Assembly: GCA_013331695.1 (NCBI GenBank) | Contig: DUFX01000036.1 | Location: forward strand, 1-45,577 | Length of the DNA: 45,577 bases | Source: Candidatus Woesearchaeota archaeon | Lineage (GTDB): Archaea > Nanobdellota > Nanobdellia > Woesearchaeales > UBA12501 | Direction of reading: 5' to 3' | In this document: in pieces, positions 1-45,577 of the stretch | Numbering within the stretch: position 1 is the first letter of the stretch | How the letters are laid out: every line of letters starts with the position of its first letter | Made by a program: the position numbers and the translations under genes | Notes under the pieces: generated by a model | What the model was told of the DNA's origin: nothing | Seen by the model: only the letters and a program-made list of their open reading frames with translations | The model's database searches: none

Positions 1-1
1 C

Positions 2-3000
2 CCGATCAACCCAGACTTCTAGTCGTTGTTGAATCGGAGCAATCCCTTCTCGTGCAGGACCCGAGGCATCTACAAACTCTTCTGCTTCTATGCGGGCTAA
101 ATTATTTTTTACACGATCTTCTACAGGAGGTCTTTTCGCGATCGGGGGCAGAACAACCTCTTCTTTCGCAACAATTTCAACACGGAATGCTTCTTCTCCT
201 TCATCTCTCACAATTCTCTGCACGAGCTCTCGTGATGCAGCTTCGCGTATCGCTTCTTCTTGTTCTGCAACTCTTGCATACGCTGGTTCTCCGGGAGCAG
301 GTTGTACAAGCATATCTGCATGCGCTTCACCAAGCGAACTGGTTGCAGGTCTTCGTACATCGGCGCTTGCGAGTGTTCCTTTTGCATTGCCCAAAGGATC
401 GATCGGTGTTTTTCCTAGTGCGCCCTGCTGTGCTTCTTCCATTACTCTCAAACCCATTGCAGGTTCGCTTTGTGCAAGCGCTTCAGGAATCGTGTGGCGT
501 GCATCGGTTGCAGCTTGCACCAGTTTCTGCTCGTCAATGATATTTCCGCTTGCATCTTGGATCACGCGTCTTCCGTCAGGTGTAATAACACAAACCGAAC
601 AAGCAAAGGCAGGCTGTCCCTGAAGATTTGCCATGACTTCTTCAGCAAAGGCTTGTGCTTTCTCAAACGCTTGCTTGATCAGCGTTGGTTTTGCTGTTGC
701 CAGTTGTTCTCCTGGCTTTAACTTCGCTTGGAGCAATTTCTCAAAATAGGTTTCGGTTGCAGCTTCAATGTCCAAATGTTTCACATACTCTTTTTCTGCT
801 TCTTTCAAACGGTTTGCAGCTCCAAGAATTTCATTTCCATCATCGCTGGTTCTTGAAATCACAAACCAGTCGTCTGCAGCCTGCAAGACTTTTTGTTTCT
901 GCTCACGTGTTCCAGCTAAACCAAGACCTTCAACTTTTCGCATTGCTCCGCCCAATCCTGTGCGTTGCTGTTGGTAAGCTGTTTCTGCCTCTGCAATCAA
1001 TTGCATGCGGGGAAGGACTTCTTGTCGCAGGCGTTCAACTTCTGCAGCATTTTCCTCCCGCGTTGCACGAACCAATGCTGCTCGAGCATCAACTAGATTG
1101 TTGCCCGCATTATCAGCAAACTTGGGCTTGAATCCATCAAATGCAAGATCTTTACGTGCAAAATCTACGACGCTTTCAACACCTCGAGAAACTACTTCCA
1201 GACCTTTTTTCAATGGTTGAAGCGCTTCACCTACCGGTTGTACAGTTGCACCTATTGCTTGCGTCACCGGTCTTATTTTATCTCCCGTTGCTGTTGCAAC
1301 TTTCACGAGTTTTTCAACGGTTCCTAGTTTCTCAGCTCGTCTTGCGAGTTGTACTGCATCAACAGCATCTTCTACAGCGTCAACAGCTCGCGCAAGTCTG
1401 ACTGCTCCTGCTCCTACTTTCACCGCAAGCCCTACAAAATCAAGCGGAGCAGTGAGATCAAGTCCTTTTGCCCCCACTTCTTTTCCAATGGTTCGTTGAG
1501 AAACCTTCCAGGAAAGCTCAGGCGTAAGTCCGATCTCCATCATATTGTCTTCTGCTTCTTTCAGAGCTTGCTGGAGTCGTTGATAGTCCGCAATCTTTCC
1601 ACGTGTGGGGCTGTATTTTTGTTGAAGCTCAACCAGTTTATCGTATGCAGCAGCAGGATCATTATGCGTTCTCAAAATCAAATCATCAATGTCGCGCATA
1701 TCTCTATCAAACAGTTCGTTGACATTCATTTCATGCCCTTCTGCAATGCGCGCATCATAGCGGAGATATCTGCTGTGGAACTGCGCCATGTCTCCAAGAT
1801 TAATTTCATCTTGTTCACCTCTTTCTTCTTCGCCTGCAAAACCAAAGGTCTCTCCCAAGGTTTCGCGCATCTGCTCACGACTCATTGTTCGAATTTGGTT
1901 TAAGCTGTACCCTTTTTTAGTCAGCAGCAAGGTAGCATACGCTGCATCACGGAGTTTGCGTGCTTCATCAGCAGCCATGCCTTCATAGCGTTTATCGAGC
2001 TCTTCCCAACTTACACCTTCAACTTTTGCTAGGGCATACAGGGAAAGCTGGCCAAGGAGATCATATTCTCGCTCAAGCGCTTCTTCAGAATTTTGATGGA
2101 CTACTTCTCTAACTTGTTCATTGAGTTTTTCAAACGTTGCCTGTGCAATGGCTTGGTCAACCAGCTCCTGTTTTCCTTTCATCGTTTCTGCTCGTAATAC
2201 AGGATCCTGGATCTGGTTTGCAAAAGCGAGTGCTTTATTGACTAAATTTGCCCGAGTTTCTTCATCAAGATTTCTTTGATCTGCCTGCTTCAGTGTTGCT
2301 TCTGCTCTCAGCATGTTTGCTTGATCGTCATCTGCTGTTGCCTGCACCAGACGGTCAGCGTAGAGCATTTCATCGTCATGTTTTCCAAGATCGCCGCTTA
2401 TCTTTGCAAGAACTACATAGTCTCCGTTGTATTTCTGCTGAATCTTAATAATCTCTTCCCCGCGTGCTGCATTTTGAGCTTCGATCTGAGCAATCTTTTC
2501 TCGTAGCGCTGCAAATTTCCAAGGAGGAACATCTTTTTCTTCTTCATTTCTTCTCGTGAGCGCATCAATCTGTGCTTTGATTCTCATAATCTGATTCTTT
2601 CCAACGTTGTTGTCATCAGAAATCCGCTGTGCCTTTATTCTATCTTGACCAATCTGTGCAAGTTCTTCATGAGGACGCTTCTCTAAGGGTTGATTTCTTT
2701 CAGCAGCCAGAGCCTGGCTTTCGAAAAGGCGCTGTTCTTCCAAATCTTGTCTCGTGAGTTCAGCAACCTCGCCTGCAAGTCGATCAAATTCTTTTTTGTT
2801 GCGCAGGATTGCGCGATCGAGTTCTTTGGTTGATTTCCCGTCTGCGCGTGCTCCGGCGGCAAGTGCCCGATACAAAGCGTTTTGTGCTTTAAGATCTTCC
2901 TGCATTAATGTCCGCTGTTCAGCTGCAAGTTTCAACGACGCTCCGACAGCCCTTGTACATGCTTCATTCAAGCATCGTCCATCAGGCCCTATTTTTGCTT

Positions 3001-4981
3001 CTGCATCAAACATTGTTCGCAGTTCTTTTTGCAGTTCCGTATGCATACCTTTCTTTCCGGTTTGCAGTCTAAAGCTTTGATCCAGCTGGCTTACATATTC
3101 TTGATTATCCAAATGTTCGAAATCAATGCCGGTGTGATAACGCTGAGGATTTCCTAGTAAATCTTTTCCTTTGAAGACAATACCCACCGCTTTCGTTTTT
3201 CCATTCACAGTTTCCTCATAGCGTCCGATGCCTGATTTTCCAACACCAAGGTACGTTTCTTCTCCTTCCACTCTTGTAAGGATGTCATGATCAAATCCTA
3301 GCTCAGTTCCTTTCACATCCATCAATGCTGCAAGATTCTGCAGGCTTGCTTGAGGAATATCCCCTTTCAGTTTTCCTTCGGTTGCATCATAATAGTATTC
3401 CATGGTCAGAGATGTTCCTAAAATGGTTCTTCCACGAGGAAGATCCATTCCCTCTTCACCTCCCACTTCTTCAAGTTCTAGCTCATCGCGTATTTTTTCC
3501 AGCGCAGCTTCCCTGCCAAAGACCACAACCTGCTTTTGAATCGTCACTGCAGCCTCTGCGGTTTGCTCGCATCCTTCGCACGAAACACTGAACACATCCT
3601 GACCTCTTGTTGTCGGAGGTGTTTTCACCAGTTTCGCATGCTCTTGGGTTGTCTCAGCTGTAACTTGAAGATCTTTATAGACCGCATGCCCCTGCATGGT
3701 GAAGCGTTCGTTTGGATTTTCTTTTGCGTTGTCAGTGGTATAATCAAAAATTGCATCATCTTCTTTTCCTGTGAACACAGGTTTGTCAGGATCAGCACCA
3801 AGAACCAAAGATCCATCCATCTTGTAGTTTCGCACTTCCACTTTTCCCTTTACATAGACATTAATCGAAGCTCCATCGGTTTTAATCCAAACTTCTGCCT
3901 GTTGTTCTTGTGATGCTCCTGGTGGATTTTCTCGGAGTCCTTTCGCAATCTGTTCTGCTTGATCATCTCTCACCGCAGGGGGGGTATGTTGTGATTCGGT
4001 GCTGAATGCATCGAGATGGGTTAAGACAAATTTACCAGCTTCACGAGACTGTCCTTGTGAAATGGTTCCCACACCCGTTCTTTTATCTACAAGGGTTGTT
4101 TCTTTTCCATCAAATCCATACGTGTACACTTCTTTTTTGCCAACGGTCTGAAAGCGTCCATCTACAAAGATCGCATCCGTATTCATCACTGCATTATCTG
4201 CTTTGATATTGCCTTGTGCATCAACACCTAAGATTCCTTCGCGATTTTCAAAGCGCATTTCTTGTCCATCAACCGTCAAGGTTCCGCTGGCTTGTCCTTC
4301 AACAATCATGCTTTCCTGTGTCACAATAACCTTTGCGTCACCGCTTGGCTCGATAATATGCTCTCTTCCCTGTTTATCTTTGACAAACAGCACGTTATCC
4401 TGCATGCGTGTTGCTTCAACGTTGTCGCCTTTCAATGCCAGTGTGTGTTCAGCATCTTCTTTTTTGTATTGGATATGGAATCCATCAGCTACAGCAGTGA
4501 TCCCGATTACTTGGCGATTGTTTTCATAATCCTTCAGATTGATAGGAACTCCTCCTGACGTTAAGGTTTCCTTTGCAGGATCGTAGACGACATTTCCTGC
4601 AGAAGCATCAAACTGATAGTTTGCTTTATAGCGCTGGCTGAAATAAGATTGTGCACCCTCACGTGCTTGCTGAATCATGCCGGGAGTTTGGAAATATTGC
4701 TGGCTTGCTTGCAGATCTCGTCCTGCATTTGAGGGATTGTTGAAGTATCTCAGATCCAGTGCTCCATTTTTTCCAATATTCGCATGATTTTGATAGTAAA
4801 GGGTTGCAAGCTGGTCTGTATATTGCGTGGTTAAGTATCGCTCTTGATCTTCCGGCTTCAAGTTCTTGAAATCTTGTTCGCTGAGATGTTCTCCGGGTTG
4901 TGGTTGTTGATCTTTCTCTTCAAGAGCGAACGTAGAGAACGATAACCCTGCCAACAGCATGCAAACTATTAAAATCCACAT
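2..4981 (-). CDS. giant secreted protein, 3' end beyond the window edge (at least 1660 aa)
   Basis: Absent from the ORF track because it has no stop inside the window. Hand translation of the minus strand from the ATG at 4981-4979 (MWILIVCMLLAGLSFSTFALEEKDQQ..., signal-peptide-like) stays open to position 2. I checked the frame at 4561, at 3061 and at the window start. The plus-strand ORFs at 52-4558 are short, overlapping and L/S/R/C-rich, as expected for antisense shadows. The N-terminal third looks beta-rich, followed by a long A/E/K/Q-rich helical region. No catalytic motif recognised. Confidence 0.75.
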   Translation of the reverse strand, partial: MWILIVCMLLAGLSFSTFALEEKDQQPQPGEHLSEQDFKNLKPEDQERYLTTQYTDQLATLYYQNHANIGKNGALDLRYFNNPSNAGRDLQASQQYFQTPGMIQQAREGAQSYFSQRYKANYQFDASAGNVVYDPAKETLTSGGVPINLKDYENNRQVIGITAVADGFHIQYKKEDAEHTLALKGDNVEATRMQDNVLFVKDKQGREHIIEPSGDAKVIVTQESMIVEGQASGTLTVDGQEMRFENREGILGVDAQGNIKADNAVMNTDAIFVDGRFQTVGKKEVYTYGFDGKETTLVDKRTGVGTISQGQSREAGKFVLTHLDAFSTESQHTPPAVRDDQAEQIAKGLRENPPGASQEQQAEVWIKTDGASINVYVKGKVEVRNYKMDGSLVLGADPDKPVFTGKEDDAIFDYTTDNAKENPNERFTMQGHAVYKDLQVTAETTQEHAKLVKTPPTTRGQDVFSVSCEGCEQTAEAAVTIQKQVVVFGREAALEKIRDELELEEVGGEEGMDLPRGRTILGTSLTMEYYYDATEGKLKGDIPQASLQNLAALMDVKGTELGFDHDILTRVEGEETYLGVGKSGIGRYEETVNGKTKAVGIVFKGKDLLGNPQRYHTGIDFEHLDNQEYVSQLDQSFRLQTGKKGMHTELQKELRTMFDAEAKIGPDGRCLNEACTRAVGASLKLAAEQRTLMQEDLKAQNALYRALAAGARADGKSTKELDRAILRNKKEFDRLAGEVAELTRQDLEEQRLFESQALAAERNQPLEKRPHEELAQIGQDRIKAQRISDDNNVGKNQIMRIKAQIDALTRRNEEEKDVPPWKFAALREKIAQIEAQNAARGEEIIKIQQKYNGDYVVLAKISGDLGKHDDEMLYADRLVQATADDDQANMLRAEATLKQADQRNLDEETRANLVNKALAFANQIQDPVLRAETMKGKQELVDQAIAQATFEKLNEQVREVVHQNSEEALEREYDLLGQLSLYALAKVEGVSWEELDKRYEGMAADEARKLRDAAYATLLLTKKGYSLNQIRTMSREQMRETLGETFGFAGEEERGEQDEINLGDMAQFHSRYLRYDARIAEGHEMNVNELFDRDMRDIDDLILRTHNDPAAAYDKLVELQQKYSPTRGKIADYQRLQQALKEAEDNMMEIGLTPELSWKVSQRTIGKEVGAKGLDLTAPLDFVGLAVKVGAGAVRLARAVDAVEDAVDAVQLARRAEKLGTVEKLVKVATATGDKIRPVTQAIGATVQPVGEALQPLKKGLEVVSRGVESVVDFARKDLAFDGFKPKFADNAGNNLVDARAALVRATREENAAEVERLRQEVLPRMQLIAEAETAYQQQRTGLGGAMRKVEGLGLAGTREQKQKVLQAADDWFVISRTSDDGNEILGAANRLKEAEKEYVKHLDIEAATETYFEKLLQAKLKPGEQLATAKPTLIKQAFEKAQAFAEEVMANLQGQPAFACSVCVITPDGRRVIQDASGNIIDEQKLVQAATDARHTIPEALAQSEPAMGLRVMEEAQQGALGKTPIDPLGNAKGTLASADVRRPATSSLGEAHADMLVQPAPGEPAYARVAEQEEAIREAASRELVQRIVRDEGEEAFRVEIVAKEEVVLPPIAKRPPVEDRVKNNLARIEAEEFVDASGPAREGIAPIQQRLEVWVDR

Positions 4982-5033
4982 AACTACTCTTTCCTTTCCT
5001 CTTTCCTTTCTTTGGGAGTTATTCATTTGTTGG

Positions 5034-6119
5034 TTATTCAACATAAAAGATCGCTCGTTCTTGCGTGCTTAATCCTCGCGTGTCGCTCGCTCGAATTACC
5101 ACTGCTTTTCTTCCCTTGATCTGCGGTGTAAAACTGAAGATTCCATCGGGATTGATGGGAATTTCAGGATTGTCGGAAACAAACAGGACTGCATCCCCTT
5201 CTTTATCAAAGGCTTCCAGTTCGTACTCAAATTTTACACCCTTCTTTAACGTAAAATCCTTGAGATTTTTGATGCGAGGTGCCGTGTTGCTTCGTGATTG
5301 TCTTTCACTGATCGTATTTTTTACAGCAAACCAGAAGATGAACGGAGCCTTGTTGTTCAGTTTGGTTTTCTCGTCATAGATTGAGTATGCAGTGCTCTCT
5401 TCATCATACGCAATGATTGAGATTATGACATCATATGCTTTGTTCAAATTCATAAAGTCAGAGAGATGCGATTTCTCAGGTTCAACAGCAATAAGATTGC
5501 TCATTTTTTCTGCAATTTCAAGTATGGTTCCTAATCGAAGCGGAATGGTTTTTGAAAGCGCGCCAAGGAGTTGCTCTCCTTCTTCTGTAATAATTTGCAC
5601 AGGGTAGTTTACCGCAATCGTGACCTCATCTTTTTTAATAAAGGCCTGTGCCCGCGGTTCTTTTTCTTGGATAACGATTCCTTGTGCAGTAAACTCGCCC
5701 CAGTCCGTGCATAAGGGAAGATTCTTTTCAATATAATGTGCGAGTTGTTCCTGCATCTCAACCAGGGGCGGCATGGTCTTCTGGCCTTCGATCACATAAT
5801 ACGGAAGCACACGCTCCTGCGTCAGGAGATTTTTCTCAAACATAGCAGGCTGTTTAAATTCCGCATCGTCATAGAATCTTCCTCCCTGGTGGCCAAACAA
5901 GTACAGCCCTGGAATAAGGATTTGTTCAAGACACTCCTGGACATAGACTTCAACTTGATGTTTGATTTGGTAGTTCTCGCTTTGTTTGTCTTCAACTTGC
6001 GTTTGGTCTGAGAAATAATACCATGCAACACCTACCAAAATCAAGAGGATCAGGCCTAGGATGATAAAGACGGTGACTTGTGCTTTTTTGTTTGCTTGAG
6101 TTTGTTTTGTTTGATTCAT
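5034..6119 (-). CDS. membrane-anchored hypothetical protein with a C-terminal Ig/cadherin-like beta domain
   Basis: 361-aa ORF with an ATG start. N-terminal TM helix (VTVFIILGLILLILVGVAWYYF). The C-terminal ~80 aa (FEYELEAFDKEGDAVLFVSDNPEIPINPDGIFSFTP...RASD) resembles cadherin-like/Ig-like repeats. Its start overlaps the stop of the upstream RHH gene by 4 nt. Confidence 0.7.
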   Translation of the reverse strand: MNQTKQTQANKKAQVTVFIILGLILLILVGVAWYYFSDQTQVEDKQSENYQIKHQVEVYVQECLEQILIPGLYLFGHQGGRFYDDAEFKQPAMFEKNLLTQERVLPYYVIEGQKTMPPLVEMQEQLAHYIEKNLPLCTDWGEFTAQGIVIQEKEPRAQAFIKKDEVTIAVNYPVQIITEEGEQLLGALSKTIPLRLGTILEIAEKMSNLIAVEPEKSHLSDFMNLNKAYDVIISIIAYDEESTAYSIYDEKTKLNNKAPFIFWFAVKNTISERQSRSNTAPRIKNLKDFTLKKGVKFEYELEAFDKEGDAVLFVSDNPEIPINPDGIFSFTPQIKGRKAVVIRASDTRGLSTQERAIFYVE

Positions 6120-6379
6120 ATACTTCCTCTGTCTCTCATGGTGTTGACTCCTTGTTTCTTACACTGTTTCTTGAGCAGTTCAAGGGCCTGTTCTTTGGTT
6201 TTAGAAGAAGGGGGTAATCTTGCAATATCTCTAAGAATCTCGTCTTGTTCAAGCTGCAGTAATTTTTCTCGAATCGCATCACGAATAAGCTCGGTTCGGG
6301 TGCTATACCGGTTTTTGATGAGTCTTTCATCTACTTCACTCAGAATTTTGTCCTCGAGCTTCAAGCTGATAATTTTCAA
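6116..6379 (-). CDS. ribbon-helix-helix (CopG/Arc/MetJ-type) DNA-binding protein
   Basis: 87 aa. The N-terminus, (M)KIISLKLEDKILSEVDERLIKNRYSTRTELIRDAIREKL, fits the RHH beta-strand plus two-helix pattern. The start codon is TTG. The TATA-like CTTTAAATAA (rc of 6405-6414) lies 26 nt upstream. It overlaps the next gene by 4 nt, which suggests one operon. Confidence 0.6.
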   Translation of the reverse strand: MKIISLKLEDKILSEVDERLIKNRYSTRTELIRDAIREKLLQLEQDEILRDIARLPPSSKTKEQALELLKKQCKKQGVNTMRDRGSI

Positions 6380-6404
6380 GGTAATACTATGTATATACTA
6401 AGTA

Positions 6405-6414
6405 TTATTTAAAG
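6405..6414 (-). promoter_or_regulatory. TATA box for the RHH / membrane protein / giant protein operon
   Basis: The minus strand reads CTTTAAATAA, 26 nt upstream of the TTG start at 6379. This fits a leaderless archaeal promoter. Confidence 0.45.
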
Positions 6415-6488
6415 ATTGAGGTGTTTTGGGCTCAAAAGGGCTCTGACAGGGTTAAACCCTATTTTTTTGAGAATTTTGTGTTACAACC

Positions 6489-6773
6489 TCATATGTCACT
6501 GGCGATATCCAACATTTTCTTAATGAAGATCTCTATCTCTTTTAATTTTTCTTTATCTTTATTCAAAGAGATTTGAAGACCATAGGAAGCTGGTTTTGTG
6601 ATAATCCAACCCTCTTTAATCAATTCTTGGCAGATCTTTTTTACATCTTTTCCAAGATGCGAAGGAAATCCACACGTTACGGTGTCGAAGGGTGTGTGCA
6701 CCCCGCCAAGAATCTTCTTTCTGCGAAGATGATACAGAATCGTTGCCTTTATTTTGTCTTCTTCAGTGATCAT
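6489..6773 (-). CDS. small hypothetical protein, possible winged-helix
   Basis: Internal ATG of the 151-aa track ORF (MITEEDKIKATILYHLRRKKILGG...KEGWIITKPASYGLQISLN). An AT-rich TATA-like sequence (rc of ~6797-6808) lies ~25 nt upstream. The longer N-terminal extension overlaps the divergent promoter and looks non-coding. Confidence 0.45.
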   Translation of the reverse strand: MITEEDKIKATILYHLRRKKILGGVHTPFDTVTCGFPSHLGKDVKKICQELIKEGWIITKPASYGLQISLNKDKEKLKEIEIFIKKMLDIASDI

Positions 6774-6842
6774 CAAAGAGGTGAATCCTTGTTCATTTTT
6801 AAATATTCTTATTTTTGAAATATAAAAACATAAAGAGAAACA

Positions 6843-6850
6843 TTTATATA
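6843..6850 (+). promoter_or_regulatory. TATA box (TTTATATA) for the 6874 gene
   Basis: TTTATATA lies 24 nt upstream of the ATG at 6874. Confidence 0.5.
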
Positions 6851-6873
6851 CTTGGTATACGCGATGGACCCTC

Positions 6874-7197
6874 ATGGAACCAGAAACCGTATTCGTCGAA
6901 ATTTTTGGAAAGAATCCATTAATGAGAATACTTGATTTTCTCATTACGTATCAAGCTTTTGACTACCCCCTTACCGAAATAGCCAAAAATGCAGGGGTCA
7001 GTTACTCTACACTTCAAACCTTTTGGGGAAATCTCGAGAAAAATGGTATCGTGATCAAAACACGTCGTGTCGGGAAATCAGATCTCTTTAAATTAAACAC
7101 CAAGAATCCGGCTGTAAAACAGTTAATCAAACTTGATTGGAATCTGATTAAAGGATCTGATGAAGTTGAAGATCGAGAAATCGAACTCGTTCACTAA
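6874..7197 (+). CDS. winged-helix transcriptional regulator
   Basis: 107 aa. ILDFLITYQAFDYPLTEIAKNAGVSYSTLQTFWGNLEKNGIVIKTRRVGKSDLFKLN fits an HTH, a wing and a beta hairpin. Confidence 0.65.
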   Translation: MEPETVFVEIFGKNPLMRILDFLITYQAFDYPLTEIAKNAGVSYSTLQTFWGNLEKNGIVIKTRRVGKSDLFKLNTKNPAVKQLIKLDWNLIKGSDEVEDREIELVH

Positions 7198-7286
7198 TCC
7201 ACCTTTATGCTGGAGCTTGGCATGGAAGAATTCTAGACCTCTTCTCTCTGTCCATTCTTACAACTTTTTATCGTAAAACAACAACA

Positions 7287-7294
7287 TTTATATA
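7287..7294 (+). promoter_or_regulatory. TATA box (TTTATATA) for vapBC
   Basis: TTTATATA lies 26 nt upstream of the ATG at 7320. This argues against the track start at 7299. Confidence 0.5.
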
Positions 7295-7319
7295 TTATAT
7301 GTTGTATATAGTATACACT

Positions 7320-7559
7320 ATGGCAATTGCGCAGGTCACACAGGCAGGGAACGTCTTTATTCCTAAACAATGGCGCGAGGAACTCGGCATTATACTTAAC
7401 AGTAGTGTTCTCCTGGAAAAGAAGAACCATTGCATCATTATTCAGCCTTTAAGGAAAAAAAATCTCCAAGATGCATTCAAAGACATTGACGAAGAGATCA
7501 AAAGAAAGAAAATTCACTTTACACTTAAAGAAGCTATCCAGGATGATTTCTATGGTTAA
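7320..7559 (+). CDS. vapB: AbrB/SpoVT-fold antitoxin (VapB-like)
   Basis: MAIAQVTQAGNVFIPKQWREELGI...IIIQPL matches the swapped-hairpin AbrB/SpoVT signature. The gene is small and its stop overlaps the PIN gene start (tATGGTTAA). Confidence 0.7.
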   Translation: MAIAQVTQAGNVFIPKQWREELGIILNSSVLLEKKNHCIIIQPLRKKNLQDAFKDIDEEIKRKKIHFTLKEAIQDDFYG

Positions 7560-7917
7560 ATTTATTGACGCCAATATTTTTATTCAACGCTGGAGTAATC
7601 CTCAAATAGCAGCTTTTCTCAATACGCTTAATCCTGAAGAACATGCAACTTCAGTTCTTGTTCTTGCAGAAGTCTATGATAAAATGGAGCTCAAAAAACT
7701 GACCCACGCCTTTTCTTACATTCGTGGGCTTATGGGCGCTCTTACAGTTTTTCCCATTATCCAAGACGATCTTTTTTGGGCGATTAAGAATCCACTTCCT
7801 CTGCGTATCAATGATCGTTTACATCTCGCTGTTATGAAAAGAAACAATATACAGGTTCTTATCTCTTATGATGCCGATTTTGATCATGATAAAAGCATGA
7901 TACGAGAAGAGCTCTAA
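7552..7917 (+). CDS. vapC: PIN-domain toxin (VapC-like ribonuclease)
   Basis: MVKFIDANIFIQRW... carries the first PIN acidic residue near position 6. Later acidic positions are present (LAEVYDKM, SYDADFDH). 121 aa, translationally coupled to the upstream antitoxin. Confidence 0.75.
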   Translation: MVKFIDANIFIQRWSNPQIAAFLNTLNPEEHATSVLVLAEVYDKMELKKLTHAFSYIRGLMGALTVFPIIQDDLFWAIKNPLPLRINDRLHLAVMKRNNIQVLISYDADFDHDKSMIREEL

Positions 7918-7952
7918 AACAAATTCATTAACATTCATACGATATCAATTTC

Positions 7953-8573
7953 TTAATCGACCTTCACGCCCAACCCTTTCAACTCCTCCTTCACCTGTTC
8001 AGGGCTTTTAAAAAGAATTCCTTTGATTCCTACTTTAACTGCACCGTCAACATTCTCCTGTTTGTCATCAATAAAAACGACTTCTTCAGGTTTTCTCTCA
8101 AGACGTTGCAACAAAATCTCATAGATTTTCTGCTCAGGCTTTGCAGTGTGTTCTTCAAATGAAAAGACTTTCACGTCAAAGAGCTTTCCGAGATCTTTTT
8201 CTTTGAATACCTGTTCCATAGGTTTTTCTGCATTCGATAAAAATCCCACTTTATAATTCTGCTTGCGAAGTATCTCAATAAGAGCAAACATTTCAGGGAA
8301 GGGTTTATAGGCATATCGTAAAGCATTTGCATAGAGCGATTCGTTTTTTGAGAACCCCTTAGGCGCGATGTTCAAAGCTTTCCGGACGATTGTCCAGAAC
8401 TCATCTTCACTCATGGTTCCTTTATGCATCTCAACGGTATGTTGCCGGTATACGCTTCTCACTTCTTCAAGAGGCACGCCTAATTTTTCAGCCCAGTATT
8501 GATACATCCCCCTAGCTGGAGATTCAATCAACACCCCACCCCAGTCGAATACTACTGCTTTGATTGTCGTCAT
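7953..8573 (-). CDS. HAD-superfamily hydrolase (subfamily IA-like)
   Basis: AVVFDWGGVLIE is a motif I variant. FLSNA is motif II. VVFIDDKQENVDGA is motif III/IV. Confidence 0.85.
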   Translation of the reverse strand: MTTIKAVVFDWGGVLIESPARGMYQYWAEKLGVPLEEVRSVYRQHTVEMHKGTMSEDEFWTIVRKALNIAPKGFSKNESLYANALRYAYKPFPEMFALIEILRKQNYKVGFLSNAEKPMEQVFKEKDLGKLFDVKVFSFEEHTAKPEQKIYEILLQRLERKPEEVVFIDDKQENVDGAVKVGIKGILFKSPEQVKEELKGLGVKVD

Positions 8574-8678
8574 GTGTTGTTCAATAGAGGCAGTTCTATA
8601 TATCTTTTTCTCTTCTCTTTTCTCCCCCCTTCTTCTTCACCACTAACTTAATAAAGAGATTCCTGCTTCGTCAAGTTC

Positions 8679-9650
8679 ATGGTTAAACCCAACCAAGAAA
8701 AACCATCATCCCCGCGCTGGGCATGGATTACGGTTATTATCATTCTTGTGGTACTAGGACTTTTGAGTATGATCATTGCGGGTGTCATCGGCATCTTTGT
8801 CGGTGCAGGTTCATCAAGTTCAAGTATTGAAAAAGTGAATGGCGCCGGAAATGTTGCTGTTATTAAAGTTGAAGGTCCGATTGTTTCCACCTCCGTTCCG
8901 AGTTTTGGCGGTGCGAGAGCTGCTGTCTCTGAAGATATTGTCAAACTGATTGAGAAGGCATCAAAAGACAACAGCATCAAAGCCATTGTGCTTGCTATTA
9001 ATACTCCGGGAGGAAGCGCTGTTGCTTCTGACGAAATTTCCAGTGCGCTCAACGATGCCACCAAGCCAACGGTTGCTTGGATCAAAGATATGGGAACTTC
9101 AGGAGGCTATTGGGTTGCAAGTTCAACCGATTACATTGTTGCACATCCTGCTTCGATCACTGCATCGATCGGCGTGATTGGTTCCTATCTTGAATTTGCA
9201 GGATTTCTTGAAGATTATAATGTGACGTATCGCAGACTGGTTTCAGGAAAATACAAAGATATGGGTCATCCGTTTAAGGAGATGACTGAGGAAGAAGAAA
9301 TGATTTTCCAGCAAACCCTTGACGATCTCCACGAACTTTTTATCCAGCACGTTGCAGAAGGAAGGAGTATGCCTGCTGAAAATGTACGCAATCTTGCAAC
9401 AGGGGCATTTATGTCTGGAAAGAAAGCATACGAACTGGGACTCGTTGACCAGCTCGGCGGGCAGAAAGAAGTGAAAGCATATCTTCAGCAGAAGCTGAAT
9501 ACCTCTGTGGAATTTGTGCAGTACCGACAGCCAAAAACATTTTTTCAAACCTTGGTAGAAGGGTTTTCTGAATCAGGATTTCAGGTAGGCAGGGGCATTG
9601 GTTCTTCGCTGGTTGAGCAGGAGCGGCAACCGAGTGTGATGCTTTCTTAA
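8679..9650 (+). CDS. sppA: signal peptide peptidase SppA (peptidase S49, 36K type)
   Basis: N-terminal TM helix, then S49 motifs: AIVLAINTPGGSAVASDEI, GGYWVASSTDYIVAHPASITASIGVIG and KDMGHPF. Confidence 0.85.
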   Translation: MVKPNQEKPSSPRWAWITVIIILVVLGLLSMIIAGVIGIFVGAGSSSSSIEKVNGAGNVAVIKVEGPIVSTSVPSFGGARAAVSEDIVKLIEKASKDNSIKAIVLAINTPGGSAVASDEISSALNDATKPTVAWIKDMGTSGGYWVASSTDYIVAHPASITASIGVIGSYLEFAGFLEDYNVTYRRLVSGKYKDMGHPFKEMTEEEEMIFQQTLDDLHELFIQHVAEGRSMPAENVRNLATGAFMSGKKAYELGLVDQLGGQKEVKAYLQQKLNTSVEFVQYRQPKTFFQTLVEGFSESGFQVGRGIGSSLVEQERQPSVMLS

Positions 9651-9662
9651 GAAGGTAACCTC

Positions 9663-10076
9663 TTATTTTACTATTTCCATCCGCTCATCAACATCCTTAG
9701 CAATCTTCTTCAAATCTTCGCACGTTCTGTTGAGATCTTTTTGGATCTCTTCAACAACTGCTTGAAGATTTCCCACTCTTAGAAAATAGCGATTTTGATT
9801 GCTGATAACTAATCCTGCTTCCATCAATTTTGCGAGATGAAAAACAACCGTTCCTCGGCTGAGATGCGTTCGCAAGGCGATTTCATCTGAAGACAAAGGG
9901 ATATTCTGTTTTGCAGCACGAAGCAGTTCAATAAAGATGCGGAAGCAGGACTTATCTTTATCCCGTTCGCTAAACAAACCCAAAGAATCTCCCACCCATT
10001 GGAGTTCCTGATTAAGATTGCTGGCTCCTGGTTTTCTCAGCTTGACGATCGTAACGCGTTGATAGCAGATGTTCAT
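9663..10076 (-). CDS. ArsR/wHTH-family transcriptional regulator
   Basis: CFRIFIELLRAAKQNIPLSSDEIALRTHLSRGTVVFHLAKLMEAGLVISNQNRYFL fits an HTH plus wing. The TATA box TTTATATA (rc of 10101-10108) lies 25 nt upstream of the ATG. Confidence 0.65.
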   Translation of the reverse strand: MNICYQRVTIVKLRKPGASNLNQELQWVGDSLGLFSERDKDKSCFRIFIELLRAAKQNIPLSSDEIALRTHLSRGTVVFHLAKLMEAGLVISNQNRYFLRVGNLQAVVEEIQKDLNRTCEDLKKIAKDVDERMEIVK

Positions 10077-10177
10077 GCAGGAGATTCTTGGCAGAACGCC
10101 TATATAAATGTGTTGATCTGAGATCGACGGAGTGGAACGTTATAGCTTAAATGAATCCTCCATCATTTTAAAGTATT

Positions 10178-11251
10178 TCAATTTGCTTTTGCTATTATTC
10201 TTTTGAGATGTTCTAAGAATTCCTTTGTGTCAGCGAAGTAATTCGGATAAGCTTTTCTCAAGTCGTTTGCAGCATCTACTCCAACAAGAACTACATCATA
10301 CTCTTTTTTTCCTTGATTTCTTTTTTCTGCATGGGAATAATCTAAGATTGCCTTCTCTTCTCTCCCCTTTGAATAACTGGTTATGTTGAGTTTGCCGCCT
10401 GCAATGTCTAATTCTAACAAAAAATATTGAAATCTTTGTTTATCTCTGTGAACGGATTCAAAAACTTTAATTGCTTCTGTCCAACCACTCATTATTTTTA
10501 CTACCTTTAGTTCTTCTTCTTTTTTCTTTATTTGAGAATATAACTCATTCTTATATAGGGGGGTATTTGGGACGGGGGAAGTTTTCTCCATGACCGCAAA
10601 GGCGGAACTCACCAATTTAAAAAAATCCACCCATTCAGGAGTTCCTTCATGAGATTTAATTGCTTGTCTCGTAAAGAAATCAACCGTTTCAACGGCTGTT
10701 GCCCATTGGTGTTGCAATTTGGTTCTTATTTGAAGTTCTACAAGCAATCCATTATATTCTTTCTTTCCTTCTTTATCGCTTTTATACCGGTATATTAAAT
10801 GAATACTTCTATATCCATCATCTTTGGGATGTGTTATATAATCTTTTTCATTGACCTTTTTATGTTTTAAATCACTTTTTATATATCCTTCTTTGTAGAT
10901 TTTTTTTACGAGATCCATGTTGGACATTACTGCTCTGCAACCCGCAATGTCTTGCATTTGTGATAATTTCATGGTCGGCTCCTTGCCATGATATTTTCTT
11001 TTGAGTTTAAACAGAATAGAAGGTAATCTTTTCAATCGCTGAACTGCTAAGGCCTCAGGATCCATTTTTTCAGAGACTTGTTTTAATCTTACTTTGAACA
11101 CATGCAATGGATATTTATGAATGGCTCTCCAGTTATCTAATACATCTAATGCAGCATCAGTTTCTTGTGGGTCAGTTGTATCGCTAATCAAAACGCTTCC
11201 AGCCCAATCTACTTTAGAGTTGCTATATCCCTTTGGTTTTGTCCATTTCAT
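10178..11251 (-). CDS. stand-alone RelA/SpoT-domain nucleotide pyrophosphokinase with a ~150-aa uncharacterised C-terminal domain
   Basis: Synthetase-domain motifs are present: DIAGCRAV, DDGYRSIHLIY and ELQIRTKLQHQWATAVE. There is no HD hydrolase, TGS or ACT region. The gene is markedly AT-rich compared with its flanks. Confidence 0.8.
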   Translation of the reverse strand: MKWTKPKGYSNSKVDWAGSVLISDTTDPQETDAALDVLDNWRAIHKYPLHVFKVRLKQVSEKMDPEALAVQRLKRLPSILFKLKRKYHGKEPTMKLSQMQDIAGCRAVMSNMDLVKKIYKEGYIKSDLKHKKVNEKDYITHPKDDGYRSIHLIYRYKSDKEGKKEYNGLLVELQIRTKLQHQWATAVETVDFFTRQAIKSHEGTPEWVDFFKLVSSAFAVMEKTSPVPNTPLYKNELYSQIKKKEEELKVVKIMSGWTEAIKVFESVHRDKQRFQYFLLELDIAGGKLNITSYSKGREEKAILDYSHAEKRNQGKKEYDVVLVGVDAANDLRKAYPNYFADTKEFLEHLKRIIAKAN

Positions 11252-11272
11252 ACTTTTGCGGAGATATAAAAG

Positions 11273-11280
11273 TATATAAA
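11273..11280 (-). promoter_or_regulatory. TATA box (TTTATATA) for the RelA/SpoT-domain gene
   Basis: The minus strand reads TTTATATA 22 nt upstream of the ATG at 11251, which fits a leaderless transcript. Confidence 0.45.
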
Positions 11281-11286
11281 TGTTTG

Positions 11287-11384
11287 TTTTGCGCGGTTGC
11301 TTTTGAGTATAAAAATGGCAATTTGTTATAGGTATATAGTTTTTGCGCGGTTACTTTTTTTTATGTTTTGTATTTTGCGCGGTT
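11287..11384 (+). repeat. three direct copies of TTTTGCGCGGTT in the RSH/grpE intergenic region
   Basis: Exact 12-mers at 11287-11298, 11341-11352 and 11373-11384, with spacings of 54 and 32 nt. Each is GC-rich within AT-rich spacer. Confidence 0.85.
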
Positions 11385-11536
11385 ATTCATTTGAAATCAT
11401 CTCGTTGCTCCCTGTGATTTTGGTTCATTTCCGCAACATTTAAATATAAGTTGTCTACTCTAGGTAGTCTAGGTTGACTTAAAGTAAACAAATGACTTAA
11501 AATAACCAAGTAAAGTCAGCCAATCGGGGTGCAACC

Positions 11537-12283
11537 ATGAACGGATGTTGTAAAGAAAATAAAGGGAACAAAGGCGCCTCAGCGTCTCAAGCCCAAGACG
11601 CTTGCTGTCAAAGCAAGGGTCCATCAGATCAAAAGAGTTCTTGTTGTAAAGACGAATCGTCTAACAAGACCACTGCGAAAAAAGATAGCCAAAAAGGTAG
11701 CTGTTGTTGCCAGGGACGTTCAGAAGGAGCGTCCTCTGAGCACGACGTTGCATACAAAGAAAGCGATGAAGAAATTGCCATGCAATCAGGATCCTGCTGT
11801 ATGGAAGATGCTGAAGAAATTACAGAAACCGTTGACGATCCTTCAACCCTTCAAATCCAAGAACTTACAGACACGCTCAAACACGTCCAAGCTGATTTTG
11901 AAAACTACCGCAAACGAACAGAAAAACTCAATCAAGAATTTCAAAAATTTGCAAATCAACAAGTCTTCAACCAACTCCTTCCCCTCATCGAACAGTTTGA
12001 CTTTGCTCTGCGCAATACCAAAAACCAAGAACAATTTGTAAAAGGTGTTCAGATGATTCGGGATCAATTCAAGCACTTCCTTTCGCAGCAAGGATTGCAG
12101 CCTATTCCTGTACAAGAACACGAAATCTTTAATCCGCTCTGCCACGAAGCTATTGCTGCAGAAGAAGCAAAAGATAAACACGGAAAACCTCTGCAAAAAA
12201 ATGCGATTATTCAAGTCCTTGCAGACGGATACACCTTGCACGGCAAAGTCGTTCGTCCTGTGAAAGTAAAAGTTGCAAAATAA
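11537..12283 (+). CDS. grpE: GrpE nucleotide exchange factor with a Cys-Cys-rich N-terminal extension
   Basis: GrpE core: LKHVQADFENYRKRTEKL...LLPLIEQFDFAL...GYTLHGKVVRPVKVKV. The first ~95 aa contain five CC/CCC clusters. Confidence 0.9.
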   Translation: MNGCCKENKGNKGASASQAQDACCQSKGPSDQKSSCCKDESSNKTTAKKDSQKGSCCCQGRSEGASSEHDVAYKESDEEIAMQSGSCCMEDAEEITETVDDPSTLQIQELTDTLKHVQADFENYRKRTEKLNQEFQKFANQQVFNQLLPLIEQFDFALRNTKNQEQFVKGVQMIRDQFKHFLSQQGLQPIPVQEHEIFNPLCHEAIAAEEAKDKHGKPLQKNAIIQVLADGYTLHGKVVRPVKVKVAK

Positions 12284-12316
12284 CAAGTTGCAAAATAAAA
12301 AATAAAGGAATCTTCG

Positions 12317-12880
12317 ATGACCCTTACAATCAAAACCAAAAAAGAGGATGTTTTGAAGCTTGCACCGGCATGCACCTGCGACAAGTGTGAAGTCGGGTGC
12401 CATTATGGAAGCGGAGCCTTTGTCAAAGGCCAACTCGAACCGCTTGCCAAGTTCCTCAACATGAGTCTTGAGGAATTGAAAGAAAAATATTTGGAAGAAA
12501 TCGAAAAGTTCAACACCAAACTGTATCGGCCGAAGCTGATCAAGAAAAAGGGCATCAAAGAACTGTTTGGTTTGCGTGAAAACAAGCCTCACGGCCGCTG
12601 CATTTTTTTTGATGACGATAAGAAATGCACGATCCATCAAGTAAAACCCTTGGAGTGCCAAGTTGCCTCAGGCTGTTCAGGACACGGTGATGCTACCATT
12701 GCCTGGTTTGATTTTCACTATTATTTCAACAAGCATGATCCTGAATCCGTACGGCAGTATACCTCTTATATTCAGAATGGGGGACGTGTGATTCAAGGAG
12801 CTGACTTGGACAGCTTGTTTCCAACGAAAGAAGAGAAAGAGAAACTCAAGAAAATCCTTGATTATGCCATTGTAAAATAA
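12317..12880 (+). CDS. YkgJ/UPF0153-family zinc- or iron-chelating Cys-cluster protein
   Basis: CTCDKCEVGCH plus GRCIFFDDDKKCTIHQVKPLECQ matches the CxxCxxCC-type YkgJ signature. Confidence 0.7.
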   Translation: MTLTIKTKKEDVLKLAPACTCDKCEVGCHYGSGAFVKGQLEPLAKFLNMSLEELKEKYLEEIEKFNTKLYRPKLIKKKGIKELFGLRENKPHGRCIFFDDDKKCTIHQVKPLECQVASGCSGHGDATIAWFDFHYYFNKHDPESVRQYTSYIQNGGRVIQGADLDSLFPTKEEKEKLKKILDYAIVK

Positions 12881-12892
12881 GAGAGATAAAGG

Positions 12893-13489
12893 ATGGTGAA
12901 GGCTATGGAAAATAATGAAATTGAAGTAAAAATATTTGATATCAATCCCGAGCAGATCAAGAAAAAACTCGAGGCACTGGGTGCGAAGAAAACAGGAGAG
13001 AGTCATGTCGAAGTTGTCATGTTTGACTTTCCTGATCACCGGATAACCAAAAATGATGAAGTTTTACGAGTGCGAAAAATGCATGGAAAAACTGAGTTCG
13101 TGTACAAAGCACAATTCGATGGCAAGAAAAAGGGGAAGAGTGATTTCAAGGCACTAAAAGAATACGAAACCACGGTCGAAAGCTTTGATGCAGTGGTCGC
13201 GATTTTAAAAAAATTAGGTTTAGAAGTGATCAGACGTTTTGAAAAAAAACGAACGTCCTATCTTGTAAGCAAAGATGGGAAAAATGTGAAGGTTGAAATC
13301 GACACGATTCCCGGCGTGCCGACGTATCTTGAAGTTGAAGCCAACGATGAAGCAGCGGTTCGTTGGGGCGTGCAACTTTTAGGATTTACGATGGAGCAAA
13401 CGAGCAATAAAGGCATCCACGAAATGTGGGAGAAGTACTACAAAGGAAAAACCGAAGTGTATTTCAAAGACTATCCAAACAAAAACTAA
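12893..13489 (+). CDS. CYTH-domain protein (class IV adenylate cyclase / triphosphate tunnel metalloenzyme)
   Basis: EIEVK (ExExK) lies at the N-terminus. Also VLRVRK, KKRTSY and VEIDTIPGVPTYLEVEA. Confidence 0.8.
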   Translation: MVKAMENNEIEVKIFDINPEQIKKKLEALGAKKTGESHVEVVMFDFPDHRITKNDEVLRVRKMHGKTEFVYKAQFDGKKKGKSDFKALKEYETTVESFDAVVAILKKLGLEVIRRFEKKRTSYLVSKDGKNVKVEIDTIPGVPTYLEVEANDEAAVRWGVQLLGFTMEQTSNKGIHEMWEKYYKGKTEVYFKDYPNKN

Positions 13490-13597
13490 AAAATAATTAA
13501 AAACCTCGGCCTAAAAGCCGACGTATGCTCGGCATTAATCAATAAAAAGATTAGAACAATAAAAATACAAAAAATAAAACTCACGGAGGAAATCACC

Positions 13598-15538
13598 ATG
13601 GCAAAAGAACAAACAAAGAATGAAACTAAAAACGAAAAAACAAAAGGTGTTGGAAAAGCAATAGGGATTGATTTAGGTACGACCTTCTCTGCAGTTGCAG
13701 TGATGGAAGGCGGAAAACCAACCATCATCTCCAATTCAGAAGGCGACCGAACAACACCGAGCGTTGTCTGCATTCGAAATGACGAGCGTATTGTTGGAAA
13801 AGTTGCAAGAAACCAGGCAATTATGAATCCTGACCATACGATTAGAAGCATCAAGCGCCACATGGGCGATGCAAATTTTAAAGTGATGATTGATGAAACG
13901 AACTACACACCCCAAGAAATCAGCGCTATGATTCTGCAAAAGATGAAGCGCGATGCAGAAGCCTATCTTGGCCATCCGGTCAGCGATGCAGTCGTTACCG
14001 TTCCTGCTTACTTTAATGACGCTCAGCGTCAAGCAACCAAAGATGCAGGAAAAATTGCAGGATTAAATGTCTTGCGTATTATCAACGAACCAACAGCAGC
14101 CTCGCTCGCTTATGGTCTTGACAAGCAAAAAGATGTCACCATTTTAGTCTTTGACTTTGGAGGCGGAACCTTTGATGTTTCTGTCCTTGAATTAGGAGAT
14201 GGAGTCTTTGAAGTCAAGGCAACATCGGGAGACAATCGGTTAGGTGGAGATGATATTGATGATCTTATTATCGACTGGCTCGCTGAAGGATTCAAAAAAG
14301 AAAATCGCATTGATCTGCGAAGCGACAAAGTTGCACATCAACGCTTAAAAGAAGCTTCAGAAAAAGCAAAAATTGAACTTTCCAGCTCTCAAAAAGCAAC
14401 GATCAATCTGCCGTTTATTACTGCAGACCAAAATGGTCCTAAGCACTTGATGGTTGATCTCAACCGGGCGCAGTTTGAGAAATTGATCGAACCGATTCTC
14501 AAGCGACTGGAAGGCCCCACCAAGCAAGCGATGAAAGATGCCAACTTAAACAACAGTGATATTCATCATGTTGTCTTTGTCGGTGGATCAACGAGAATTC
14601 CAGCTGTTGAAGCGCTGGTGAAGCGTTTGATTGGAAAAGATGGAGACAAATCCGTCAACCCTGACGAAGCAGTTGCTCTCGGAGCAGCAATCCAAGCAGG
14701 AATTCTGGGCGGAGAAATCAAAGATGTCTTGCTCCTCGACGTTACTCCTCTGAGTTTAGGTATTGAAACCCTGGGCGGAGTTTTCACAAAACTCATCGAG
14801 CGAAACACCACGATTCCAACCAAAAAATCAAAAGTGTTCAGCACCGCAAGCGATAATCAGCCTGCAGTTACCATTCACGTGATGCAGGGTGAACGCAGTA
14901 TGGCTGCTGACAACAAAACTCTCGGGCGATTTGATTTGGTCGGAATTCCACCTGCTCAGCGAGGCATTCCTCAAATTGAAGTGGCGTTTGACATTGATGC
15001 AAATGGTATTGCAAATGTCAGTGCAAAAGACTTAGGAACAGGAAAACAACAGCAGATTACGGTTACTGGCTCCAGCAATCTCAGCGATGCTGACATTGAG
15101 CGCATGCAAAAAGAAGCTGAGTCAGCTGCAACCGAAGACAAGGAAAAGCTTGAACGTGTTGAAGTGGTCAATCAAGCTGATAGTTTAGTCTACCAAGCTG
15201 AAAAAACTTTGAAAGACATGGAGGGCAAAGTGGACAGCAAAAAACTCAGTGCAGTGAAGGCTGGCGTTGAAGAACTCAAAAAACTGCTTGAACCACAGGA
15301 CAAAGATGTTGAGAAGATCAAGCAGAAGCTTGAAGAACTCAACAAGATCATGCAGGAAGCTGCTACCGAACTCTATCAGAAAGCAGCTGCTGCACACCAA
15401 GGTCAAGCTCAGCAAGCTGGTTCAGGCGGAAAAACAAAAAATTCCTCATCCGCTGATGCTGATGACGCAGAGCGTGTTGTTGACGCTGACTTTGAAGTTG
15501 AAGGAGAGAAGCACAAAGATGGTGCAAAAGCGAGATAA
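13598..15538 (+). CDS. dnaK: chaperone DnaK (Hsp70)
   Basis: [25 protein letters not shown] and [12 protein letters not shown] are present, with a full-length substrate-binding domain and lid. A GGAGGA Shine-Dalgarno sequence lies upstream. Confidence 0.97.
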
Positions 15539-15576
15539 AACAGTATCTCCTCTTTGCAACCATTGCTTGACCTCTT

Positions 15577-16713
15577 ATGGCAACTTCACAACCATCCTCT
15601 CGAAAAGAATCCTTTGAGAAGCTCGCACAGTTAATTGAGATTCTCGGGGAAAAGTGTGTCTGGGATAGAAAACAAACTCCTGAGACAATTTTCAAAGCAT
15701 TGCAGGGTGAAGTCAAAGAAGTTGAGCAGGCATTGCAAAGCAATGATGCACACGAACTGCAAGAAGAAATTGGTGATGTGCTGTGGGATGTTCTGTTTTT
15801 TATTAACCTTGCCAAAAAACGAGGCTTGTTTGACGTCAAGGATGTTCTTGATTTTATGCATGAGAAAATGGTGAAACGGCACCCGCATGTATTTCTTCCT
15901 CAAGATCGTGCGTATGCTGAACGTTTAGGTTTGCGCAGCAAGGATGGAAAATCTGCTGATCCGGTTGATATCAACTTTATTGAGAGCACCTGGGGGCAAA
16001 TTAAAAAAGAGGAGCGGGAGCAACGACCTAAACGAGATAAAAAACTGATTCACAACGGCATTAAAGCAGTTATTTTTGATTGGGACGGTGTTTTGCTGAA
16101 TACACTTCCTACTCAATTCAAGATCTATAAAAAAATAGAAGAAGCCATGGGCCTGCGCTTCGGTTTTGATCTTGATCAGCAGGACAATGGAAATCATTTT
16201 GAATGCAATTTTAAGTTGCATTACAACCAGGCGCTTGGCCGCGATGCAACAGCTGATGAAATTGCAAAAGCATCCCGCATTTATCGGGAGCACCTCACGC
16301 ATTTTAACGACGGTTTAAAACTCTTTGAAGGAATCGTTCCTCTTATTCACGAGTTGAAACAGAGAGGGTATAAACTCGGAATTGTTTCCAATAGTTTTCG
16401 TGATTTTATTATTGAAAAACTGGAAGAAGCAGGAATTTTTCACTGCTTTGATGAAATCATGGGCCACGAACACGGCATCCTCAAGCCAAACCCCGACGGT
16501 ATTTTGGAGTGCATCCACCGCATGGGTATTTTTCCTGAAGAAACCGCCTATGTCGGAGATATGGACGGCGATGTGATTGCTGCAAAAAAAGCCAATGTAA
16601 AAAAAATGATTGCAGTAACCTACGGTTATCATACTGAAGAAAAATTAAAGCCCCATGATCCCCATCATCTTATTAATAAACCAACCGAGCTGTTAACCAT
16701 TCTCATTTCGTGA
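15577..16713 (+). CDS. fusion protein: MazG-type NTP pyrophosphohydrolase (N-terminal) plus HAD phosphatase (C-terminal)
   Basis: N-terminal half: [12 protein letters not shown]...EVKEVEQAL...[20 protein letters not shown]...MVKRHPHVF (MazG EExxD/E helices). C-terminal half: [18 protein letters not shown] and [17 protein letters not shown] (HAD motifs I-IV). Confidence 0.8.
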
Positions 16714-16718
16714 TCGTT

Positions 16719-17882
16719 ATGACAAAAGATTACTACAAAACTCTCGGCGTTTCCAAAGACGCAAGCAAAGAACAAATCAAGAAAGCATACAAACAATTAG
16801 CTAAAAAATATCATCCCGATATGAACAAGGATTCGGGTGCTACAGAAAAGTTCAAAGAAATCAATGAAGCTGCTTCGGTTTTAGGGGATGATCAAAAACG
16901 CCAGCATTATGATCAGTTTGGAACCGCAGAGCCAGGATTTGACGGACAGGGCGGCGCAGACTTCAGTGAATTTATGCGCAATGCTGGGATGGGTGGCAGT
17001 GGCGGCATGGGTGGAGGCTTCACGTTTGATTTCGGAGATATTTTTGATCAAGTCTTTGGCGGCGGAGGGCATCGGCGGGGCAGTGGGAGTAGTAGGCAAC
17101 GACGCGGTGCTGATTTACTCTATGAACTAAGTGTTTCTTTAGAAGATGTTGCCTTTGGAACAGACAAAGAAATGGTGATGCATCGCCGGGAAACCTGTGA
17201 AAAATGCAAGGGCACCGGTGCTCTCCTAAAATCTGATATTGAAACTTGCGAAGGCTGCAAGGGTTCAGGATATGTTAAACATATGCGAAGAACACCTTTT
17301 GGTTTATTTCAAACAACAGGAACCTGTCGTGATTGTGGTGGCGAAGGAAAAGTCATCAAAAATCCCTGTGTTGTATGCGATGGTGCAGGACTGGAAACCA
17401 AACAACGTAACATCAAGGTGAAAATTCCTAAAGGTATTGAACACGGTATGCGGTTGCGTTTGACAGGTGAAGGTGAAGCAGGAGAAAAAGGAGGACCGCA
17501 TGGCGATCTCTATGTGGAAATGCATATTGGACCCCACCCTGTTTTCGAACGCAGAGGAAACGATTTGTATACTGAAGTTCCGATGAGTTTTACGCAGGCA
17601 GTGTTTGGCGATGAAATTACCGTTCCCACACTCGACGGCAAGGCAAAATTGAAGGTTCCTGCAGGAACACAGACGCATACGCTCTTTAAGCTGCGCGGAA
17701 AAGGGCTTCCTTTCTTAGACGGCTCTGCACATGGCGATGAGAAAGTGCGGATCATTGTCCAAATTCCTGTTGATCTTACGGCAAAACAGAAAAAAGCGCT
17801 TAAAGATTATGCAGAAGCAGGCGGAGACAAAGTCCAGGAAGAAAAGAGTTTCTTGAGCAGATTAAAGGATGCGTTTGAATAA
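16719..17882 (+). CDS. dnaJ: co-chaperone DnaJ (Hsp40, type I)
   Basis: DYYKTLGV...KKYHPD J-domain, a G/F-rich region, and four CxxCxGxG zinc-finger repeats. The ATG at 16719 is preferred over the GTG at 16710. Confidence 0.95.
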
Positions 17883-17922
17883 GCAAACGATAAATCAATC
17901 ATAGTAGTCAACCACAACTATC

Positions 17923-17930
17923 TTTAAATA
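17923..17930 (+). promoter_or_regulatory. TATA box (TTTAAATA) for the tandem PRTase gene
   Basis: TTTAAATA lies 22 nt upstream of the ATG at 17952. Confidence 0.4.
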
Positions 17931-17951
17931 TCCCTTCATCTTAAATCTACT

Positions 17952-19133
17952 ATGGTTGATTTGGAATCTCATGTAGAACGTTTTTGGATTACACCGAATC
18001 AACTCTATGACGATGGCTATGCCCTAGGCAGACGTCTTTGGGATGAAGGTGTACACCCCACTCATCTCCTTGCTTTGCTAAAACATGCTCCTGTTGCTTT
18101 GCCGGTGCATGGTTCTCTCAAGTTGCATAATGGTGCTGGAGAAAACGATGATGCCACAAAAATAAAACATGGTGTGATTGATCCTGCTGATCCTCATCGT
18201 TATCTTGACGGTGTAGGTGAAGGAGATCATGTTCTTGTTATTGGTGACGTTGCTGATAAAGGTTCTGAAATGCGTACAGTCAGTGATGCTGTTCGAACAA
18301 CGGGTGCAGAAGTCGTTTCAGCTGTACTCTATGCCCGTCCTGAAACTGGGGGGATTGATTTTGTTGGTCAGCGTCTTGCTGGTGAAGTTGTTTTTCCCCA
18401 CCAAATGCACATCAGAGACGGAGAAGAAGAGCGTCGCCTTACGCAGCAAGAAGCAGAACAACATCGTCCTGCACTTTTTGAAGATCGGAAAACTCTTTTT
18501 ACCGAACGTGTGTTTGCTCATGATCCAGACACCCATACCAATTTTGAGTTTCGTGACGCAGACAAGGTCTATGCAATGGCGTATCATCTTGCAAGAAAAA
18601 TTAAACGTGAGATTGACCGCTATAGAATTCCTCACGAAGTCGTGAGCGTCTGGCGCGGAGGAGCTCCTGTTGGTGCCGTGGTTGCCGAAACCTTAAAATA
18701 TTTTGGATACGATCTTCCTCATCATCATGTTCTGAAGGCTGAATCGTATACCGATCGGGCGAGCGGAAGTCTTGAAATTAAAGGATTTTCCGCTCTTGCA
18801 TCAAAACTACGAAAAGGCCAGACGATTTTGTTGATCGATGAGCTCATGGATTCGGGGCAGACCTTAGGCATACTCAAACAAGAATTTCAAAAAGTTGTTG
18901 GAAAAGAAGGACGTGTCTATCTTGCAGTTATAGATTGGAAATCAGCTAAGAATGAAACAGGAAAAACTTTTGGTGATTATGGTTTTGTTCCTTATACTGA
19001 ACCAGAATTTTATCTTAACATGACAACGCGATGGATTGTCGCACCGCATGAGTTAGAACCAGAGGTTGTTCCACGCCCTTTGCTGGAGAAACATCATTTT
19101 CTTGCGAAGTATCTTCCTGAATCACGTGTCTAG
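17952..19133 (+). CDS. protein with two tandem type-I phosphoribosyltransferase domains (Gpt/Hpt-like)
   Basis: Two PRPP-binding loops: HVLVIGDVADKGSEMRTV and TILLIDELMDSGQTLGIL. Each is followed by a Gpt-like (V/I)V(F/A)PH(Q/E) motif (VVFPHQ and WIVAPHE). Confidence 0.7.
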   Translation: MVDLESHVERFWITPNQLYDDGYALGRRLWDEGVHPTHLLALLKHAPVALPVHGSLKLHNGAGENDDATKIKHGVIDPADPHRYLDGVGEGDHVLVIGDVADKGSEMRTVSDAVRTTGAEVVSAVLYARPETGGIDFVGQRLAGEVVFPHQMHIRDGEEERRLTQQEAEQHRPALFEDRKTLFTERVFAHDPDTHTNFEFRDADKVYAMAYHLARKIKREIDRYRIPHEVVSVWRGGAPVGAVVAETLKYFGYDLPHHHVLKAESYTDRASGSLEIKGFSALASKLRKGQTILLIDELMDSGQTLGILKQEFQKVVGKEGRVYLAVIDWKSAKNETGKTFGDYGFVPYTEPEFYLNMTTRWIVAPHELEPEVVPRPLLEKHHFLAKYLPESRV

Positions 19134-19152
19134 GTCTATCTGGATCTAAAGT

Positions 19153-19671
19153 CTATATCGGTCTAGGATCGAAACACATCTCCAGCCTTCTTTTTGCATT
19201 GATTTTCTTTAGATATTCAGCAACAGCAGGAGAAACCATAAACTCCCAGGGTTTTCCTTCAACGATTCTCATGCGAATCTCTGTTCCGACATAATCACCG
19301 ATGCGCTGGCAGGTTTTGGTTTGGCAGCCTTTTGCAGTAAACAAATCGTTCAGCATCTTATTTTCTGCAGTAAAGACTATCTGGAAATCTCCGACCTGCT
19401 CTTTGATGTGGTCAGCATACTTTTCATGCCAGAGAATATCGGGTACTGGAAACACCTGCACCTTGTCAGCAAGTTTTGCTTCTTCTAATGCCGTGTAAAT
19501 CATGGCTTTCCGTTCTTCTGCATCAAAGGGATTTTCTTTGGTTCCTTTGTGCTGTGCGCTTCCTACAACAATTTTGAGCTGGTCCACTTCTTTGAGAATG
19601 TCTTTAATAACAGCAAGATGTCCATTATGAAAGGGTTGAAATCTTCCAATATATAATCCGATTGTTCTCAT
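19153..19671 (-). CDS. nadM: archaeal-type nicotinamide-nucleotide adenylyltransferase
   Basis: MRTIGLYIGRFQPFHNGHLAVIKDI...VVGSAQ...NPFDAEER...GTEIRMRI. The start is placed at the ATG that aligns with the archaeal NMNAT N-terminus. The track ORF extends 48 codons upstream from a TTG. Confidence 0.85.
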   Translation of the reverse strand: MRTIGLYIGRFQPFHNGHLAVIKDILKEVDQLKIVVGSAQHKGTKENPFDAEERKAMIYTALEEAKLADKVQVFPVPDILWHEKYADHIKEQVGDFQIVFTAENKMLNDLFTAKGCQTKTCQRIGDYVGTEIRMRIVEGKPWEFMVSPAVAEYLKKINAKRRLEMCFDPRPI

Positions 19672-19871
19672 AGGAAGCACCATACGATGTTCGTGGCAGT
19701 AGTACTGTTCGGGATCTCGTTCCCAGCCTGTTTTTGAGAGCTCTTTCTCACAGAGCGCACAGCGTAGCACACAGCGCAAAACCACGATCAGCACCTCTAC
19801 AAGAGCAAGAACCAAGGTGTATTTTTAAGCTTTTGGGAAGGTATTTAATGTTTTGATCTTTTTGTTGGTAT

Positions 19872-20606
19872 ATGGGAGATGCATCTGTTGAGCATATCAC
19901 CGGTCAATTTTTGTATGATCTTCTCAATGCGCCGCGCATACGAAGAAAATTTGCTCGTGCGATTCGCTTTACCTCCCAAACAAACTGGGAGGCAGGATTT
20001 GAAGTTTATCGCGAATTTGGTAAAGGCACGATCGTCTACCGGCTGGTAAAGGGAGATAATCGGCGTCTTTTAACAGCCCCTGAAGTTCCTTACAGGCATG
20101 GAGTCTATGATCTTTTTAATGTTCACACTCACCCCCTGGGTGACGAACCAAGACCCAGTGCAGAAGATCTTGCTTATCTCAAATTCTGTTATGATGGTAC
20201 AAAGAAATACGCAGATGTTTCTGTGAATCCTGTTGGGGGCATTCTTTATCCTTTCAAAGATCCACGACTTTTTTCTTTAGTCTTATACCAGTTCAAGGAT
20301 CCTGAAGAACCTCCTGAAAAACTTGATGAACTCCGCGCACTTGAGAAACGCATTGCAGAACTGCAAGATTCTCGTCAAGATGATTCTTTACTTCATATTT
20401 TTGAGCGTGCAGATGATAATATGGCTGATCACTTCTTTCATCGATATCTTCGTCTAGGCGCTTTATTTTATCGCTTTCGTGGCAAGACTCCTGTTCTTGA
20501 TCCGATAGCAACAGATTTTCTTTCAGAACAAGAGAACACTACTACTCCAAGCGTTCTGCTTGACGCATTTTCTTTTTCTGCACACTTGTTGGACAAAGAG
20601 ATCTAA
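19872..20606 (+). CDS. hypothetical protein with a JAMM/MPN-like metalloprotease motif
   Basis: EAGFEVY...NVHTHPLGDEPRPSAEDL approximates E...HxHx(7-8)SxxD. The C-terminal half is acidic/helical and has no recognisable domain. Confidence 0.45.
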   Translation: MGDASVEHITGQFLYDLLNAPRIRRKFARAIRFTSQTNWEAGFEVYREFGKGTIVYRLVKGDNRRLLTAPEVPYRHGVYDLFNVHTHPLGDEPRPSAEDLAYLKFCYDGTKKYADVSVNPVGGILYPFKDPRLFSLVLYQFKDPEEPPEKLDELRALEKRIAELQDSRQDDSLLHIFERADDNMADHFFHRYLRLGALFYRFRGKTPVLDPIATDFLSEQENTTTPSVLLDAFSFSAHLLDKEI

Positions 20607-22639
20607 GTTAACACATCCATCACTGCATTTCCGAGGGTGCCAAAGAACACCTGCACCTTCTGCCAGAAATTCAGATTTTCCAACACAATCACTTTCTCTG
20701 CAGTAACAACAAAGCTATCTTTCTTTTCTCCTTCATATATCACTTTCACTTGCACCGTATTTTCTCCTGATGCGAGATCATTTCCTACATATTCGATTTG
20801 GAATGGCTGGTCAGCAATCAGCTCATCAATCGTAAACTCTTTTTCCACATGATTTGCTTCTATTTTCACCACAAGTTTTTTGGGATTTGCTGTGGAAGCT
20901 TTTTTCAAACCAAACGTGATGACATAATTTTCATCATAGTTGACGTGTTCAGGGAGCATCAGATTTTCAATCAGCACAACCGGCTTATCCAGCACCGAAA
21001 GTTCGAGTGTTGCTTCTTCTTCTATCTTGGGATTTTCACTGGTTGCCGTAATCACCAGTTCTTGTTTGCCCGGTGTCTGCGTTTTTCCTTGATACACCAA
21101 CTGAACACTTTTGGATTGTGTAATTCCTATTTCTTCCCTTTTACACTGCTGCTGTTCAAGGCACACATTAAGGCTTTGCAAAAGCGTATTCCCTTGATTC
21201 GTTACGATGCAGATAATCATCGTTTCTTCTCCGACGTACAGCGAAGCATCTCTGCTTTTGCATTGCATGGAAAGTTCTGATGTTTTTTCTTGAGCAGGGC
21301 CTTGTTTCAGGGTTTCAAGCTTTTTTTTGACTTTTTCTTCACTAAGCACAAGACCTCCTTCGATTGCCTTGAACATTTTTTTATCGCTGATATTTCCTGT
21401 TGTGTAGACAGAGATCGGGAAGGTATAAATAAAATTCTTCTCAAGATCGTCCTGCAATTTAACAATCCAAAAGAGATTTTTCTCTTCCCCCGGTTTTAAC
21501 AAGACATGCTGTTTTGCGTCTCCCACAATTTCCAGTTTTGTTGTTTTTGCAAGATGCAAGTCAAAGGATTGGTAATAATCGCGCAAGTTCCGTGCTGTTG
21601 CTTTGATCAAGTTGTACGAACCAAAACCCACAGCGCCTTTTTCAAGTTCAACATCAATATCCAACTGCTCTTCAACCTCTGGGCCGTATTCTACAATATT
21701 GACTTGTGCTGTGAATTCTCCAATGTCCAAATCAATATCTTTTCCACGCCAATTAAAACGAGACGTAATTTTTTCTGCATCCAACGATTCTTTTGAGAAA
21801 ATGTGGCTCGGGTCAACATATCCATATTCTCCATAGGTTACATCATAGGGAATCCAGCCGTATTCTGGAAAGTATACTTCAGCCCATCCATGCGGTCCCC
21901 ATTTATTTTGAAACAGGTCTGAATTGGTGTAGGAAATTCCTGCAACGAAACGTACAGGGATCTTGAGCGATCGTAATATTGCCGAAAAGAGAGACGTCAA
22001 TTCGTCGCATACACCCTCTTTATGTTCCAGAACCCAGGTTGCGGGTTGCGTAGCATCAGCCGTTGCAGTGCTGAGATTATATTGAATATTTTGAGTGACC
22101 CATGCTGCAGCTTTATCAACCACCACAACCATGTCATCTTCTCCTTCTGCAAGTTGCGATGCAAGTCGTATGATCGCAGGGTTGCTGTTGATAATCTTTG
22201 ATAGCTGGGTGTATTGTTGTACCTTTTCTGGGAGGCTCTGAGTCGGAAAAGGAAACGGTACTTTTTTGGTGATGCGCGTCGGGTTGTTATTGACTCTGAG
22301 TTTTGTTTTCATTTCTAACTCGAGCGGTATTCCTGCTTCAGGACGGGGCCAGACAAAATTGAGAACATCGCCATCGCGTGTCAACGGTTCTGCTTCAGGA
22401 GTATATCTTCGTTCGAGAATTTTTTGGAGTTTTGTTTCCCGCGGAAAGAAATTGATCTCTGCTCCTACTGCTTCCAGCCGTGCTCCCCCATTTTGAGGTT
22501 GGATTTTAATTTTTGTTGTGAGGGTGCTGTCAAGAACCAGATACTGGCTGTGATAGATTTTTCGCGAGATGTCTTCTTCTGCGGAGATAAGGGGTATACT
22601 CAGAAGGATTAAGAGGAGAACTGAAATACTTTTGGTCAT
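20603..22639 (-). CDS. secreted transglutaminase-like (papain-fold Cys-His-Asp) protein with C-terminal beta-sandwich repeats
   Basis: Signal peptide MTKSISVLLLILLSIPLISA, using the ATG at 22639 (the track starts at an upstream GTG). Core: EGVCDELTSLF...GPHGWAEVYFPEYGWIPYDVT. The TATA-like ATATATAAAA lies 25 nt upstream. Confidence 0.85.
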   Translation of the reverse strand: MTKSISVLLLILLSIPLISAEEDISRKIYHSQYLVLDSTLTTKIKIQPQNGGARLEAVGAEINFFPRETKLQKILERRYTPEAEPLTRDGDVLNFVWPRPEAGIPLELEMKTKLRVNNNPTRITKKVPFPFPTQSLPEKVQQYTQLSKIINSNPAIIRLASQLAEGEDDMVVVVDKAAAWVTQNIQYNLSTATADATQPATWVLEHKEGVCDELTSLFSAILRSLKIPVRFVAGISYTNSDLFQNKWGPHGWAEVYFPEYGWIPYDVTYGEYGYVDPSHIFSKESLDAEKITSRFNWRGKDIDLDIGEFTAQVNIVEYGPEVEEQLDIDVELEKGAVGFGSYNLIKATARNLRDYYQSFDLHLAKTTKLEIVGDAKQHVLLKPGEEKNLFWIVKLQDDLEKNFIYTFPISVYTTGNISDKKMFKAIEGGLVLSEEKVKKKLETLKQGPAQEKTSELSMQCKSRDASLYVGEETMIICIVTNQGNTLLQSLNVCLEQQQCKREEIGITQSKSVQLVYQGKTQTPGKQELVITATSENPKIEEEATLELSVLDKPVVLIENLMLPEHVNYDENYVITFGLKKASTANPKKLVVKIEANHVEKEFTIDELIADQPFQIEYVGNDLASGENTVQVKVIYEGEKKDSFVVTAEKVIVLENLNFWQKVQVFFGTLGNAVMDVLT

Positions 22640-22692
22640 AGTGTCAACGATCGTGAACACTCTTTTTATATATTGCTGTTTTTCTTTCTGTT

Positions 22693-22974
22693 CTATCGCA
22701 TTTCCTGTACTTTTATGATGTGCCAGCCGAACTGCGTTTTGACAGGCTTGGAAATTTCTCCGGGTTTCAATGAAAATGCCGCTTGTTCAAATTCCTTTGC
22801 CATCTGCCCCCTTCCAAACCAGCCAAGATCTCCACCTTTCTTTTTTGAAGGGCATAATGATTTTTCTTGTGCAATCTGCTCAAACGATTTTCCGTGGGTT
22901 ACATCAAAGCTTGCCACATGCGCTTCTTGTTCTGTCTTGACCAAAATGTGTGATGCATGGACTTGTTTTACCAT
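22693..22974 (-). CDS. parvulin-type peptidyl-prolyl cis-trans isomerase (PpiC)
   Basis: MVKQVHASHILV...GGDLGWFGRGQMAKEFEQAAF...FGWHIIKV. The start is the internal ATG (M26 of the track ORF). Confidence 0.85.
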   Translation of the reverse strand: MVKQVHASHILVKTEQEAHVASFDVTHGKSFEQIAQEKSLCPSKKKGGDLGWFGRGQMAKEFEQAAFSLKPGEISKPVKTQFGWHIIKVQEMR

Positions 22975-23003
22975 CTTTTCATCTCCTGAATTATATAAAA
23001 ATA

Positions 23004-23216
23004 ACGCCGCAGCCCGGATTACCACATAAGAACCTAAGGTTCTTATCATCTCCTACCAGGGGATTTTCTCGCTAACGCTCGAAAATCAGACTACGAAAAA
23101 CTACGCCGCAGCCCGGATTTGAACCCAGGACTTACTCACTTCGCTGCGCTCGTTCGTAGTCTGGCTTCAAATCCTTCGCAGCACGGATTCGAAAAGTCGC
23201 TTGCGTCTTCTCATTA
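23004..23216 (-). other. tRNA-like region: two copies of a T-arm/acceptor 3' end without a detectable matching 5' half
   Basis: ACGCCGCAGCCCGGATT is repeated exactly at 23004-23020 and 23103-23119. On the minus strand the upstream copy reads CTGGG-TTCAAAT-CCGGG-CTGCGGC-G. An 11-bp perfect inverted repeat (23087-23097 / 23153-23163) brackets that copy. A 9-bp hairpin lies at 23026-23046. I could not fold a cloverleaf by eye. Confidence 0.4.
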
Positions 23217-23341
23217 CGCCGCCACTGGGATTTGAACCCAGATATCCTTGCGGAAACAGGATCTTTACGGACCGGCACAGTCATGGGCGGCTGTTGCCTG
23301 CGTTAGCAATCCTGCGCAATACCGGATTATGCGATGGCGGC
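23217..23341 (-). tRNA. tRNA-Ser(GCU) with a ~41-nt intron at the canonical 37/38 position
   Basis: Hand fold: acceptor GCCGCCA/TGGCGGC. D arm GCAT-AATCCGGTA-TTGC. Anticodon stem CAGGA/TCCTG interrupted after TTGCTA (anticodon at 23305-23307, intron ~23263-23303). Long variable arm TTTCCGCAAGGATAT. T arm CTGGG-TTCAAAT-CCCAG. Discriminator G. A TATA box (TTTATAAA, 23378-23385) lies 37-44 nt upstream of the tRNA 5' end. Confidence 0.8.
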
Positions 23342-23632
23342 AAGCTTTAATCTACTTTTGAGGCACGATTAATTCTTTATAAATCTTTTCTCACTTTTTC
23401 ACAAAAACTTTATAAATCAAAAAGGGCAGTTTAGCGCCTAGCTCCTAATTATGGAGAAGATTCTTCCAGCTGTACACTGGAAGAGTCCTTAAACGGTACC
23501 AGAAAGGGGTGTTGGATTGCTCGTGCATACCGGTATGCAAATTGGCAGAGACAGTTCTTTTGCTAAACACTATGCCCGAGTTTCTACACTCCTTTACACT
23601 TACAAGACCCTTGTTTGAATAAAGAGTGTATC

Positions 23633-25636
23633 ATGGAAAAAAGAAGCGTGATAGGACCCAAAGAACTTATGGGTAGCTTGAAGCATCGTGTGCAAAAGAT
23701 GCTTCCCTTTTACAGTTCTCAACCATCAAGCAGGCATCATTCTACTCGTGAAAACCGGTGCCAAGGGATGCGCAATGTTGCGGTTGTCAAAGTGAGCAAT
23801 CCCCAACATAAAACCGAGACGATGCTGATTGTTTCGTTTGCGGTGCTCATTTTTGTCGTGTTCTTTTCTAGTTTTAGCAATACTCCTCCTTTTACAGGAA
23901 ATGTTGTACAGGATGCGGTGCAAATTAACCAATGCGGATTCAATCGCTGGGAAAACGGCAAAACCCATGTTTTAACACAAGACCTTGTTTTAAGTGCAGG
24001 AATTGATTGTTTAAACATTCAAGAAAAACAGGATATTGTTCTTGATTGTCAAGGCTATAGTATTACTACTGATCCTGCAGCAACGTTTCGTCAGCCTCCA
24101 AAAGGAATTTATTTGAGCGGTAATCGTCTAACGGTTCGTAATTGTCGTATTGCAAATTTTCCTTGGACAGGCATCAGTATCGTGGGGAATCACACCCTTC
24201 TTGAACATAATACCATCGAAAATAACCGTGAAGGTGTTGAAGTTGCAGCGATTCCTGCTCCACGCTTTGGTTTTAGTATTACTTCAACTACACTCCAAAA
24301 TAATCTGATCCAAAACAATGTTCGTTTTGGCGTTGTCATGAGGGGGTACGACAGTATCGTGCGTGGAAATGTCATCCAAGGGAATGGAAGAACAGGATTA
24401 GCACTTGTCGATACTGCAGTGGTCGAGAATACGGTGCTCTGCAATAACAACCGAGAAAATTTACCCGATAAAAAAGATCTTAAGTGTGGTGGCGGAAGCA
24501 ACAATCCCTCGCAAGGACAAGGAAACTTTATAGGAACGTTGGAGCGTTGTTTCGTACTTAACGCTCTTGCTTGGCCGACTGAATCAGATTATCAAGCGTG
24601 CGATCAAGCTCCTCCTCTTTCTCCTGATGTGGGTGTTCCTGTACAGGCTCCTTCGCGGGCTCCCCGCGACGCAGCATGTCCTTCACACCAGAATACCGAA
24701 TGTCAAGAAGGTTCAGTTTGCAGAAAACTCTTTGTGAGAGGAGATCCTACCCACTGGTCAGGAAGTAAATATTTCTGTAAAGGTCCTATGGCAGATGGCG
24801 GAATTTGCGAGCGAAATGACCAATGTGGTGCAGGCAAGAGTTGTGTGAATCAGAGATGTACTGCACCGCAACAACAAGGTCAAGAGCAAGCTCAACAGCA
24901 AGAACAACAACCACCGCCTCAGGCTGGCCGTGCGTGTGTGAATAATGCTGACTGTGGCGACGGTTTGCGTTGTCTTTCCCTGATTTGTCAAACAAGAGTG
25001 TGCAGTGAGACAGATGGAGGGAATGATCCTGCTGTTCCGGGAGTTATTACACTGGATAATTCGATTACTCCTAATATTGTTTCTCAAGATACCTGTCAAA
25101 ATGACGCATCGGTTCTCGAGTATTTCTGTTTGCCTAGTCATGAAAGTTCTCGGCAGGTTATGATGTGTCCTGGAGGAAGCACCTGTCAGACCAATGCTGA
25201 AGGTGTGGGTGCCTGTGTTGCTCCTGAAGCTCCACCACATCCACCAGCCGAACTTTCTGAAAATGATGCGTGCGGAGAAAATATTCCAACTCCCTGCAGA
25301 CAAGGTTTGCTTTGTAGAAAGAGCAATCCTGCCAGTCAAACTTTACAATGTCTTCTCCCTTCGGTGCAAGGCGGATTTTGTGAAAGTACTGATCATTGCA
25401 GTGCAGGTTTAACATGTCAAACAGGGCATTGTCTTCCCCCTCGACAGTGTAGAACTCCGGCAGACGAACAAGCACACGGCGGAGACTGCAACCATTGTGT
25501 AAGCATGCCTGAACTCATGCGATATATCGCTGAGTGGAACAATCAAGATCCTGAACAACGGCAACTTTCAGCGATTATGCTGGTTACTCAAGGATATTAT
25601 GATTCATTAGCTGATCCAGCATGTCAACAAGCATGA
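23633..25636 (+). CDS. membrane-anchored surface protein: right-handed beta-helix (PbH1/NosD-like) domain plus Cys-rich modules
   Basis: Signal-anchor MLIVSFAVLIFVVFFSSF. Beta-helix repeats: NCRIANFPWTGISIVGNHTLLEHNTIENNREGVEV, LQNNLIQNNVRFGVVM and VRGNVIQGNGRTGLAL. The C-terminal half contains many Cys residues, Q/P linkers, and a CSETDGGNDPAVPGVITLDN module shared with the next gene. The start is uncertain (TTG 23615, ATG 23633, or later Met codons). Confidence 0.8.
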   Translation: MEKRSVIGPKELMGSLKHRVQKMLPFYSSQPSSRHHSTRENRCQGMRNVAVVKVSNPQHKTETMLIVSFAVLIFVVFFSSFSNTPPFTGNVVQDAVQINQCGFNRWENGKTHVLTQDLVLSAGIDCLNIQEKQDIVLDCQGYSITTDPAATFRQPPKGIYLSGNRLTVRNCRIANFPWTGISIVGNHTLLEHNTIENNREGVEVAAIPAPRFGFSITSTTLQNNLIQNNVRFGVVMRGYDSIVRGNVIQGNGRTGLALVDTAVVENTVLCNNNRENLPDKKDLKCGGGSNNPSQGQGNFIGTLERCFVLNALAWPTESDYQACDQAPPLSPDVGVPVQAPSRAPRDAACPSHQNTECQEGSVCRKLFVRGDPTHWSGSKYFCKGPMADGGICERNDQCGAGKSCVNQRCTAPQQQGQEQAQQQEQQPPPQAGRACVNNADCGDGLRCLSLICQTRVCSETDGGNDPAVPGVITLDNSITPNIVSQDTCQNDASVLEYFCLPSHESSRQVMMCPGGSTCQTNAEGVGACVAPEAPPHPPAELSENDACGENIPTPCRQGLLCRKSNPASQTLQCLLPSVQGGFCESTDHCSAGLTCQTGHCLPPRQCRTPADEQAHGGDCNHCVSMPELMRYIAEWNNQDPEQRQLSAIMLVTQGYYDSLADPACQQA

Positions 25637-28600
25637 AAACAACAACCCATCTTGGAACGAGAACAACACGGATTTTGTTACTGATACTTATACTCCTTTT
25701 CTCTTTACCGGTTGTCTTTGCAAATACGGTTGAACGTTCCTTTTCTACACAAACCGTTCAACCACAAACTGAAATAACTGTTACGCTGACGATTGATGTA
25801 ACCGAAGCACAATTCTACAGCTGGCAAGAAACCGTTCCTGCGGGATGGACGATTGTACGAACCTCTCGAGGGCAAATTGCGGGAAGAACGATTGCCGATG
25901 TTGTCTTTGGTGGTGTTCAAGATACAACTGCCGAATATGTTGTTCGATCGCCTGATGCTCTGGGTCCTCATGCTTTCAGAGGAACATACATGTTTAGTGG
26001 AATGGCGCAAGAAGTACCGATTGCAGGACCTGATACGGTAACGGTACAAGCTCGCCTTGGTGGTGCGGGTGCTCCTTGTGGCGTTGATGCAGATTGCGGC
26101 GCTGATAACTTATTTTGCGTTGACTTTGTGTGCGACTCCTCCCTATGTACTGATACTGATGGGGAGAACTCGCCAATAGTTGCAGGTGTTGCAACCTTGG
26201 ATAATGAGGTTGCTGTTGATGTTGTTAAAAAGGATGAATGTTTTAATCCTAGTCAGACAAACGAATGGTACTGTCTTTCTCCTGAAGGCGGTTTGGCTAA
26301 CCTTCATGTTCCTTGTCCTGAAGGAACAACGTGTCAACCAAATGCTGAGGGTATTGGCGTGTGTCGAGCAGCTCCGCCCCCACCCCCACCCCCACCTGGC
26401 GGTGGTTTAGGAACTCTTGATCAAGCGTGTCGTCGTGCTGAACCCAAATGTGATGTGAATCTTGTATGTAATCTAGACAATATTTGTGAAGAAGCACCGC
26501 CTCCTGCTGAGCATTGCACCGATTCTGATAATGGTGATACTCCTGCTGTTCAAGGTACCACGCATGCAAGAGGTGGTCCTGGTGCTGAATTTATTGACTT
26601 CACTGACCGATGTGATGGAAATGTTTTGACTGAATTTGCTTGCGGAGCAGATGATATTCTCTCTGAATTTACTCATGATTGCAGCGCCGAAGGAAAGATA
26701 TGTCAAAATGGCGCTTGTGTTTTAGAAGAAGCAGGTGAAGTCCATCTTGGGGGAGGTGCATTAACATGTAACGATCCTTGTGTTCCTGAACTCGTGAATG
26801 CTTGCCGTCAATTTGTTGAAGATGAGGCACAGCGTCCTCAGCTTGTTCCTTGTGTGATGAGTGCTCTTGGTCGTGCCGATGCTCCTGTTGTTTGTCGTCT
26901 TGATCCTGCATGTGCTACACTTTTCCGTGAAGCAGAACTGTGCAACGTGCTTGAGGCCGGTGCAAAACAAACGTGTTTGAATGAAGTGCAAACTCGTCAT
27001 GCTGCTATTGCTGGAACGTGTGGTAGTCAACTCACGGACTTAACATATTGCTTGATTAGTCAAGGATTTAATGCAGGTGGTCTTGGCCAAGCTTGCCTTG
27101 ACAATCGTTGTTTAGAAGGATTTGGCTGTGATGCTCAAGAGATTTGTAGAAAACAATGTGAAAATAGTGATGTTTGCGACGTTGCGGGTGGAGAAAGTTG
27201 TAGGGAAGGCTTGTGTGTTGTTCCGCCACCACCTGTGGGAATCTTAGGCAGAGTATGTCGTGATGCTGAACCGAAGTGCGACGTGGGACTTGTCTGTAAT
27301 GCAGAAAATGTTTGTGAAGAAGCTCCTCCTGAAGAACCTATTCCTAAGCAAGAAGGAGAGGCTTGTGGTCCTGGTGATGTGTGTCGTGAAGGTTTGGGCT
27401 GTTATGGAGATATCTGTCAAACTTCTTCATGTACTGATACGGATGAAGCAGATGATCCTGCAGTTCCTGGTGTTGCGACCTTGGACAATTCAGTCAGTGA
27501 TGATATCGTGCATAACGATGCGTGTGTTGAAGGTCAAAATCAAGTAACGCAATTCTCTTGCGATGCTTTTGGTGGTATAAGCGAAAGTACGGTTGCATGT
27601 CCACCAGATACAACGTGTCAACCAAATGCTGAGGGTATTGGCGTGTGTCAGGGTGGAGAACCTGTTGTCGGACCTGCTCTTGTCTGCCTCGATCCTGACG
27701 GATTTGATACCTCTATTCGTAGTGTTACCTTTATGGGAGATCATGAATTTGCAGATCAATGTATTTCCGATGATACCTTACTTGAAGGCACCTGTAATGC
27801 AGACGGTAATGATATTGTTGATGTGCGTGTGCTCTGTCCAAATGGTTGTGAAGGTGGCGGATGTAGAATAGCTCCTCCTGACGGTGATTTAGGAACTCTT
27901 GGTCAGAGTTGCCGTGATGCTGATCCGAAGTGCGACGTGGGACTTGTATGTAATCTAGACAATATTTGTGAAGAGGTTGGAGGACCACCGGGTGCCGGCG
28001 GGGGAGCAGGTTCTCTTTCCTGTGAAGATCCTTGTGTTCCTCAACTGCTTGAATCATGTAGAAATCTTGTTGAACCCGAGGAAACACGGGAGCAACTTGT
28101 TCCTTGTGTGATGGATGCAATGATTCGTGCAGAAGCTCCTGTGCAATGTACGCTTGCTGATGGGTGTCTCAATGCAATTCGTGAAGGTCGTGCTTGCGAA
28201 GCGCTTCCTGAAGCTGAACGTCAAGCCTGTACAGCGGAAGTGAATACGCGTCATGCTGCTCTTCTTGGAACGTGTGGTAGTCAACTCACGGACTTAACAT
28301 ATTGCTTGATTAGTCAAGGATTTAATGCAGGTGGTCTTGGCCAAGCTTGCCTTGACAATCGTTGTTTAGAAGGATTTGGCTGTGATGCTCAAGAGATTTG
28401 TAGAAAACAATGTGAAAATAGTGATGTTTGCGACGTTGCGGGTGGAGAAAGTTGTATTGAAGGGCTCTGTGTTATCCCCCCACCTCCTGTTGGAATTTTA
28501 GGAACAGCATGCCGTGATGCTGATCCGAAATGTGATGCAGATCTTGTTTGTGATCCAGAAAATATTTGTTCAACCCCGCCTCCAGTTTGTGAAGATAATG

Positions 28601-29907
28601 ACGGCTTTAATCTTGCTGAAGCCGGAGAAGTGCATATCGGAAACTTCAGTTTTGTTGACGTCTGTCTCGACGAAAATAATTTGCTTGAAGCAGTCTGCAC
28701 ACCTGAGAACGATGATGTGCTTGATGTCCGAGCTGTCTGCGAACATGGCTGTGCAGAAGGCATTTGCTTGCAACCTGTTCCTTGTACTGACACTGATGGC
28801 GGTGAAGACGATCAAATCTATCGCGTTGGAAATGTTTTAGATGCAGAAGGAACGATTCTTGCTCGCGATGCGTGTGCTCCTGATGCACTTACTTTGCGAG
28901 AAGGCATGTGTGTTAATGGAACCATGCAGGTTGCTGATATTACCTGCGATGAAATGTGCTTTGCAAATGCTTGTACGCGTCCGCCTCCACCTCGTGAAGA
29001 GAGGGAAGATGAAGAAGACGAAGTTGAACCGCAAGAAGACGGAGGAGAAGAAGGTGGAGAAGAACGTCGTGGCGGATCTGGCGGATCACGTGATGATAAT
29101 AGTGGTCGCAGTGCAGGAGATCGTGGCCGTAGCAGTGGCGGCGATGACGGGGGAGGCGGTCGCGGACGTCAACGTTACGCGGGTTATGCTCCTGGCGGAT
29201 TCCCTGGCTGTGGAGATCGCTACTGTGATAGCCGCTTTGGTGAGAATGTTGTTACGTGTTCTGCTGATTGTGCTGTTCCTGGACAAGCTCCGCTTGTTCC
29301 ACCTGTAGCACCTCCTGGTCCTTCCCTGCCTCAAGTTGGAGTGGGTGGGCCGCCAAGCAGACCCTTGTCTGAACCAACTCCGCCACCACCTCAGCAGCTG
29401 AGGTATGGAGATACAGGACCTTCCCTTGCTGAACTGCAGATTCCTGAAGCTCAAAGAGGCGCAGAGTTTGACGTCGGTGAAGCATACGTGCCAGAGGAAA
29501 TACACGGTATAACTAAGATGGATATAGCGAGCTATATCTTTTTAGGTCTTGCATTGCTCGTATTAATCGGCGGAGGAACTGCAGGATACTTTGTGTACGC
29601 TCGATCCCATGCGAAGTTTGAGAAACTCAGACAATACGTTGAGTATTACAACAAACAAGGGTACACCAAGACAGCGATGCAGCAGCATCTCCAGAATTAT
29701 GGAGTGACACCTGACTATTTGGATAAACTCTACGGTGCTCTTGAAAAACAACAAGCCAAACAAACCGGTGCACTCGGTGCTCCTGTTACTAGCTCAGCAG
29801 AGCAAAGCTTCGGCGAAAAAATGAGCGGTGCCTGGCAGTCCTTCAAGTTTAAGATGCAGGATACTTGGGAAAGCATCATGTCTAAGTTTAGGAAGAAGGA
29901 GACGTAA
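25633..29907 (+). CDS. giant (1424 aa) modular Cys-rich surface protein with a C-terminal TM anchor and cytoplasmic tail
   Basis: The ATGA start overlaps the stop of the upstream gene. Signal peptide ILLLILILLFSLPVVFA. N-terminal beta-sandwich domain (ETVPAGWTIV). About 7 CxD(T/S/N)DG modules, 4 small LG(T/R)xCRDA(E/D)PKCD knots, and 2 copies of a ~150-aa Cys-rich unit. Poly-Pro linkers and a D/E/G/R-rich tract. TM helix IASYIFLGLALLVLIGGGTAGYFVYA, followed by a ~110-aa tail. Confidence 0.85.
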   Translation: MKTTTHLGTRTTRILLLILILLFSLPVVFANTVERSFSTQTVQPQTEITVTLTIDVTEAQFYSWQETVPAGWTIVRTSRGQIAGRTIADVVFGGVQDTTAEYVVRSPDALGPHAFRGTYMFSGMAQEVPIAGPDTVTVQARLGGAGAPCGVDADCGADNLFCVDFVCDSSLCTDTDGENSPIVAGVATLDNEVAVDVVKKDECFNPSQTNEWYCLSPEGGLANLHVPCPEGTTCQPNAEGIGVCRAAPPPPPPPPGGGLGTLDQACRRAEPKCDVNLVCNLDNICEEAPPPAEHCTDSDNGDTPAVQGTTHARGGPGAEFIDFTDRCDGNVLTEFACGADDILSEFTHDCSAEGKICQNGACVLEEAGEVHLGGGALTCNDPCVPELVNACRQFVEDEAQRPQLVPCVMSALGRADAPVVCRLDPACATLFREAELCNVLEAGAKQTCLNEVQTRHAAIAGTCGSQLTDLTYCLISQGFNAGGLGQACLDNRCLEGFGCDAQEICRKQCENSDVCDVAGGESCREGLCVVPPPPVGILGRVCRDAEPKCDVGLVCNAENVCEEAPPEEPIPKQEGEACGPGDVCREGLGCYGDICQTSSCTDTDEADDPAVPGVATLDNSVSDDIVHNDACVEGQNQVTQFSCDAFGGISESTVACPPDTTCQPNAEGIGVCQGGEPVVGPALVCLDPDGFDTSIRSVTFMGDHEFADQCISDDTLLEGTCNADGNDIVDVRVLCPNGCEGGGCRIAPPDGDLGTLGQSCRDADPKCDVGLVCNLDNICEEVGGPPGAGGGAGSLSCEDPCVPQLLESCRNLVEPEETREQLVPCVMDAMIRAEAPVQCTLADGCLNAIREGRACEALPEAERQACTAEVNTRHAALLGTCGSQLTDLTYCLISQGFNAGGLGQACLDNRCLEGFGCDAQEICRKQCENSDVCDVAGGESCIEGLCVIPPPPVGILGTACRDADPKCDADLVCDPENICSTPPPVCEDNDGFNLAEAGEVHIGNFSFVDVCLDENNLLEAVCTPENDDVLDVRAVCEHGCAEGICLQPVPCTDTDGGEDDQIYRVGNVLDAEGTILARDACAPDALTLREGMCVNGTMQVADITCDEMCFANACTRPPPPREEREDEEDEVEPQEDGGEEGGEERRGGSGGSRDDNSGRSAGDRGRSSGGDDGGGGRGRQRYAGYAPGGFPGCGDRYCDSRFGENVVTCSADCAVPGQAPLVPPVAPPGPSLPQVGVGGPPSRPLSEPTPPPPQQLRYGDTGPSLAELQIPEAQRGAEFDVGEAYVPEEIHGITKMDIASYIFLGLALLVLIGGGTAGYFVYARSHAKFEKLRQYVEYYNKQGYTKTAMQQHLQNYGVTPDYLDKLYGALEKQQAKQTGALGAPVTSSAEQSFGEKMSGAWQSFKFKMQDTWESIMSKFRKKET
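27013..27202 (+). repeat. intragenic perfect repeat, copy 1 (190 bp)
   Basis: Identical to 28267-28456 (offset 1254 nt, in frame). Encodes GTCGSQLTDLTYCLISQGFNAGGLGQACLDNRCLEGFGCDAQEICRKQCENSDVCDVAGGESC. Confidence 0.9.
28267..28456 (+). repeat. intragenic perfect repeat, copy 2 (190 bp)
   Basis: Identical to 27013-27202. The flanking parts of the duplicated ~150-aa unit have diverged. Confidence 0.9.
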
Positions 29908-30846
29908 TCATTGTTTTGAGAAAGAAGAAAGAAGATTATGCAGTTCTTCGTCGTTTTTTATGGTATTAAGTTTTCCCCGCAACGTTGCTGCATGCGAATA
30001 TCCTTTCGTAAAATGCTGTGCACATTGGCGGACATAAGCGAAGTTGTCAAGCTGATATTTTTTGAGCAGTTCGACATAGCGAAAAAATAATTGCAACTGT
30101 TCTTGGAGCGTGGGTTTAGGAATAAGCTCTCCTGTTTTGAGATACGTCACACAGCGTTTGAAAATGTGAGGATCTCCGATGGCTCCCCGTGCAATCATGA
30201 CATAATCACATCCGGTTTGCTCCCTCATTGCAACAACGTGCTGTGGTTCGGTGACATCGCCATTGCCGACAACAGGAATAGAAACTGCTTCCTTGACTTT
30301 TTTAATCATACTCCAGTCTGCTTTTCCAGAATACCCTTGTTCTTTGGTTCTCCCATGCACTGCAATCATTTTTACTCCTGCTTCCTCTGCTTTTTTTGCA
30401 ACGTCAACTGCTGTGATATTATTGTTGGTAATTCCCAGCCGAATCTTGCAGGTGATCGGGAATCCTGTTTCGCACAATGGTTTCAGGAGATCATGTACTT
30501 TTTGCGGATTGTTGAGCAGAGCAGATCCTCCTCCGCAGGCCATGATCTTACTGCTGGGGCATCCAAAATTGATATCCACAAAATCGCAGGTGTGTTTGAC
30601 AAGCTCAATGCTCTTTTTCAGATTGACTGCATCAGAACCGAAGAATTGGATGCCAACAGGCCGTTCTTTTTCAACGACAACAATGCGCTTGTTTTCCTCA
30701 GGATTTCGCACCACCCCTTCTGCGCTTGCAAATTCAGTCAGCACTAAGGCAGCTCCCATTTCTTTACAGAGTAATCTGAACGCTACATTCGTCACATCTG
30801 CCATGGGCGAGAGGACAAGGGGATTCTTCAGTTTCAGGAAAGTCAT
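29908..30846 (-). CDS. dus: tRNA-dihydrouridine synthase (Dus family)
   Basis: LSPMADVTNVAFRLL, INFGCPSSKI and VHGRTKEQGYSGKADW fit a Dus FMN TIM barrel. Its stop codon directly abuts the stop of the convergent giant gene (TAATCA at 29905-29910). Confidence 0.9.
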   Translation of the reverse strand: MTFLKLKNPLVLSPMADVTNVAFRLLCKEMGAALVLTEFASAEGVVRNPEENKRIVVVEKERPVGIQFFGSDAVNLKKSIELVKHTCDFVDINFGCPSSKIMACGGGSALLNNPQKVHDLLKPLCETGFPITCKIRLGITNNNITAVDVAKKAEEAGVKMIAVHGRTKEQGYSGKADWSMIKKVKEAVSIPVVGNGDVTEPQHVVAMREQTGCDYVMIARGAIGDPHIFKRCVTYLKTGELIPKPTLQEQLQLFFRYVELLKKYQLDNFAYVRQCAQHFTKGYSHAATLRGKLNTIKNDEELHNLLSSFSKQ

Positions 30847-30934
30847 GGGGTGTGGAACAAAGAGAAAATATAAAAAGGGTGCGGTTATTAAACCGGTATT
30901 CTTAAACGAGTCTCAAAGATGAGGTGGTGATGTT

Positions 30935-31366
30935 ATGGATCTCAGCAAAATCAATTATGTTGGAATTAAAGAGATTACTGCAGATGAAAAACAAGATCTT
31001 GATGTGCTTCTTGCCCGGTTGTTCCCCAAACTTGAGCGCAAGCTTCCAGAAATGAGCGATGTTACCCTTCATATTAAAACCTATCAAAAAGGGGGAAACC
31101 GGAAAAAGTATTCTCTCCATCTGCGTATTTGTGCAGGAAAAAAGGTGTTTGAAGCCCATCATCCTGACTGGGATCTTCGGACTGCTACGCATCGAGTTTT
31201 CAACGAGATGCTGTCTCAGCTTGATCATCAGCTCCACACGAGCGATCAACGGCCGAAAGATCTCTTGAGGCGGACGCTCAAAGCCATCACCCCTGGATTT
31301 GCAGAAGACATGGGTATTCGCGTAAAAAAGAGGTTTGGCAATCTGTTTTCTCGAGGAAGAAAATAG
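30935..31366 (+). CDS. hypothetical protein with an HPF/RaiA (ribosome hibernation factor)-like pattern
   Basis: INYVGIKEITADEKQDL...FPKLERKLPEMSDVTLHIK...YSLHLRICAGKKVFEAHHPDWDLRTATHRVFNEMLSQLDHQL parallels the beta-alpha-beta-beta-beta-alpha pattern of E. coli HPF (NITG..VEIT...KLE...V.V.LK...A.L.V.G....A......AID...DKL.RQL). A GAGGTGGTGA Shine-Dalgarno sequence lies upstream. Confidence 0.45.
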   Translation: MDLSKINYVGIKEITADEKQDLDVLLARLFPKLERKLPEMSDVTLHIKTYQKGGNRKKYSLHLRICAGKKVFEAHHPDWDLRTATHRVFNEMLSQLDHQLHTSDQRPKDLLRRTLKAITPGFAEDMGIRVKKRFGNLFSRGRK

Positions 31367-31467
31367 GCGTAACAAGGTGTAAAATAGAAGTAAACCGAGA
31401 TCTCAACTCCTTCCTGCCTGGAGCAAAGCTTTATAAAGAAACTACTTTACCATAATTTCTCAATAAC

Positions 31468-31542
31468 AGCGGGATGGGGCAGCTAGGAGTGCCCGTTGGG
31501 CTCATAACCCAAAGGTCGAAGGTTCAAATCCTTCTCCCGCTA
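31468..31542 (+). tRNA. initiator tRNA-Met(CAU), archaeal type (A1:U72)
   Basis: AGCGGGA-TG-GGGC-AGCTAGGA-GTGCCC-G-TTGGG-CTCATAA-CCCAA-AGGTC-GAAGG-TTCAAAT-CCTTC-TCCCGCT-A. The three G:C pairs at the base of the anticodon stem and the AGCGGG 5' end are typical of archaeal initiators. Confidence 0.9.
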
Positions 31543-31554
31543 TACGCTTCTGTT

Positions 31555-31671
31555 ATTGAAAATTTGCGCAAGGGTCGAAAACCCCGCACTTCAGTGCGCA
31601 AATTTTCAATGCTCAAAAATTCTTTGAATTTTTGGCAGCCAAAAATCTTCGATTTTTGAGCTCCCAAAAAT
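31555..31671. repeat. inverted-repeat cluster: a 16-bp perfect IR plus five alternating CAAAAAT boxes
   Basis: ATTGAAAATTTGCGCA (31555-31570) pairs with TGCGCAAATTTTCAAT (31595-31610). CAAAAAT and its complement ATTTTTG alternate at 31614, 31628, 31640, 31652 and 31665, with a 12-14 nt period. Confidence 0.85.
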
Positions 31672-31803
31672 GCGCCCAAGTAAATTGCGAGCCAACAAAA
31701 ACTGAGTACCGCGTACGGATGATGGCGAGCAGATCAATCGTTTGGGTGCATTTTTGTTATACAAACTTATTTTGCTACGTACTTCATAACAATAATTCCT
31801 TCT

Positions 31804-31947
31804 GCTGCATCACCCATCACGCGCCACATCGTGGCGCGTTTTAGCCCCGGCACGCATATTGCGTGCCGGGAACTTGTCATAACAAGACCCGCGCTCGGAG
31901 CGAGCGCGGGGCAAGGCCACGCTTCGCGTGGCAGGGAATGATGCAGC
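31804..31947. repeat. 144-nt GC-rich multi-hairpin element: a closing helix encloses four perfect GC-rich palindromes and one short hairpin
   Basis: Closing helix: GCTGCATCA-CCC (31804-31815) with GGG-aa-TGATGCAGC (31934-31947). Hairpins: 31819-31839 (9 bp, loop ATC), 31846-31870 (11 bp, loop TAT), 31873-31886 (5 bp), 31888-31910 (10 bp, loop GAG) and 31916-31932 (7 bp, loop TTC). All pairs are Watson-Crick, so the strand cannot be determined. Confidence 0.85.
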
Positions 31948-31958
31948 CAAGGAGTTGG

Positions 31959-32028
31959 TTTTATTTTTAGTGAGTAAAAAATAAAGAAATTGATTATACA
32001 AAATGAGTATAGAACAAAAATAAAAAAA
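31959..32028. other. 70-bp very AT-rich tract flanked by CCAA(G/T)(G/A)(A)GTTGG-like boxes; candidate DNA unwinding element
   Basis: The tract ttttatttttagtgagtaaaaaataaagaaattgattatacaaaatgagtatagaacaaaaataaaaaaa has roughly 15-20% GC by eye. CCAAGGAGTTGG lies at 31947-31958, CCAATAGGTTGG at 32029-32040, and an inverted CCAATAGGT at 32066-32074. Confidence 0.4.
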
Positions 32029-32297
32029 CCAATAGGTTGGCACTGAGGTGATGAAGAATGCCCTGACCTATTGGTTGTACTCAAATGAGGCGATGGTTCC
32101 GTAAAACTCCGCTATTGAAGAGGCAAGGTTCGGAGTTTTACGTCTCATTGAGCATGATGAGCATCATAGAGGAGTGTCTCTATCGTCAGTTCTCTTGATG
32201 CTCTTCACCACCTCTTTTTTCCATTTTCCCCAACCCTTTAATGGATGAGGGAAAAAGCCTAACTTGTGTGACTAGGATGCAATCTGATTCAATGAAC

Positions 32298-33485
32298 TTA
32301 TATGCTGTCTCTCAGCATCTTGACCACTTTATTTTTGAGCGCGCTGTCAAGCGTCACTTCAATCTTCCGCGTCTTCTTTTTCAGGTCGGCAAGCCAGCCG
32401 ACTTCTGAGCGAATCAAACCCAGATCATTCAAATTAATGACCAGCGAACGTACTCTTCGCTCTGACAACGGCTGCATATTATAGGATTGACACGTTTCTT
32501 TATACTGTCGGAAGACATCCATCCCTGCAAGTCGGTCTTCACGTTGCTTCAGGATCGAGTAATACACCAATTTTTGATGCTGTGTCAATGACTTAACAAC
32601 CGAAAGGACGCTGTCCCGTTCTAGCGAACTATCCGCTTCATTGACATGTTCAAGTGTAATCTTGCTGTGCTGCCGCGCAACTGCCATTTTTGCACAGCTG
32701 TCCAACAGTTCAAGCGCTCGCCGTGCATCGCCGTCGCGCTGGGATTCAATTTGTGCAACTTTCCTCAGGACTTGATCACTCACCACATTTTTTTTGAATC
32801 CATATTTTGCACGATCGCGAATAATATCATACAATTCTTGTTCATTATAAGGTCTAAAGACAATCTTCACGCGCCCCAGCGAGGATTGGGTTTTCGGTTT
32901 AATATACTCATCAACCCGCACATCATTGGAAATGATGATCGTGGAAACATTTGTTTTGGTCTTGTTATGAATTCTGCTGAGCCGATACAGGACATCGTCT
33001 CCTGCTTCGCGAAGGACATAGTCCACTTCATCAAGGATGAAGACCAGCTGGGTGTTTGCATGTTGCTTCAGCACTCGCTCAAATTCTGCAACTGCCTTTG
33101 CGCGATTCCACCCCATCTTAGGATACTCGCGTTGGGAATCCAATTGTTTGAGGAGTTCGAGGAGAATCGTTGTTTCAGTCCGATTTTCAGAACAATTTAC
33201 ATAACAACTCACGAGTTTGATGCTGTTCTGCTGCGCCTCCTGCTCCAGCTCTTTCAGCAGACTCAGAATCAATCCGGTTTTTCCTGTTCCGGGATTGCCA
33301 TAGACTGCTGCGCAGATCACTGGGCTCTGCATAAGGATCGGAGCAAGCTCCATCACCAGTTCATTTTTCTCTTCATTGCGATGCAGGAAGCCTTCAGGAG
33401 GCTCCAATGCATACAGCACATCCCGGCGCTGATAAATCGGATTTTTCAGCACCGAGGCAAAGGTCATACTTGGCTTCTGTTCCAT
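32298..33485 (-). CDS. cdc6: Orc1/Cdc6 replication initiator (AAA+ plus C-terminal winged helix)
   Basis: Walker A: YGNPGTGKTG. Walker B: VFILDEVDY. Sensor and winged-helix region: GDARRALELL. The ATG at 33485 is preferred over the track TTG at 33494. The palindromic TATA box TTTATAAA lies at 33523-33530. Confidence 0.92.
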   Translation of the reverse strand: MEQKPSMTFASVLKNPIYQRRDVLYALEPPEGFLHRNEEKNELVMELAPILMQSPVICAAVYGNPGTGKTGLILSLLKELEQEAQQNSIKLVSCYVNCSENRTETTILLELLKQLDSQREYPKMGWNRAKAVAEFERVLKQHANTQLVFILDEVDYVLREAGDDVLYRLSRIHNKTKTNVSTIIISNDVRVDEYIKPKTQSSLGRVKIVFRPYNEQELYDIIRDRAKYGFKKNVVSDQVLRKVAQIESQRDGDARRALELLDSCAKMAVARQHSKITLEHVNEADSSLERDSVLSVVKSLTQHQKLVYYSILKQREDRLAGMDVFRQYKETCQSYNMQPLSERRVRSLVINLNDLGLIRSEVGWLADLKKKTRKIEVTLDSALKNKVVKMLRDSI

Positions 33486-33550
33486 TCTATCCAACCACCG
33501 AGGATCTCTCTGTGAAAACCGCTTTATAAATTTTCCTTCTTTTCCATCGT

Positions 33551-33642
33551 TTCCGATGCTTCCGATGCTTCTTATCGAGACGTGTATTTCCTATCCAGTG
33601 AAAATAAGAAGGAATAAGAAGGGGTAAGAAGGTGGGTGGGGG
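33551..33642. repeat. tandem repeats and an ORB-like box in the orc1/cdc6 upstream region
   Basis: TTCCGATGC x2 (33551-33568). TCCAGTGAAAA (33594-33604). (A/G)(A/G)TAAGAAGG x3 (33603-33632). G-run GGTGGGTGGGGG (33631-33642). Confidence 0.7.
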
Positions 33643-33697
33643 ATGTGTCTTTTGGATGATATAAATCATTAAAAAACCAGATTATGTTGCTTTAGGC

Positions 33698-34399
33698 ATG
33701 CAGAATCCAACGGATATGCCAAAGCTTCATGAAATCCTTAGCAACCGCATAGCAGTCAATATCCTTAAACTTCTTTATGAACAGGAAATGGGTGAGAAGA
33801 AGGGCGAGAAAAAGACCTATGTTGCCAGGCTTTCTCAGCTTCAAAGCCTCCTAGTGCTGGTGGATCCTCCTCTTTCTGCTGTTGATCTTCTGCAGAAGGC
33901 AGAGCTTATTACCACCGAGATTCTTACCGGTGTTCAGCAAGCATCTCCTGAACAAGATACTCTTAGACAAGATGCCCCTGAACAGGATACCTTGCCTCAT
34001 CAAGAAACACTGGTAAGCATCACTACAAAAGGCAAAGAATTTATTGAAAGCATTGACCATCTTATTGAAATCTATACCGGCGAGATGCCTCAAAAGAACA
34101 GAAAACGATTTTTTATTTCTCTTGAACTTTCCCGCGATGAAAAGCGGATTCTTCTTGCTCTCTGCAAACTTGTTCAGCAAGGCGGAGTGAAACAGCCGAC
34201 GATCAAGCTCTTGACGCAGGCCGTATTCCCTTCACAGCCTCTTGCAAAAAAGCTTGGTCTTGTAGAACACCTGGTCAACAAACTTGAACAGCTCAATATG
34301 CTCCATCAGAAAAAAGATAAAAAAGGATCATATCTTCTTGTGACGCCGAAGGGATACGAAGCTGTTGCAAATGAGTACACTAAAGGAATAGAACTTTAG
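33698..34399 (+). CDS. hypothetical protein with two winged-helix-like segments
   Basis: ILSNRIAVNILKLLYEQE...YVARLSQL and DEKRILLALCKLVQQGG...KKGSYLLVTPKGYEAV. They are separated by an internal PEQDTL x2 linker. The gene is divergent from orc1/cdc6. Confidence 0.55.
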   Translation: MQNPTDMPKLHEILSNRIAVNILKLLYEQEMGEKKGEKKTYVARLSQLQSLLVLVDPPLSAVDLLQKAELITTEILTGVQQASPEQDTLRQDAPEQDTLPHQETLVSITTKGKEFIESIDHLIEIYTGEMPQKNRKRFFISLELSRDEKRILLALCKLVQQGGVKQPTIKLLTQAVFPSQPLAKKLGLVEHLVNKLEQLNMLHQKKDKKGSYLLVTPKGYEAVANEYTKGIEL

Positions 34400-34430
34400 G
34401 TTGTTGGTGGTAGGTTGTAGAGGGGATGAA

Positions 34431-35402
34431 CTAAATCCTCACTTCGCTTCCTGTGGGCTTCTTATTCTTGTAATCAGACAAATAGCGCGACACCAGTCGT
34501 GTTTCCAAAGCAGTGTATCCTCCCACATAAATTGAAACCGTTGAAGCTGACGTTGGAATAATTTTCACCACACCTTCTCCAGGTTTGAAAATCTGGCAAT
34601 TGTTATTGTTTAGCTTGATCTCTTTCTTAAACAGTTCATAGGCTGCTTGGTTATGGCAGGGGCTTCCTACGATAATGTAATCTTTCATATTCACATTGAT
34701 TTCGCTTGCAAGCTTTGCCTTTCCCACTGCCTTCCCTTCGCTTGCAATATGCGTCAAAATATCCGCTGCAGTAACGACATCTTCAGGAGGAGCTTTATCT
34801 CCTACCACCGTAGATAACCCAACAGCAATTGCAGGATACTTGCTAAGATCCAGCTTCTCCTGCTTGGGAAAATTAAACACCGTACAGCAGTCCTGGTAAC
34901 AGGTGTTGCACGATTCAGTCGTGATATCGCACACCGCATCTCCACAGCAGGACAATTCTATTTTTGTGGTGCACACATTATTTTCACAAACATTTTGCTG
35001 GCACAATCCTGCTGGCTGTGCTTCACAGCTTCCGCAGTCTGCCACACATGTACACGAGTTCTCGCCAGGACTGCAAATCAAATCTCCGCAGGTCGTCTGT
35101 GCTTCGTTTTTATCGCAGATTTTATTTTGATTGTCATCAAGACAGCATTCAGTTCCCAGGAGCGTCTTCGGAAGTAAGCAGGGCAGTGAAGACGGAAGTT
35201 CAGCAGTGTTGATAGTCTGTAAGGTGGGGAGTTCTTCAATCAATGCAGGATAATGTTTTTGTACAGCCCTTGTTTTTGCAGTGGTCTTTCCTTCAGTGAG
35301 ATTGACACTGCATCCGGTTATAAGCAGAATCGTAAAGACTGTTAAGAGCATTAGAAGAATCATGAAACGAGTGTTTGAATGCACGCTTGCCCTCTTTTTC
35401 AT
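34431..35402 (-). CDS. Cys-rich secreted protein or lipoprotein
   Basis: Signal peptide with a lipobox-like LLITGCS. Central region has more than 25 Cys, including CGDLICSPGENSCTCVADCGSC and CGDAVCDITTESCNTCYQDCC. The C-terminal ~150 aa form a Cys-poor beta-rich domain. Confidence 0.75.
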   Translation of the reverse strand: MKKRASVHSNTRFMILLMLLTVFTILLITGCSVNLTEGKTTAKTRAVQKHYPALIEELPTLQTINTAELPSSLPCLLPKTLLGTECCLDDNQNKICDKNEAQTTCGDLICSPGENSCTCVADCGSCEAQPAGLCQQNVCENNVCTTKIELSCCGDAVCDITTESCNTCYQDCCTVFNFPKQEKLDLSKYPAIAVGLSTVVGDKAPPEDVVTAADILTHIASEGKAVGKAKLASEINVNMKDYIIVGSPCHNQAAYELFKKEIKLNNNNCQIFKPGEGVVKIIPTSASTVSIYVGGYTALETRLVSRYLSDYKNKKPTGSEVRI

Positions 35403-35536
35403 GTCTCTTTCGAAGTCGCGGGTGGTATTTAAAGTTTGTTCCTGGCGGGTTCCTTGTTTTTGTGTTTTTTCTTGTTTTTCTCTTTCTTCTATTCATCGCA
35501 AAATTTACCCTTCTCTTCTTTACTACTTCCTTCTTG

Positions 35537-36232
35537 TTACTCCCTTCCTACACCCATCGGTTTTCGTTCAATCGCAAATTTGAAACAACTATCCCCTCCA
35601 TCTCCCCCCTCTACCTTAGTCATTCTCGGATTGTAGGTTGCTTCTAAAATCTTAAGTATTTCTGCTTGTTGCGTTGGCGTATACCATGGTTGATTATCTC
35701 TTGTAATTGCCTTAATGTGGTGTTCACTCGCCAATGCCATTCTTAGTTTGTTTTGCATACCTTCTCTCAGTTTTATTGTTGGTCTGCCCTTTCCATCAGG
35801 AATTTCAAGTCCGAATAAAAATTGGTAGGCATTTATGCTTCCCCTTTCTAGATATTGAGCCTGAACCTCGGCAACACGTTGCTGTGTAACTTCAGCGACG
35901 TACACTGAGATGTCACCCTTCTTTTTCACTTTTGCACTTTTTCTGATGCGGTTAAAATCATGAAAGATATTCGGATCCCGTAATGCACGCCGCATTTCGG
36001 TCAACGTGCTTTCAGCAAGAAATCCGAGATCAACATGGCGTTGTATCGAACTGCGTGGAACATAACGATGATGTTCAGTTCCTGACCAGCACCAGTACGA
36101 AACAAGAGGGTCATCACCTTCTATGAGAAACGGAGGCATGCGCCGCTCGTACAATGTTCTTTGGGAAAGATAGGTATCGCTCTTTAAATCAAATTCAAGT
36201 CGTATCGGTTCTTGCGGAGTTTCTTGCGTCAT
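35537..36232 (-). CDS. hypothetical protein
   Basis: 231-aa ORF with an ATG start and balanced composition. No motif recognised. Confidence 0.55.
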   Translation of the reverse strand: MTQETPQEPIRLEFDLKSDTYLSQRTLYERRMPPFLIEGDDPLVSYWCWSGTEHHRYVPRSSIQRHVDLGFLAESTLTEMRRALRDPNIFHDFNRIRKSAKVKKKGDISVYVAEVTQQRVAEVQAQYLERGSINAYQFLFGLEIPDGKGRPTIKLREGMQNKLRMALASEHHIKAITRDNQPWYTPTQQAEILKILEATYNPRMTKVEGGDGGDSCFKFAIERKPMGVGRE

Positions 36233-36495
36233 GCTTGTTTTTCGATAAAGGGAACGCTATTTAAGTCTTGCGCCTCTTCTTCTTTCTCTATTTTCTCTCT
36301 TATCCTCTGATATCCCGAAACCTTTAAATAAGTCCTGCGGTTCTCGTTCACTATTCAAGAGATAAATCGGTTAGAACCCTGTTTGCCCGGGTCTGGCTTG
36401 TTTATACTGGCGAGAAATAGGATCAGTAAACTTCAGTGAATTTTGCTGTTTTTCTCGTTCATCTCTACTATACAACTACAAAGGGAGGAATCTCT

Positions 36496-36948
36496 ATGGC
36501 ACGTATGCACTCAAGAAAAAAAGGAAAATCAGGATCACATAAACCCTATAATAAATCCAATACATGGATTCGCTACAAAGCAAAAGAACTTGAGCTTTTG
36601 ATTGTGAAGCTTGCAAAAGAAGGAAAGTCTCCTTCTGCCATCGGCGTGTACCTTCGCGACAACTACGGTATTCCTGATGTCAAACAGATTCTGAAAAAGA
36701 CACTCACCAAGGTCTTAAAAGAAAAAAATATTGCTACGGCACTTCCCGAAGATTTGCTGAGTTTGATCAAGCGTTCTGTCCAAATCCAAAAACACATTGA
36801 CGAAAACAAGCTGGACATGACTGCTCTGCGCGGACTGCAGTTAACCGATTCTAAAATTAGAAGACTGGTGAAATACTACAAAAGGAACGGCGTGCTTCCT
36901 CTTGATTGGAAGTATGACAGTGCAAGTCTCAGATTGTATGTGGAGTAA
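36496..36948 (+). CDS. rps15: 30S ribosomal protein uS15 (archaeal S15P/S13e type)
   Basis: MARMHSRKKGKSGSHKP...LIVKLAKEGKSPSAIGVYLRDNYGIPDVK...LRGLQLTDSKIRRLVKYYKRNGVLP. A GGGAGG Shine-Dalgarno sequence lies 8 nt upstream of the internal ATG. Confidence 0.92.
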   Translation: MARMHSRKKGKSGSHKPYNKSNTWIRYKAKELELLIVKLAKEGKSPSAIGVYLRDNYGIPDVKQILKKTLTKVLKEKNIATALPEDLLSLIKRSVQIQKHIDENKLDMTALRGLQLTDSKIRRLVKYYKRNGVLPLDWKYDSASLRLYVE

Positions 36949-37002
36949 GCCGCTTCACTTTTTTCTTTTTTTGCTTTTTTCTTTCTTAGTTTTTTGATTT
37001 TT

Positions 37003-38076
37003 TTACTTTCCTTCTTGGTTGTCCATATCTGCAAAATAGCCGCGTTTGTTCTCAAGATCGCTGACAATTTTTTCAACCAATTTGGAGGGTGTTGCAAGAT
37101 TGACTCCTTCTAATCCTGCAATCTTCAGACTGTTCACGCCAATCACTTGTCCCTGCTTATTGATTAGAGGACCGCCTGAACTTCCCTGGTTGATTGTTGA
37201 ATCGGTCTGAAGAAAAGGAACTCCGTTCACAAAGCGGTTGGTTGCACTGATGATGCCCTCGGTTACACTCACGCCAAAGCCTCCTGGATTTCCCAAAGCA
37301 AAGACGGTATCTCCAACCTTCATAGTATTCGAATCTCCGAAACTCAGCGCAGAAAGCCTTTCTCCCGGCGTTTCAATAACCACGAGAGCGATATCATACA
37401 CACTGTTCATTCCTACCACCTGTGCTTCATATTTTTTCTGTAGATTGGTTCGAACCATCACTACCTTAGTCTCATCAGGAGCTTGTTCAATCACATGGTT
37501 GCTGGTTGCGACAAAGGCTTTTCCCAGTTCGCTTTTCACCACAAAGCCGCTTCCCTTGCCACGCAAGGTGTCAATCGTTACCACGGAAAGAAGGGCTTTT
37601 TGTATAATGGGTGCATAATTCTCTGTTTTTACGTTGATGGATTGAAGTTCATCTTCAAGAAGTGTAATCTTTTCTCCATTGAGTTTTTGGATGCTCTGGA
37701 GCTGTTTAGTAATATCGCCGAGTGTTTCCTGCTGTCGCGCTTCAAGATATGTTAATCTTCCGGTAACTCCTGTCTCCAGCCGTTTCGTGTTTTCTCGAAT
37801 CTCGGTCTCAAGTGCACGATTTTTTGCTTTGAGCTCTTCCTGCACTTTCTGCAGTTCATAGGCAAGGACTTGGTTGTTCTTCACGACTTCACTGCGTACC
37901 TGATCAATCTGTTGGGCATAGGTATCTTCGAGACCATCGAGGCGCAGGCCATGGTATCCTAACGCAGCACTGAGAACAACAATGAGCATAGCTACAAATA
38001 ACACCGCCTCTTTTTGATTGGAACTTAACATATACTCTCTTAGGGTGTATCGAATTTTTAAAGCTTTTCCCAACAT
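37003..38076 (-). CDS. membrane-anchored trypsin-like serine protease (HtrA/S1C-like, no PDZ domain seen)
   Basis: TM helix AVLFVAMLIVVLSAALGY and a coiled-coil spacer. Catalytic triad contexts: TSNHVI (His), YDIALVVI (Asp) and GSSGGPLINKQGQVIGVNS (Ser). An alternative leaderless start lies at 38031 (MLSSNQ), 25 nt below CTTTAAAAAT. Confidence 0.85.
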   Translation of the reverse strand: MLGKALKIRYTLREYMLSSNQKEAVLFVAMLIVVLSAALGYHGLRLDGLEDTYAQQIDQVRSEVVKNNQVLAYELQKVQEELKAKNRALETEIRENTKRLETGVTGRLTYLEARQQETLGDITKQLQSIQKLNGEKITLLEDELQSINVKTENYAPIIQKALLSVVTIDTLRGKGSGFVVKSELGKAFVATSNHVIEQAPDETKVVMVRTNLQKKYEAQVVGMNSVYDIALVVIETPGERLSALSFGDSNTMKVGDTVFALGNPGGFGVSVTEGIISATNRFVNGVPFLQTDSTINQGSSGGPLINKQGQVIGVNSLKIAGLEGVNLATPSKLVEKIVSDLENKRGYFADMDNQEGK

Positions 38077-38242
38077 TTTCCCTGTTGTTTTTCTCTGTCC
38101 TTTTCAGTAAACCTTTCACAAACTTTTTAAATAGGAAGAGCTCAAAGAGCTTCAGATCAACTTTATAAGTGATATGTTACGAATAGATGTAACTCAACGA
38201 TTATCAAAAACGAGGCAATGAGAAGGTAAAGAGGTGGATGAT

Positions 38243-38644
38243 ATGGTTGAAAATAATTTGTTAGTTTCTCTGGTTGCTATTGTTGCAATTGCTTCTCTGG
38301 TGTTTATGTTTACTGCAGAAGCAGGAACCGTGCCAGGAAGCGAAGATGTGAGCGGTATGGCTGTTGAGCCTGCCCGCAATCCTTCAGCGCGCGCAAAACC
38401 GATTGTTGCGCGGGAATTAGAGCTGCCTAAACGCAATGTGAATCAGCAGCCAAGTCCTGTTGACGTTCCACCAAGTGGTGTTGAAGGGACTACGACTGCA
38501 CAAACAACCGTAGAAGCGGCTGATGTTGACATCGATAAGCCTGAAGCCATGAGCGGTGGTCTCGCAGAAGTGGAAGAAGTTCCTTACGAGCGCAATGCGG
38601 TTTCAAGATCACTGCGAAATCAGTATAAAGGTCGTGGAACATAA
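38243..38644 (+). CDS. small membrane-anchored or secreted hypothetical protein
   Basis: MVENNLLVSLVAIVAIASLVFMFTAEAG is a hydrophobic N-terminus; the rest is P/E/V-rich. The ATG at 38243 is preceded by GAGGTG. The track starts at the GTG at 38234. Confidence 0.5.
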   Translation: MVENNLLVSLVAIVAIASLVFMFTAEAGTVPGSEDVSGMAVEPARNPSARAKPIVARELELPKRNVNQQPSPVDVPPSGVEGTTTAQTTVEAADVDIDKPEAMSGGLAEVEEVPYERNAVSRSLRNQYKGRGT

Positions 38645-38731
38645 ACCCTGATTTATATTATTCTTTTTTTCTTTCTCTTTTCTTCTTACGACGTTCTCAT
38701 ATTCGTCTCATGCCAATTCTTCACACTCATT

Positions 38732-40225
38732 CTAATTGATGTTATTCGGAAGGGTAATCACAAACTTTGTTCCTTTATTGAGCTGAGAACTGACTTCAAT
38801 TTTTCCCCGGTGTAGTTCAACGAGATGCTTGACAATCGTTAGACCTAATCCCGTTCCTCCTTCTTTTCGGGTCAGATAGTCATCTGCTTGATAAAACCTG
38901 TCAAAAATGTGTTTGAGATGCTCAGGGGCAATGCCTCGTCCGTTGTCTGCAATCCAGAACTGCCAGGTCTTAAAAATTCTATTTCGGACTGCACCAAAGC
39001 AAATAGTTCCCTGTTCAGGTGTATACTTTACTGCGTTGCTGAAGAGATTGACAAAGATCTGTTGGAAGCGTTCTCCATCCACCTGTACGTTAAATCCTTT
39101 AGGAATCTTGTTGACTATGGTGATATACTTCTCATCTGCAAGGGTTTTATACGCTTGGTGATCCAACAGCGTGTGAAGGTCGCACTCCCGGGTATTTAAT
39201 TTGACATTCTTATCCGCGTCTTTATCCTCTAATTTTGCAACATCAAGAATATCATTAATCAACGCAAGCAGGCGGTTGCTTTCTTTATTCATGGTTTCTA
39301 TTGCTGTTTTTTGTTTTGCAGTTACCGGGCCAAGTTTTTTATCTCGTAGTAATGCCAAATACAGTTTAATCGACGTTAAAGGTGTTCTTAATTCATGGTT
39401 GACGATGCTGACAAACTCATCTTTGATCCTCGTCAAGCGCTTGGTTTCTTCATACTTCTTCTTTGTCAGCTCGAGTTCAGTTTCGATCAGACGTTTATCA
39501 GCAAGTTTGAGAAAGATTGCGCGAATGAAGAGAACAACAGCAAGAAAAGGAAACGGATGTGCAAGGATTGTCAGTTTTCCGCTGACCCCGTGAAAAAAGA
39601 GATGCCGTATCAGGTTAAACAGCGGGGTAAAGCTGTAGACCACAAAGGCAATGGTTGCCTTATTATAATACACGTCTTGGACTTTGTGTTTAAAGCGGTA
39701 ATAGACCGGATAAAGCAGGATGATTAATTTTACTCCTTCAAAAATTGCAAACGGAAGATTAAACAAGAAGCCAAAACGCGGAAGATGCTGGAGACGGATC
39801 ACCCACAGCACTTCCATAAAAATAATTCCCAGAATGAGAATAAGGGTTTCCAGCCTCAGTTTTTTTCGCATTTCATCTTTGTCGCTGATGCCGTACATAA
39901 ACGTGTTTGCGATCCAAATAATTGCAAAGATCTCCAGGCCGTTGATCAATACCGTAAATCTGTCGAGGAGAAAAAGCTTGAAAAAATTTTCAAAGACTGC
40001 CTGCGACAAAAACAGCACGGCGATCAGGCGTGCAACTGCAAGGGCAAAAAATCCCACAATTAAGTATTTGAGTTCACGATCCTGCTTTTTTCTCCATTCA
40101 ACAAACAGCATGTAGCCGACAAGGGTTAAGAGAACCAGTTCTACAGACTGCTTGAGCAGTTCGCCGCTTATCGTGCTTAAGAATGCATTGAGTTTATGGA
40201 AAACAACAATCAATGAGGAGAGCAT
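38732..40225 (-). CDS. polytopic sensor histidine kinase
   Basis: About 7 predicted TM helices in the first 240 aa. H-box: VNHELRTPLTSI. N box: NLFSNAVKYT. G boxes: DNGRGI and GGTGLGLTIV. Confidence 0.9.
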   Translation of the reverse strand: MLSSLIVVFHKLNAFLSTISGELLKQSVELVLLTLVGYMLFVEWRKKQDRELKYLIVGFFALAVARLIAVLFLSQAVFENFFKLFLLDRFTVLINGLEIFAIIWIANTFMYGISDKDEMRKKLRLETLILILGIIFMEVLWVIRLQHLPRFGFLFNLPFAIFEGVKLIILLYPVYYRFKHKVQDVYYNKATIAFVVYSFTPLFNLIRHLFFHGVSGKLTILAHPFPFLAVVLFIRAIFLKLADKRLIETELELTKKKYEETKRLTRIKDEFVSIVNHELRTPLTSIKLYLALLRDKKLGPVTAKQKTAIETMNKESNRLLALINDILDVAKLEDKDADKNVKLNTRECDLHTLLDHQAYKTLADEKYITIVNKIPKGFNVQVDGERFQQIFVNLFSNAVKYTPEQGTICFGAVRNRIFKTWQFWIADNGRGIAPEHLKHIFDRFYQADDYLTRKEGGTGLGLTIVKHLVELHRGKIEVSSQLNKGTKFVITLPNNIN

Positions 40226-40294
40226 GCTTCACCCTTTCTATTTTTTGCAGTTTCTACCTCCCCTTTTTTGCTTTTTCCTTTCTTTTTCTTCTTT

Positions 40295-40759
40295 TCAGCC
40301 GAGCATTTGCTGCAATACATGGAGCAATTCTACTGGTTCAAACGGCTTCATAATATAATCATCAGCACCGATGCCCATTCCTTTTTGTTCATCATGCTCC
40401 CTATTTTTTGACGTGACCATCACAATTTTCACGTGATTGAGCGAAGGGTCTTCTCGGATTTGTTTGCAGACTTCAAATCCATCAACGTGGGGCATCATAA
40501 TATCAAGAACCACTGCATCGGGTCTGATGGCCCGCACCTTTTTGAGTCCTTCGAGTCCATCGCTTGCAAGGTGGACGTTATACTGGTCTTGGAGAATAAT
40601 GCGTTCTGCTTCTGCGATTGCATCCTGGTCTTCAATAATCAAGACGGTTTTCTTTGCCGCCGTTTTCGCTTTTCCTTCTTTTTTGAATGTGTTCTTGTTG
40701 TCTTGTTGATTGTCTTTTTTTTCCATGATACCCCTCTGCGAGTGCAAGTGTTTATGCAT
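40295..40759 (-). CDS. stand-alone response regulator receiver (CheY-like)
   Basis: VLIIEDQD...DAVVLDIMMPHVDGFEVC...IVMVTSK...ADDYIMKPF, with no output domain. The N-terminal ~35 aa are K/Q-rich. The TATA-like TTTTATATG lies ~25 nt upstream of the ATG at 40759. Confidence 0.9.
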   Translation of the reverse strand: MHKHLHSQRGIMEKKDNQQDNKNTFKKEGKAKTAAKKTVLIIEDQDAIAEAERIILQDQYNVHLASDGLEGLKKVRAIRPDAVVLDIMMPHVDGFEVCKQIREDPSLNHVKIVMVTSKNREHDEQKGMGIGADDYIMKPFEPVELLHVLQQMLG

Positions 40760-40811
40760 TTAAAAAGTTAATCAAAAAACGCATATAAAAACCTATGAAC
40801 AAGGAATATGA

Positions 40812-40933
40812 TAGCCCCGCTCGGACACACGTGTAGGGAAGAGACCTCTCGGCTTTTGCCGACCTTCTCTACAATTCGAACCGAGGTCCCAAGACCCAAA
40901 ATCTCGGATGATTGACCGCTACACTACGGGGCT
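40812..40933 (-). tRNA. tRNA-Gln(UUG) with a 49-nt intron at a non-canonical position (T-loop/T-stem junction, ~59-61)
   Basis: Hand fold: acceptor AGCCCCG/CGGGGCT (A1:U72). D arm GTGT-AGCGGTCAA-TCAT. Anticodon arm CGAGA-TTTTGGG-TCTTG. Variable loop GGAC. T stem and loop CTCGG-TTCGAAT. Then 49 nt (40825-40873, forming its own hairpin with TCGGC-AAAA-GCCGA) before the matching CCGAG. Discriminator A. Confidence 0.8.
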
Positions 40934-41058
40934 AAAAGCTTGTAATCAGCCTTTCGGCCTTTCACCAGCTCTAGGGGTGTTGACTTTTCGCTCCTATTTA
41001 AATTTAATCATTAAAGAAGGATCATGGCTCTCTTTCCTTTATTATTTACACAACTACC

Positions 41059-41547
41059 TTAATACGCTGCAGTCCCGCAGCGCGGGCAGAATCGTGTTTG
41101 GGGGTGGAGTGGTGTTTTGCATTTCATGCAATATCTCGCCATCGGTTGTGGGGGTGCAGAGGGTGGCGTACGGGTTGCTGGTTGCATAGGTGGTGCTCCC
41201 GAATGTCCTGACAAGCCGGTTCGGTATTGCTGTTGCAATTCCTGCTGTTGTTTTTGCTGTTGTTGCTCCATCAACTGCCGTGTCATGCGAAGTCCCGGTG
41301 AATTATGAGGCATCTGATCTTCGGCCTCGCGTTTTGAGAGTGTATTTTCATATTCCTGGTCTCCCACATAGCGTACTTCTCTTCCTGCATCAATCTTGAC
41401 GCGGATGACACCCCAAATCATCATCCCTAGTCCCACCACGAGGAAGATGGTCATGGGGCCAAACATACTCCATTTATTTACGATAATAGAAATAAAAACG
41501 ACTAAAGCGCCAATGACAATAAGTAAGGTCGGGGAGAGTCTTGCCAT
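41059..41547 (-). CDS. two-TM membrane protein with a Q-rich linker and a C-terminal zinc ribbon
   Basis: Two hydrophobic helices at the N-terminus. A MEQQQQKQQQELQQQ tract. C-terminal YCMKCKTPLHPQTRFCPRCG (CxxC...CxxC). Confidence 0.65.
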   Translation of the reverse strand: MARLSPTLLIVIGALVVFISIIVNKWSMFGPMTIFLVVGLGMMIWGVIRVKIDAGREVRYVGDQEYENTLSKREAEDQMPHNSPGLRMTRQLMEQQQQKQQQELQQQYRTGLSGHSGAPPMQPATRTPPSAPPQPMARYCMKCKTPLHPQTRFCPRCGTAAY

Positions 41548-41555
41548 AACCAGGT

Positions 41556-42899
41556 CTACGTCTTCTTGGTTTTATTAAGTTTCTGTTTGATCTTGCCTCT
41601 CTTACTTACAGGGTTCACCTGCCCTATCTTCTTCTTTCCACCCATATACTTCTGGAGGGGGGCTGGAATCGCAACACTGCCATCAAGATTCTGGAAATTC
41701 TCCAGAATTGCAGCAAGCAAGCGTGAGGTTGCGACACAGGTTGAGTTGAGGCTGTGTGGGGTAATCTTTGTTCCTTCAGGCCCCAAGTAGCGTATCTTCA
41801 AGCGCCGTGCTTGATAATCCGTGCAGTTGGATGCAGAAACCACTTCCCGATATGCCTGCTGAACCGGCATCCAGCATTCAAGATCATATTTCTTTGCAGC
41901 GATCGTTCCGATGTCTCCTGTGCAGACACTGACTTGCCTGAAATGCAAACCCAGACTTGCGAAAAATTCGATCGCATTCTTGGTTACTTCTTCATGATAC
42001 TTCCACGAATCCTGCGGTTTACAAATAATAATTTGCTCGACTTTGTTGAACTGGTGCCCCCTAAAGATTCCTTTGGTGTCTTTTCCATGTGCTCCTGCTT
42101 CTTTTCGGAAACACGTGCTGATGCCAACGAGTTTGATAGGAAAATCTTCTTCTTTCAAAATTTCGTCCATGAACATGCCGATTAAGGGATGTTCGGATGT
42201 TGCAATCAGATACAAGTCTTCGCCTTCAATCTTGTAAATGGCATCGTTGAAAGTAGCAAGATCGGTAACGCCGTCATACACTTTTTTCATCATCATATAC
42301 GGGGGCTGAAGAAGTGTGTACTCTTTTTTGAGCATGAAGTCAACAGCATAGTGCTGGATCGCAAGTTCGAGCTGCGCAAGTTCTCCTTTAAGGAACCAGA
42401 AGCGGTTGCCTGCAATCTTTGAGGCCCGGTCAAGATCAGCAAACTGTTTTTCCTGCAGAAGATCCACGTGGCTTTTGGGATGGAATCCTTTGGGAAACTT
42501 CGGAGCCTTTCCAAACTTTTTGATGACCTTGTTGTGTTCTTCGGTATCCCCAATCGGAACTGATTCGTGGAGCACATTGGGCAGATGCATCAATTTGTCA
42601 TTGACTTCTTTTTCAAGCACACGAATAAAGTCTTCTTTTTCCTGAACCCTTTTAGGAATTTCAGAAGCTTGTTTGAGGACAGCAGACGCGTCCTTTTTCT
42701 GCTTTTTGAGATCACTGATTTCCTGAGAAAGCTTGTTGCGCATGTGGCGAAGCTCATAGACCTGCTGAACAAGATTCTTCCACTCCGCGTCCTTTCTTCG
42801 TATTTCTTCAATCCAGGCAAGCTTATCCAGCTGATTTCTCTTTTCCAGATCTCTTTTGACCAGATCAGGATGATCGCGGATGAGATTGATGTCGAGCAT
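41556..42899 (-). CDS. serS: seryl-tRNA synthetase (class II) with a Lys-rich C-terminal tail
   Basis: N-terminal coiled-coil tRNA-binding arm. Class II motifs: FRKEAGAHGKDTKGIFRGHQFNKVE and GTIAAKKYDLECWMP...SNCTDYQARRL. The tail is GGKKKIGQVNPVSKRGKIKQKLNKTKKT. Confidence 0.95.
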   Translation of the reverse strand: MLDINLIRDHPDLVKRDLEKRNQLDKLAWIEEIRRKDAEWKNLVQQVYELRHMRNKLSQEISDLKKQKKDASAVLKQASEIPKRVQEKEDFIRVLEKEVNDKLMHLPNVLHESVPIGDTEEHNKVIKKFGKAPKFPKGFHPKSHVDLLQEKQFADLDRASKIAGNRFWFLKGELAQLELAIQHYAVDFMLKKEYTLLQPPYMMMKKVYDGVTDLATFNDAIYKIEGEDLYLIATSEHPLIGMFMDEILKEEDFPIKLVGISTCFRKEAGAHGKDTKGIFRGHQFNKVEQIIICKPQDSWKYHEEVTKNAIEFFASLGLHFRQVSVCTGDIGTIAAKKYDLECWMPVQQAYREVVSASNCTDYQARRLKIRYLGPEGTKITPHSLNSTCVATSRLLAAILENFQNLDGSVAIPAPLQKYMGGKKKIGQVNPVSKRGKIKQKLNKTKKT

Positions 42900-43053
42900 T
42901 CCTTGTTCTGAGGTTCGGCATTTTATAAAGGTTGTGGGGTTGTTTTATGGGTCTCTCTTAACCCTCTTTGTGCCACTAACGCCCAAACTTTTAAATACCC
43001 CTTGGAAATCCCTTTTTAAGTCAATGATGGATAGGGGATTACGGGGGGTTGTT

Positions 43054-43857
43054 ATGGATCGATTGGATGAACTGGAAGCAAAGAGCATCTATATCCTCAG
43101 AGAGGCCTATAAAAAGTTTGGAAAATTAGGCATCCTTTGGTCCATGGGCAAGGATTCTACGGTTCTGGTCTGGCTTGCAAAAAAAGCCTTTTTCGGCTCG
43201 GTTCCTTTTCCGGTTATTCATATTGATACAACCTTCAAATTTCCTCAAATGTATGCATTCAGAACCAGCCTTGCAAAGGAATGGAATCTGAACTTAATGA
43301 TTGGAACAAATAAAGAAGCAATTTCGCGAGGAGTCAATTATCAAAACCACACTGCACTGCAAGTATGCGACGAATTGAAAACCCAAGCTCTCAGACAATT
43401 TGTTGACCAGCACAAATTTGAAGGACTTATTTTAGCCATTCGCGCGGATGAAGAAGGTTCGCGATCCAAAGAACGTTTCTTTAGCAGAAGAAATACTGAT
43501 TTTGAATGGAATTATGCAGAACAGCCTCCTGAATTATGGGATCAGTTTAACACCGGATTCAAAAAAGGAGAGCACATTCGCGTGCATCCTATTCTGCATT
43601 GGACCGAGCTTGATGTCTGGGAGTATATTCACAGAGAAAACATTCCGCTTGTTGATCTCTACTTTGCAAAAAATGGAAAACGCTACCGCAGTTTAGGTTG
43701 CATGCCGATTACATTTCCTATTAACTCTGATGCAGATACCGTTGATAAGATCATTGATGAACTCAAACACACCAAAACAGCTGAGCGGGAAGGAAGAGGG
43801 CAGGATAAAGAAGATCAGTATGCACTCCAAAAGCTCAGAGCAAAGGGGTATATGTGA
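43054..43857 (+). CDS. cysD: sulfate adenylyltransferase subunit 2 (CysD, PAPS-reductase fold)
   Basis: MDRLDELEAKSIYILREAYKKF...SMGKDSTVLVWLAKKAF...RADEEGSRSKERFFS...RYRSLGCMPIT...REGRGQDKE aligns by eye along the whole length of E. coli CysD. The start is chosen by that alignment. Other ATGs lie at 43024 and 43027. Confidence 0.9.
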   Translation: MDRLDELEAKSIYILREAYKKFGKLGILWSMGKDSTVLVWLAKKAFFGSVPFPVIHIDTTFKFPQMYAFRTSLAKEWNLNLMIGTNKEAISRGVNYQNHTALQVCDELKTQALRQFVDQHKFEGLILAIRADEEGSRSKERFFSRRNTDFEWNYAEQPPELWDQFNTGFKKGEHIRVHPILHWTELDVWEYIHRENIPLVDLYFAKNGKRYRSLGCMPITFPINSDADTVDKIIDELKHTKTAEREGRGQDKEDQYALQKLRAKGYM

Positions 43858-44621
43858 TGGGATCAGAAACAGAATCAAAAATAGAACCATGCGATGCGCG
43901 TGTCATCAACTTTTTACTGGGGACACGAAGATGCGGCACCAGTGTACTTGCAGCCATCCTCCACGAGTGCGGCGCAGACTTTGGGGCAGTCAGAACAACA
44001 CCTGAATATCATCGCTCAGGATATATGGAAGATTCTCGCATTGGAAAAGCAGAGAGCTACTTTAGAAAATATTATGAACTCAGAAAAACGTTTCCTTTTC
44101 TTCCGGTGTGCTGTATCAACGGGATGAGAAAACGTGCCATCTCTATTTTCAAAACAGCAGTGCAGGACAATCGTGCATGGGTGAAGAACGGCGCTCTTAT
44201 TTCCTGTTTAGCAGATCTCCAAAACTCACTGCAGTTCCAGCCAAAAGTTCTTGGCATTGTGCGTCATCCTGTGGAAAATGTAGCAAGCTTTTCGAACAGC
44301 AAGGGAGTCTTCGGCATGGAAAGCGACGTCAGCACCATGTTTCAGCGCTATTACGACAGCAATCAAAAACTCCTGTTGCACATCGAAAACTATGGCGGCT
44401 GTCTGATCTCCTTTCACGATCTGACTAATAGAAAAAAGACCAACTGGGCAGATACGATTGTAAAGGCCTTTCCTCAATTCAAAAAACACGATCTGATCAA
44501 GGCAAGAGGCAAGCTGGTTGATCAACGAAGCAGGAATCTTGGAAAACAACAGATCATCTATCTTCCTGAAGAATATCAGCAATTCTGGAATTTCTTGCAG
44601 GAAAAAACAGGATCGAAATGA
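43857..44621 (+). CDS. sulfotransferase-family protein (putative PAPS-dependent)
   Basis: VINFLLGTRRCGTSVLAAIL resembles the 5'-phosphosulfate-binding loop (xRxGT[ST]) of sulfotransferases. Size is ~250 aa. Its ATG overlaps the cysD stop (TGATG), and it sits between cysD and cysN. Confidence 0.6.
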   Translation: MGSETESKIEPCDARVINFLLGTRRCGTSVLAAILHECGADFGAVRTTPEYHRSGYMEDSRIGKAESYFRKYYELRKTFPFLPVCCINGMRKRAISIFKTAVQDNRAWVKNGALISCLADLQNSLQFQPKVLGIVRHPVENVASFSNSKGVFGMESDVSTMFQRYYDSNQKLLLHIENYGGCLISFHDLTNRKKTNWADTIVKAFPQFKKHDLIKARGKLVDQRSRNLGKQQIIYLPEEYQQFWNFLQEKTGSK

Positions 44622-44657
44622 TGAAACCATCACGAAACAAACAACCATGAAACAACC

Positions 44658-45577
44658 ATGAAACAAACAGACAAACAGACAACCAATCCCCAATCCATCA
44701 AACTGGTCTTTGTTGGCAATGTTGACCACGGCAAGTCTACCTTAATCGGAAGACTTCTCGAAGGAACCAACACTCTGCCGGAAAGTGCAGTCCAAAAAGT
44801 AAAAAAATTCTGTGATCAGCAAGGAAGACCATTTGAACACGCTTTTTTGCTGGATGCACTCCAAGAAGAACAAGAACAAGGGATTACGATTGATATCACC
44901 AAAATTGAGTTCTCAACCGGCAAGGGTGAAGAGGATCGGCATTTCACGATTATTGATGCTCCGGGCCACAAAGAATTTTTGAAAAATATGATCAGCGGAT
45001 CTGCACAGGCAGAAGCAGCCATTCTTTTGGTTGACGCGCAAGAAGGCCTTGGCGACCAGACTCGGAAGCATGCCTATCTCCTTTCGCTTCTCGGCATCTC
45101 GCAAATCTTTGTGATGATCAATAAAATGGATCTTGTCCACTTCTCACAGGAGCGCTTCAATCAGCTCAAAGAAGAGCTTGCTACCTACTTGCATCGCATC
45201 AAGCTTTCTGCCAAGTGTTACATCCCTATTTCAGCGAAATGTGGTGACAACGTCATTACGGTCTCCAACGCCATGCCTTGGTACACCGGAAAAACTGTTC
45301 TCGCCTCGCTTCGTGAGTTTGAAAAACCGAAAGATCTCCAGGAAAAGCCCCTTCGTTTTCCGATTCAAGACGTCTATAAATTCGATCACCGCAGAATTCT
45401 TGCTGGAAGAATTGAATCAGGAAGTATCAGCGTTGGTGATTCAATCCTTTTTCTGCCTTCTCAAAAGCGGTCAAAAGTAAAATCACTTGAATATCTCCAA
45501 GAAAAAGATCGAAAGAAAAAAGAAGTTGCAGGCCATGTTGTGGGTATCACGATTGAAGACGAGTTTTATTTCAAGCG
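44658..45577 (+). CDS. cysN: sulfate adenylyltransferase subunit 1 (CysN GTPase), 3' end beyond the window edge
   Basis: Absent from the ORF track because it is open at the window end. Hand translation: MKQTDKQTTNPQSIKLVFVGNVDHGKSTLIGRLL...LLDALQEEQEQGITID...IIDAPGHKEFLKNMISG...MINKMD...ISAKCGDNV...FPIQDVYKFD. G1-G4 motifs and CysN-specific contexts are present. Confidence 0.9.
   Translation, partial: MKQTDKQTTNPQSIKLVFVGNVDHGKSTLIGRLLEGTNTLPESAVQKVKKFCDQQGRPFEHAFLLDALQEEQEQGITIDITKIEFSTGKGEEDRHFTIIDAPGHKEFLKNMISGSAQAEAAILLVDAQEGLGDQTRKHAYLLSLLGISQIFVMINKMDLVHFSQERFNQLKEELATYLHRIKLSAKCYIPISAKCGDNVITVSNAMPWYTGKTVLASLREFEKPKDLQEKPLRFPIQDVYKFDHRRILAGRIESGSISVGDSILFLPSQKRSKVKSLEYLQEKDRKKKEVAGHVVGITIEDEFYFK

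Follow-up and report, generated by a model that had tools for sequence, protein, structure and literature searches.

A probable CapRel-type fused toxin-antitoxin gene of DPANN archaea and CPR bacteria travels with promoter boxes that covary with a residue of its putative toxin domain

The window analysed here, which is the whole stretch of 45,577 nucleotides from a Candidatus Woesearchaeota archaeon, contains a gene for a protein of 357 amino acids that is carried by a self-contained cassette of ~1.2 kb, composed of an operator array, a leaderless promoter and the open reading frame (ORF). In DPANN archaea and CPR bacteria alike, this cassette is found in genomic contexts that are unrelated to one another. 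Judged by its sequence and predicted structure, the protein very probably has the architecture and the autoinhibition of CapRel, and residue 159 of its putative toxin domain covaries with a variable base in the promoter boxes. We consider it rather likely that the gene encodes an autoregulated CapRel-type abortive-infection toxin, in which a loop of the toxin domain would read the operators of its own gene. The fused architecture of CapRel-SJ46 and the PDC-S33 family were already known, and what is new here is that the gene travels with its own upstream box array. The gene and the parts of its product are located as follows.

10178..11251, minus strand: coding sequence of the probable CapRel-type fused toxin-antitoxin, 357 aa, stop codon at 10178-10180 (from the ORF list, PADLOC and the PDB match)
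10637..11251, minus strand: putative N-terminal toxSYNTH (toxin) domain, aa 1-205, of which 10697-11041 is the Pfam RelA_SpoT part
11036-11038, minus strand: codon of R72, predicted to coordinate ATP, maps to CapRel-SJ46 R79
10934-10936, minus strand: codon of R106, predicted to coordinate ATP, maps to CapRel-SJ46 R116
10811-10813, minus strand: codon of Y147 in the G-loop, maps to CapRel-SJ46 Y155
10751..10786, minus strand: basic loop Y156-KSDKEGKKEY-N167, flanked by strands 150-155 and 170-177
10775-10777, minus strand: codon of D159, the proposed base-reading residue (from covariation with the box base)
10442..10639, minus strand: helical linker or 'anchor' region, aa 205-270, with AF2 helices 205-221, 234-248 and 250-270 aligned to the CapRel-SJ46 anchor helices
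10280..10441, minus strand: predicted pseudo-zinc-finger antitoxin/sensor domain (pseudo-ZFD), aa 271-324, from AF2 secondary structure with the topology of the CapRel pseudo-ZFD
10181..10279, minus strand: predicted C-terminal autoinhibitory element, aa 325-357, with the C-terminal helix, maps to the YXXY/interface residues of CapRel-SJ46
10238-10249, minus strand: YXXY motif Y335-P-N-Y338, maps to CapRel-SJ46 Y352 and Y355

The ORF and the alarmone-synthetase motifs described in the original prediction are indeed present (DIAGCRAVMS, DDGYRSIHLIY and VELQIRTKLQHQWA). RelA_SpoT was the sole Pfam domain detected (aa 71-185, E-value of 3e-20), and HD, TGS and ACT domains were absent in the same search, which bears out the claim that the hydrolase, TGS and ACT domains are lacking. 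The C-terminal domain had been regarded as unknown, and this view has to be abandoned: residues ~205-357 align with the linker, the pseudo-zinc-finger antitoxin domain and the C-terminal helix of CapRel-SJ46, the structure of which has been solved. In a phmmer search of the PDB, CapRel-SJ46 (7ZTB and 9ERV, E-value of 9e-45, query residues 9-352) came out far ahead of all other solved relatives, and the sequence alignment extends to chain residue 369. Housekeeping SAS enzymes reached E-values of 1e-12 at best and covered residues ~60-192, and no match to FaRel2 was found in the PDB search at E-values up to 1. CapRel-SJ46, which is represented by these two PDB entries, is the fused toxSAS toxin-antitoxin of Salmonella phage SJ46 (Zhang et al. 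2022, 2024).

The AF2 model of the 357-aa protein (pLDDT of 85.6, pTM of 0.81) agrees with this assignment. Foldseek aligned it with 7ZTB over 358 columns (TM-scores of 0.79/0.82), as compared to ~190 residues for SAS structures, and this match takes in the C-terminal half. The title of the 7ZTB entry is 'Salmonella tRNA pyrophosphokinase CapRel'. The model contains 150 structured residues in addition to what is found in a single-domain SAS of ~210 aa, and its pseudo-ZFD consists of strands 274-282, 287-294 and 318-324, with helix 298-311 between strands two and three. RelQ and RelP (YjbM/YwaC) share the catalytic fold (TM-score of ~0.75 on target). However, these enzymes have no C-terminal antitoxin domain, their inferred substrate differs, and the query falls far below the family cutoff, as it scored 64 bits against the NCBIfam YjbM equivalog NF053588, for which a housekeeping SAS would need 320 bits.

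The residues that experiments on CapRel have linked to catalysis and autoinhibition are kept. R79, R116 and Y155 of CapRel-SJ46 correspond to R72, R106 and Y147, each of which is 100% conserved in the 176 sequences of the archaeal clade, and V338, L339, A351, Y352 and Y355 correspond to V321, L322, A334, Y335 and Y338, which are 97-100% conserved in the clade. In the 357-aa protein, Val and Gly take the places of A77 and A341 of CapRel-SJ46, respectively. The roles of R79, R116, Y155 and the YXXY/interface residues have been described for CapRel-SJ46, and substitutions at V338, L339, A351, Y352 and Y355 yield a constitutively toxic CapRel (PMC9712102). Both proteins are single polypeptides of ~360 aa, in which toxSYNTH, helical anchors, pseudo-ZFD and C-terminal helix align end to end with 31-32% identity. 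In both, variability is greatest in the sensor region, which in the 176 sequences comprises aa 221-320 (the pseudo-ZFD and the adjoining linker). On the other hand, the archaeal clade is much more conserved overall, carries a basic 'SDK/SNK' loop where the loop of CapRel-SJ46 is acidic, has a conserved promoter-box array, and resides in DPANN archaea and CPR bacteria rather than in enterobacterial prophages.

Several features of a fused CapRel were thus present, namely a toxSYNTH domain alone, the ATP-site arginines and the G-loop tyrosine, the pseudo-ZFD with its anchors, the YXXY interface, and a single ORF. The C-terminal part of fused CapRels shows homology to the antitoxin partners in the PhRel-ATphRel and CapRel-ATcapRel pairs (PMC9712102). 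The toxin and antitoxin modules of these pairs, which include gp29/gp30 of phage Phrann, are homologous to those of the present protein, but they are encoded by two genes, whereas the present protein comes from a single ORF that has no partner gene at any of the loci. The principle that a pseudo-zinc-finger domain bars ATP from the toxSYNTH active site is also known from FaRel2-ATfaRel2, a tRNA-pyrophosphorylating toxSAS with a pZFD antitoxin (PMC11782079), although FaRel2 is neutralised in trans. Lastly, the PADLOC HMM of PDC-S33 matched the gene over its full length (E-value of 6e-120). PDC families are single-gene candidates without validation (PMC12988326), and no mention of PDC-S33, or of a link between it and CapRel, was found in the literature searched. 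On the grounds of sequence and model comparison, the 357-aa protein is an archaeal relative of the phage-defence toxin CapRel. The earlier suggestion of a toxSAS-like toxin rather than a housekeeping enzyme was thus well founded in view of the full-length match, the agreeing fold, the functional residues and the low YjbM score, with a defence role that would follow by homology.

Foreign composition of the gene had also been proposed. Its GC content of 0.349 is indeed below that of the window (0.435) and of the adjacent genes (0.41-0.45), and it is the second lowest among ~35 ORFs (~2.4 SD under the mean). However, its GC3 of 0.291 is equalled by core genes, such as those at 17952-19133 and 25621-29907, and the gene is therefore not an extreme outlier. 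The offset is moderate, and a strongly foreign composition was rejected. In 42 of 50 related loci, the gene exceeded its flanks in AT content. The horizontal acquisition, which the original prediction would have given up had orthologues shared one locus throughout the lineage, was not refuted in this way. Only one of 80 related loci (L019) shares the grpE-dnaK context, and the clade, whose members are 54-86% identical, crosses the boundary between archaea and bacteria: it covers many DPANN phyla and genuine CPR bacteria, whose contigs carry the bacterial markers trigger factor, TsaE, RuvC, Pol I, DnaN, DnaX and LexA. Horizontal spread between DPANN archaea and CPR bacteria is thus supported. 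The MAG taxonomy labels of the loci are unreliable. Clustering of 666 neighbour ORFs from the 80 loci revealed no recurrent neighbour, partner or antitoxin gene, so that a conserved partner was rejected and the predicted lack of a small partner ORF was confirmed. Between the window and L019, the protein (72% identity) is conserved about equally to DnaK (74%), a rate of change that is unusually low for an immune sensor.

In the window the gene sits among housekeeping genes, and the archaeal clade showed no association with viruses or defence islands. The sole clade member on viral contigs was the doubtful L081, from a giant-virus-MAG bin, other viral matches being relatives with 36-41% identity, and viral carriage of the clade is improbable. 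Other toxin-antitoxin genes occur near the gene, VapBC-like at 7299-7917 in the window, and likewise in loci L114, L119 and L123. By homology to CapRel-SJ46, an antiviral or abortive-infection role is reasonably probable. The gene could instead be a selfish, autoregulated addiction module without antiviral function, a fused toxin-antitoxin that persists and spreads because its loss, or a disturbance of its regulation, is harmful. The compactness, self-containment and horizontal mobility of the cassette, its very high sequence conservation, its location outside defence islands and amid housekeeping genes, and the toxin-antitoxin genes nearby all fit such a module. Nevertheless, we regard it as unlikely. 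Classical addiction needs differential stability of toxin and antitoxin, which one polypeptide does not offer. In addition, the C-terminal sensor region varies most, as in antiviral CapRels, the family is among the defence candidates of PADLOC, and the fused CapRels that were assayed protect against phages (PMC9712102).

The promoter of the gene contains the following elements.

11253..11264, minus strand: degenerate fourth site TCTCCGCAAAAG at ~-13, in the TATA-to-ATG interval, where many relatives have a full box
11273..11280, minus strand: TATA box TTTATATA, 21 nt before the ATG, of the leaderless type
11287..11298, minus strand: box 3 AACCGCGCAAAA, position -47, abutting BRE/TATA
11341..11352, minus strand: box 2 AACCGCGCAAAA, position -101 (from the sequence)
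11373..11384, minus strand: box 1 AACCGCGCAAAA, position -133, the upstream limit of the conserved cassette

The distance of the TATA-like element from the ATG is consistent with a leaderless archaeal promoter belonging to the gene itself, as had been predicted, and TTTAAATA is found at the TATA offset in relatives. About 135 bp of upstream DNA travel with the gene, and each promoter has 2-4 direct, helically phased AACCGC(G/C)CAAAA boxes. When non-syntenic loci are compared, their similarity sets in at box 1 and stops with the stop codon. The boxes adjoin the core promoter, which is BRE/TATA in archaea and sigma-70 -35/-10 (with the box fused) in the CPR loci. Within 260 nt upstream of the gene in 61 loci, the core CCGCGCA occurred 89 times on the gene strand and never on the opposite strand, with a density of 5.6 per kb compared to 0.026 per kb elsewhere, which makes the box ~200-fold rarer outside these upstream regions. 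All 27 metagenome matches to the pattern of box plus TATA were located before an ORF of the 357-aa type. In view of these 27 matches and the rarity of the box elsewhere, membership of the boxes in a host regulon was rejected. The box spacings of ~32, 44, 53, 86, 97 and 106 bp are compatible with a period of 10.7 bp (R of 0.81). Bacterial relatives with 35-47% identity differ from the clade in this respect, as no boxes were found upstream of their genes.

Every box in a locus has the same variable base, G or C, and this base is coupled to residue 159 of the encoded protein. Asp159 occurs with GCGCA boxes in 59 proteins and Asn159 with GCCCA boxes in 17, while the combination of Asn with G was observed once and that of Asp with C never (76 of 77 concordant; Fisher p-value of 4e-16). 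The discordant locus (L120/P0068), with N159 and GCGCA boxes, lies on a contig of 1.5 kb with 1.5x coverage. In the first box-by-protein matrix of 68 loci, residue 159 was the only perfectly associated column, and blind predictions of the pairing were correct in 8 of 9 cases. The pairing must have switched independently at least 5 times, even if the tree is restricted to residues 1-150, and the trees from residues 1-150, 1-80 and 170-357 each require at least 4-5. Since this is true for all trees, and since residues nearer to the promoter do not co-segregate, linkage or recombination was rejected as the cause of the covariation. Pairing between boxes was excluded because the G-to-C change is concerted and not compensatory. 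In locus L116, K160D was seen alongside a further concerted change to GCCTA boxes; beyond residue 159 and this single case, the search for other couplings between box positions and residues gave nothing convincing.

These findings make it likely that the boxes are recognised by a loop of the protein itself, namely the basic loop 156-167, which was modelled by AF2 with pLDDT values above 90. No precedent for a toxSYNTH-domain loop as a sequence-specific DNA reader was found in the literature. The enzyme could also read the boxes as single-stranded RNA or ssDNA, either in a translational autoregulatory leader or in an inhibitory or decoy RNA on its tRNA-binding face, analogous to the inhibition of RelQ by ssRNA or to type III antitoxin repeats. 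RelQ, an SAS enzyme, is known to bind ssRNA sequence-specifically (reference cited in PMC11782079), and nucleic acid binding of this sequence-specific kind is what we propose for the 357-aa protein. Furthermore, the loop is part of the enzyme's catalytic domain, and a homologue of the enzyme binds tRNA, the box orientation is strictly strand-specific (89 to 0), a TATA-like element downstream of box 2 could start a transcript with boxes 3 and 4, and the chemistry of an Asp-to-Asn change with a G-to-C change suits single-stranded bases as well as duplex DNA. However, boxes 1-3 lie upstream of the sole strongly conserved TATA, and conservation starts at box 1 with no promoter before it. The position of the boxes relative to the core promoter element is kept in archaeal and bacterial versions, and their spacing tracks the helical repeat of DNA. 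The box region is also devoid of RNA structure (fold z-score of +1.06) and had no Rfam match below an E-value of 0.1, on which grounds a known RNA element or structured leader was rejected. We therefore judge it improbable that the boxes act as RNA or ssDNA.

Alternatively, the boxes could be operators of a host-encoded transcription factor, the covariation with residue 159 being indirect. Archaeal genomes encode numerous wHTH regulators, one of which is located 101 nt downstream of the gene in the window, and no DNA-binding activity of CapRel was found in the literature. This downstream gene (9663-10076) was rejected as the regulator that binds the boxes, as it was absent from all other loci in tblastn, phmmer and HMM searches; its similarity to the wHTH beside loci L012-L020 was marginal. 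More generally, no regulator gene accompanies the cassette, the module of boxes and TATA occurs solely before this type of gene, and the boxes persist in CPR bacteria despite a different transcription apparatus. A host factor would also leave unexplained why the boxes switched together with a single cargo residue, independently, at least 5 times, and it is quite improbable. Least probable is a housekeeping SAS that makes (p)ppGpp or (p)ppApp and has a regulatory C-terminal extension, since, even though the RelA_SpoT domain and catalytic motifs are present and the toxSAS literature reports no sequence signature that cleanly parts tRNA-modifying from alarmone-producing enzymes, it is contradicted by the YjbM score, the full-length homology to CapRel and not to RelQ/RelP, the retained autoinhibitory YXXY interface and the patchy, non-syntenic distribution.

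For the self-regulated CapRel-type toxin we envisage the following mechanism. By analogy to CapRel-SJ46, the N-terminal toxSYNTH domain would transfer pyrophosphate from ATP to the 3'-CCA ends of tRNAs, and translation would therefore be blocked. At rest, the pseudo-ZFD would be folded back, with the YXXY element plugging the ATP site between R72 and R106, and a viral protein, by binding to the variable C-terminal domain, would keep the enzyme in an open state and thereby cause abortive infection. The protein would bind its own boxes through the basic loop, in which Asp or Asn at position 159 may read the variable G or C base pair. Given that the boxes adjoin BRE/TATA or the -35 element, and that one of them falls in the interval from TATA to the start, box binding would most likely repress the gene's own transcription; yet boxes upstream of the BRE could equally mean activation, and we give repression and activation even chances. 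A toxin without a separately titratable antitoxin may in this way be kept low and buffered. Type II toxin-antitoxin systems, such as Phd-Doc, RelBE and MazEF, resemble the cassette in having repeated operators in their own promoter (here 2-4 phased boxes), with the proposed negative feedback that holds the toxin low. In classical type II systems a dedicated DNA-binding domain of the antitoxin reads the operator, whereas here the protein is fused and the residue linked to specificity belongs to its toxin (enzyme) domain.

Taken one step further, the catalytic domain of a CapRel-type immune protein would be a sequence-specific reader of its own promoter, with Asp or Asn at position 159 setting the specificity for GCGCA or GCCCA. 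Matched pairs would have been re-invented at least 5 times, under selection for mutually orthogonal, self-insulated cassettes, and regulation would work under archaeal as well as bacterial promoter architectures because, if self-recognition is true, the cassette carries its own regulator. This extended view, which was drawn from sequence comparisons, may be right or wrong with equal probability. If true, it would provide a clean natural example of co-evolution of protein-DNA specificity, and compact, naturally orthogonal repressor-operator pairs that work beside archaeal and bacterial core promoters. The coupling between the promoter boxes and residue 159 addresses how a fused toxin without a titratable antitoxin can be expressed safely, the proposed answer being self-repression via a loop of the toxin domain.

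CapRel is a textbook case of direct sensing of viral proteins in bacteria, and to our knowledge the defences of the ultra-small DPANN and CPR symbionts are poorly known. If our assignment is true, no CapRel clade would have been described in archaea before the present one, and the unvalidated PDC-S33 would gain a mechanistic identity. A CapRel clade that is common to DPANN archaea and CPR bacteria would then extend the immune logic of viral sensing to ultra-small symbionts.

The stand-alone RelA/SpoT gene encodes a protein that proved to be of the CapRel type:

10178-11251, minus strand: CapRel-type ORF, 357 aa (from the ORF list)

The alarmone-synthetase motifs of the original prediction are present in this ORF and, as also predicted, the Pfam search detected no hydrolase, TGS or ACT domain, RelA_SpoT being the sole domain (aa 71-185, E 3e-20). 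However, the C-terminal half, previously regarded as unknown, turned out to be recognizable. The best matches in a phmmer search of all PDB chains were 7ZTB and 9ERV, which represent the fused toxSAS toxin-antitoxin CapRel-SJ46 (E 9e-45, query 9-352 versus chain 15-369), whereas housekeeping SAS proteins aligned with query residues ~60-192 alone (E ~1e-12). The AlphaFold2 model (pLDDT 85.6, pTM 0.81) could be superimposed on 7ZTB ('Salmonella tRNA pyrophosphokinase CapRel') with TM scores of 0.79/0.82 over 358 columns, while SAS structures covered ~190 residues. Its predicted C-terminal topology (strands 274-282, 287-294 and 318-324, a helix at 298-311 between strands 2 and 3, and then two helices) matches the pseudo-zinc-finger antitoxin domain (pseudo-ZFD) of CapRel-SJ46 (PMC9712102), the type of domain with which a comparison had been proposed. 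The NCBIfam YjbM equivalog scored 64 bits, far below its cutoff of 320, and the protein is therefore not a housekeeping SAS, as had been suspected. In PADLOC, the full length matched the unvalidated candidate family PDC-S33 (E 6e-120), of which no mention was found in the literature searched.

The functional residues of CapRel-SJ46 include the ATP-coordinating R79 and R116, the G-loop residue Y155 and the YXXY motif Y352/Y355, and substitution of its interface residues causes constitutive toxicity (PMC9712102). The equivalents R72, R106, Y147, Y335 and Y338, as well as the interface residues V321, L322 and A334, show 97-100% conservation among 176 sequences of the archaeal clade. Variability in this set is highest at residues ~221-320, the linker and pseudo-ZFD, and the equivalent region sets the phage specificity of CapRel (PMC9712102). 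The alignments and the model show a CapRel-type architecture in which the catalytic and autoinhibitory apparatus is intact. By homology (PMC9712102; Kurata et al. preprint), binding of a viral protein to the pseudo-ZFD would hold the active site open, upon which tRNA CCA ends would be pyrophosphorylated; translation arrest and abortive infection would be the result.

The gene has a GC content of 0.349 versus 0.435 for the window, the second lowest among ~35 ORFs and ~2.4 SD under the mean. The foreign composition originally proposed is thus real but moderate, because the GC3 of 0.291 is equally low in evident core genes of the window. The predicted leaderless promoter was also found: a TATA-like TTTATATA is located 21 nt 5' of the ATG, a position that fits a leaderless archaeal transcript. 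An ArsR/MarR-type wHTH gene with its own TATA box (9663-10076, minus strand) follows the toxin gene in the same direction, 101 nt further 3'. It was rejected as a conserved partner, since it is beside the cassette in none of the other loci.

The window protein belongs to a homologue cluster with the label Candidatus Woesearchaeota. Among the 120 nearest database clusters, identity is 63-86% and length ~355 aa throughout, and the named ones carry Woese-, Pace-, Nano- or Aenigmatarchaeota labels. Scanning one genome per species yielded 147 relatives, including a clade at 54-77% identity from many DPANN phyla and a few bins labelled Patescibacteria or 'bacterium'; MAG taxonomy labels are imperfect. 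Relatives from Acidobacteriota, Nitrospirota and sphingomonads range from ~47% identity downward. The clade loci with bacterial labels are genuinely bacterial, have a low GC content and carry these bacterial markers nearby:

L039: trigger factor, TsaE, RuvC, YebC
L040: Pol I
L048: DnaN
L058: DnaX, LexA, DinB

The grpE-dnaK neighbourhood is kept in only one of 80 loci (L019), so that orthologues at the same locus throughout the lineage were not seen, and no neighbour gene recurs among these 80 loci, in agreement with the proposed absence of a small partner ORF. Compared with its flanks, the gene has a higher AT content in 42 of 50 loci; its GC content partially tracks that of the host (slope 0.47), lying 7-16 points below it where the host exceeds 40% GC. 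Together, the scattered contexts, the bacterial loci and the AT offset support horizontal spread, across domains too, and hence the horizontal acquisition suggested before. The insertion in the lineage of the window and L019 is old: the toxin proteins are 72% identical, compared with 74% for DnaK and only 40% for GrpE. Since the toxin protein is as conserved as DnaK, strong purifying selection also raises these identities.

The sequence AACCGCGCAAAA occurs in three exact copies upstream of the gene and nowhere else in the window:

11287-11298: box copy, exact match, upstream of the gene
11341-11352: box copy, exact match, upstream of the gene
11373-11384: box copy, exact match, upstream of the gene

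Such boxes, of the form AACCGC(G/C)CAAAA, have a common layout in non-syntenic loci, at about -133, -101 and -47, followed by AAAGATTTAAATAG and often an extra box at about -14. Within 260 nt upstream of the gene in 61 loci, the core CCGCGCA was found 89 times on the gene strand and never on the opposite strand, its density being 5.6 per kb upstream of the gene versus 0.026 per kb elsewhere. As unrelated contexts become similar abruptly at box 1 and diverge again after the stop codon, the conserved unit comprises ~135 bp plus the ORF, which shows this to be a self-contained mobile promoter-gene cassette. A metagenome scan with a box3+TATA pattern, ACCGCNCAAANNAAAGATTTAAATA, gave 27 matches with the toxin ORF next in all 27, starting 21-22 nt past the TATA in 26; in the exception, L092, the longest-ORF rule placed the start at a GTG (+9), the conserved methionine being at +21. 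Box spacings cluster at 31-33, 44, 52-56, 84-87, 97-98 and 106 bp, near-integer multiples of ~10.7 bp (R 0.81), which places the boxes on one helix face. CPR loci keep the box next to a sigma-70 promoter, as in CGCGCAAC-TTGATA-17 nt-TAAAAT of L040. No boxes were found upstream of the 35-47% identical bacterial relatives. Two related homologues from Acidobacteriota, L071 and L078, have TTTGGGCAATAA in common, ~50-60 nt 5' of the gene. Reverse-complemented, it is a TTGCCCAAA-like box, and its orientation is opposite; this likeness is probably coincidental, because the loop there lacks an SDK/SNK motif. The motif CTTATATTTAAATGTT (window 11440-11456) recurs in the grpE-proximal intergenic part of L019 (~2600-2620). 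On the opposite strand it presumably forms the promoter of grpE, and it marks the boundary between ancestral synteny and the cassette.

The variable base of the boxes is uniform within a locus, most loci having GCGCA (G-type) and a minority GCCCA (C-type) throughout, the -14 box included. The only mixed array, in the upstream 200 nt of L096, has three GCGCA boxes and a -14 box CCGCCCA, with D159. In the protein alignment, the column that follows box type is window residue 159, with Asp in every G-type and Asn in every C-type locus of that set; the runner-up column has a frequency difference of 0.75. In the full matrix of box positions and protein columns for the first 68 loci this was the only perfect association. 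Neighbour-joining trees require at least 7 changes of box type when the loop is left out, at least 5 for the promoter-adjacent residues 1-150 (bootstrap 5-8) and 8 for residues 170-357, so the C-type cassettes are not one hidden lineage. Linkage is likewise disfavoured, because no residues nearer the promoter co-segregate with box type. In a blind test, nine N159 proteins were retrieved and box type was predicted before the DNA was seen. C-type boxes were found for eight (P0065, P0066, P0071, P0097, P0067, P0062, P0078 and P0098), and the prediction failed for P0068, which has G-type boxes.

Residue 159 and box type (number of loci)
Asp159: GCGCA 59, GCCCA 0
Asn159: GCGCA 1, GCCCA 17

Fisher's exact test, without phylogenetic correction, gave a p-value of 4e-16. 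The P0068 locus (L120, boxes within 141-340) has the loop KTNKDG and GCGCA-type boxes with degenerate 5' flanks (A/TGCGCA), on a 1.5 kb contig of 1.5x coverage. This exception may be a sequencing error or an evolutionary intermediate, the latter being expected if Asn tolerates both bases, as it donates and accepts hydrogen bonds. Upstream of P0097 (L116, 1-147), three of four boxes read GCCTA, a concerted third operator variant, and the loop is KSNDEG, with N159 and a unique K160D. In this one lineage, this suggests that neighbouring loop residues read neighbouring base pairs. Residue 159 is located in the loop YKSDKEGKKEYN, which connects the G-loop strand to the catalytic ExQIRT strand and has high AlphaFold2 model confidence; this loop is basic, whereas that of CapRel-SJ46 is acidic.

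Covariation and position suggest that the toxin protein binds its own boxes via loop 156-167. This would most likely repress transcription, given that the boxes directly adjoin BRE/TATA or -35 elements and that one is located between TATA and start. Such self-repression would buffer the toxin level without a separate antitoxin. More speculatively, DNA binding might compete with tRNA binding or respond to the trigger. No report of CapRel or toxSAS binding to its own promoter was found in the literature searched. That the boxes are read as RNA is conceivable but less probable: RelQ binds single-stranded RNA sequence-specifically, according to a reference cited in PMC11782079, and Asp/Asn chemistry is compatible with RNA as well as duplex DNA, but the promoter-proximal placement and helical phasing of the boxes, the lack of a conserved promoter ahead of box 1, and the absence of RNA structure and of Rfam matches in the box region favour duplex operators. 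Box-box pairing is excluded, the G-to-C change being concerted and not compensatory. Operators for a host transcription factor are unlikely, as no regulator moves with the cassette, the box module is specific to the toxin gene (27 of 27 pattern matches), and the boxes persist across archaeal and bacterial transcription systems.

A second low-GC patch of the window (6116-7917, GC 0.36-0.38) harbours small genes of the regulator type together with a probable VapBC pair, so that further acquired genes of the toxin-antitoxin type are present in the neighbourhood:

6116-6379, minus strand: RHH/CopG-like ORF
6874-7197, plus strand: wHTH-like ORF
7299-7559, plus strand: AbrB/SpoVT-like ORF
7471-7917, plus strand: PIN-domain gene (Pfam E 4e-10), overlapping the AbrB/SpoVT-like ORF

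GrpE (11537-12283, plus strand) has an N-terminal extension of ~100 aa (11537-11840) with many CC/CCC/CCCC clusters (MNGCCKENK...CCQSK...SSCCKD...GSCCCQG...GSCCMED), possibly a tail for metal or redox sensing, which is lacking from the syntenic L019 GrpE (165 aa). Between dnaK and dnaJ lies a fusion of MazG nucleotide pyrophosphohydrolase and HAD phosphatase (15577-16713, plus strand); in L019, the dnaK-proximal position has a different small ORF. The region 23633-29907 (plus strand) contains a gene for a beta-helix/NosD-like protein (667 aa) and, after it, a 1428-aa ORF without Pfam matches. GC1 and GC2 of this ORF are high, and its product may be a large surface protein. Elsewhere, toxin-antitoxin or defence-type genes lie beside some cassettes (HicAB and VapBC in L114, Fic in L119, HepT in L123), a ~420-aa P-loop ATPase lies within 4 kb in six loci (L001, L016, L023, L040, L043 and L061), and other cassettes are found among ribosomal-protein genes (e.g. 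L012-L014, L020 and L116). The sole archaeal-clade match in the viral collection (L081, 4508-5569, 62% identity, boxes at -84 and -28), from a giant-virus MAG (GVMAG) bin, is probably a mis-binned DPANN contig.

Translation-targeting toxSAS enzymes have been reported from 'even some archaea' (Kurata et al. preprint), and archaeal defence surveys found PADLOC PDCs enriched in DPANN, with no mention of CapRel in those surveys. The gene itself is a new, CapRel-type member of a known family. What is new is the highly conserved clade common to DPANN and CPR, the predicted portable operator array carried by the cassette and, as the covariation suggests, a specificity residue within the toxin domain.

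Follow-up and report, generated by a model that had tools for sequence, protein, structure and literature searches.

Duplicated tRNA 3' ends behind a woesearchaeal tRNA-Ser(GCT) gene flank a small structured repeat element with tRNA-specific tags

Why should the 3' end of a tRNA be found twice behind a complete tRNA-Ser gene? The locus lies in a 45,577-nt stretch of DNA (hereafter the window) from a Candidatus Woesearchaeota archaeon, and the original prediction offered four answers, namely, the 3' half of a split tRNA, a permuted gene, an intron that opens with a duplicated 3' exon, or relic att-like duplications. The question bears on the origin of archaeal non-canonical introns and of split or nested tRNA genes, for which the explanation most favoured is that mobile DNA integrates at the 3' ends of tRNA genes; to our knowledge, few intermediates of such tRNA gene disruption have been described. 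The answer that we favour, with a probability of roughly 60%, is that a non-coding, non-autonomous and most likely selfish element of about 82 nt resides in the tRNA-Ser(GCT) trailer, with the two 17-mers as its terminal direct repeats.

The trailer of tRNA-Ser(GCT)

The local features described in the original prediction were recovered in our analysis. Two identical 17-nt copies of AATCCGGGCTGCGGCGT lie 99 nt apart on the minus strand (23119-23103 and 23020-23004 in plus-strand numbering); CTGGG-TTCAAAT ahead of the upstream copy completes a T arm in which one pair is a G.G mismatch; the 11-bp inverted repeat is perfect; a hairpin is indeed present ahead of the downstream copy; and the T-loop intron of tRNA-Gln at 40812-40933 is real. 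The heptamer GCTGCGA, put forward as a 6/7 match to the acceptor partner, exists as well and sits within a third, decayed tRNA 3'-end copy (Table 1). The tRNA-Ser(GCT) itself ends in AATCCCAGTGGCGGCG, which is not the same as the repeated 17-mer. The 217-nt stretch folds better than its shuffled versions (z = -3.58), and the arrangement is not a matter of chance because the same one is found again at eight further loci here and in dozens of genomes besides this one.

Table 1. Features of the tRNA-Ser(GCT) trailer and its surroundings in the window.
Feature	Position	Strand	Remarks
tRNA-Ser(GCT), complete	23217..23341	-	41-nt canonical anticodon-loop intron; Rfam RF00005 44.3 bits; found by ARAGORN with introns
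Third tRNA 3'-end copy, decayed (TTCGAATCCGTGCTGCGAAG)	23174..23193	-	63% identity, in register with the other three copies
Anti-T-arm segment GGATTTGAAGCCAG	23161..23174	-	inverted repeats; pairing present in the MFE fold
11-bp inverted repeat	23153..23163 / 23087..23097		CAGACTACGAA / TTCGTAGTCTG
hp1', apical hairpin of the long hairpin	23129..23160	-	GAAC...GTGA enclosing nested GAGC-GCA-GCGA (tandem G.A type)
Orphan tRNA-Ser 3' fragment	23104..23128	-	T arm (CTGGG TTCAAAT CCGGG), acceptor 3' strand, discriminator
Proximal 17-nt direct repeat	23103..23119	-	A58 to discriminator, plus T
82-nt element interior	23021..23102	-	in order: T-rich left end with TTCGTAGTCTG, hp1, linker, hp2, GTGGT
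hp1	23062..23087	-	7-bp stem, tandem G.A/A.G, G-C/C-G step, tetraloop: GATTTTC GA GC GTTA GC GA GAAAATC
hp2	23026..23046	-	9-bp (9-10 bp, ATAAGAACC/GGTTCTTAT); base GATAAG/CTTATG conserved, top covarying; invariant GTGG directly 3'
Element/tag junction			GTGGT-AATCCGGGCTGCGGCG; trailer after the proximal copy is TAGTTTTTCG
Distal 17-nt direct repeat (tag)	23004..23020	-	followed by T5, then the TATA box of the parvulin gene
Parvulin-type PPIase gene, downstream	22693..22983	-	Pfam Rotamase 9.9e-26; TATA box 22991-23001

The upstream 17-mer is part of an orphan tRNA-Ser 3' fragment that is predicted to be locked in a conserved long hairpin. The 3' part of this fragment, which terminates in ...CCGGGCUGCGGCG, equals the 3' end of tRNA-Ser(CGA) save for one A-to-G change, and the 5' strand of its T stem is identical to that of the adjacent tRNA-Ser(GCT). 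The anti-T-arm segment upstream is complementary to the orphan T arm at 13/14 positions and, at 14/15, to that of tRNA-Ser(GCT) itself, and a compensatory change at the paralogous C65 locus (ATTTGAAACGAGAT / ATCTCGGTTCAAAT) preserves the pairing. The hp1' motif recurs in C65 and C67, and its region matches a related metagenome contig, L115, at 100% identity; indeed, the orphan fragment together with its 60-nt leader is 100% identical there, compared with 88.9% for the flank (P about 5e-5 if neutral). A metagenome scan for the tRNA-Ser(GCT) 3' end returned nothing.

The same contig provides an empty site. L115 is 88.9% identical to our locus over 3.27 kb of flank and has the orphan fragment running straight into the downstream flank, with a single repeat copy; exactly 82 nt and one 17-nt repeat are therefore missing there, and the element is present in one and absent from the other of two related genomes. 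The second arm of the 11-bp helix forms the left end of the insert, and the empty site lacks it.

A structured repeat family with tRNA-specific tags

The 82 nt between the 17-mers belong to a non-coding repeat family with two covarying hairpins. The window copy scores 97.4 and 74.7 bits against the covariance models R1 and R2, respectively; BLAST and the covariance models together recovered nine copies in this genome (C62, C65, C3, C67, C60, C36, C13, C59), Woesearchaeota/Nanoarchaeota MAGs contain about 65 further ones, and a motif scan returned about 63 archaeal loci, complete genomes (with 2 and 7 copies) among them. The distribution across the order is patchy: the element is present in 7/17 genomes of the family and in 29/151 of the order (19%), and within a genome it accompanies only 2-11 of about 40 tRNAs. 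With a copy number so low and variable, it is therefore no general requirement of tRNA maturation.

The copies share a layout of T-rich left end, hairpin 1 with tandem G.A, short linker, hairpin 2 and GTGG-N, with hairpin 1 lying 8 to 57 nt from the tRNA end. GTGG is invariant among the examined copies save for a few weak hits, although for most of them it is fixed by the design of the scan pattern. All nine pairs of hairpin 1 covary across 74 distinct copies. In the structure of the element 94.7% of cells are paired, as against 38-54% with slid partners, and double-change cells number 309, as against 89 in shuffles. G.T pairs outnumber A.C pairs by 37 to 10, which is indicative of the tRNA-sense strand, and it is on this strand that the structure is under selection. 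The covariation of the hairpins also argues against a coding potential of the element; a 118-aa ORF starting from an ATG within hp2 (23049) is an artefact, its frame being merely continuous with the parvulin gene. Among known RNA classes, a hammerhead-like ribozyme (GA-GC...GC-GAA core) was rejected for want of CUGA and a three-way junction, a C/D sRNA because the boxes are absent, and a k-turn because the tandem G.A comes without the 3-nt bulge; besides tRNA, Rfam 15 yielded chance-level matches only (E of 0.02 or more), far under the gathering scores.

The tags are tRNA-specific. Each copy terminates in GTGG-N, behind which come the sequence of the neighbouring tRNA from A58 of the T loop to the discriminator (the final 16-20 bases of the neighbour), one to many trailer bases, and then an oligo-T terminator. 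The repeat is not a classical target-site duplication: on the left it always starts at A58 in the T loop, whereas on the right its edge is variable (repeat length 16 to 75 nt), and terminal inverted repeats are lacking. In 43 of the 76 motif hits the upstream GGTTCR-AATC... tRNA end is repeated exactly over 10 nt or more, nearly all the others have a diverged copy adjoining a tRNA, and the neighbouring tRNAs span about 17 amino-acid specificities. Repeat periods range from 61 to 292 nt over all copies. Wherever one of the two 3' ends is decayed or foreign it is always the distal and never the proximal one (about 65 copies), and the proximal 3' end completes the tRNA in every copy. T5-T7 always follows directly 3' of the distal tags, and some proximal ends (C65, C67) are without a terminator. 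The base before the tag tracks position 57 of the tRNA, being G in 24/25 cases when the tRNA has G57, and T in 16, A in 7 and G in 4 when it has A57; neither duplication nor conversion explains this simply. Some repeats extend 27-75 nt beyond strong T-tracts, and tags of the AATCAWT class are mosaics.

The element also forms tandem arrays: L262 contains a perfect threefold array of a 98-nt module, and those of L036 and L057 have foreign tags. Copies are found at contig ends and, in G035, at the borders of an invertible 14.5-kb segment. That 14.5-kb stretch was considered as a larger element and rejected; it represents two inverted tRNA-Ser loci around an invertible chromosomal segment. As a practical matter, such repeats interrupt assemblies, look like pieces of tRNA and can lead the tRNA annotation of Woesearchaeota astray.

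Origin of the duplicated 3' ends

We propose that the trailer of tRNA-Ser(GCT) has been layered with repeats derived from tRNA 3' ends. The family resides directly downstream of tRNA-like 3' ends in Woesearchaeales, and its neighbour in the window would be an older orphan tRNA-Ser 3' fragment and not a functional tRNA. Such a selfish or neutral insertion module could spread within and between genomes by means of host functions. Homologous recombination might drive the spread, with the tRNA gene and the tag as its two homology arms. The tag itself may come from target duplication at insertion or from short-patch gene conversion by the adjacent tRNA, anchored by the shared T-loop AATC(C) and the T-tract. 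On the other hand, strong structural conservation and an orphan region that is 100% identical against 89% for the flank could point to function rather than selfishness.

Enzymes that might mobilize the element show no association with it. Reverse transcriptase RVT_1 (PF00078) occurs in 7/29 element-bearing and 25/122 element-free genomes of the order, Y1_Tnp (PF01797) in 14/29 and 42/122, and Cas1 (PF01867) in 0/29 and 8/122; this genome has none of the three, and RVT_1 and PF01797 are also absent from G035, which carries 11 copies. Paralog clustering of the ORFs of this genome found no multi-copy transposase-like or IS-like ORF, and 2.9 million viral contigs contained no true element match. 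A retroposon or SINE-like origin was rejected given the absence of reverse transcriptase from this genome and its lack of co-occurrence, an origin from casposons given the 0/29 for Cas1, and an IS200/IS605-type PATE given the absence of the Y1 transposase from this genome.

As for an intron opening with a second 3' exon, the end of the element (TGG-N, AAT and then the 3' strand of the T stem) could form a bulge-helix-loop at 59/60 with the T loop, in a geometry like that of the tRNA-Gln intron; what speaks against it is that in about 65 copies the proximal one is never decayed. This proposal leads to an alternative that we consider possible though unlikely, namely, that the element is a functional cis RNA module, with the distal tag serving as an alternative 3' exon in read-through pre-tRNAs. 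TGG-N would pair with T54-T55-C56-R57, leaving AAT as a 3-nt bulge with the T stem and hairpin 2 as outer helices, and the outcome would be a 59/60 bulge-helix-loop for the splicing endonuclease; the module might thus be a living intermediate in the gain of T-loop introns, or it might serve to regulate or repair the 3' end of the tRNA. Its spacing (T stem, 4 nt, 3 nt per strand) indeed equals that of the 59/60 intron of tRNA-Gln, with its TTCG:CGTG helix and AAT and TGT bulges; GTGG, invariant in the examined copies (mostly by scan design), is wobble-complementary to TCR; and the selection on sense-strand structure, the mostly perfect tags, the T5-T7 behind all distal tags with proximal terminators lacking in some copies, and the L119 locus, where the 5' strand of the T stem pairs better with the distal than with the proximal tag, all fit. 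Nevertheless, the TTCR:TGGN helix, for all its tRNA-Gln-like spacing and AAT bulge, would have just 3-4 mostly wobble pairs and no second bulge (BHL only), decay and foreign sequence strike the distal copy alone, and the element sits at a minority of tRNAs and in a fifth of the genomes of the order. Moreover, with the proximal end completing the tRNA in every copy, removal of the insert is not required, and among the element copies no case of a splicing-dependent tRNA was found.

A more specific and rather doubtful model makes element and tag a splice-competent cassette, with the archaeal splicing endonuclease and RtcB acting on read-through transcripts to link position 59 of the T loop to the distal tag and free a circular RNA. 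If so, the loci would show T-loop introns and split or nested tRNA genes in the course of their formation, the circular RNA, comprising the proximal 3' end and the element, might be a stage at which the element spreads as RNA, and the position-57 signature would be left over from the copying of a modified tRNA.

Copying from RNA is also the core of an improbable further reading, according to which a polymerase copied the 3' end of a modified pre-tRNA back to the T loop, misread a methylated A57, stopped and switched to the element, in an event akin to retroposition or RNA-templated repair. Archaeal tRNAs typically carry m1A/m1I57, and an order of T, then A, then G resembles reverse-transcriptase misincorporation at N1-methyladenosine. 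The tags have a left edge fixed at 57/58, a right edge in the T-rich trailer and preceding bases in just this order for A57 tRNAs, with a nearly uniform G for G57. This account has to contend, however, with the reverse transcriptase figures given above and the absence of the enzyme from both this genome and G035, with the repeats that run well past strong T-tracts, and with the mosaic AATCAWT-class tags, which it does not predict.

Relic att-like duplication came closest among the four original options, in that direct repeats bracket an insert that is lacking at the empty site of L115; the locus is not, however, the relic of a large integrated element. Direct repeats of the 3' part of a tRNA are a hallmark of archaeal integrative elements. 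The repeats of the family match the 3' part of the target tRNA, and the orphan T arms of C62 and C65 are chimeric, combining the resident 5' strand of the T stem with a foreign 3' part, as expected from a crossover in the T loop. Integration of such elements has been discussed as a source of disrupted tRNA genes (PMC3293823). Still, it is very improbable that the 17-mers are attL and attR of a virus or plasmid with a tyrosine integrase in the tRNA-Ser gene, with the 82 nt as a deletion remainder. In about 65 copies, the span between the repeats never exceeds some 300 nt and no integrase is adjacent; near-identical elements sit at many different tRNAs with a native tag at each, which therefore rules out a fixed attP as the source; and the viral contigs lack a match.

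Least probable of all is that the orphan fragment functions as the 3' portion of a tRNA-Ser that is split or nested, joined in trans to a 5' part from another locus. The perfect identity of the fragment and its leader in L115 would suit this reading, as would five metagenome contigs (L114, L118, L123, L127, L137) in which complete tRNA-Ser genes are nested in the intron of another tRNA-Ser at the exact same junction, with the same layout as here, that is, inner tRNA, anti-T-like arm, hairpin, outer T arm and acceptor. Nonetheless, the orphan T stem has the G.G mismatch and its 5' strand pairs instead with the upstream anti-T segment, covarying in C65. A separate GCCGCAG 5' half is found neither upstream of tRNA-Ser(GCT) nor elsewhere in the assembly, where GCCGCAG with a D arm occurs solely in the complete tRNA-Ser(CGA) on C65 and an adjoining 13-nt partial duplicate; a missing 5' part is not proof of absence because the assembly is 87% complete. 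The isoacceptors that a split gene might have supplied are all there, Ser TGA, GGA, GCT and CGA each being a complete gene. No acceptor 5' strand or D arm follows either copy, as a permuted gene would demand, and tRNA-Ser(GCT) is all that was recovered with ARAGORN (introns allowed or not), Infernal and Rfam (E up to 10). A genome BLAST of the 227-nt stretch for a leader-complementary trailer found no reverse-complement partner outside the locus. Taken together, a split or permuted tRNA is not supported, and the locus does not appear to encode a tRNA half.

Whatever the route of spread, the family supplies dozens of natural cases of a small structured insert at a tRNA 3' end with a second copy of the 3' exon, and these come without a recognizable transposase, integrase, casposase or reverse transcriptase. 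The fixed T-loop boundary, the base tracking position 57, the possible 59/60 splice motif and the co-occurring nested tRNA-Ser genes are directly testable handles.

Comparison with known systems

Split tRNA halves, as in Nanoarchaeum equitans and Caldivirga maquilingensis, and permuted tRNAs are known systems (PMC3218864). The present locus resembles split tRNAs in that a tRNA 3' portion lies behind a structured leader in a DPANN archaeon, but it is unlike them in having no 5' half, complementary trailer or missing isoacceptor; furthermore, split halves start at 37/38, whereas the fragment here starts in the T loop (the orphan at the T stem). Archaeal non-canonical 59/60 BHB/BHL introns and the proposed intron transposition in Thermoproteales have been reviewed (PMC4090602, PMC4033280). 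Our element shares with the 59/60 introns the T-loop junction, a possible 4-bp helix and 3-nt bulge beside the T stem, and the presence of related sequences at many tRNAs of one genome, but sits after a complete tRNA and brings or creates a second 3'-exon copy.

As with the attL/attR of SSV-type and pNOB8-type elements, a direct repeat of the tRNA 3' part leaves the tRNA intact; unlike those elements, there is no integrase and no large element, the insert measures 60-150 nt, and in place of a fixed attP the ends are conserved as hairpin structures. Casposons integrate at tRNA 3' ends by means of the Cas1 casposase, with a 14-15-bp target duplication. The insert described here likewise has at its border a duplicate, anchored in position, of the bases that close a tRNA gene, but differs in the 0/29 for Cas1, the lack of terminal inverted repeats and the variable repeat length. 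IS200/IS605 elements make no target duplication, unlike the present family, which also shows no significant co-occurrence with the Y1 transposase, an enzyme absent from this genome. In comparison with MITEs, the two ends, AGTTTTTCG... and ...TATGTGGT, are unrelated, with no terminal inverted repeats and no target-site duplication of fixed length. Nevertheless, the element is, like MITEs and PATEs, small, non-coding, multi-copy and patchily distributed, and it shares with them strand-specific folding and subterminal hairpins that are kept by structure and not by sequence.

Trailer of tRNA-Ser(GCT)

The original prediction placed two identical 17-nt copies of a tRNA 3' end behind tRNA-Ser on the minus strand, the upstream one carrying a full T arm, together with an 11-bp inverted repeat and a 9-bp hairpin. 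All of these features were borne out by the sequence and the repeat finder, both helices being exact and the hairpin spanning 9–10 bp. The repeat finder brought four sequences into register, namely, the genuine 3' end of the tRNA, a decayed copy and the two 17-mers; the proposed acceptor partner GCTGCGA exists, but lies inside the decayed copy. The 217-nt stretch folds with z = −3.58 relative to shuffles. Between the 17-mers lies an 82-nt non-coding element (23102–23021); the distal 17-mer is hereafter the tag, and the proximal one is part of an orphan tRNA-Ser 3' fragment (23104–23128).

Features of the tRNA-Ser(GCT) locus
Feature	Position	Strand	Basis or remark
tRNA-Ser(GCT) with canonical intron	23341–23217	minus	Rfam 44.3 bits; ARAGORN with introns
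Decayed tRNA 3'-end copy	23198–23172	minus	63% identity, repeat finder; contains GCTGCGA
11-bp inverted repeat, exact	23163–23153 and 23097–23087	minus	repeat finder
Proximal AATCCGGGCTGCGGCGT	23119–23103	minus	with whole T arm
9–10-bp hairpin, exact	23046–23026	minus	repeat finder
Distal AATCCGGGCTGCGGCGT	23020–23004	minus	second identical 17-mer

The TATA box of the downstream parvulin gene (22991–23001) directly abuts the tag and, with a Shine–Dalgarno sequence, precedes the real start at ~22983. A mechanical 118-aa ORF (22693–23049) opens at an ATG within hairpin 2 and continues in frame into this gene.

The suggestion that the fragment is the 3' half of a split tRNA was rejected. The tRNA finders (ARAGORN, Infernal and Rfam) folded no gene in the stretch; a search of the assembly for GCCGCAG with a D arm recovered only the complete tRNA-Ser(CGA) and an adjacent 13-nt partial copy, and genome-wide BLAST of the assembly, which is 87% complete, found nothing complementary to the orphan leader. 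All four Ser isoacceptors are present as complete genes, so that no serine tRNA is missing, and the 11-bp helix owes one arm to the inserted element, an arm absent from the metagenome contig L115. In the 5' leader of tRNA-Ser(CGA) (C65:5047–5105, source genome, locus L003/L007), the first 13 nt of the gene (GCCGCAGTCGCAT) are repeated 57 nt upstream and followed by their own complement, GCGACTGCG, forming a hairpin. The bin also contains a bacterial-type tRNA-Ser(GCT) (C56:4001–4088) and two tRNA-His(GTG) genes (C10/C78), which may reflect contamination or strain mixture.

Contig L115 was found by scanning metagenomes for the orphan 3' end. It is 100% identical to the window over 85 nt ending with the proximal repeat and 88.9% identical over the 3,271 nt that begin at the distal repeat, parvulin gene included. 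The downstream flank directly follows the orphan fragment in L115, which thus lacks exactly the 82-nt interior and one 17-nt repeat. The difference is a discrete indel of the element, the L115 allele representing either an empty site or a deletion between repeats. Its target in the window is the orphan fragment rather than a functional tRNA, and it is the orphan that the tag matches, indicating that the tag-making process reads local sequence.

A family of structured repeat elements

BLAST against the whole source assembly (1.38 Mb, 93 contigs, the window being C62) returned matches on six other contigs. The element's neighbours in this genome are tRNA-Ser(CGA), tRNA-Ser(GGA), tRNA-Gly(GCC), tRNA-Trp, tRNA-Leu(CAG) and two gap-cut tRNAs. 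The loci share a common plan: behind the tRNA gene come 8–57 T-rich bases, then hairpin 1, whose stem is topped by GA-GC, a loop and GC-GA, and, after a brief linker, hairpin 2 (GATAAG...CTTATG). GTGG and a single further base lead into the tag and an oligo-T run, the tag at each site copying that very tRNA from T-loop A58 to the discriminator. Covariance models R1 and R2, built from 8 and 77 copies, respectively, detected the element in 7 of the 17 genomes of the family and 29 of the 151 of the order, at 1–11 copies each; among complete genomes, Archaeon GW2011_AR15 carries two and OY970338 seven. Rfam holds no matching family. Scanning one genome per species for the motif yielded 74 loci, ~63 of them in Woesearchaeota- or Nanoarchaeota-titled records or mislabelled archaeal MAGs. 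One copy (L263; OY970338.1, ~746,612–746,678) immediately precedes a complete tRNA gene, its hairpin 2 abutting tRNA position 1; given a TATA-like box upstream, it would be transcribed as part of the leader of that tRNA.

The element structure is selected on the tRNA-sense strand. Among 74 distinct copies, 94.7% of cells pair, compared with 38–54% with slid partners, double-change cells number 309 against 89 in shuffles, and both partners have changed in every one of the nine hairpin 1 pairs and in five of the nine of hairpin 2. The non-Watson–Crick cells (37 G.T versus 10 A.C) fit sense-strand folding, as RNA or single-stranded DNA.

In 43 of 76 motif matches, a stretch of 10 nt or more is repeated exactly, its upstream copy preceded by GGTTCA or GGTTCG, which identifies that copy as the T loop; nearly all the others have a tRNA within 150 nt and a diverged copy of its end. 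The adjoining tRNAs cover ~17 amino-acid specificities, so that what is recognised is a general property of tRNA 3' ends. On its left the repeat is bounded by A58, whereas the right edge varies (mode 17–19 nt, but also 27–31, 53 and 75 nt), and the loci are accordingly more aptly seen as a module of tag, trailer and element in 1.x tandem copies. L262 is a perfect threefold array with a 98-nt unit, and in the L036 and L057 arrays the 3' end found in the second unit comes from another tRNA.

The orphan fragment and nested tRNA-Ser genes

Rather than standing free, the orphan T arm belongs to an older layer. CTGGGTTCAAATCC, its 5' strand and loop, is paired at 13 of 14 positions with GGATTTGAAGCCAG (23174–23161), and a paralogous locus on contig C65 keeps this pairing through compensatory change; the long hairpin is capped by a GAAC...GTGA motif around a second GAGC-GCA-GCGA motif. 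The 3' parts of the window and C65 orphans equal the ends of tRNA-Ser(CGA) and tRNA-Ser(TGA), respectively, except for the same A-to-G change, and both T-stem 5' strands are those of the resident tRNA. In further metagenome contigs from the scan that yielded L115, namely L114, L118, L123, L124/L130, L127 and L137, a complete inner tRNA-Ser with its own intron sits within the intervening sequence of an outer tRNA-Ser, at the variable arm/T stem junction, bracketed by a 10–12-bp helix (for example, ACCAAATCCTG / CAGGATTTGGT). Because these contigs present the same order at the same junction (inner tRNA, anti-T-like arm, hairpin, outer T arm and acceptor 3' strand), the orphan may be a relic of a nested pair. 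Its perfect conservation beside an 89% identical flank leaves a small probability that it is functional.

Possible routes of spread

We favour, at a probability of about 0.6, the view that the element is a selfish or neutral non-autonomous tRNA-trailer module spreading by means of host functions. Two homology arms for recombination into naive alleles would be provided by the conserved tRNA gene and the tag, and the repeats would permit element loss and array formation. The tag could be a duplicate made upon insertion, or a product of short-patch conversion with the adjacent tRNA as donor, the tract presumably running from the common AATC(C) to the T-tract; a recurrent tag subclass that begins AATCAWT and is native in its acceptor part only fits the conversion route.

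Splicing is a possible alternative. Ahead of the tag, the invariant TGG-N shows wobble complementarity to T54–R57 of the T loop; AAT and the T-stem 3' strand come next, a spacing that reproduces the 59/60 intron of tRNA-Gln in the window, a T-arm intron correctly predicted and real. The tRNA–element–tag loci might thus form a bulge-helix-loop for the splicing endonuclease, but the proximal copy never decays, which argues against this. A second small insert family consists of hairpins CCCAAAAA-N-TTTTTGGG (C65:5311–5365, C59 ~23730–23780 and C67:10040–10065); the C65 hairpin is found at 59/60 of the T loop belonging to the orphan on that contig and ends GTGGG, that of C59 sits within the linker of the element there, and the third is in the tRNA-Gly trailer.

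The base N before the tag tracks tRNA position 57, being G in 24 of 25 cases with G57 and, for A57 tRNAs, T (16 cases), A (7) or G (4). This pattern looks like copying from a tRNA with methylated A57, a route opposed by the lack of a reverse transcriptase. Four enzyme-based models of mobilisation were put to a co-occurrence test over the same 151 genomes (29 with the element, 122 without); the counts were 7/29 and 25/122 for reverse transcriptase, 14/29 and 42/122 for IS200/IS605 Y1 transposase, and 0/29 and 8/122 for Cas1; the source genome and G035, a genome with 11 copies, encode none of the three.

Relic att-like repeats of an integrated virus or plasmid are argued against by the absence of any large insert between repeats in ~65 copies, and the viral contigs searched contain no element copy. 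The source assembly has no multi-copy transposase-like ORF; its only four-copy ORF family (C10:31962–32817, C13:19628–20489, C4 and C9) has an N-terminus that, by eye, we take to resemble a phage antirepressor or Bro-N-type protein. In G035, a 14.5-kb chromosomal segment between two inverted tRNA-Ser genes (C1:141–14644 and C10; L140, L141), both carrying element and tag, is assembled in both orientations, pointing to an invertible segment or population polymorphism.

Our full-text literature searches, limited enough that an existing description may have been missed, returned no account of such an element, and a recent preprint on Nanobdellota genomes covers missing-tRNA patterns only. Published work on archaeal tRNA gene disruption deals with integrase-borne insertions, introns, and split or permuted genes (PMC3293823, PMC3218864, PMC4090602).

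Follow-up and report, generated by a model that had tools for sequence, protein, structure and literature searches.

REP and BIME elements are short, GC-rich palindromes that lie side by side outside of genes at gene 3' ends, often between convergent genes, and that vary between strains. They have been credited with mRNA 3'-end protection and with termination, which is also the action proposed below for the element described here. They occur in high copy number, their stems are imperfect, and they usually carry a GTAG or CGTC tag (PMC3733652) and are associated with a RAYT transposase (PMC2817692). Fungal and sponge mitochondria harbour elements of similar appearance, namely GC clusters, double-hairpin elements and repetitive hairpin-forming elements (PMC4478555, PMC2800124), all of which are GC-rich perfect hairpins in AT-richer spacers, polymorphic between strains and often nested. 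Bidirectional intrinsic terminators, found between convergent genes in bacteria, combine a strand-symmetric perfect hairpin with a following U-tract; since the RNA has to fold whichever strand is transcribed, such a hairpin must be symmetric. Finally, single-strand initiation signals and origins (G4-type, plasmid sso) and attC sites are folded single strands of about 100-150 nt with several hairpins. Each of them works on a single, defined strand, where mismatches and extrahelical bases are tolerated or required; they reside on phages, plasmids or integrons and have primase, Rep or IntI as partner proteins.

Here, we describe a lineage-restricted chromosomal cluster of four perfect GC-rich hairpins in a groundwater population of Woesearchaeota (DPANN), which, as the data below support well, forms the apex of a quasi-palindrome of about 230 nt. 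It was found in a 45.6-kb stretch of DNA (the window), in the spacer between two convergent genes: initiator tRNA-Met on the + strand (31468-31542), in whose sequence A1:U72 and an anticodon stem with GGG/CCC were read as initiator features, and orc1/cdc6 on the - strand, with its stop at 32298. The distances of 260 nt to the tRNA and 350 nt to the orc1/cdc6 stop given in the original prediction are correct. The element itself spans 144 bases (31804-31947) and comprises the four hairpins and a weak fifth inside a closing helix (MFE fold of 31795-31960). The spacer is built of the following parts:

31555..31757, neighbouring hairpin modules: H-A (31555-31610), a 52-nt double CAAAAAT hairpin (31611-31662) and H-D (31664-31757)
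31757..31803, left flank: TTATACAAA ... CTACGTACTTCATAACAATAATTCC, an imperfect inverted copy of the right flank, clearly better conserved than the background among A, B, C and D, with a weak TATA resemblance (6-7 of 9 positions of the promoter box TTTATAAAG)
31804..31815, closing helix, 5' half: GCTGCATCA (9 bp) and CCC, paired with 31934-31947 in either strand's MFE fold
31819..31839, hp1: perfect palindrome of 9 bp, ACGCGCCAC-ATC-GTGGCGCGT
31846..31870, hp2: perfect palindrome of 11 bp, CCCGGCACGCA-TAT-TGCGTGCCGGG
31873..31886, hp3: weak, AT-rich hairpin of 5 bp, CTTGT-CATA-ACAAG
31888..31910, hp4: perfect palindrome of 10 bp, CCCGCGCTCG-GAG-CGAGCGCGGG
31916..31932, hp5: perfect palindrome of 7 bp, GCCACGC-TTC-GCGTGGC
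31934..31947, closing helix, 3' half: GGG-AA-TGATGCAGC, with AA as a bulge, in the MFE folds of both strands
31948..31985, + strand, right flank, conserved: CAAGGAGTTGG, followed by TTTTATTTTT as a T-run at 31959-31968 and by a small AT hairpin whose loop is AGTGAGTA

On the + strand, the region 31795-31960 folds with -103.6 kcal/mol, compared with -61.4 +/- 4.4 kcal/mol for 200 dinucleotide shuffles, none of which was as good (z = -9.7), and the - strand fold of the element reaches -102.4 kcal/mol (z = -10.4). The arrangement proposed from the letters alone, four hairpins and a 5-bp hairpin in a closing helix without mismatch or G:U pair, is thereby reproduced: the + strand helices of the 150-nt element contain neither. 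Counted over the whole + strand fold, G:U pairs make up 0 of 54 pairs in allele A and 1 of 55 in allele D, and the lone one lies outside the five helices, which are free of G·T and mismatches in both alleles. In every allele, the two strands fold equally strongly, with energies within 1 kcal/mol of each other. A G:U bias from which the transcribed strand might be inferred was sought in all alleles and not found, and the wobble positions, few in number and located in H-A, H-D and the closing helices, contradict one another in direction. Perfect hairpins with a stem of at least 9 bp and a short loop cluster in this spacer within the window, with a single exception at 23025-23046. The element is indeed GC-rich, as had been noted, albeit with 64.6% instead of about 70%; the left flank has 39%, and only the 100 nt on the right, with 26%, lie below the 35% ascribed to the surroundings.

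Scanned against Rfam at gathering thresholds, the whole window yields two tRNAs only; for 31300-32400, with E-values up to 10, the best overlapping matches score 15-18 bits, against gathering scores of 55-400. This agrees with the initial impression that the element is no tRNA, SRP RNA, RNase P RNA or C/D RNA, and it extends to every other Rfam family. Neither strand has a C box near the 5' end or a D box near the 3' end, the hairpins lack the internal loops of H/ACA RNAs, and the Rfam snoRNA models are unmatched. The overlapping ORFs were rightly considered implausible: those at 31632-31844 (+) and 31767-32084 (-) have no Pfam match, a third at 31810-32043 (-) also overlaps, and none is credible. 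Any reading frame would be broken by a 49-nt length difference between alleles.

The 144 nt are identical in more than 15 independent assemblies, including the loci L001-L008, L028, L029, L036 and L052, from different samples and assemblers; the element is thus no assembly chimera. A more informative homolog is found in L037 (allele D), where all four GC hairpins recur in unchanged order at the orthologous and syntenic site. There, the unit begins about 10 nt past the tRNA, again between convergent 3' ends. Given that the orc1 genes of the window and L037 differ at 68 of 157 four-fold sites (43%), the cluster is not young, contrary to one of the options raised originally. The five helices (closing helix, hp1, hp2, hp4 and hp5) differ at 8 of 88 aligned positions (9%), and all eight differences form compensated pairs, four in number, while the indels in hp2 and hp4 are mirrored. 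By contrast, the loops and linkers show differences at about 25 of their 52 positions (48%; both are hand counts from alignments). This contrast is significant (Fisher p = 3e-7), and the probability of at most 8 differences in 88 positions at the neutral rate is 3e-12.

Individually, the hairpins are preserved in different ways. In L037, the hp1 stem is the same save for its basal pair, A:T in the window and G:C there, and its loop is AAT instead of ATC. The L037 counterpart of hp2, CCAGCACGCGCT-GAG-AGCGCGTGCTGG, is also a perfect palindrome, with substitutions and indels mirrored in both arms. That of hp4, CCCGTGCTCGC-AAT-GCGAGCACGGG, shows one compensated change from C:G to T:A and one extra apical pair. 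The hp5 stem is unchanged in both L037 and L053, whose loops read AAA and TTT, respectively; only this pair of loops fits an inversion. The region of hp3 reads CAAGTCATGACAGA in L037 and does not retain the structure, so that hp3 is probably not a functional part. The closing-helix core CTGCATCA/TGATGCAG is retained in the star-shaped alleles A and D. From these comparisons, constraint on the paired bases, the same on both strands, appears well supported, although the covariation part rests on few independent events, as the star alleles compared amount to two full sequences and one partial. Since this constraint is equal on both strands, it is the hairpins themselves that seem to be preserved, rather than the sequence of loops or junctions, and they probably matter for something. 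A protein-binding array of palindromes, as had been considered, is not supported: a half-site register common to all four is lacking, and their mirrored substitutions and indels fit a structure, not the recognition of half-sites.

The relatives also reveal considerable plasticity. Other strains, such as the near-identical L009, carry a 95-nt, imperfect single-hairpin 'rod' allele inside the same closing helix, where the rod alleles C and B have one mismatch each. Star and rod are unrelated architectures; the flanks of such strains are 99.7-99.96% identical, whereas the interiors are only about 55% identical (hand alignment). A simple 50-nt deletion from star to rod would have left a more similar interior and was rejected on these grounds, and an inversion switch was rejected because the rod does not correspond to the inverted interior of the star. 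L010 appears to be a mosaic of A and B, and two deep allelic classes are shuffled between lineages; both alleles occur together in samples such as ERZ27254836 and ERZ28563557. L053 has a partial copy in a second context: it lies 15 nt beyond the stop codon of Dus, across a Dus/143-aa/tRNA block, and lacks the T-run. In L054, there is no element within 70 nt of H-D, and a CCACGC..GCGTGG core occurs at a different spot of the spacer, within the palindrome CCCCACGC-TAAA-GCGTGGGG. Exactly at the element boundary, the gene order breaks in L053 and in L054, and on that side it is also unlike that of L011. Among the loci fetched, copies are confined to the orthologous site, to L053 and to this hp5-like hairpin of L054. 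The neighbouring modules vary as well: the 52-nt module is absent from allele B, all three are absent from L037, and the apex of H-D is replaced in L054. The 52-, 45- and 88-nt spacer modules hold direct or inverted near-copies of their flanks.

This pattern recalls template switching, which creates and repairs perfect stems and inverts loops (PMC8794818). Hairpins of this kind (Monttinen and Loytynoja 2022, PMC8794818) share with ours the reverse-complement arms, the mirrored multi-base changes and the stems extended from loop bases, as well as changed loops and inserts that repeat adjacent sequence in inverted orientation. Judged from the alignments, the element appears to evolve by such arm-mirrored changes: one arm would be copied from the other during replication, giving rise to paired substitutions, paired indels and stems that grow from loops, and whole hairpin modules of the spacer may be swapped or gained. 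Accordingly, hp1, hp2 and hp4 of the window and L037 differ by mirrored changes only, although this comparison is undirected, and hp2 resembles the apex of the rod with C/G inserted symmetrically. Loop inversion was considered for the differences between alleles A and D and dismissed, as the L037 loops are not reverse complements of those in the window. Template switching is, however, a mutational process and not a functional class, and it alone leaves the low substitution rate of the stems unexplained.

As a tentative best explanation, the element may be a strand-independent hairpin barrier at the point where transcription of tRNA-iMet and orc1 converges. Read-through RNA from the strong tRNA promoter would fold into the cluster and then meet the T-run TTTTATTTTT, so that transcription would stop short of an antisense run into the conserved orc1 3' block and orc1 itself. 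The same hairpins would fold in read-through from the orc1 side, and they would shield 3' ends from exonucleases. The positions are consistent with such a role, as the unit lies at convergent 3' ends in the window and in L037, and shortly past the Dus gene in L053. The T-run follows the closing helix after 11 nt on the + strand; it is kept in A, C and D, and B has TATTATTTTT in its place. Like a bidirectional terminator, the cluster is perfect and strand-symmetric; it differs in its archaeal host, in having the T-run on one side and in consisting of four or five hairpins instead of one, and it is described here from sequence.

Several points count against a barrier. Archaeal termination is generally held to need oligo-T only, and hairpins are not known to be required for it. 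On the - strand, no run of at least four T follows the element, and orc1 already has its own hairpin plus T7 (32076-32020), which is reached before the element. In one 20-kb scan, sites made up of a hairpin plus T-run are as frequent as chance would have it (19 found, 19.5 expected), and in another they are mildly in excess (30, against 19.1 +/- 5.1). Two changes in L030 are uncompensated, and the star form is not indispensable, since near-identical strains carry the very different rod. Finally, what looks like purifying selection on GC stems could be an effect of GC-biased repair within the hairpins.

A less likely alternative is a small non-coding RNA of roughly 180 nt (~31786-31968), encoded on the + strand. 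It could be transcribed from the weak TATA-like box TTATACAAA or arise by 3' processing of a tRNA-iMet read-through precursor, with the GC hairpins as its stable body and the conserved single-stranded leader or tail as its active part. Stems that are conserved or compensated, with loops left free, are what one classically expects of a structural RNA, the block from TTATACAAA to TTTTATTTTT is conserved in A, B, C and D with a fixed 24-nt spacing to a conserved ACTTCA, the element is a GC-rich island amid AT-richer DNA, and the unit of L037 starts close to the tRNA; tRNA-sRNA dicistrons have been reported in Nanoarchaeum. Yet the absence of G:U among about 80 helix pairs is unexpected for an RNA (P ~0.003 at an expected 7%), the loops are triloops and not tetraloops, the copy in L053 lacks both the leader context and the T-run, star and rod have nothing in common as folds, and Rfam offers no match. 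Moreover, the box agrees with the very uniform promoter box TTTATAAAG at only 5-7 of 9 positions and reads equally well on the other strand; a search with this box, the organism's own, found none of its type anywhere in the spacer, while perfect TTTATAAAG boxes stand at the tRNA, at orc1 and at a second tRNA. The equal folding of both strands in every allele also weighs against such an RNA and, together with the Watson-Crick perfection, for which the original prediction had named a DNA-level structure as one option, points to a DNA-level process or a requirement on both strands. One such possibility, which we consider doubtful, is a structural site in the DNA: hairpins in single strands, or a cruciform extruded with the help of the AT-rich flanks, serving replication (priming or fork pausing near orc1) or recombination, or acting as a rearrangement hotspot. 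The strict symmetry, the 3-nt loops and the equal strand stability would fit, as would the flanks, which are themselves an inverted repeat and pair with each other in the larger fold, the breaks in gene order at the element boundary, the shuffled allelic classes with the mosaic L010, and the proximity of orc1. However, with 7-12 bp the arms are short for a cruciform to extrude, and the 28 window ORFs scanned against Pfam include no recombinase, transposase, integrase or RAYT. Relatives with 57-72% Orc1 identity have no tRNA-Met, hairpin cluster or element homolog downstream of orc1; the element is therefore not a general part of the replication apparatus. The G4-type, sso and attC sites, to which the 'single-strand origin-like' idea of the original prediction corresponds, are likewise imperfect parallels, as the element is symmetric on both strands, has no such gene or context, and shows perfect stems with neither GTTRRRY nor RYYYAAC at its ends. 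In a broader form, also doubtful, it might represent a new DPANN cis-element, a hairpin array under strand-symmetric purifying selection that acts as folded DNA or by folding from both strands, whose two deeply diverged forms, a five-way star and a single rod, sit in the same closing helix and are exchanged between lineages by recombination; it could mark a place beside orc1 of DNA transactions tied to replication or recombination, and could promote rearrangement nearby. The replication origin probably lies elsewhere, and even a part in one, suggested by the nearby orc1/cdc6 and the adjoining AT-rich stretch (26% GC), is very improbable. The spacer has no ORB box, and the only ORB-core-like box, TTTTCACTGGA, lies upstream of orc1 and persists as far as a relative whose Orc1 is 72% identical, which leaves the label 'origin-like' unsupported. 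The motif TCCAGTGAAAA (at most one mismatch) occurs at 33594-33604 upstream of orc1 and at one coding site but not in 31543-32298, the upstream box and the GCATCGGAA repeats are conserved to L011, which is without the element, and the cumulative GC skew has no clear turning point at the element.

It is also conceivable, if rather unlikely, that the palindrome is non-adaptive: a by-product of template switching in a dispensable spacer, kept perfect and GC-rich by arm-to-arm copying and GC-biased mismatch repair rather than by a function. The spacer is a patchwork of modules that vary between strains (the 52-, 45- and 88-nt modules and the H-D apex), with inserts that resemble their own flanks in direct and inverted orientation; the star is dispensable, as is evident from the rod alleles and from L054, where it is absent, no strong promoter is present in the spacer, and single template-switch events are able to make perfect stems (PMC8794818). 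What such a process does not account for is the slowed substitution, as unbiased copying of arms would leave the rate unchanged, yet stems differ at 9% and four-fold sites, loops and linkers at 43-48%; the hp1 stem (save the L037 basal pair) and the hp5 stem are the same across three lineages, and a sufficiently strong biased repair is hypothetical. Less probable still is a mobile or dispersed palindromic family of the REP/BIME or MITE type, of which one cluster is seen here. The clustering of GC-rich extragenic palindromes at gene 3' ends, the second genomic context abutting the Dus stop codon, the hp5-like palindrome elsewhere in L054, the star/rod variation between strains and the lack of an element beside H-D in L054 are all reminiscent of such families. 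But no second copy exists in the window or in unrelated loci, and the four hairpins are orthologous and syntenic in L037 instead of scattered, with stems that are perfect, a closing helix of their own and, in a diverged lineage, stem-specific constraint; the mitochondrial families, too, are multi-copy and demonstrably mobile, whereas the element has one locus and one alternative context, with stems conserved across lineages. No GTAG, CTAC, CGTC or GACG flanks hp1, hp2, hp4 or hp5 when read in the sequence, and no transposase or RAYT is found among the 28 window ORFs scanned against Pfam. The closing helix could pass as terminal inverted repeats; there is, however, no target-site duplication, since the flanks CCTTCT / CAAGGAG are inverted and not direct, nor is there a clean empty site, A, B, C and D all being filled by star or rod. 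Searches with blastn gave no match among 50,697 phage and 72,556 plasmid records, and viral contigs contained neither hp2 nor hp5 plus closing helix. They did contain ten matches to hp1, all in phage DNA of 62-71% GC and in unrelated context, which we attribute to chance, as we do the 15 matches of the 5' terminus TGCYRCATCACCCATCRCGC among 185,579 species genomes, which all fall in unrelated bacteria and are close in number to chance expectation. The 22-nt conserved flank had no match in metagenome_contigs, a collection evidently without the JGI loci L003-L005, which carry this flank.

Non-coding functional elements of DPANN archaea are almost unknown, and the element described here was found from sequence alone, with evolutionary evidence of structural constraint. 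As a natural example, the locus shows with unusual clarity how perfect stems arise, persist and are remodelled, with mirrored indels, stems grown from loops and a switch between star and rod, and it is relevant to the template-switch model of how RNA and DNA hairpins originate. Should it prove non-adaptive or REP-like, it would be a modest addition to the catalogue of extragenic palindromes. If the strand-independent barrier is true, it would be evidence that stable hairpins matter for archaeal transcript ends, against the view that oligo-T suffices.

The element is a 144-nt cluster of hairpins in the spacer between tRNA-iMet and orc1/cdc6, which is arranged as follows (hp1 to hp5 are the hairpins of the element; H-A and H-D are neighbouring hairpin modules):

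29908-30846, - strand: dusB
30935-31366, + strand: 143-aa protein, adjoining tRNA-iMet
31468-31542, + strand: tRNA-Met with initiator features
Spacer, in order: H-A (16 bp), a 52-nt double hairpin (CAAAAAT/ATTTTTG units), H-D, the GC element, an AT-rich stretch, a conserved block
31804-31947: the element, read in sequence as GCTGCATCACCC-ATC-hp1-TTTTAGC-hp2-AA-hp3-A-hp4-GCAAG-hp5-A-GGGAATGATGCAGC
32298-33494, - strand: orc1/cdc6, with Cdc6 lid, AAA and winged-helix domains

The star-shaped fold of the original prediction is exactly the one returned by RNAfold: a closing helix of 9+3 bp, four perfect GC-rich hairpins with stems of 9, 11, 10 and 7 bp and 3-nt loops, and a fifth, weak hairpin of 5 bp. 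The fold energy is -103.6 kcal/mol, compared to -61.4 +/- 4.4 for shuffled sequences (z = -9.7), the opposite strand folds equally well (-102.4 kcal/mol, z = -10.4), and DNA parameters yield the same fold; the structure is real and strand-symmetric. With a GC content of 64.6%, the element stands between a left flank of 39% and 100 nt of 26% on the right. Apart from one at 23025-23046, all perfect short-loop hairpins of the 45.6-kb window whose stems reach 9 bp lie in this spacer.

The tRNA and orc1 converge on a spacer of 755 nt between their 3' ends; both contexts known for the element are gene 3' ends. The element's flanks, TACTTCATAACAATAATTCC on the left and GGTTTTATTTTTAGTGAGTA on the right, form an imperfect inverted repeat of one another, so that the element is the apex of a quasi-palindrome of ~230 nt. 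The Orc1 of the window is identical to a protein annotated in Candidatus Woesearchaeota MAGs, and the same protein is present on more than 30 groundwater contigs. The remaining genes are ordinary housekeeping genes, and a Pfam scan found a transposase, integrase or reverse transcriptase in none of the 28 window ORFs. ORFs overlapping the element were rejected as genes.

Several other features of the window deserve mention in their own right. The 143-aa protein has a sub-threshold match to Ribosomal_S30AE, a hibernation-factor (HPF) family (E = 0.013, 16.7 bits vs a cut-off of 23.7), and its homologs are detectable in a narrow clade only (3 clusters among 5.8 billion proteins). A 1428-aa ORF at 25621-29907 (+) has no Pfam domains and, at the DNA level, is marked by long repeats within the gene (300 nt with 92% identity at a spacing of 1254 nt, plus units of ~100 nt); contigs of different samples end at differing points within this gene. 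An intron-containing tRNA at 23217-23341 (- strand; Rfam, 44 bits), which was missed by ARAGORN, is preceded by two tandem TTTATAAAG boxes. Its 3' end (T arm and acceptor strand) is repeated at 23102-23128 and 23003-23029 on the - strand, each time followed by a T-run; these copies could be split-tRNA halves or attachment-site duplications left over from integration events.

Contigs of relatives (L001 to L054) were collected via Orc1, Dus and 143-aa proteins that matched exactly or nearly so, and resolved into six versions of the locus:

Allele A: the 144-nt star of the window, identical in L001-L008, L028, L029, L036 and L052
Allele B: L031-L035 and L039, ~90-93% identical overall; the closing helix is the same and encloses one imperfect hairpin of 95 nt (the rod)
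Allele C: L009, flanks 99.7-99.96% identical to A; a rod ~80% identical to that of B
Allele D: L037/L038, NCBI assembly GCA_053532475.1; a five-part star clearly homologous to A
Allele E: L053 1-65, Dus closest to that of D; starts with the 3' part of a star (hp4 arm, CTTAA, hp5, closing-helix half)
Allele F: L054 1-150, otherwise 98% identical to A; unrelated sequence in place of the element's left flank

Since allele A recurs on all these contigs, and in L030 with two uncompensated point changes, the element is not an assembly artefact. Allele D goes with an Orc1 that is 92% identical to that of A in protein and 84% in DNA. In L053, 15 nt separate the star from the preceding stop codon of Dus, at the other end of the Dus/143-aa (or 156-aa) protein/tRNA-iMet block, and only its 3' part is visible as the contig begins inside the element; it could represent a further copy, the result of a translocation, or a point at which a rearrangement broke the element's surroundings. 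In L054, H-D has a different apex, where a new perfect GC hairpin, CCCCACGC-TAAA-GCGTGGGG, built on the hp5 core, takes the place of the original one; past TATAAC the contig bears no relation to the window, so that the 70 nt available there include neither the element nor orc1. L010 is 99.98% identical to allele A until 4470 and of B type from there to the contig end (4470-5003, 92-96% identical), which makes it either a natural A/B recombinant that crossed over beside the element or an assembly chimera of two strains occurring together. In relatives with 57-72% Orc1 identity, both the tRNA and the hairpin cluster are absent downstream of orc1.

The comparison of A and D shows which parts of the element are preserved. 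At four-fold degenerate sites of orc1, 68/157 positions differ (43%). Counted by hand from the alignments, unpaired positions of the element differ at a similar rate (~25/52, 48%; 9 of the 12 loop positions), whereas only 8 of the 88 alignable stem positions do (closing helix, hp1, hp2, hp4 and hp5; Fisher p = 3e-7 against unpaired positions, and P = 3e-12 for 8 or fewer differences at the neutral rate). All eight form four compensated pairs, for instance the basal A:T pair of hp1, which is G:C in D, and a C:G pair of hp4, which is T:A in D. As hp2 has indels and hp4 one additional apical pair that are likewise mirrored in both arms, all stems are perfect in both alleles. In the third lineage, allele E, the hp5 stem is identical and the loop different again. 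Measured against these lineages, the element is thus old, with its paired bases protected while the rest drifts. We take this protection as evidence of a putative function, on a sample of two and a half sequences and with a possible contribution of GC-biased repair in hairpins.

This protection extends to both strands. The five helices of A and D contain neither G·T pairs nor mismatches in ~80 pairs (P ~0.003 for the absence of G·T pairs if an RNA-typical 7% is expected). The strands fold alike, with energies within 1 kcal/mol of each other in all four alleles, and the few wobbles found in the closing helices of B and C and in neighbouring hairpins point to differing strands. Nothing thus singles out one strand as the transcribed one, and what is kept in the element is kept for both.

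The spacer also turns over by whole hairpins. In homologous hairpins, every difference is mirrored in the other arm; hp2 of A resembles the apical palindrome of the rod (CCGGACGC|GCGTCCGG) with a symmetric insertion of C and G, and the apexes of larger hairpins are the sites of replaced segments. The modules by which A and B differ (52, 45 and 88 nt) are hairpins that nearly duplicate parts of their own flanks, in direct and in inverted orientation: the CAAAAAT/ATTTTTG double hairpin (31611-31662) and a 45-nt hairpin, GAGCATCA..TGATGCTC (32159-32203), occur in the A/C lineage only, and an 88-nt two-hairpin insert (L031 ~2700-2790) only in B, with a 17-nt deletion inside it in L034. A single event of replication template switching can give rise to a perfect stem, and the process can also restore pairing, lengthen stems and invert loops; the arm-mirrored changes and modules are the footprint described for it (PMC8794818). 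The distribution of star and rod departs from the flank phylogeny, given that A and C have near-identical flanks and the star is common to A and D; the allele classes must therefore be old and have been exchanged by recombination.

How should this element be interpreted? A non-adaptive palindrome, maintained by arm copying and biased repair, would be compatible with the mirrored changes, but we consider it unlikely given the protected stems; similarly small weight goes to a DNA-level hairpin or cruciform site linked to replication, recombination or rearrangement. A REP/BIME- or MITE-like repeated element appears quite improbable: neither the element nor any of its palindromes has a second copy in the window, phage and plasmid collections gave no match, viral contigs yielded only chance palindromes in high-GC phages, and the 15 matches of its 5' terminus among one genome per prokaryotic species were all bacterial and due to chance. 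An exact 22-mer, although present in the JGI-derived L003-L005, was unmatched in the metagenome contig collection, whose negatives for this organism therefore weigh little. Rfam returned only two tRNAs at gathering scores and nothing credible up to E = 10. The element matches no known family and is confined to one lineage. Its interpretation as a replication origin was rejected and is very improbable indeed: the sole sequence resembling the core of an origin recognition box (ORB), TTTTCACTGGA (33594-33604, orc1 strand), lies upstream of orc1, the spacer holding the element has none, and the region around the box (33560-33640), with a direct repeat of GCATCGGAA (two units) and a TTTATAAAG promoter box, is kept in B, D and L011, the last of which is without the element. 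This region, in which a single box was found, is the likely Orc1-binding or origin-proximal region.

A small RNA of the + strand, self-transcribed or derived from the tRNA trailer, is somewhat less improbable than these, yet still doubtful.

On the + strand, TTTTATTTTT follows the closing helix after 11 nt and is kept in A, B, C and D, while the - strand has no run of four or more T after the element. Perfect TTTATAAAG boxes are found at the tRNA-iMet gene, orc1 and the intron-containing tRNA, but none with up to one mismatch in 31543-32298; TTATACAAA, which is conserved to the left of the element, matches the promoter box weakly and reads the same on both strands. Hairpin-plus-T-run sites were as frequent as expected by chance in one 20-kb scan and only slightly more frequent in the other. 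On its own strand, orc1 has a hairpin and T7 ahead of the element, at the end of the conserved block of the spacer. A ~135-nt block there (32020-32155, - strand, directly 3' of orc1) is >95% conserved among A, B and D, recognisable in L011 (5320-5460; 72% Orc1 identity) and without a match in Rfam. It has an outer stem (CTCAATGAG/CTCATTTGAG), a hairpin (CCGTAAAACTCCG..CGGAGTTTTACG) with a stem compensated in L011 (GTAAAACCGC/GCGGTTTTAC), and a final hairpin (AACCAATAGGT..ACCTATTGGTT) before the T7. The loop of this final hairpin includes CAUCACCUC, which is similar to the anti-Shine-Dalgarno end of 16S rRNA; the block is probably a small RNA or a 3'-UTR element of orc1.

We tentatively favour a role as a very stable helix block where two transcription units converge. 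Most plausibly, the element would halt read-through from the tRNA promoter, before it could extend antisense into orc1 and the conserved block at its 3' end, and would additionally protect 3' ends on either strand. An essential role of any kind is disfavoured, because the star is dispensable, as seen in the rod alleles and in allele F, which has no element in the 70 nt past H-D. In its presumed mode of working, the element is most similar to REP/BIME clusters and bidirectional terminators, and it evolves like template-switch hairpins; as neither the element and its spacer nor the 28 scanned ORFs showed the defining features of the named families (copy number in the window, tag, RAYT, target-site duplication, ORB), we describe it as an extragenic palindromic hairpin cluster outside of these families. 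While the clade carrying it is narrow, its evolutionary signal is clean, which is unusual for a non-coding element in DPANN archaea, and the dimorphism between star and rod is striking.

Follow-up and report, generated by a model that had tools for sequence, protein, structure and literature searches.

Does the 122-nt minus-strand segment that neighbors a seryl-tRNA synthetase gene encode a working tRNA-Gln(UUG) with an intron in its T arm, and how would such a precursor be spliced? The window, that is, the whole 45,577-nt stretch of DNA analyzed here, carries this segment at 40812–40933, and the neighboring gene (41556–42899, minus strand) encodes a seryl-tRNA synthetase whose nearest matches are in Woesearchaeota MAGs (54–58% identity). 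A sequence-only reading of the window had proposed a tRNA-Gln(UUG) with a 49-nt T-arm intron, leaving unstated that the locus is on the minus strand. When the 49 nt after TTCGAAT were deleted, ARAGORN called the spliced sequence a 73-nt tRNA-Gln(ttg), in agreement with this proposal. In the spliced form the acceptor stem has 7 bp, beginning with A1:T72, the T stem has 5 bp, the T loop reads TTCGAAT and position 73 is A, which also bears out the earlier statement that all cloverleaf elements are present and pair. Archaeal tRNA-Gln typically has A1:U72 as its first pair and A at position 73, and the class I body, the anticodon TTG and the orthologous exons agree with this identity as well. The exons are contiguous and collinear, lying 49 nt apart on one strand, and do not have the arrangement of a split or permuted tRNA. 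The 5' exon comprises the acceptor 5' strand, the D arm, the anticodon arm, a 4-nt variable loop, the T-stem 5' strand and T54–A59. The parts of the gene are as follows; precursor nt k lies at window coordinate 40934 − k.

40812–40933, minus strand: whole pre-tRNA-Gln(UUG) gene, 122 nt; CCA not encoded
40875–40933, minus strand: 5' exon, tRNA positions 1–59, from the acceptor 5' strand through T54–A59
40897–40899, minus strand: anticodon TTG (UUG), Sprinzl positions 34–36, from ARAGORN on the in silico–spliced sequence
40826–40874, minus strand: intron, 49 nt, position 59/60, precursor nt 60–108
40838–40867, minus strand: intron-internal hairpin (GAAGG UCGGC AAAA GCCGA ... UCUUC), in the minimum free energy (MFE) and centroid structures
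40812–40825, minus strand: 3' exon, tRNA positions 60–73 (U60, T-stem 3' strand, acceptor 3' strand, A73)
40820–40824, minus strand: T-stem 3' strand CCGAG, forming with CUCGG (40881–40885) the outer helix h of the bulge-helix-bulge (BHB) motif

The 5' 59–60 nt of the gene were 85–90% identical to intronless tRNA-Gln genes of relatives, including members of other families of the order, and these intronless genes all start with AGCCCC and end with GGGGCT-A. The intron itself had no other copy in a BLAST search against the genome, so there is no sign of its transposition, and it showed no sequence likeness to the genome's other introns. No C/D boxes were seen in it by eye.

The unspliced locus gave no match with ARAGORN in default mode or with the Rfam tRNA model, either at the gathering threshold or at E ≤ 10. 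In the window, ARAGORN called only a tRNA-Met, and the Rfam tRNA model found a tRNA-Met and the intron-containing tRNA-Ser at 23217–23341. Matches to Rfam sno_ZL63, IMES-2 and MESTIT1 near the locus were far under threshold and were set aside. The failure of both tools is explained by the T loop and T stem of the gene serving as the exon strand of the central BHB helix (H) and as the outer helix, respectively. Throughout the genome (1.38 Mb, 93 contigs, 43% G+C, 87% complete), 21 tRNAs were detected with Rfam and 27 with ARAGORN when introns were allowed, 17 of the latter with introns within or close to the anticodon loop; tRNA-Gln is missing from both lists. Both Gln codons, CAA and CAG, are heavily used in this genome. 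Besides the locus described here, the 87%-complete assembly contains no Gln-type tRNA 5' half, and the second, intact tRNA-Gln(UUG) for which the sequence-only reading had allowed was not found there.

Splice site and bulge-helix-bulge motif

Since U occupies both nt 60 and nt 109 of the precursor, the splice point could be placed at either 59/60 or 60/61. We applied the BHB register, in which four exon bases of H are followed by a 3-nt bulge that is cut after its second base, on both strands. Cleavage after the second bulge nucleotide is the established rule for BHB motifs, as in the yeast A-I pair and the archaeal BHB geometry. The register fit at 59/60 alone, with three of the four positions of H paired, 5 bp each in h and in the inner helix h', and AAU and UGU as the bulges. 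This puts the site inside the T loop and not, as had first been proposed, between the T loop and the 3' strand of the T stem. The elements of the motif are as follows.

40877–40880, minus strand: H 5' strand, T-loop U54 U55 C56 G57, pairing with precursor nt 106–103
40828–40831, minus strand: H 3' strand, intron CGUG, precursor nt 103–106
40874–40876, minus strand: 5' bulge A58 A59 / U60; predicted cut after A59, between 40875 and 40874
40825–40827, minus strand: 3' bulge U107 G108 / U109 (= tRNA U60); predicted cut between 40826 and 40825
40869–40873, minus strand: h' 5' strand UGUAG, pairing with CUACA (40832–40836)

Helix H is composed of U54·G106, the mismatch U55·U105, C56-G104 and G57-C103. 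The outer helix h is the T stem (nt 49–53 with nt 110–114), and h' is formed by nt 61–65 with nt 98–102; both are kept in the MFE structure, with pair probabilities of 0.87–0.94. The locus has, in other words, two 3-nt bulges around a four-position helix, together with both of the flanking helices of a strict hBHBh' motif. When the intron was shuffled, an H of at least 3/4 pairs plus an h' of at least 3 bp arose in 1.5% of trials, and an h' of at least 5 bp in 0.2%. The MFE structure of the precursor leaves a 7 × 7 internal loop in place of H, and enforcing the BHB costs +2.7 kcal/mol. In the nearest-neighbor model, C56:G104 and G57:C103 have a pair probability of 0.07, and the central helix of this intron is by this measure thermodynamically marginal. 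Because plain MFE folding omits the BHB, the motif was scored by register and constrained folding. The check at the junctions that the sequence-only reading had proposed thus yielded a BHB motif that can be formed at 59/60 with one U·U mismatch and that is not the MFE structure, and the hairpin ascribed earlier to the intron was recovered in both the MFE and the centroid structure.

The canonical 37/38 intron of the tRNA-Ser(GCU) gene at 23217–23341 follows the same chemistry, in that an exon strand and a 3' segment of the intron build a 4-bp helix between 3-nt bulges. The exon strand of H in that gene is anticodon-loop positions 32–35 and the outer helix is the anticodon stem, whereas in the tRNA-Gln gene T-loop positions 54–57 and the T stem take these roles.

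The 59/60 site in other genes and genomes

Among 40 related genomes, tRNA-Gln genes occur in three states (intronless, with a 37/38 intron or with a 59/60 intron) and share their exons. G004, of the same family, has a 46-nt intron at 59/60 in a CUG gene, and the closed genome G032 has one of 47 nt in a UUG gene; in G029 the 59/60 intron measures 29 nt, and the gene has an additional 37/38 intron. The bodies of these 59/60 introns are unrelated to one another in sequence and follow the same pairing rule; in G032, folding the T arm together with the intron gives a textbook hBHBh' motif as the MFE structure. The patchy spread of tRNA-Gln introns among relatives indicates repeated gain and loss.

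Across 401 genomes of the order, we then looked for Gln bodies carrying an insert of 15–45 nt at 59/60, using the reversed pattern as a control. Fourteen genomes from 12 genera matched, as against none for the reversed pattern; this count is a lower bound, since introns longer than 45 nt, including this one and the other two of the three longest, fall outside the pattern. Overall, of the genomes searched in this order, at least 16 besides the present one have a tRNA-Gln intron at 59/60. Pairing of T54–G57 with the 3' part of the intron is kept in all 15 distinct tRNA-Gln genes of other genomes, ten of which have four of four pairs in H, and the introns nearly always end in YGAA plus 2 nt. Among the 16 tRNA-Gln examples, H is weakest in the intron described here.

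A scan of the genome itself, in which BHB registers were sought, the candidates spliced in silico and the products typed with ARAGORN, revealed at least 10 further tRNA genes with an intron at 59/60, namely Asp(GTC), Lys(TTT), Pro(TGG), Cys(GCA), Ala(GGC) and five tRNA-Ser-like genes. All of them were missed by ARAGORN and the Rfam tRNA model. In total, about 39 tRNA genes were detected here, about half of them intron-bearing. In every gene with a 59/60 intron in this genome, h is the T stem and the exon strand of H is T54–R57, and position 57 covaries with its intron partner (G:C in five cases, A:T in six and a mismatch in three, counting three relatives too). The introns of the first five genes are 28–54 nt long, and several of them have a poor h' or none, giving relaxed, hBH-like motifs. 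The sequence-only reading had called T-arm sites rare; in this lineage they are not, given at least 11 tRNA genes in this genome and tRNA-Gln in at least 16 others. The Asp, Lys, Pro, Cys and Ala genes lie at these loci:

L088 (C58:18070–18347), L089 (C24, about 6548–6672), L090 (C82:22992–23109) and L091 (C66, about 5600–5698)

Complete tRNA sets were reported not to be predictable in Woese- and Pacearchaeota (Kaneta et al. 2018, PMC5829648). Since the tools missed the sole tRNA-Gln and at least 10 more genes with 59/60 introns, a tRNA that appears to be missing from such a DPANN genome can be an annotation artefact.

Several other tRNA genes drew attention during the scan. The ARAGORN call of a tRNA-Pro with a TTTTTTT acceptor stem on C24 was rejected as a mis-splice of what is actually tRNA-Pro(TGG), whose 59/60 intron is 54 nt long. 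The tRNA-Lys(UUU) gene (L088; C58:18070–18225, minus strand) has two introns, at 37/38 (39 nt) and at 59/60 (41 nt); its T loop, TCCAAAT, has C in place of U55 with an intron G opposite, so that H has four of four pairs. Two introns are also present in tRNA-Arg(CCT) (C65:4883–5022, plus strand), a D-loop intron of about 36 nt (around 20/21) and one of 27 nt at the canonical site. Isoacceptor pairs of differing sequence were found for His(GTG) (C10 and C78), Trp (C60 and C64), Leu(GAG) (C10 and C55) and Ser(GCT) (C56 and C62), and such duplicates may reflect a strain mixture or contamination. The Ser(GCT) body on C56 is quite unlike the other Ser tRNAs, and the 3' end of the Leu(GAG) call on C55 is unpaired, so that this gene may hide another T-loop intron.

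Splicing enzymes and competing explanations

The genome has one EndA gene (C82; L062:1474–2088, minus strand), whose product matches PF02778 and PF01974 and contains both the N and the C domain. Its nearest solved relatives are Nanoarchaeum equitans NEQ205 (E 4.5e-36) and the α4 EndA of Methanocaldococcus jannaschii (E 1.4e-33). Residues 41–204 align without gaps with residues 9–171 of the M. jannaschii enzyme (PDB 1A79), including the Y/H/K triad, and there is no insert relative to it: the basic loops associated with broad specificity (CSL/L1, ASL/L2 or NEQ-type/L3) are all absent. The protein is 6 residues shorter than NEQ205 exactly at the specific loop of the latter, defined as residues 90–98 (PMC3488258), and the extra NEQ205 residues are basic. 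No EndA paralog was found with phmmer among the ORFs of at least 60 aa in the genome; a weak match on C74, considered as a β subunit, reads by eye as HTH plus CBS and was discarded. Exactly one PF01974 match was present in 38 of 41 genomes (this one and 40 relatives), including the closed G032, which makes a single-unit EndA the norm of the lineage. The enzyme presumably acts as an α4 homotetramer, judging from its sequence. The EndA type, which the sequence-only reading had suggested identifying, is hence a single-unit α type without known specificity inserts. As minor observations, the gene adjoins (at about 500–1,200 nt) two intron-containing tRNA genes, Arg(TCT) at 22821–22911 and Cys(GCA) at 22992–23109 (L062; C82:21856–23109), and the N terminus of the protein is extended by about 40 aa rich in K and E, with an uncertain start codon.

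For the ligation step, we searched for RtcB (PF01139). It had no match in the 87%-complete assembly, and 19 of 20 relatives encode it, all 13 high-quality genomes among them, so that its absence here is probably due to the incomplete assembly.

On the basis of the observed sequence anatomy, the exon orthology, the recurrent site with its pairing rule and the presence of EndA, this locus is very probably a functional gene for tRNA-Gln(UUG) in a Woesearchaeota-like DPANN archaeon, with a 59/60 BHB intron that is removed by EndA before the exons are ligated. We infer transcription, cleavage and ligation of the precursor from its sequence, and the steps would be as follows. The T stem would act as the outer helix, and the near-invariant U54-U55-C56-G57 would pair near the 3' end of the intron, with the bases that precede its last two, giving a 4-bp central helix that is weakened here by U55·U. 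A58-A59 and the first intron base would make up one 3-nt bulge, the last two intron bases and U60 the other, and the 5-bp intron helix h' would close the motif. A single-unit EndA, predicted to be an α4 homotetramer, would then cut after the second base of each bulge, and an RtcB-type ligase would join A59 to U60, restoring the TTCGAAT loop.

Three other explanations were weighed against this one. The most serious, though still unlikely, is that the locus is a tRNA-Gln pseudogene that has retained a 49-bp insertion, with the working tRNA-Gln in the unassembled 13% of the genome. The completeness of 87%, the weak central helix and the lack of RtcB in the assembly are in its favor. However, the exons carry no disabling change, with fully paired stems that are all kept relative to the intronless orthologs, and the insertion is exactly at the recurrent splice site with both bulges and both flanking helices in place. 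In addition, RtcB is near-universal in relatives, and splicing must operate in this organism given that about half of its approximately 39 tRNA genes bear introns.

Placement of the same intron at 60/61, on the border of the T loop and the 3' strand of the T stem, is very improbable. It would yield the identical spliced product, nt 60 and nt 109 both being U, but only two of the four pairs of H would form (U55·U107 and A58·G104 fail), the outer helix would not adjoin the bulge, and C110 would be forced out of the T stem; moreover, the 59/60 register accommodates all 25 sister introns, each followed by a T. That the locus is no tRNA gene but resembles a cloverleaf by chance, or is a piece of a repeat or mobile element, would agree with the silence of the standard tRNA finders, but this explanation has next to no probability left and is effectively refuted. 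The 5' 59–60 nt match tRNA-Gln genes of other families in the order, the spliced form is called tRNA-Gln, and the intron has no other genomic copy; chance is excluded by the exon identity to relatives, the shuffled-intron rates and the recurrence in many genes and genomes.

The preferred reading, a functional gene with a 59/60 intron, places the locus within a known kind of archaeal intron; the tRNA and the lineage are new, and the enzyme type is a different one. Position 59/60 is listed among the known non-canonical intron sites (Yoshihisa 2014, PMC4090602). The pre-tRNA-Cys(GCA) of ARMAN-2 (Ca. Micrarchaeum acidiphilum) likewise combines a DPANN host with a BHB-type intron at the 59/60 T-loop site, which is cleaved in vitro by the ε2 EndA of ARMAN-2 and barely cut by AFU EndA unless this is given the ASL loop (Fujishima et al. 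2011, PMC3239211; Hirata et al. 2012, PMC3488258). The ARMAN-2 intron has 13 nt and a relaxed hBH motif, whereas the present one has 49 nt, both bulges and both flanking helices and interrupts tRNA-Gln; the three-unit ε2 enzyme needs the ASL loop, whereas the EndA here is of a single-unit α type without an ASL, CSL or NEQ insert. In Thermoproteales and further Crenarchaeota (Marck & Grosjean 2003; Sugahara 2008; Fujishima 2010; review: PMC4090602), introns also occupy ectopic BHB sites including 59/60, with one site recurring in many tRNAs of a genome and a patchy gain and loss among relatives. Their EndA is an (αβ)2 enzyme with a Crenarchaea-specific loop, in contrast to the single EndA gene per genome in this Woesearchaeota-like DPANN lineage. 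Kaneta et al. 2018 (PMC5829648) described α4-type EndA in DPANN lineages and tied tRNA gene disruption to the L3 loop; the present case shares the single-unit enzyme and the many disrupted tRNA genes but has no L3 loop. The inserts so far linked to relaxed or ectopic BHB cleavage (PMC3488258, PMC5829648) are all absent from this EndA, a point against the preferred reading.

A splicing endonuclease with relaxed BHB recognition had been taken to be implied by the T-arm intron. The tRNA-Gln intron does not strictly imply it, since the 3-4-3 geometry and both flanking helices are kept; what remains in favor of the idea is the weak H and the lack of a good h' in several sister introns. We tentatively consider, as a possibility less likely than not, that BHB introns in this DPANN order preferentially land and persist at 59/60, where the near-invariant T54-Ψ55-C56-R57 would supply a ready-made H strand, introns ending in YGAA-NN would fit any tRNA, and weak or h'-less motifs would be processed by an insert-less α4-type EndA. 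If this were true, broad EndA specificity would be possible without the L1, L2 or L3 loops now thought to confer it. The high load of T-loop introns together with a plain single-unit EndA makes this genome a convenient test case for the substrate range of EndA.

Upstream region and tRNA-Ser-like genes

The sequence upstream of tRNA-Gln contains one candidate promoter element.

40995–41002, minus strand: TATA-like box TTTAAATA, 62–69 nt upstream of tRNA-Gln nt 1, read from the sequence

Elsewhere in the genome, tRNA genes are preceded by TTTATAAA-like boxes that lie nearer than that of tRNA-Gln, at about −25 to −40. TTTAAATA may be the tRNA-Gln promoter, which would imply a leader of about 35–40 nt. 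The putative 5' leader region (window 40934–41002, minus strand) contains a small GGCC-GAAA-GGCU hairpin.

The five tRNA-Ser-like genes with 59/60 introns, here termed SerX, have the acceptor, D-, V- and T-arm design of the bona fide tRNA-Ser of the genome. Their loci are:

L134:2508–2630, plus strand
L137:3357–3474 and 3610–3729, minus strand (a pair, C30:6556–6673 and 6809–6928)
L135:2194–2316, plus strand
L136:1511–1630, minus strand

The SerX bodies have a GCCnnnn acceptor, G73, a V arm of 15–18 nt and a 59/60 intron of 31–39 nt. Their 7-nt anticodon loops, TTGAAAC, CCGAAAC, CTGAACA, TTGAGCA and TTGTCAC, give the anticodons GAA (three genes), GAG and GTC in the standard register, and normal tRNA-Ser, Phe, Leu and Asp genes are present besides them. 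As SerRS ignores the anticodon, SerX would mis-decode unless non-translational. Orthologs with identical anticodon loops occur in another genus (G008 and G013), the loci in relatives being L093, L094, L109, L110 and L119, and the SerX neighbors are ordinary housekeeping genes.

Between about −85 and −45, each SerX gene has a same-strand, imperfect copy of its nt 5–41, about 35 nt long (e.g., L134:2423–2465), and such copies are also found at the five loci of the relatives. The copy forms a D-arm-like hairpin, and 12–15 nt around the anticodon loop are 100% identical to the loop of its own gene. A conserved ATATAAA box lies between copy and gene, about 25–32 nt before the latter. Local alignment scores of the upstream copies were 35–48 for the five genes here, compared with at most 26 for the 32 other tRNA genes of this genome, and 40–54 in six of the seven relatives' cases checked, the seventh being a weak case at 30. 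The copy could be an antisense regulator, a leader mimic or a duplication held by gene conversion; the SerX genes and their upstream copies form a conserved family.

Follow-up and report, generated by a model that had tools for sequence, protein, structure and literature searches.

In Sinorhizobium meliloti, according to the account of Roche et al. 1991 given in PMC4216712, NodP and NodQ are dedicated copies of CysD and CysN-CysC, and NodH sulfates the Nod factor. In the Rax system of Xanthomonas oryzae (PMC4216712), RaxP and RaxQ supply PAPS to RaxST, which adds sulfate to a tyrosine in a secreted peptide and shares an operon with its exporter. The human and tick TPST enzymes (PMC10951654), the CurM and OLS sulfotransferase domains (PDB 4gbm, 4gox) and the mycobacterial Stf0 and Stf1 (PDB 1tex, 2zq5) provide further comparisons for the sulfotransferase itself. 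We describe here a locus from a very small groundwater archaeon, Candidatus Woesearchaeota archaeon, in which a sulfotransferase gene lies between cysD and a cysN whose product carries a degenerate and a canonical APS kinase domain. The locus is probably a cassette dedicated to sulfation, a functional counterpart of rhizobial NodPQ/NodH that is new among DPANN archaea.

The three genes occupy the end of the window, by which we mean the whole stretch of 45,577 nucleotides that was analyzed (Table 1). The cysD stop codon (TGA, 43855-43857) and the sulfotransferase-gene start codon (ATG, 43857-43859) share one A in the sequence TGATG, and a gap of 36 nt (44622-44657) precedes the cysN ATG, so that the open reading frame coordinates agree with the tight unit reported in the preliminary description. 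The divergent intergenic region between serS and cysD is 154 nt long and contains a candidate archaeal TATA box. The order cysD-sulfotransferase-cysN is also found in independent assemblies, L010 and L100/L101/L102, which argues for a conserved operon rather than a chance juxtaposition, and the three genes are presumably co-transcribed. A scaffold gap (NN, 45578-45579) marks the end of the window, and the contig goes on past it for a further 6 kb. Alignment to the 824-aa CysN fusion of L010, residues 308-332 of which are missing here, indicates that the gap hides approximately 25 codons of cysN. A convergent gene downstream of the cassette (47140-48273) encodes a conserved Cys-rich membrane protein; it is syntenic among close relatives only and is uninformative on function.

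Table 1. Features of the proposed sulfation cassette, with positions in the numbering of the window and of its continuation past the scaffold gap.
Feature	Position	Strand	Description
Candidate archaeal TATA box, TTTTAAATA	42989..42997	+	57 nt upstream of the cysD ATG; putative, read from the sequence
cysD	43054..43857	+	267 aa; small (PP-loop) subunit of GTP-dependent ATP sulfurylase
Middle gene, divergent PAPS-type sulfotransferase	43857..44621	+	254 aa
5'-phosphosulfate-binding loop, R24-R25-C26-G27-T28-S29	43926..43943	+	flanked by strand 16-22 and helix 28-37 in the model
3'-phosphate-binding motif, R136-H-P-V-E-N-V-A-S144 (R-x7-S)	44262..44288	+	end of strand 128-135, helix 138-147
cysN (GTPase domain and domain II)	44658..45577	+	large ATP sulfurylase subunit; cut at window end
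CysN domain III and two APS-kinase domains	45580-47091	+	contig C62, same numbering; one open frame, then stop
Degenerate APS-kinase-like domain	45979-46356	+	GLPGCGKEE, LDAATMR
Canonical APS kinase	46582-47028	+	GLSGSGKSS, IDGDNLRHG

The two sulfurylase subunits are readily recognized. CysD scores 360 bits against the CysD model NF003587 (cut-off 195) and 137 bits against the Pfam profile PAPS_reduct. The cysN fragment matches GTP_EFTU with 158 bits, together with domain 2, and reaches 256-277 bits with the CysN and CysNC models, scores that miss the full-length cut-offs only on account of the break in the gene at the window end and the gap; it shares 92 % identity with the N-terminus of its unbroken L100 orthologue, which is 832 aa long, as are the fusions of L101 and L102. 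The preliminary description had supposed that an APS kinase, not visible in the window, might be fused to CysN past its end, and both the translation after the gap and the profile matches bear this out: PF01583 scores 132.7 bits with the first and 222 bits with the second of two domains there. The second domain has the Walker A (GLSGSGKS[ST]) and LDGDN motifs of APS kinases, whereas the first departs from both and is predicted to be inactive. In the intact orthologues GTP_EFTU, GTP-eEF1A_C and two APS_kinase domains lie on one polypeptide, the full CysN/CysNC architecture. A further weak APS_kinase match (C71) reads as an SRP54-type GTPase.

The 254-aa product of the middle gene is a divergent sulfotransferase. 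It gives nothing above the Pfam or NCBIfam cut-offs, with Sulfotransfer_3 at E 0.12 (13 bits, cut-off 27) and NCBIfam returning no match at all, and a profile search of PDB sequences yields only sub-threshold N-terminal matches to Stf0 (E 0.065) and the CurM sulfotransferase (E 0.42). A 5'-phosphosulfate-binding motif set on a strand-loop-helix is a criterion of the sulfotransferase superfamily (PMC10951654), and the protein carries both this motif, which includes the RRCGTS sequence noted in the preliminary description, and the 3'-phosphate-binding motif of the PAPS-dependent enzymes. The loop GTRRCGTS aligns with the PRSGST loops of Stf0 and CurM, which TRRCGTS nearly matches, and with the consensus of Pfam-verified sulfotransferases; the 3'-phosphate-binding stretch VRHPVENVAS is nearly identical to VRHPYSVIES of CurM, to which it aligns, and also aligns with the RDPxDxxxS consensus of the Pfam-verified enzymes. 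Among 74 relatives R136 is invariant and R25, G27, E58, K110 and S144 are nearly so, with Pfam matches to Sulfotransfer_3 in 19, to Sulfotransfer_1 in 7 and to Stf0 in 7 of the 74. Comparison by hhalign with a set of 26 sulfotransferase candidates of the phylum (23 Pfam-verified) gave 94.6 % (E 7e-8) across 170 columns, in which the two motifs were aligned. Support for homology to the curated families is thus transitive, by way of the relatives and of this profile comparison. The close family is confined to 3 of 401 phylum genomes.

The predicted structure leads to the same assignment. The AF2 model (pLDDT 91.8) forms one alpha/beta domain around a central parallel sheet and can be superposed on solved sulfotransferases, and the best eight Foldseek matches in the PDB, headed by OLS-ST, CurM-ST, TPST2 and Stf1, are all sulfotransferases (E 9.5e-5 to 3.6e-3), though with TM-scores of only 0.45-0.55; P-loop kinases follow close behind, with adenylate kinases from rank 9. 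Sequence identity to the CurM, OLS and Stf enzymes is 12-19 %. The CurM and OLS-ST acceptors are ACP-bound beta-hydroxyacyl chains and that of Stf0 is trehalose, neither of which fits the gene context of the archaeal protein or of its relatives. No N-terminal hydrophobic segment is apparent by eye, and the protein is likely to be soluble. Profile-to-profile comparison and structure together support the earlier identification of the middle gene as a sulfotransferase, and sulfotransfer activity is the predicted function.

Genes that would give PAPS a reductive fate were not found in the assembly, which is 87 % complete, so that each such absence is provisional. CysH is missing from the operon and from the rest of the assembly, and a sulfite reductase (NIR_SIR) is likewise missing from both; the operon thus holds neither half of the PAPS/APS reductase and sulfite reductase pair of an assimilatory operon, and no complete CysH/CysI pathway accompanies the cassette. 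PAPS_reduct-type matches in the genome are limited to CysD and to a Cys-rich PP-loop protein (C32), which we read as a tRNA-thiolation type protein and not a reductase. The wider phylum gives the same picture, for APS kinase occurs in 49 of 401 sampled genomes (about 12 %), and NIR_SIR in none of the other 48 APS-kinase-positive ones, all at least 90 % complete. Lacking both reductases, PAPS would have no reductive fate, and we regard the cassette as non-assimilatory. Searches of the genome for SulP and Sulfotransfer_1 were negative, and the assembly contains no CysQ-type PAP phosphatase (Inositol_P), no homologue of the CysQ-like gene or the TauE gene of relatives and none of the SBF-family gene of L007. 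Weak TauE matches (C68) belong to a protein with an ExGDK[TS] repeat that reads as UPF0016/GDT1-type. With no CysQ, SulP, convincing TauE or SBF homologue, the assembly offers no candidate for sulfate entry or PAP removal, which counts against the sulfation reading.

In operon structure the locus resembles the dedicated sulfation system of NodPQ/NodH, and the lack of a reductive pathway in the assembly speaks for the same kind of use. Both have a CysD/CysN-type sulfurylase with the APS kinase fused to CysN and linked to a PAPS-dependent sulfotransferase, and by analogy the archaeal set may serve glycoconjugate sulfation and not cysteine synthesis. NodPQ, however, duplicates genes of an existing housekeeping assimilatory pathway, whereas the archaeal genome has no detectable assimilatory pathway. 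The archaeal locus also differs in its host, in the position of the sulfotransferase gene between cysD and cysN, in the extra degenerate kinase-like domain of CysN and in a sulfotransferase that falls below threshold for the Pfam families containing NodH. With the Rax system it shares CysD-type and CysNC-type proteins for PAPS supply and a sulfotransferase bearing both phosphate-binding motifs, but neither a peptide nor an exporter is visible at the archaeal locus.

The sulfurylase genes have their nearest relatives in bacteria. CysD is 67 % identical to its counterpart in Clostridium tyrobutyricum versus 57 % to that of a DPANN genome of the same order, and CysN is 56 % identical to the Clostridium protein versus 45 % to that of the other DPANN genome; among GTDB species representatives, each of the best 80 CysNC relatives is bacterial. 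A search of the same representatives with a 7-sequence alignment found no relative of the sulfotransferase. That CysD and CysN come closest to a Clostridium-type cysD-cysN(C')/cysC set suggests horizontal transfer from bacteria, and the operon appears to be largely of bacterial origin. The C. tyrobutyricum cluster (L014) consists of cysC, an AprA-like and an AprB-like gene, an ABC transporter, cysD and cysN(C'), and its CysN has in common with the archaeal one a degenerate APS-kinase-like C-terminal domain (GLPGCGK[EN]E, LD[AS][AS]xxRF) alongside a separate canonical CysC. In contrast, the archaeal cassette has no reductase-like or transporter genes, its cysC is fused to cysN, and it includes between cysD and cysN a sulfotransferase gene that the bacterial cluster does not have.

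The PAPS-pathway genes to which relatives of the sulfotransferase are coupled come in three different arrangements, namely CysD/CysN-APS kinase in this genome, L010 and L100; a Sat-APS kinase fusion with a CysQ-like phosphatase in L007, where the sulfotransferase is 50 % identical; and a stand-alone APS kinase with a TauE permease in L099, where it is 70 % identical. Displacement of one set of PAPS genes by another beside the same sulfotransferase family indicates a functional linkage. The Sat-APS kinase found beside the more distant relative is a PAPS synthase non-homologous to CysD/CysN. Across the phylum sample, 21 of 49 APS kinase loci (20 of the 48 other genomes) have sulfotransferase candidates no more than 10 kb away, and the neighbors of these candidates are mostly glycosyltransferases, sugar epimerases/dehydratases, nucleotidyltransferases and flippases. 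The individual relatives have similar surroundings: the L007 gene sits in a cluster of NeuB, glycosyltransferase, flippase and deacetylase genes; that of L096 is clustered with NeuB, glycosyltransferase and epimerase genes; the L095 gene has a GT2 gene 5 nt downstream of it; in L154 the relative is found among four GT4/GT1 genes; and L097 encodes a fusion of the sulfotransferase domain with a GT4 glycosyltransferase, next to genes for an ABC-2 exporter, APS kinase, CysD and CysN. Three more remote members of the family sit on contigs too short to show their surroundings. No glycan gene adjoins the cassette in its own genome or in the three closest orthologous loci.

In the mechanism that we propose, CysD and CysN would together make APS from sulfate and ATP as a GTP-driven ATP sulfurylase. 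The canonical APS kinase at the C-terminal end of the CysN polypeptide would turn APS into PAPS by phosphorylation, and the 254-aa enzyme would transfer the sulfo group from PAPS to an acceptor hydroxyl in the cytoplasm. A glycan precursor would be sulfated first and would later appear on the cell surface. On balance we favor as the acceptor a sugar within such a precursor, which would be either lipid-linked or nucleotide-activated. The surface-glycan acceptor suggested in the preliminary description is supported indirectly, by the glycan clusters around relatives, and draws no support from the cassette's own surroundings. The lack of glycan genes at the locus would suit an acceptor of another kind for the same cassette, such as a small metabolite, a lipid or glycolipid of the membrane, or, in the manner of RaxST or TPST, a tyrosine in a peptide or protein that is sulfated ahead of its secretion, and there TPST2 among the best fold matches is pertinent, as is the near-invariant set R25, E58 and K110, which recalls, by spacing only, the catalytic R78/E99/K158 of TPST2. 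One example of such a target would be the Cys-rich membrane protein encoded downstream, which ends in the acidic sequence GDFYTEEE. We nonetheless consider a non-glycan acceptor unlikely, given that the polyketide and mycobacterial sulfotransferases are equally good fold matches, that the synteny of the Cys-rich neighbor does not extend beyond close relatives and that every distant relative with informative context lies among glycosyltransferases. Tyrosine sulfation of the downstream protein in particular was set aside because the candidate tyrosine is not conserved, being Phe in the L099 orthologue.

Two further readings were considered. If CysDN-CysC simply fed cysteine synthesis, the 13 % of the genome missing from the assembly would have to contain the reductive genes, and insertion of the middle gene would be incidental; the incomplete assembly, the assimilatory layout of the closest bacterial cluster, in C. 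tyrobutyricum, and a published survey that took DPANN sat/cysC/cysN as evidence of sulfate reduction to sulfite (PMC7906910) all lend themselves to this. It is nevertheless very unlikely in view of the missing CysH and NIR_SIR, the latter also from every other APS-kinase-positive genome sampled in the phylum, of the translational coupling of the sulfotransferase within the operon in at least three independent assemblies, and of its persistence beside APS kinase where cysDN is replaced or absent (L007, L099). Least probable of all is a middle protein that has the sulfotransferase fold but does not catalyze, being instead a PAPS/PAP-binding regulatory or scaffolding subunit, or a P-loop-kinase-like enzyme. 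Its gene does sit between those of two sulfurylase subunits, its Pfam score is sub-threshold, adenylate kinases enter the Foldseek list at rank 9 and the candidate catalytic base is only predicted; against this, the protein has no Walker A GK[ST] and its loop is of the sulfotransferase type, conservation of E58 and K110 goes beyond the nucleotide-binding residues, and homologues occur far from any sulfurylase, in glycosyltransferase clusters and fused to GT4. The dedicated sulfation cassette, as first proposed, is the probable reading: a middle gene unrelated to sulfotransferases, a complete assimilatory pathway in the operon or a genome devoid of APS kinase could each have overturned it, and none of these was found, the APS kinase being present as a fusion to CysN.

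No enzyme is known to be responsible for the sulfation of those archaeal N-glycans that carry sulfate. A 2024 review (PMC11625862) describes the putative sulfotransferases of archaea, among them the ones from Woesearchaeota and Pacearchaeota, as yet to be characterized. The cassette, which is small and self-contained, could be expressed as a unit providing PAPS together with a candidate archaeal sulfotransferase. Because sat/cysN/cysC genes in the phylum occur without sulfite reductase in the genomes surveyed, and often beside sulfotransferases or glycan genes, they point to cell-surface chemistry and not to sulfur cycling, in contrast to PMC7906910, and metagenomic surveys that find sat/cysN/cysC in ultra-small archaea would have to be read differently. 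More tentatively, sulfation of surface glycans may prove to be a recurrent accessory trait of DPANN archaea, with the 254-aa protein founding a new sulfotransferase clade that has its own acceptor specificity and the published reading of sat/cysN/cysC in need of revision. If so, surface sulfate esters would matter for host attachment or for mineral and cation binding. In symbionts whose life is spent on other cells, sulfation of the surface is a testable candidate determinant of host interaction.

The three-ORF arrangement claimed in the preliminary description agrees with our reading in its coordinates, the one-base overlap (TGATG) between the start of the middle ORF and the cysD stop, the gap before cysN and the RRCGTS stretch. 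The candidate TATA box lies in a 154-nt divergent spacer common to serS and the cysD side. The product of 43054-43857 is unambiguously CysD (NF003587, 360 bits; cut-off 195). The cysN fragment inside the window encodes an EF-Tu-type GTPase and domain 2, and scores 256-277 bits against the CysN and CysNC models, under their full-length cut-offs because the window end cuts the gene.

Features of the proposed sulfation cassette on contig C62 (same numbering as the window)
Feature	Coordinates	Strand	Basis or score
Candidate archaeal TATA box TTTTAAATA	42989-42997		read from sequence
cysD	ATG 43054 to TGA 43855-43857	+	ORF reading
Middle ORF, 254 aa	ATG 43857-43859, end 44621	+	ORF reading
RRCGTS-coding stretch in middle ORF	43926-43943	+	sequence
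cysN	ATG 44658 onward	+	36-nt spacer before start
CysN domain III	within 45580-47091 (continuation after NN)
First APS-kinase-like domain	45979-46356		132.7 bits
Second APS-kinase domain	46582-47028		222 bits

The window comprises the first 45,577 of the 51,583 bases of C62. It is followed by NN at 45578-45579, after which CysN resumes in a different frame; comparison with an intact 824-aa orthologue, whose residues 308-332 correspond to this gap, puts the loss at about 25 codons and shows that the frameshift is not real. The continuation bears out the earlier suggestion that an APS kinase might be fused to CysN past the window end: the second kinase domain has canonical motifs (GLSGSGKSS, IDGDNLRHG). 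The first carries GLPGCGKEE and LDAATMR and is predicted to be inactive. The CysN proteins of Clostridium and UBA9579 share this degenerate domain (GLPGCGK[EN]E and LD[AS][AS]xxRF) and are accompanied by a separate canonical CysC; the domain is therefore not an archaeal invention, and it may be structural, channelling or allosteric. Its motifs replace GLSGSGKST and LDGDN, and it is common to Clostridium and Melainabacteria-like CysN proteins with separate canonical CysC, as at L014 7279-7809 (the Clostridium tyrobutyricum cluster) and at a further locus, L016 7354-7896. Several other DPANN genomes encode a CysN with a weaker APS-kinase match, then a separate, stronger-scoring CysC.

The middle protein reached Sulfotransfer_3 in Pfam only at E 0.12, missing every curated cut-off, and gave zero matches in NCBIfam. 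Four close relatives (50-88 % identity) were found by word-indexed search and 82 relatives at E ≤ 1e-3 by exhaustive HMMER search. Among the 74 of these that were aligned, R136 is invariant and R25, G27, E58, K110 and S144 are nearly so; 19/74 match Sulfotransfer_3, 7/74 Sulfotransfer_1 and 7/74 Stf0. The protein has a 5'-phosphosulfate loop, GTRRCGTS, and a 3'-phosphate motif, RHPVENVAS (R-x7-S). Below threshold, the family profile aligns with the 5'-phosphosulfate-binding loops of the Stf0 and CurM sulfotransferases and with VRHPYSVIES of CurM. Profile-to-profile comparison with 26 same-phylum sulfotransferase candidates (23 Pfam-verified) gave 94.6 % probability (E 7e-8, 170 columns), with both motifs in register. 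The AlphaFold model (pLDDT 91.8) places R25 on a strand-loop-helix, R136 at a strand end and S144 in the next helix. Sulfotransferases, among them OLS-ST, CurM-ST, TPST2 and Stf1, take all of the top eight places in its list of PDB matches, at TM-scores of only 0.45-0.55. Adenylate kinases, expected for a P-loop-related fold, come next; a Walker A GK[ST] is absent from the sequence. We conclude, in line with the sulfotransferase identity first proposed, that the protein belongs to the PAPS-dependent sulfotransferase superfamily as a divergent member not annotated before, and infer that it catalyses sulfotransfer.

An identical operon layout occurs in independent assemblies (loci L010 and L100-L102). 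The 50 % identical sulfotransferase at locus L007 is instead preceded by a CysQ-like phosphatase and a 930-aa Sat-APS-kinase fusion, a non-homologous PAPS synthase. At L099 the slot in the chromosome is the same, yet the 70 % identical orthologue of the sulfotransferase found there is accompanied by no more than a stand-alone APS kinase and a permease of the TauE family. No ATP sulfurylase is encoded on this 5.8-kb contig, and the cassette has thus been remodelled in place among close relatives. That one sulfotransferase family accompanies three different PAPS-gene sets argues, by gene displacement, for a functional link to PAPS. In the serS-flanked L099 slot (1839-4056), the TauE/TSUP-family permease and kinase stand where cysD and cysN would. 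The L007 fusion (4413-7205) is annotated PK, PUA_2, ATP-sulfurylase and APS_kinase, its N-terminal part being pyruvate-kinase-like; similar proteins of ~915 aa occur at L132, L138 and L140 (range with L007 ~915-930 aa). Elsewhere in the phylum, three genomic loci (L127 9742-11064, L134 9800-11098, L142 1141-2454) each have one ORF, 433-441 aa long, with BLAST matches to both APS kinase and CysQ-like (Inositol_P) phosphatase, which suggests a PAPS-forming kinase fused to a PAP-removing phosphatase.

The source is confirmed as an archaeon with a small genome (1.38 Mb, 87 % complete; phylum genomes listed, 0.5-1.7 Mb). The window encodes Orc1/Cdc6 and, at 23217-23341 on the minus strand, a 125-nt tRNA found by Rfam (44.3 bits) and not reported by ARAGORN, consistent with an intron-containing archaeal tRNA. 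An assimilatory cassette would call for reductases. In the assembly, PAPS_reduct-type matches are limited to CysD and one Cys-rich PP-loop protein, by our reading a tRNA-thiolation enzyme, and no NIR_SIR sulfite-reductase domain was found there. Because this genome is incomplete, the test was extended across the phylum: APS kinase is present in 49/401 sampled genomes, and NIR_SIR in none of the 48 others that have it, each at least 90 % complete. The evidence thus speaks against assimilation and upholds the non-assimilatory role first suggested.

CysD is 67 % identical to that of Clostridium tyrobutyricum versus 57 % to that of another same-order DPANN genome (CysN, 56 % versus 45 %), and among GTDB species representatives the 80 best CysNC relatives come from bacteria without exception. 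The Clostridium cluster has an assimilatory layout (cysC, AprA-like and AprB-like genes, ABC transporter, cysD, cysN), whereas the archaeal cassette has neither the reductase-like genes nor a transporter; its cysC is fused to cysN, and it carries a sulfotransferase. Neither a SulP, a convincing TauE or an SBF homologue nor a CysQ-type PAP phosphatase was found in the assembly; a DHH-type pAp phosphatase has been described for Pyrococcus (PMC8268124). The only weak TauE matches in the genome fall on a small protein of the membrane (contig C68, ~2200-2770) in which the ExGDK[TS] motif occurs twice; we rejected it as a TauE permease and read it as UPF0016/GDT1-type.

The neighbours of the cassette (serS, a Cys-rich membrane protein without Pfam match, small genes) give no clue to the acceptor. 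That membrane protein (C62 47140-48273, minus strand) is conserved, with an N-terminal anchor and many cysteines, and is convergent to the cassette in 4/4 syntenic loci (own genome, L010, L100, L099). Outside this close group the context is consistently one of glycan genes: a NeuB, CMP-sugar, glycosyltransferase, flippase and deacetylase cluster (L007); a GT2 gene 5 nt downstream (L095); NeuB, epimerases, GT1, GT2 and GDP-mannose dehydratase (L096); four GT4/GT1 genes and methyltransferases (L154); and, at L097, a sulfotransferase-GT4 fusion adjoined by a second, sulfotransferase-GT2 fusion, an ABC-2 exporter, APS kinase, CysD and CysN. The L097 fusions (4145-9180, genome G225) are adjacent giants, sulfotransferase-GT4/GT1 (882 aa) and Sulfotransfer_1-Sulfotransfer_3-GT2 (796 aa), beside an exporter of the ABC-2 polysaccharide type. 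When the 48 other genomes with APS kinase were surveyed over 10 kb on both flanks of that gene, sulfotransferase candidates occurred at 21/49 loci (20/48 genomes). Of these 26 candidates, 23 match Sulfotransfer_3 and 21 Sulfotransfer_1. One module seen repeatedly consists of CysQ-like / CysD / CysN(C') / CysC / sulfotransferase, or alternatively of Sat / APS kinase / sulfotransferase. Up to 4 kb from these sulfotransferases lie 133 ORFs, whose commonest families are GT1/GT4 (10), methyltransferases (9), sugar epimerases/dehydratases (7), GT2 (5), sugar nucleotidyltransferases (5), flippases of the Wzx type (5) and polysaccharide deacetylases (3). Given a soluble enzyme and cytoplasmic PAPS, sulfation would act on a cytoplasmic precursor, lipid-linked or nucleotide-activated, ahead of export.

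By function the cassette resembles the NodPQ/NodH and RaxPQ/RaxST dedicated sulfation systems, and the principle is already known in bacteria. What is new is the divergent, unannotated sulfotransferase clade, the triple fusion of CysN, pseudo-kinase and kinase with a sulfotransferase gene placed between those for the two sulfurylase subunits, and such a cassette in a DPANN archaeon without an assimilatory pathway in its 87 %-complete assembly. Putative archaeal sulfotransferases are still uncharacterised according to a recent review (PMC11625862). In a groundwater survey, the sat/cysC/cysN genes of DPANN archaea were taken to mean that sulfate is reduced towards sulfite (PMC7906910); the present data favour sulfation.
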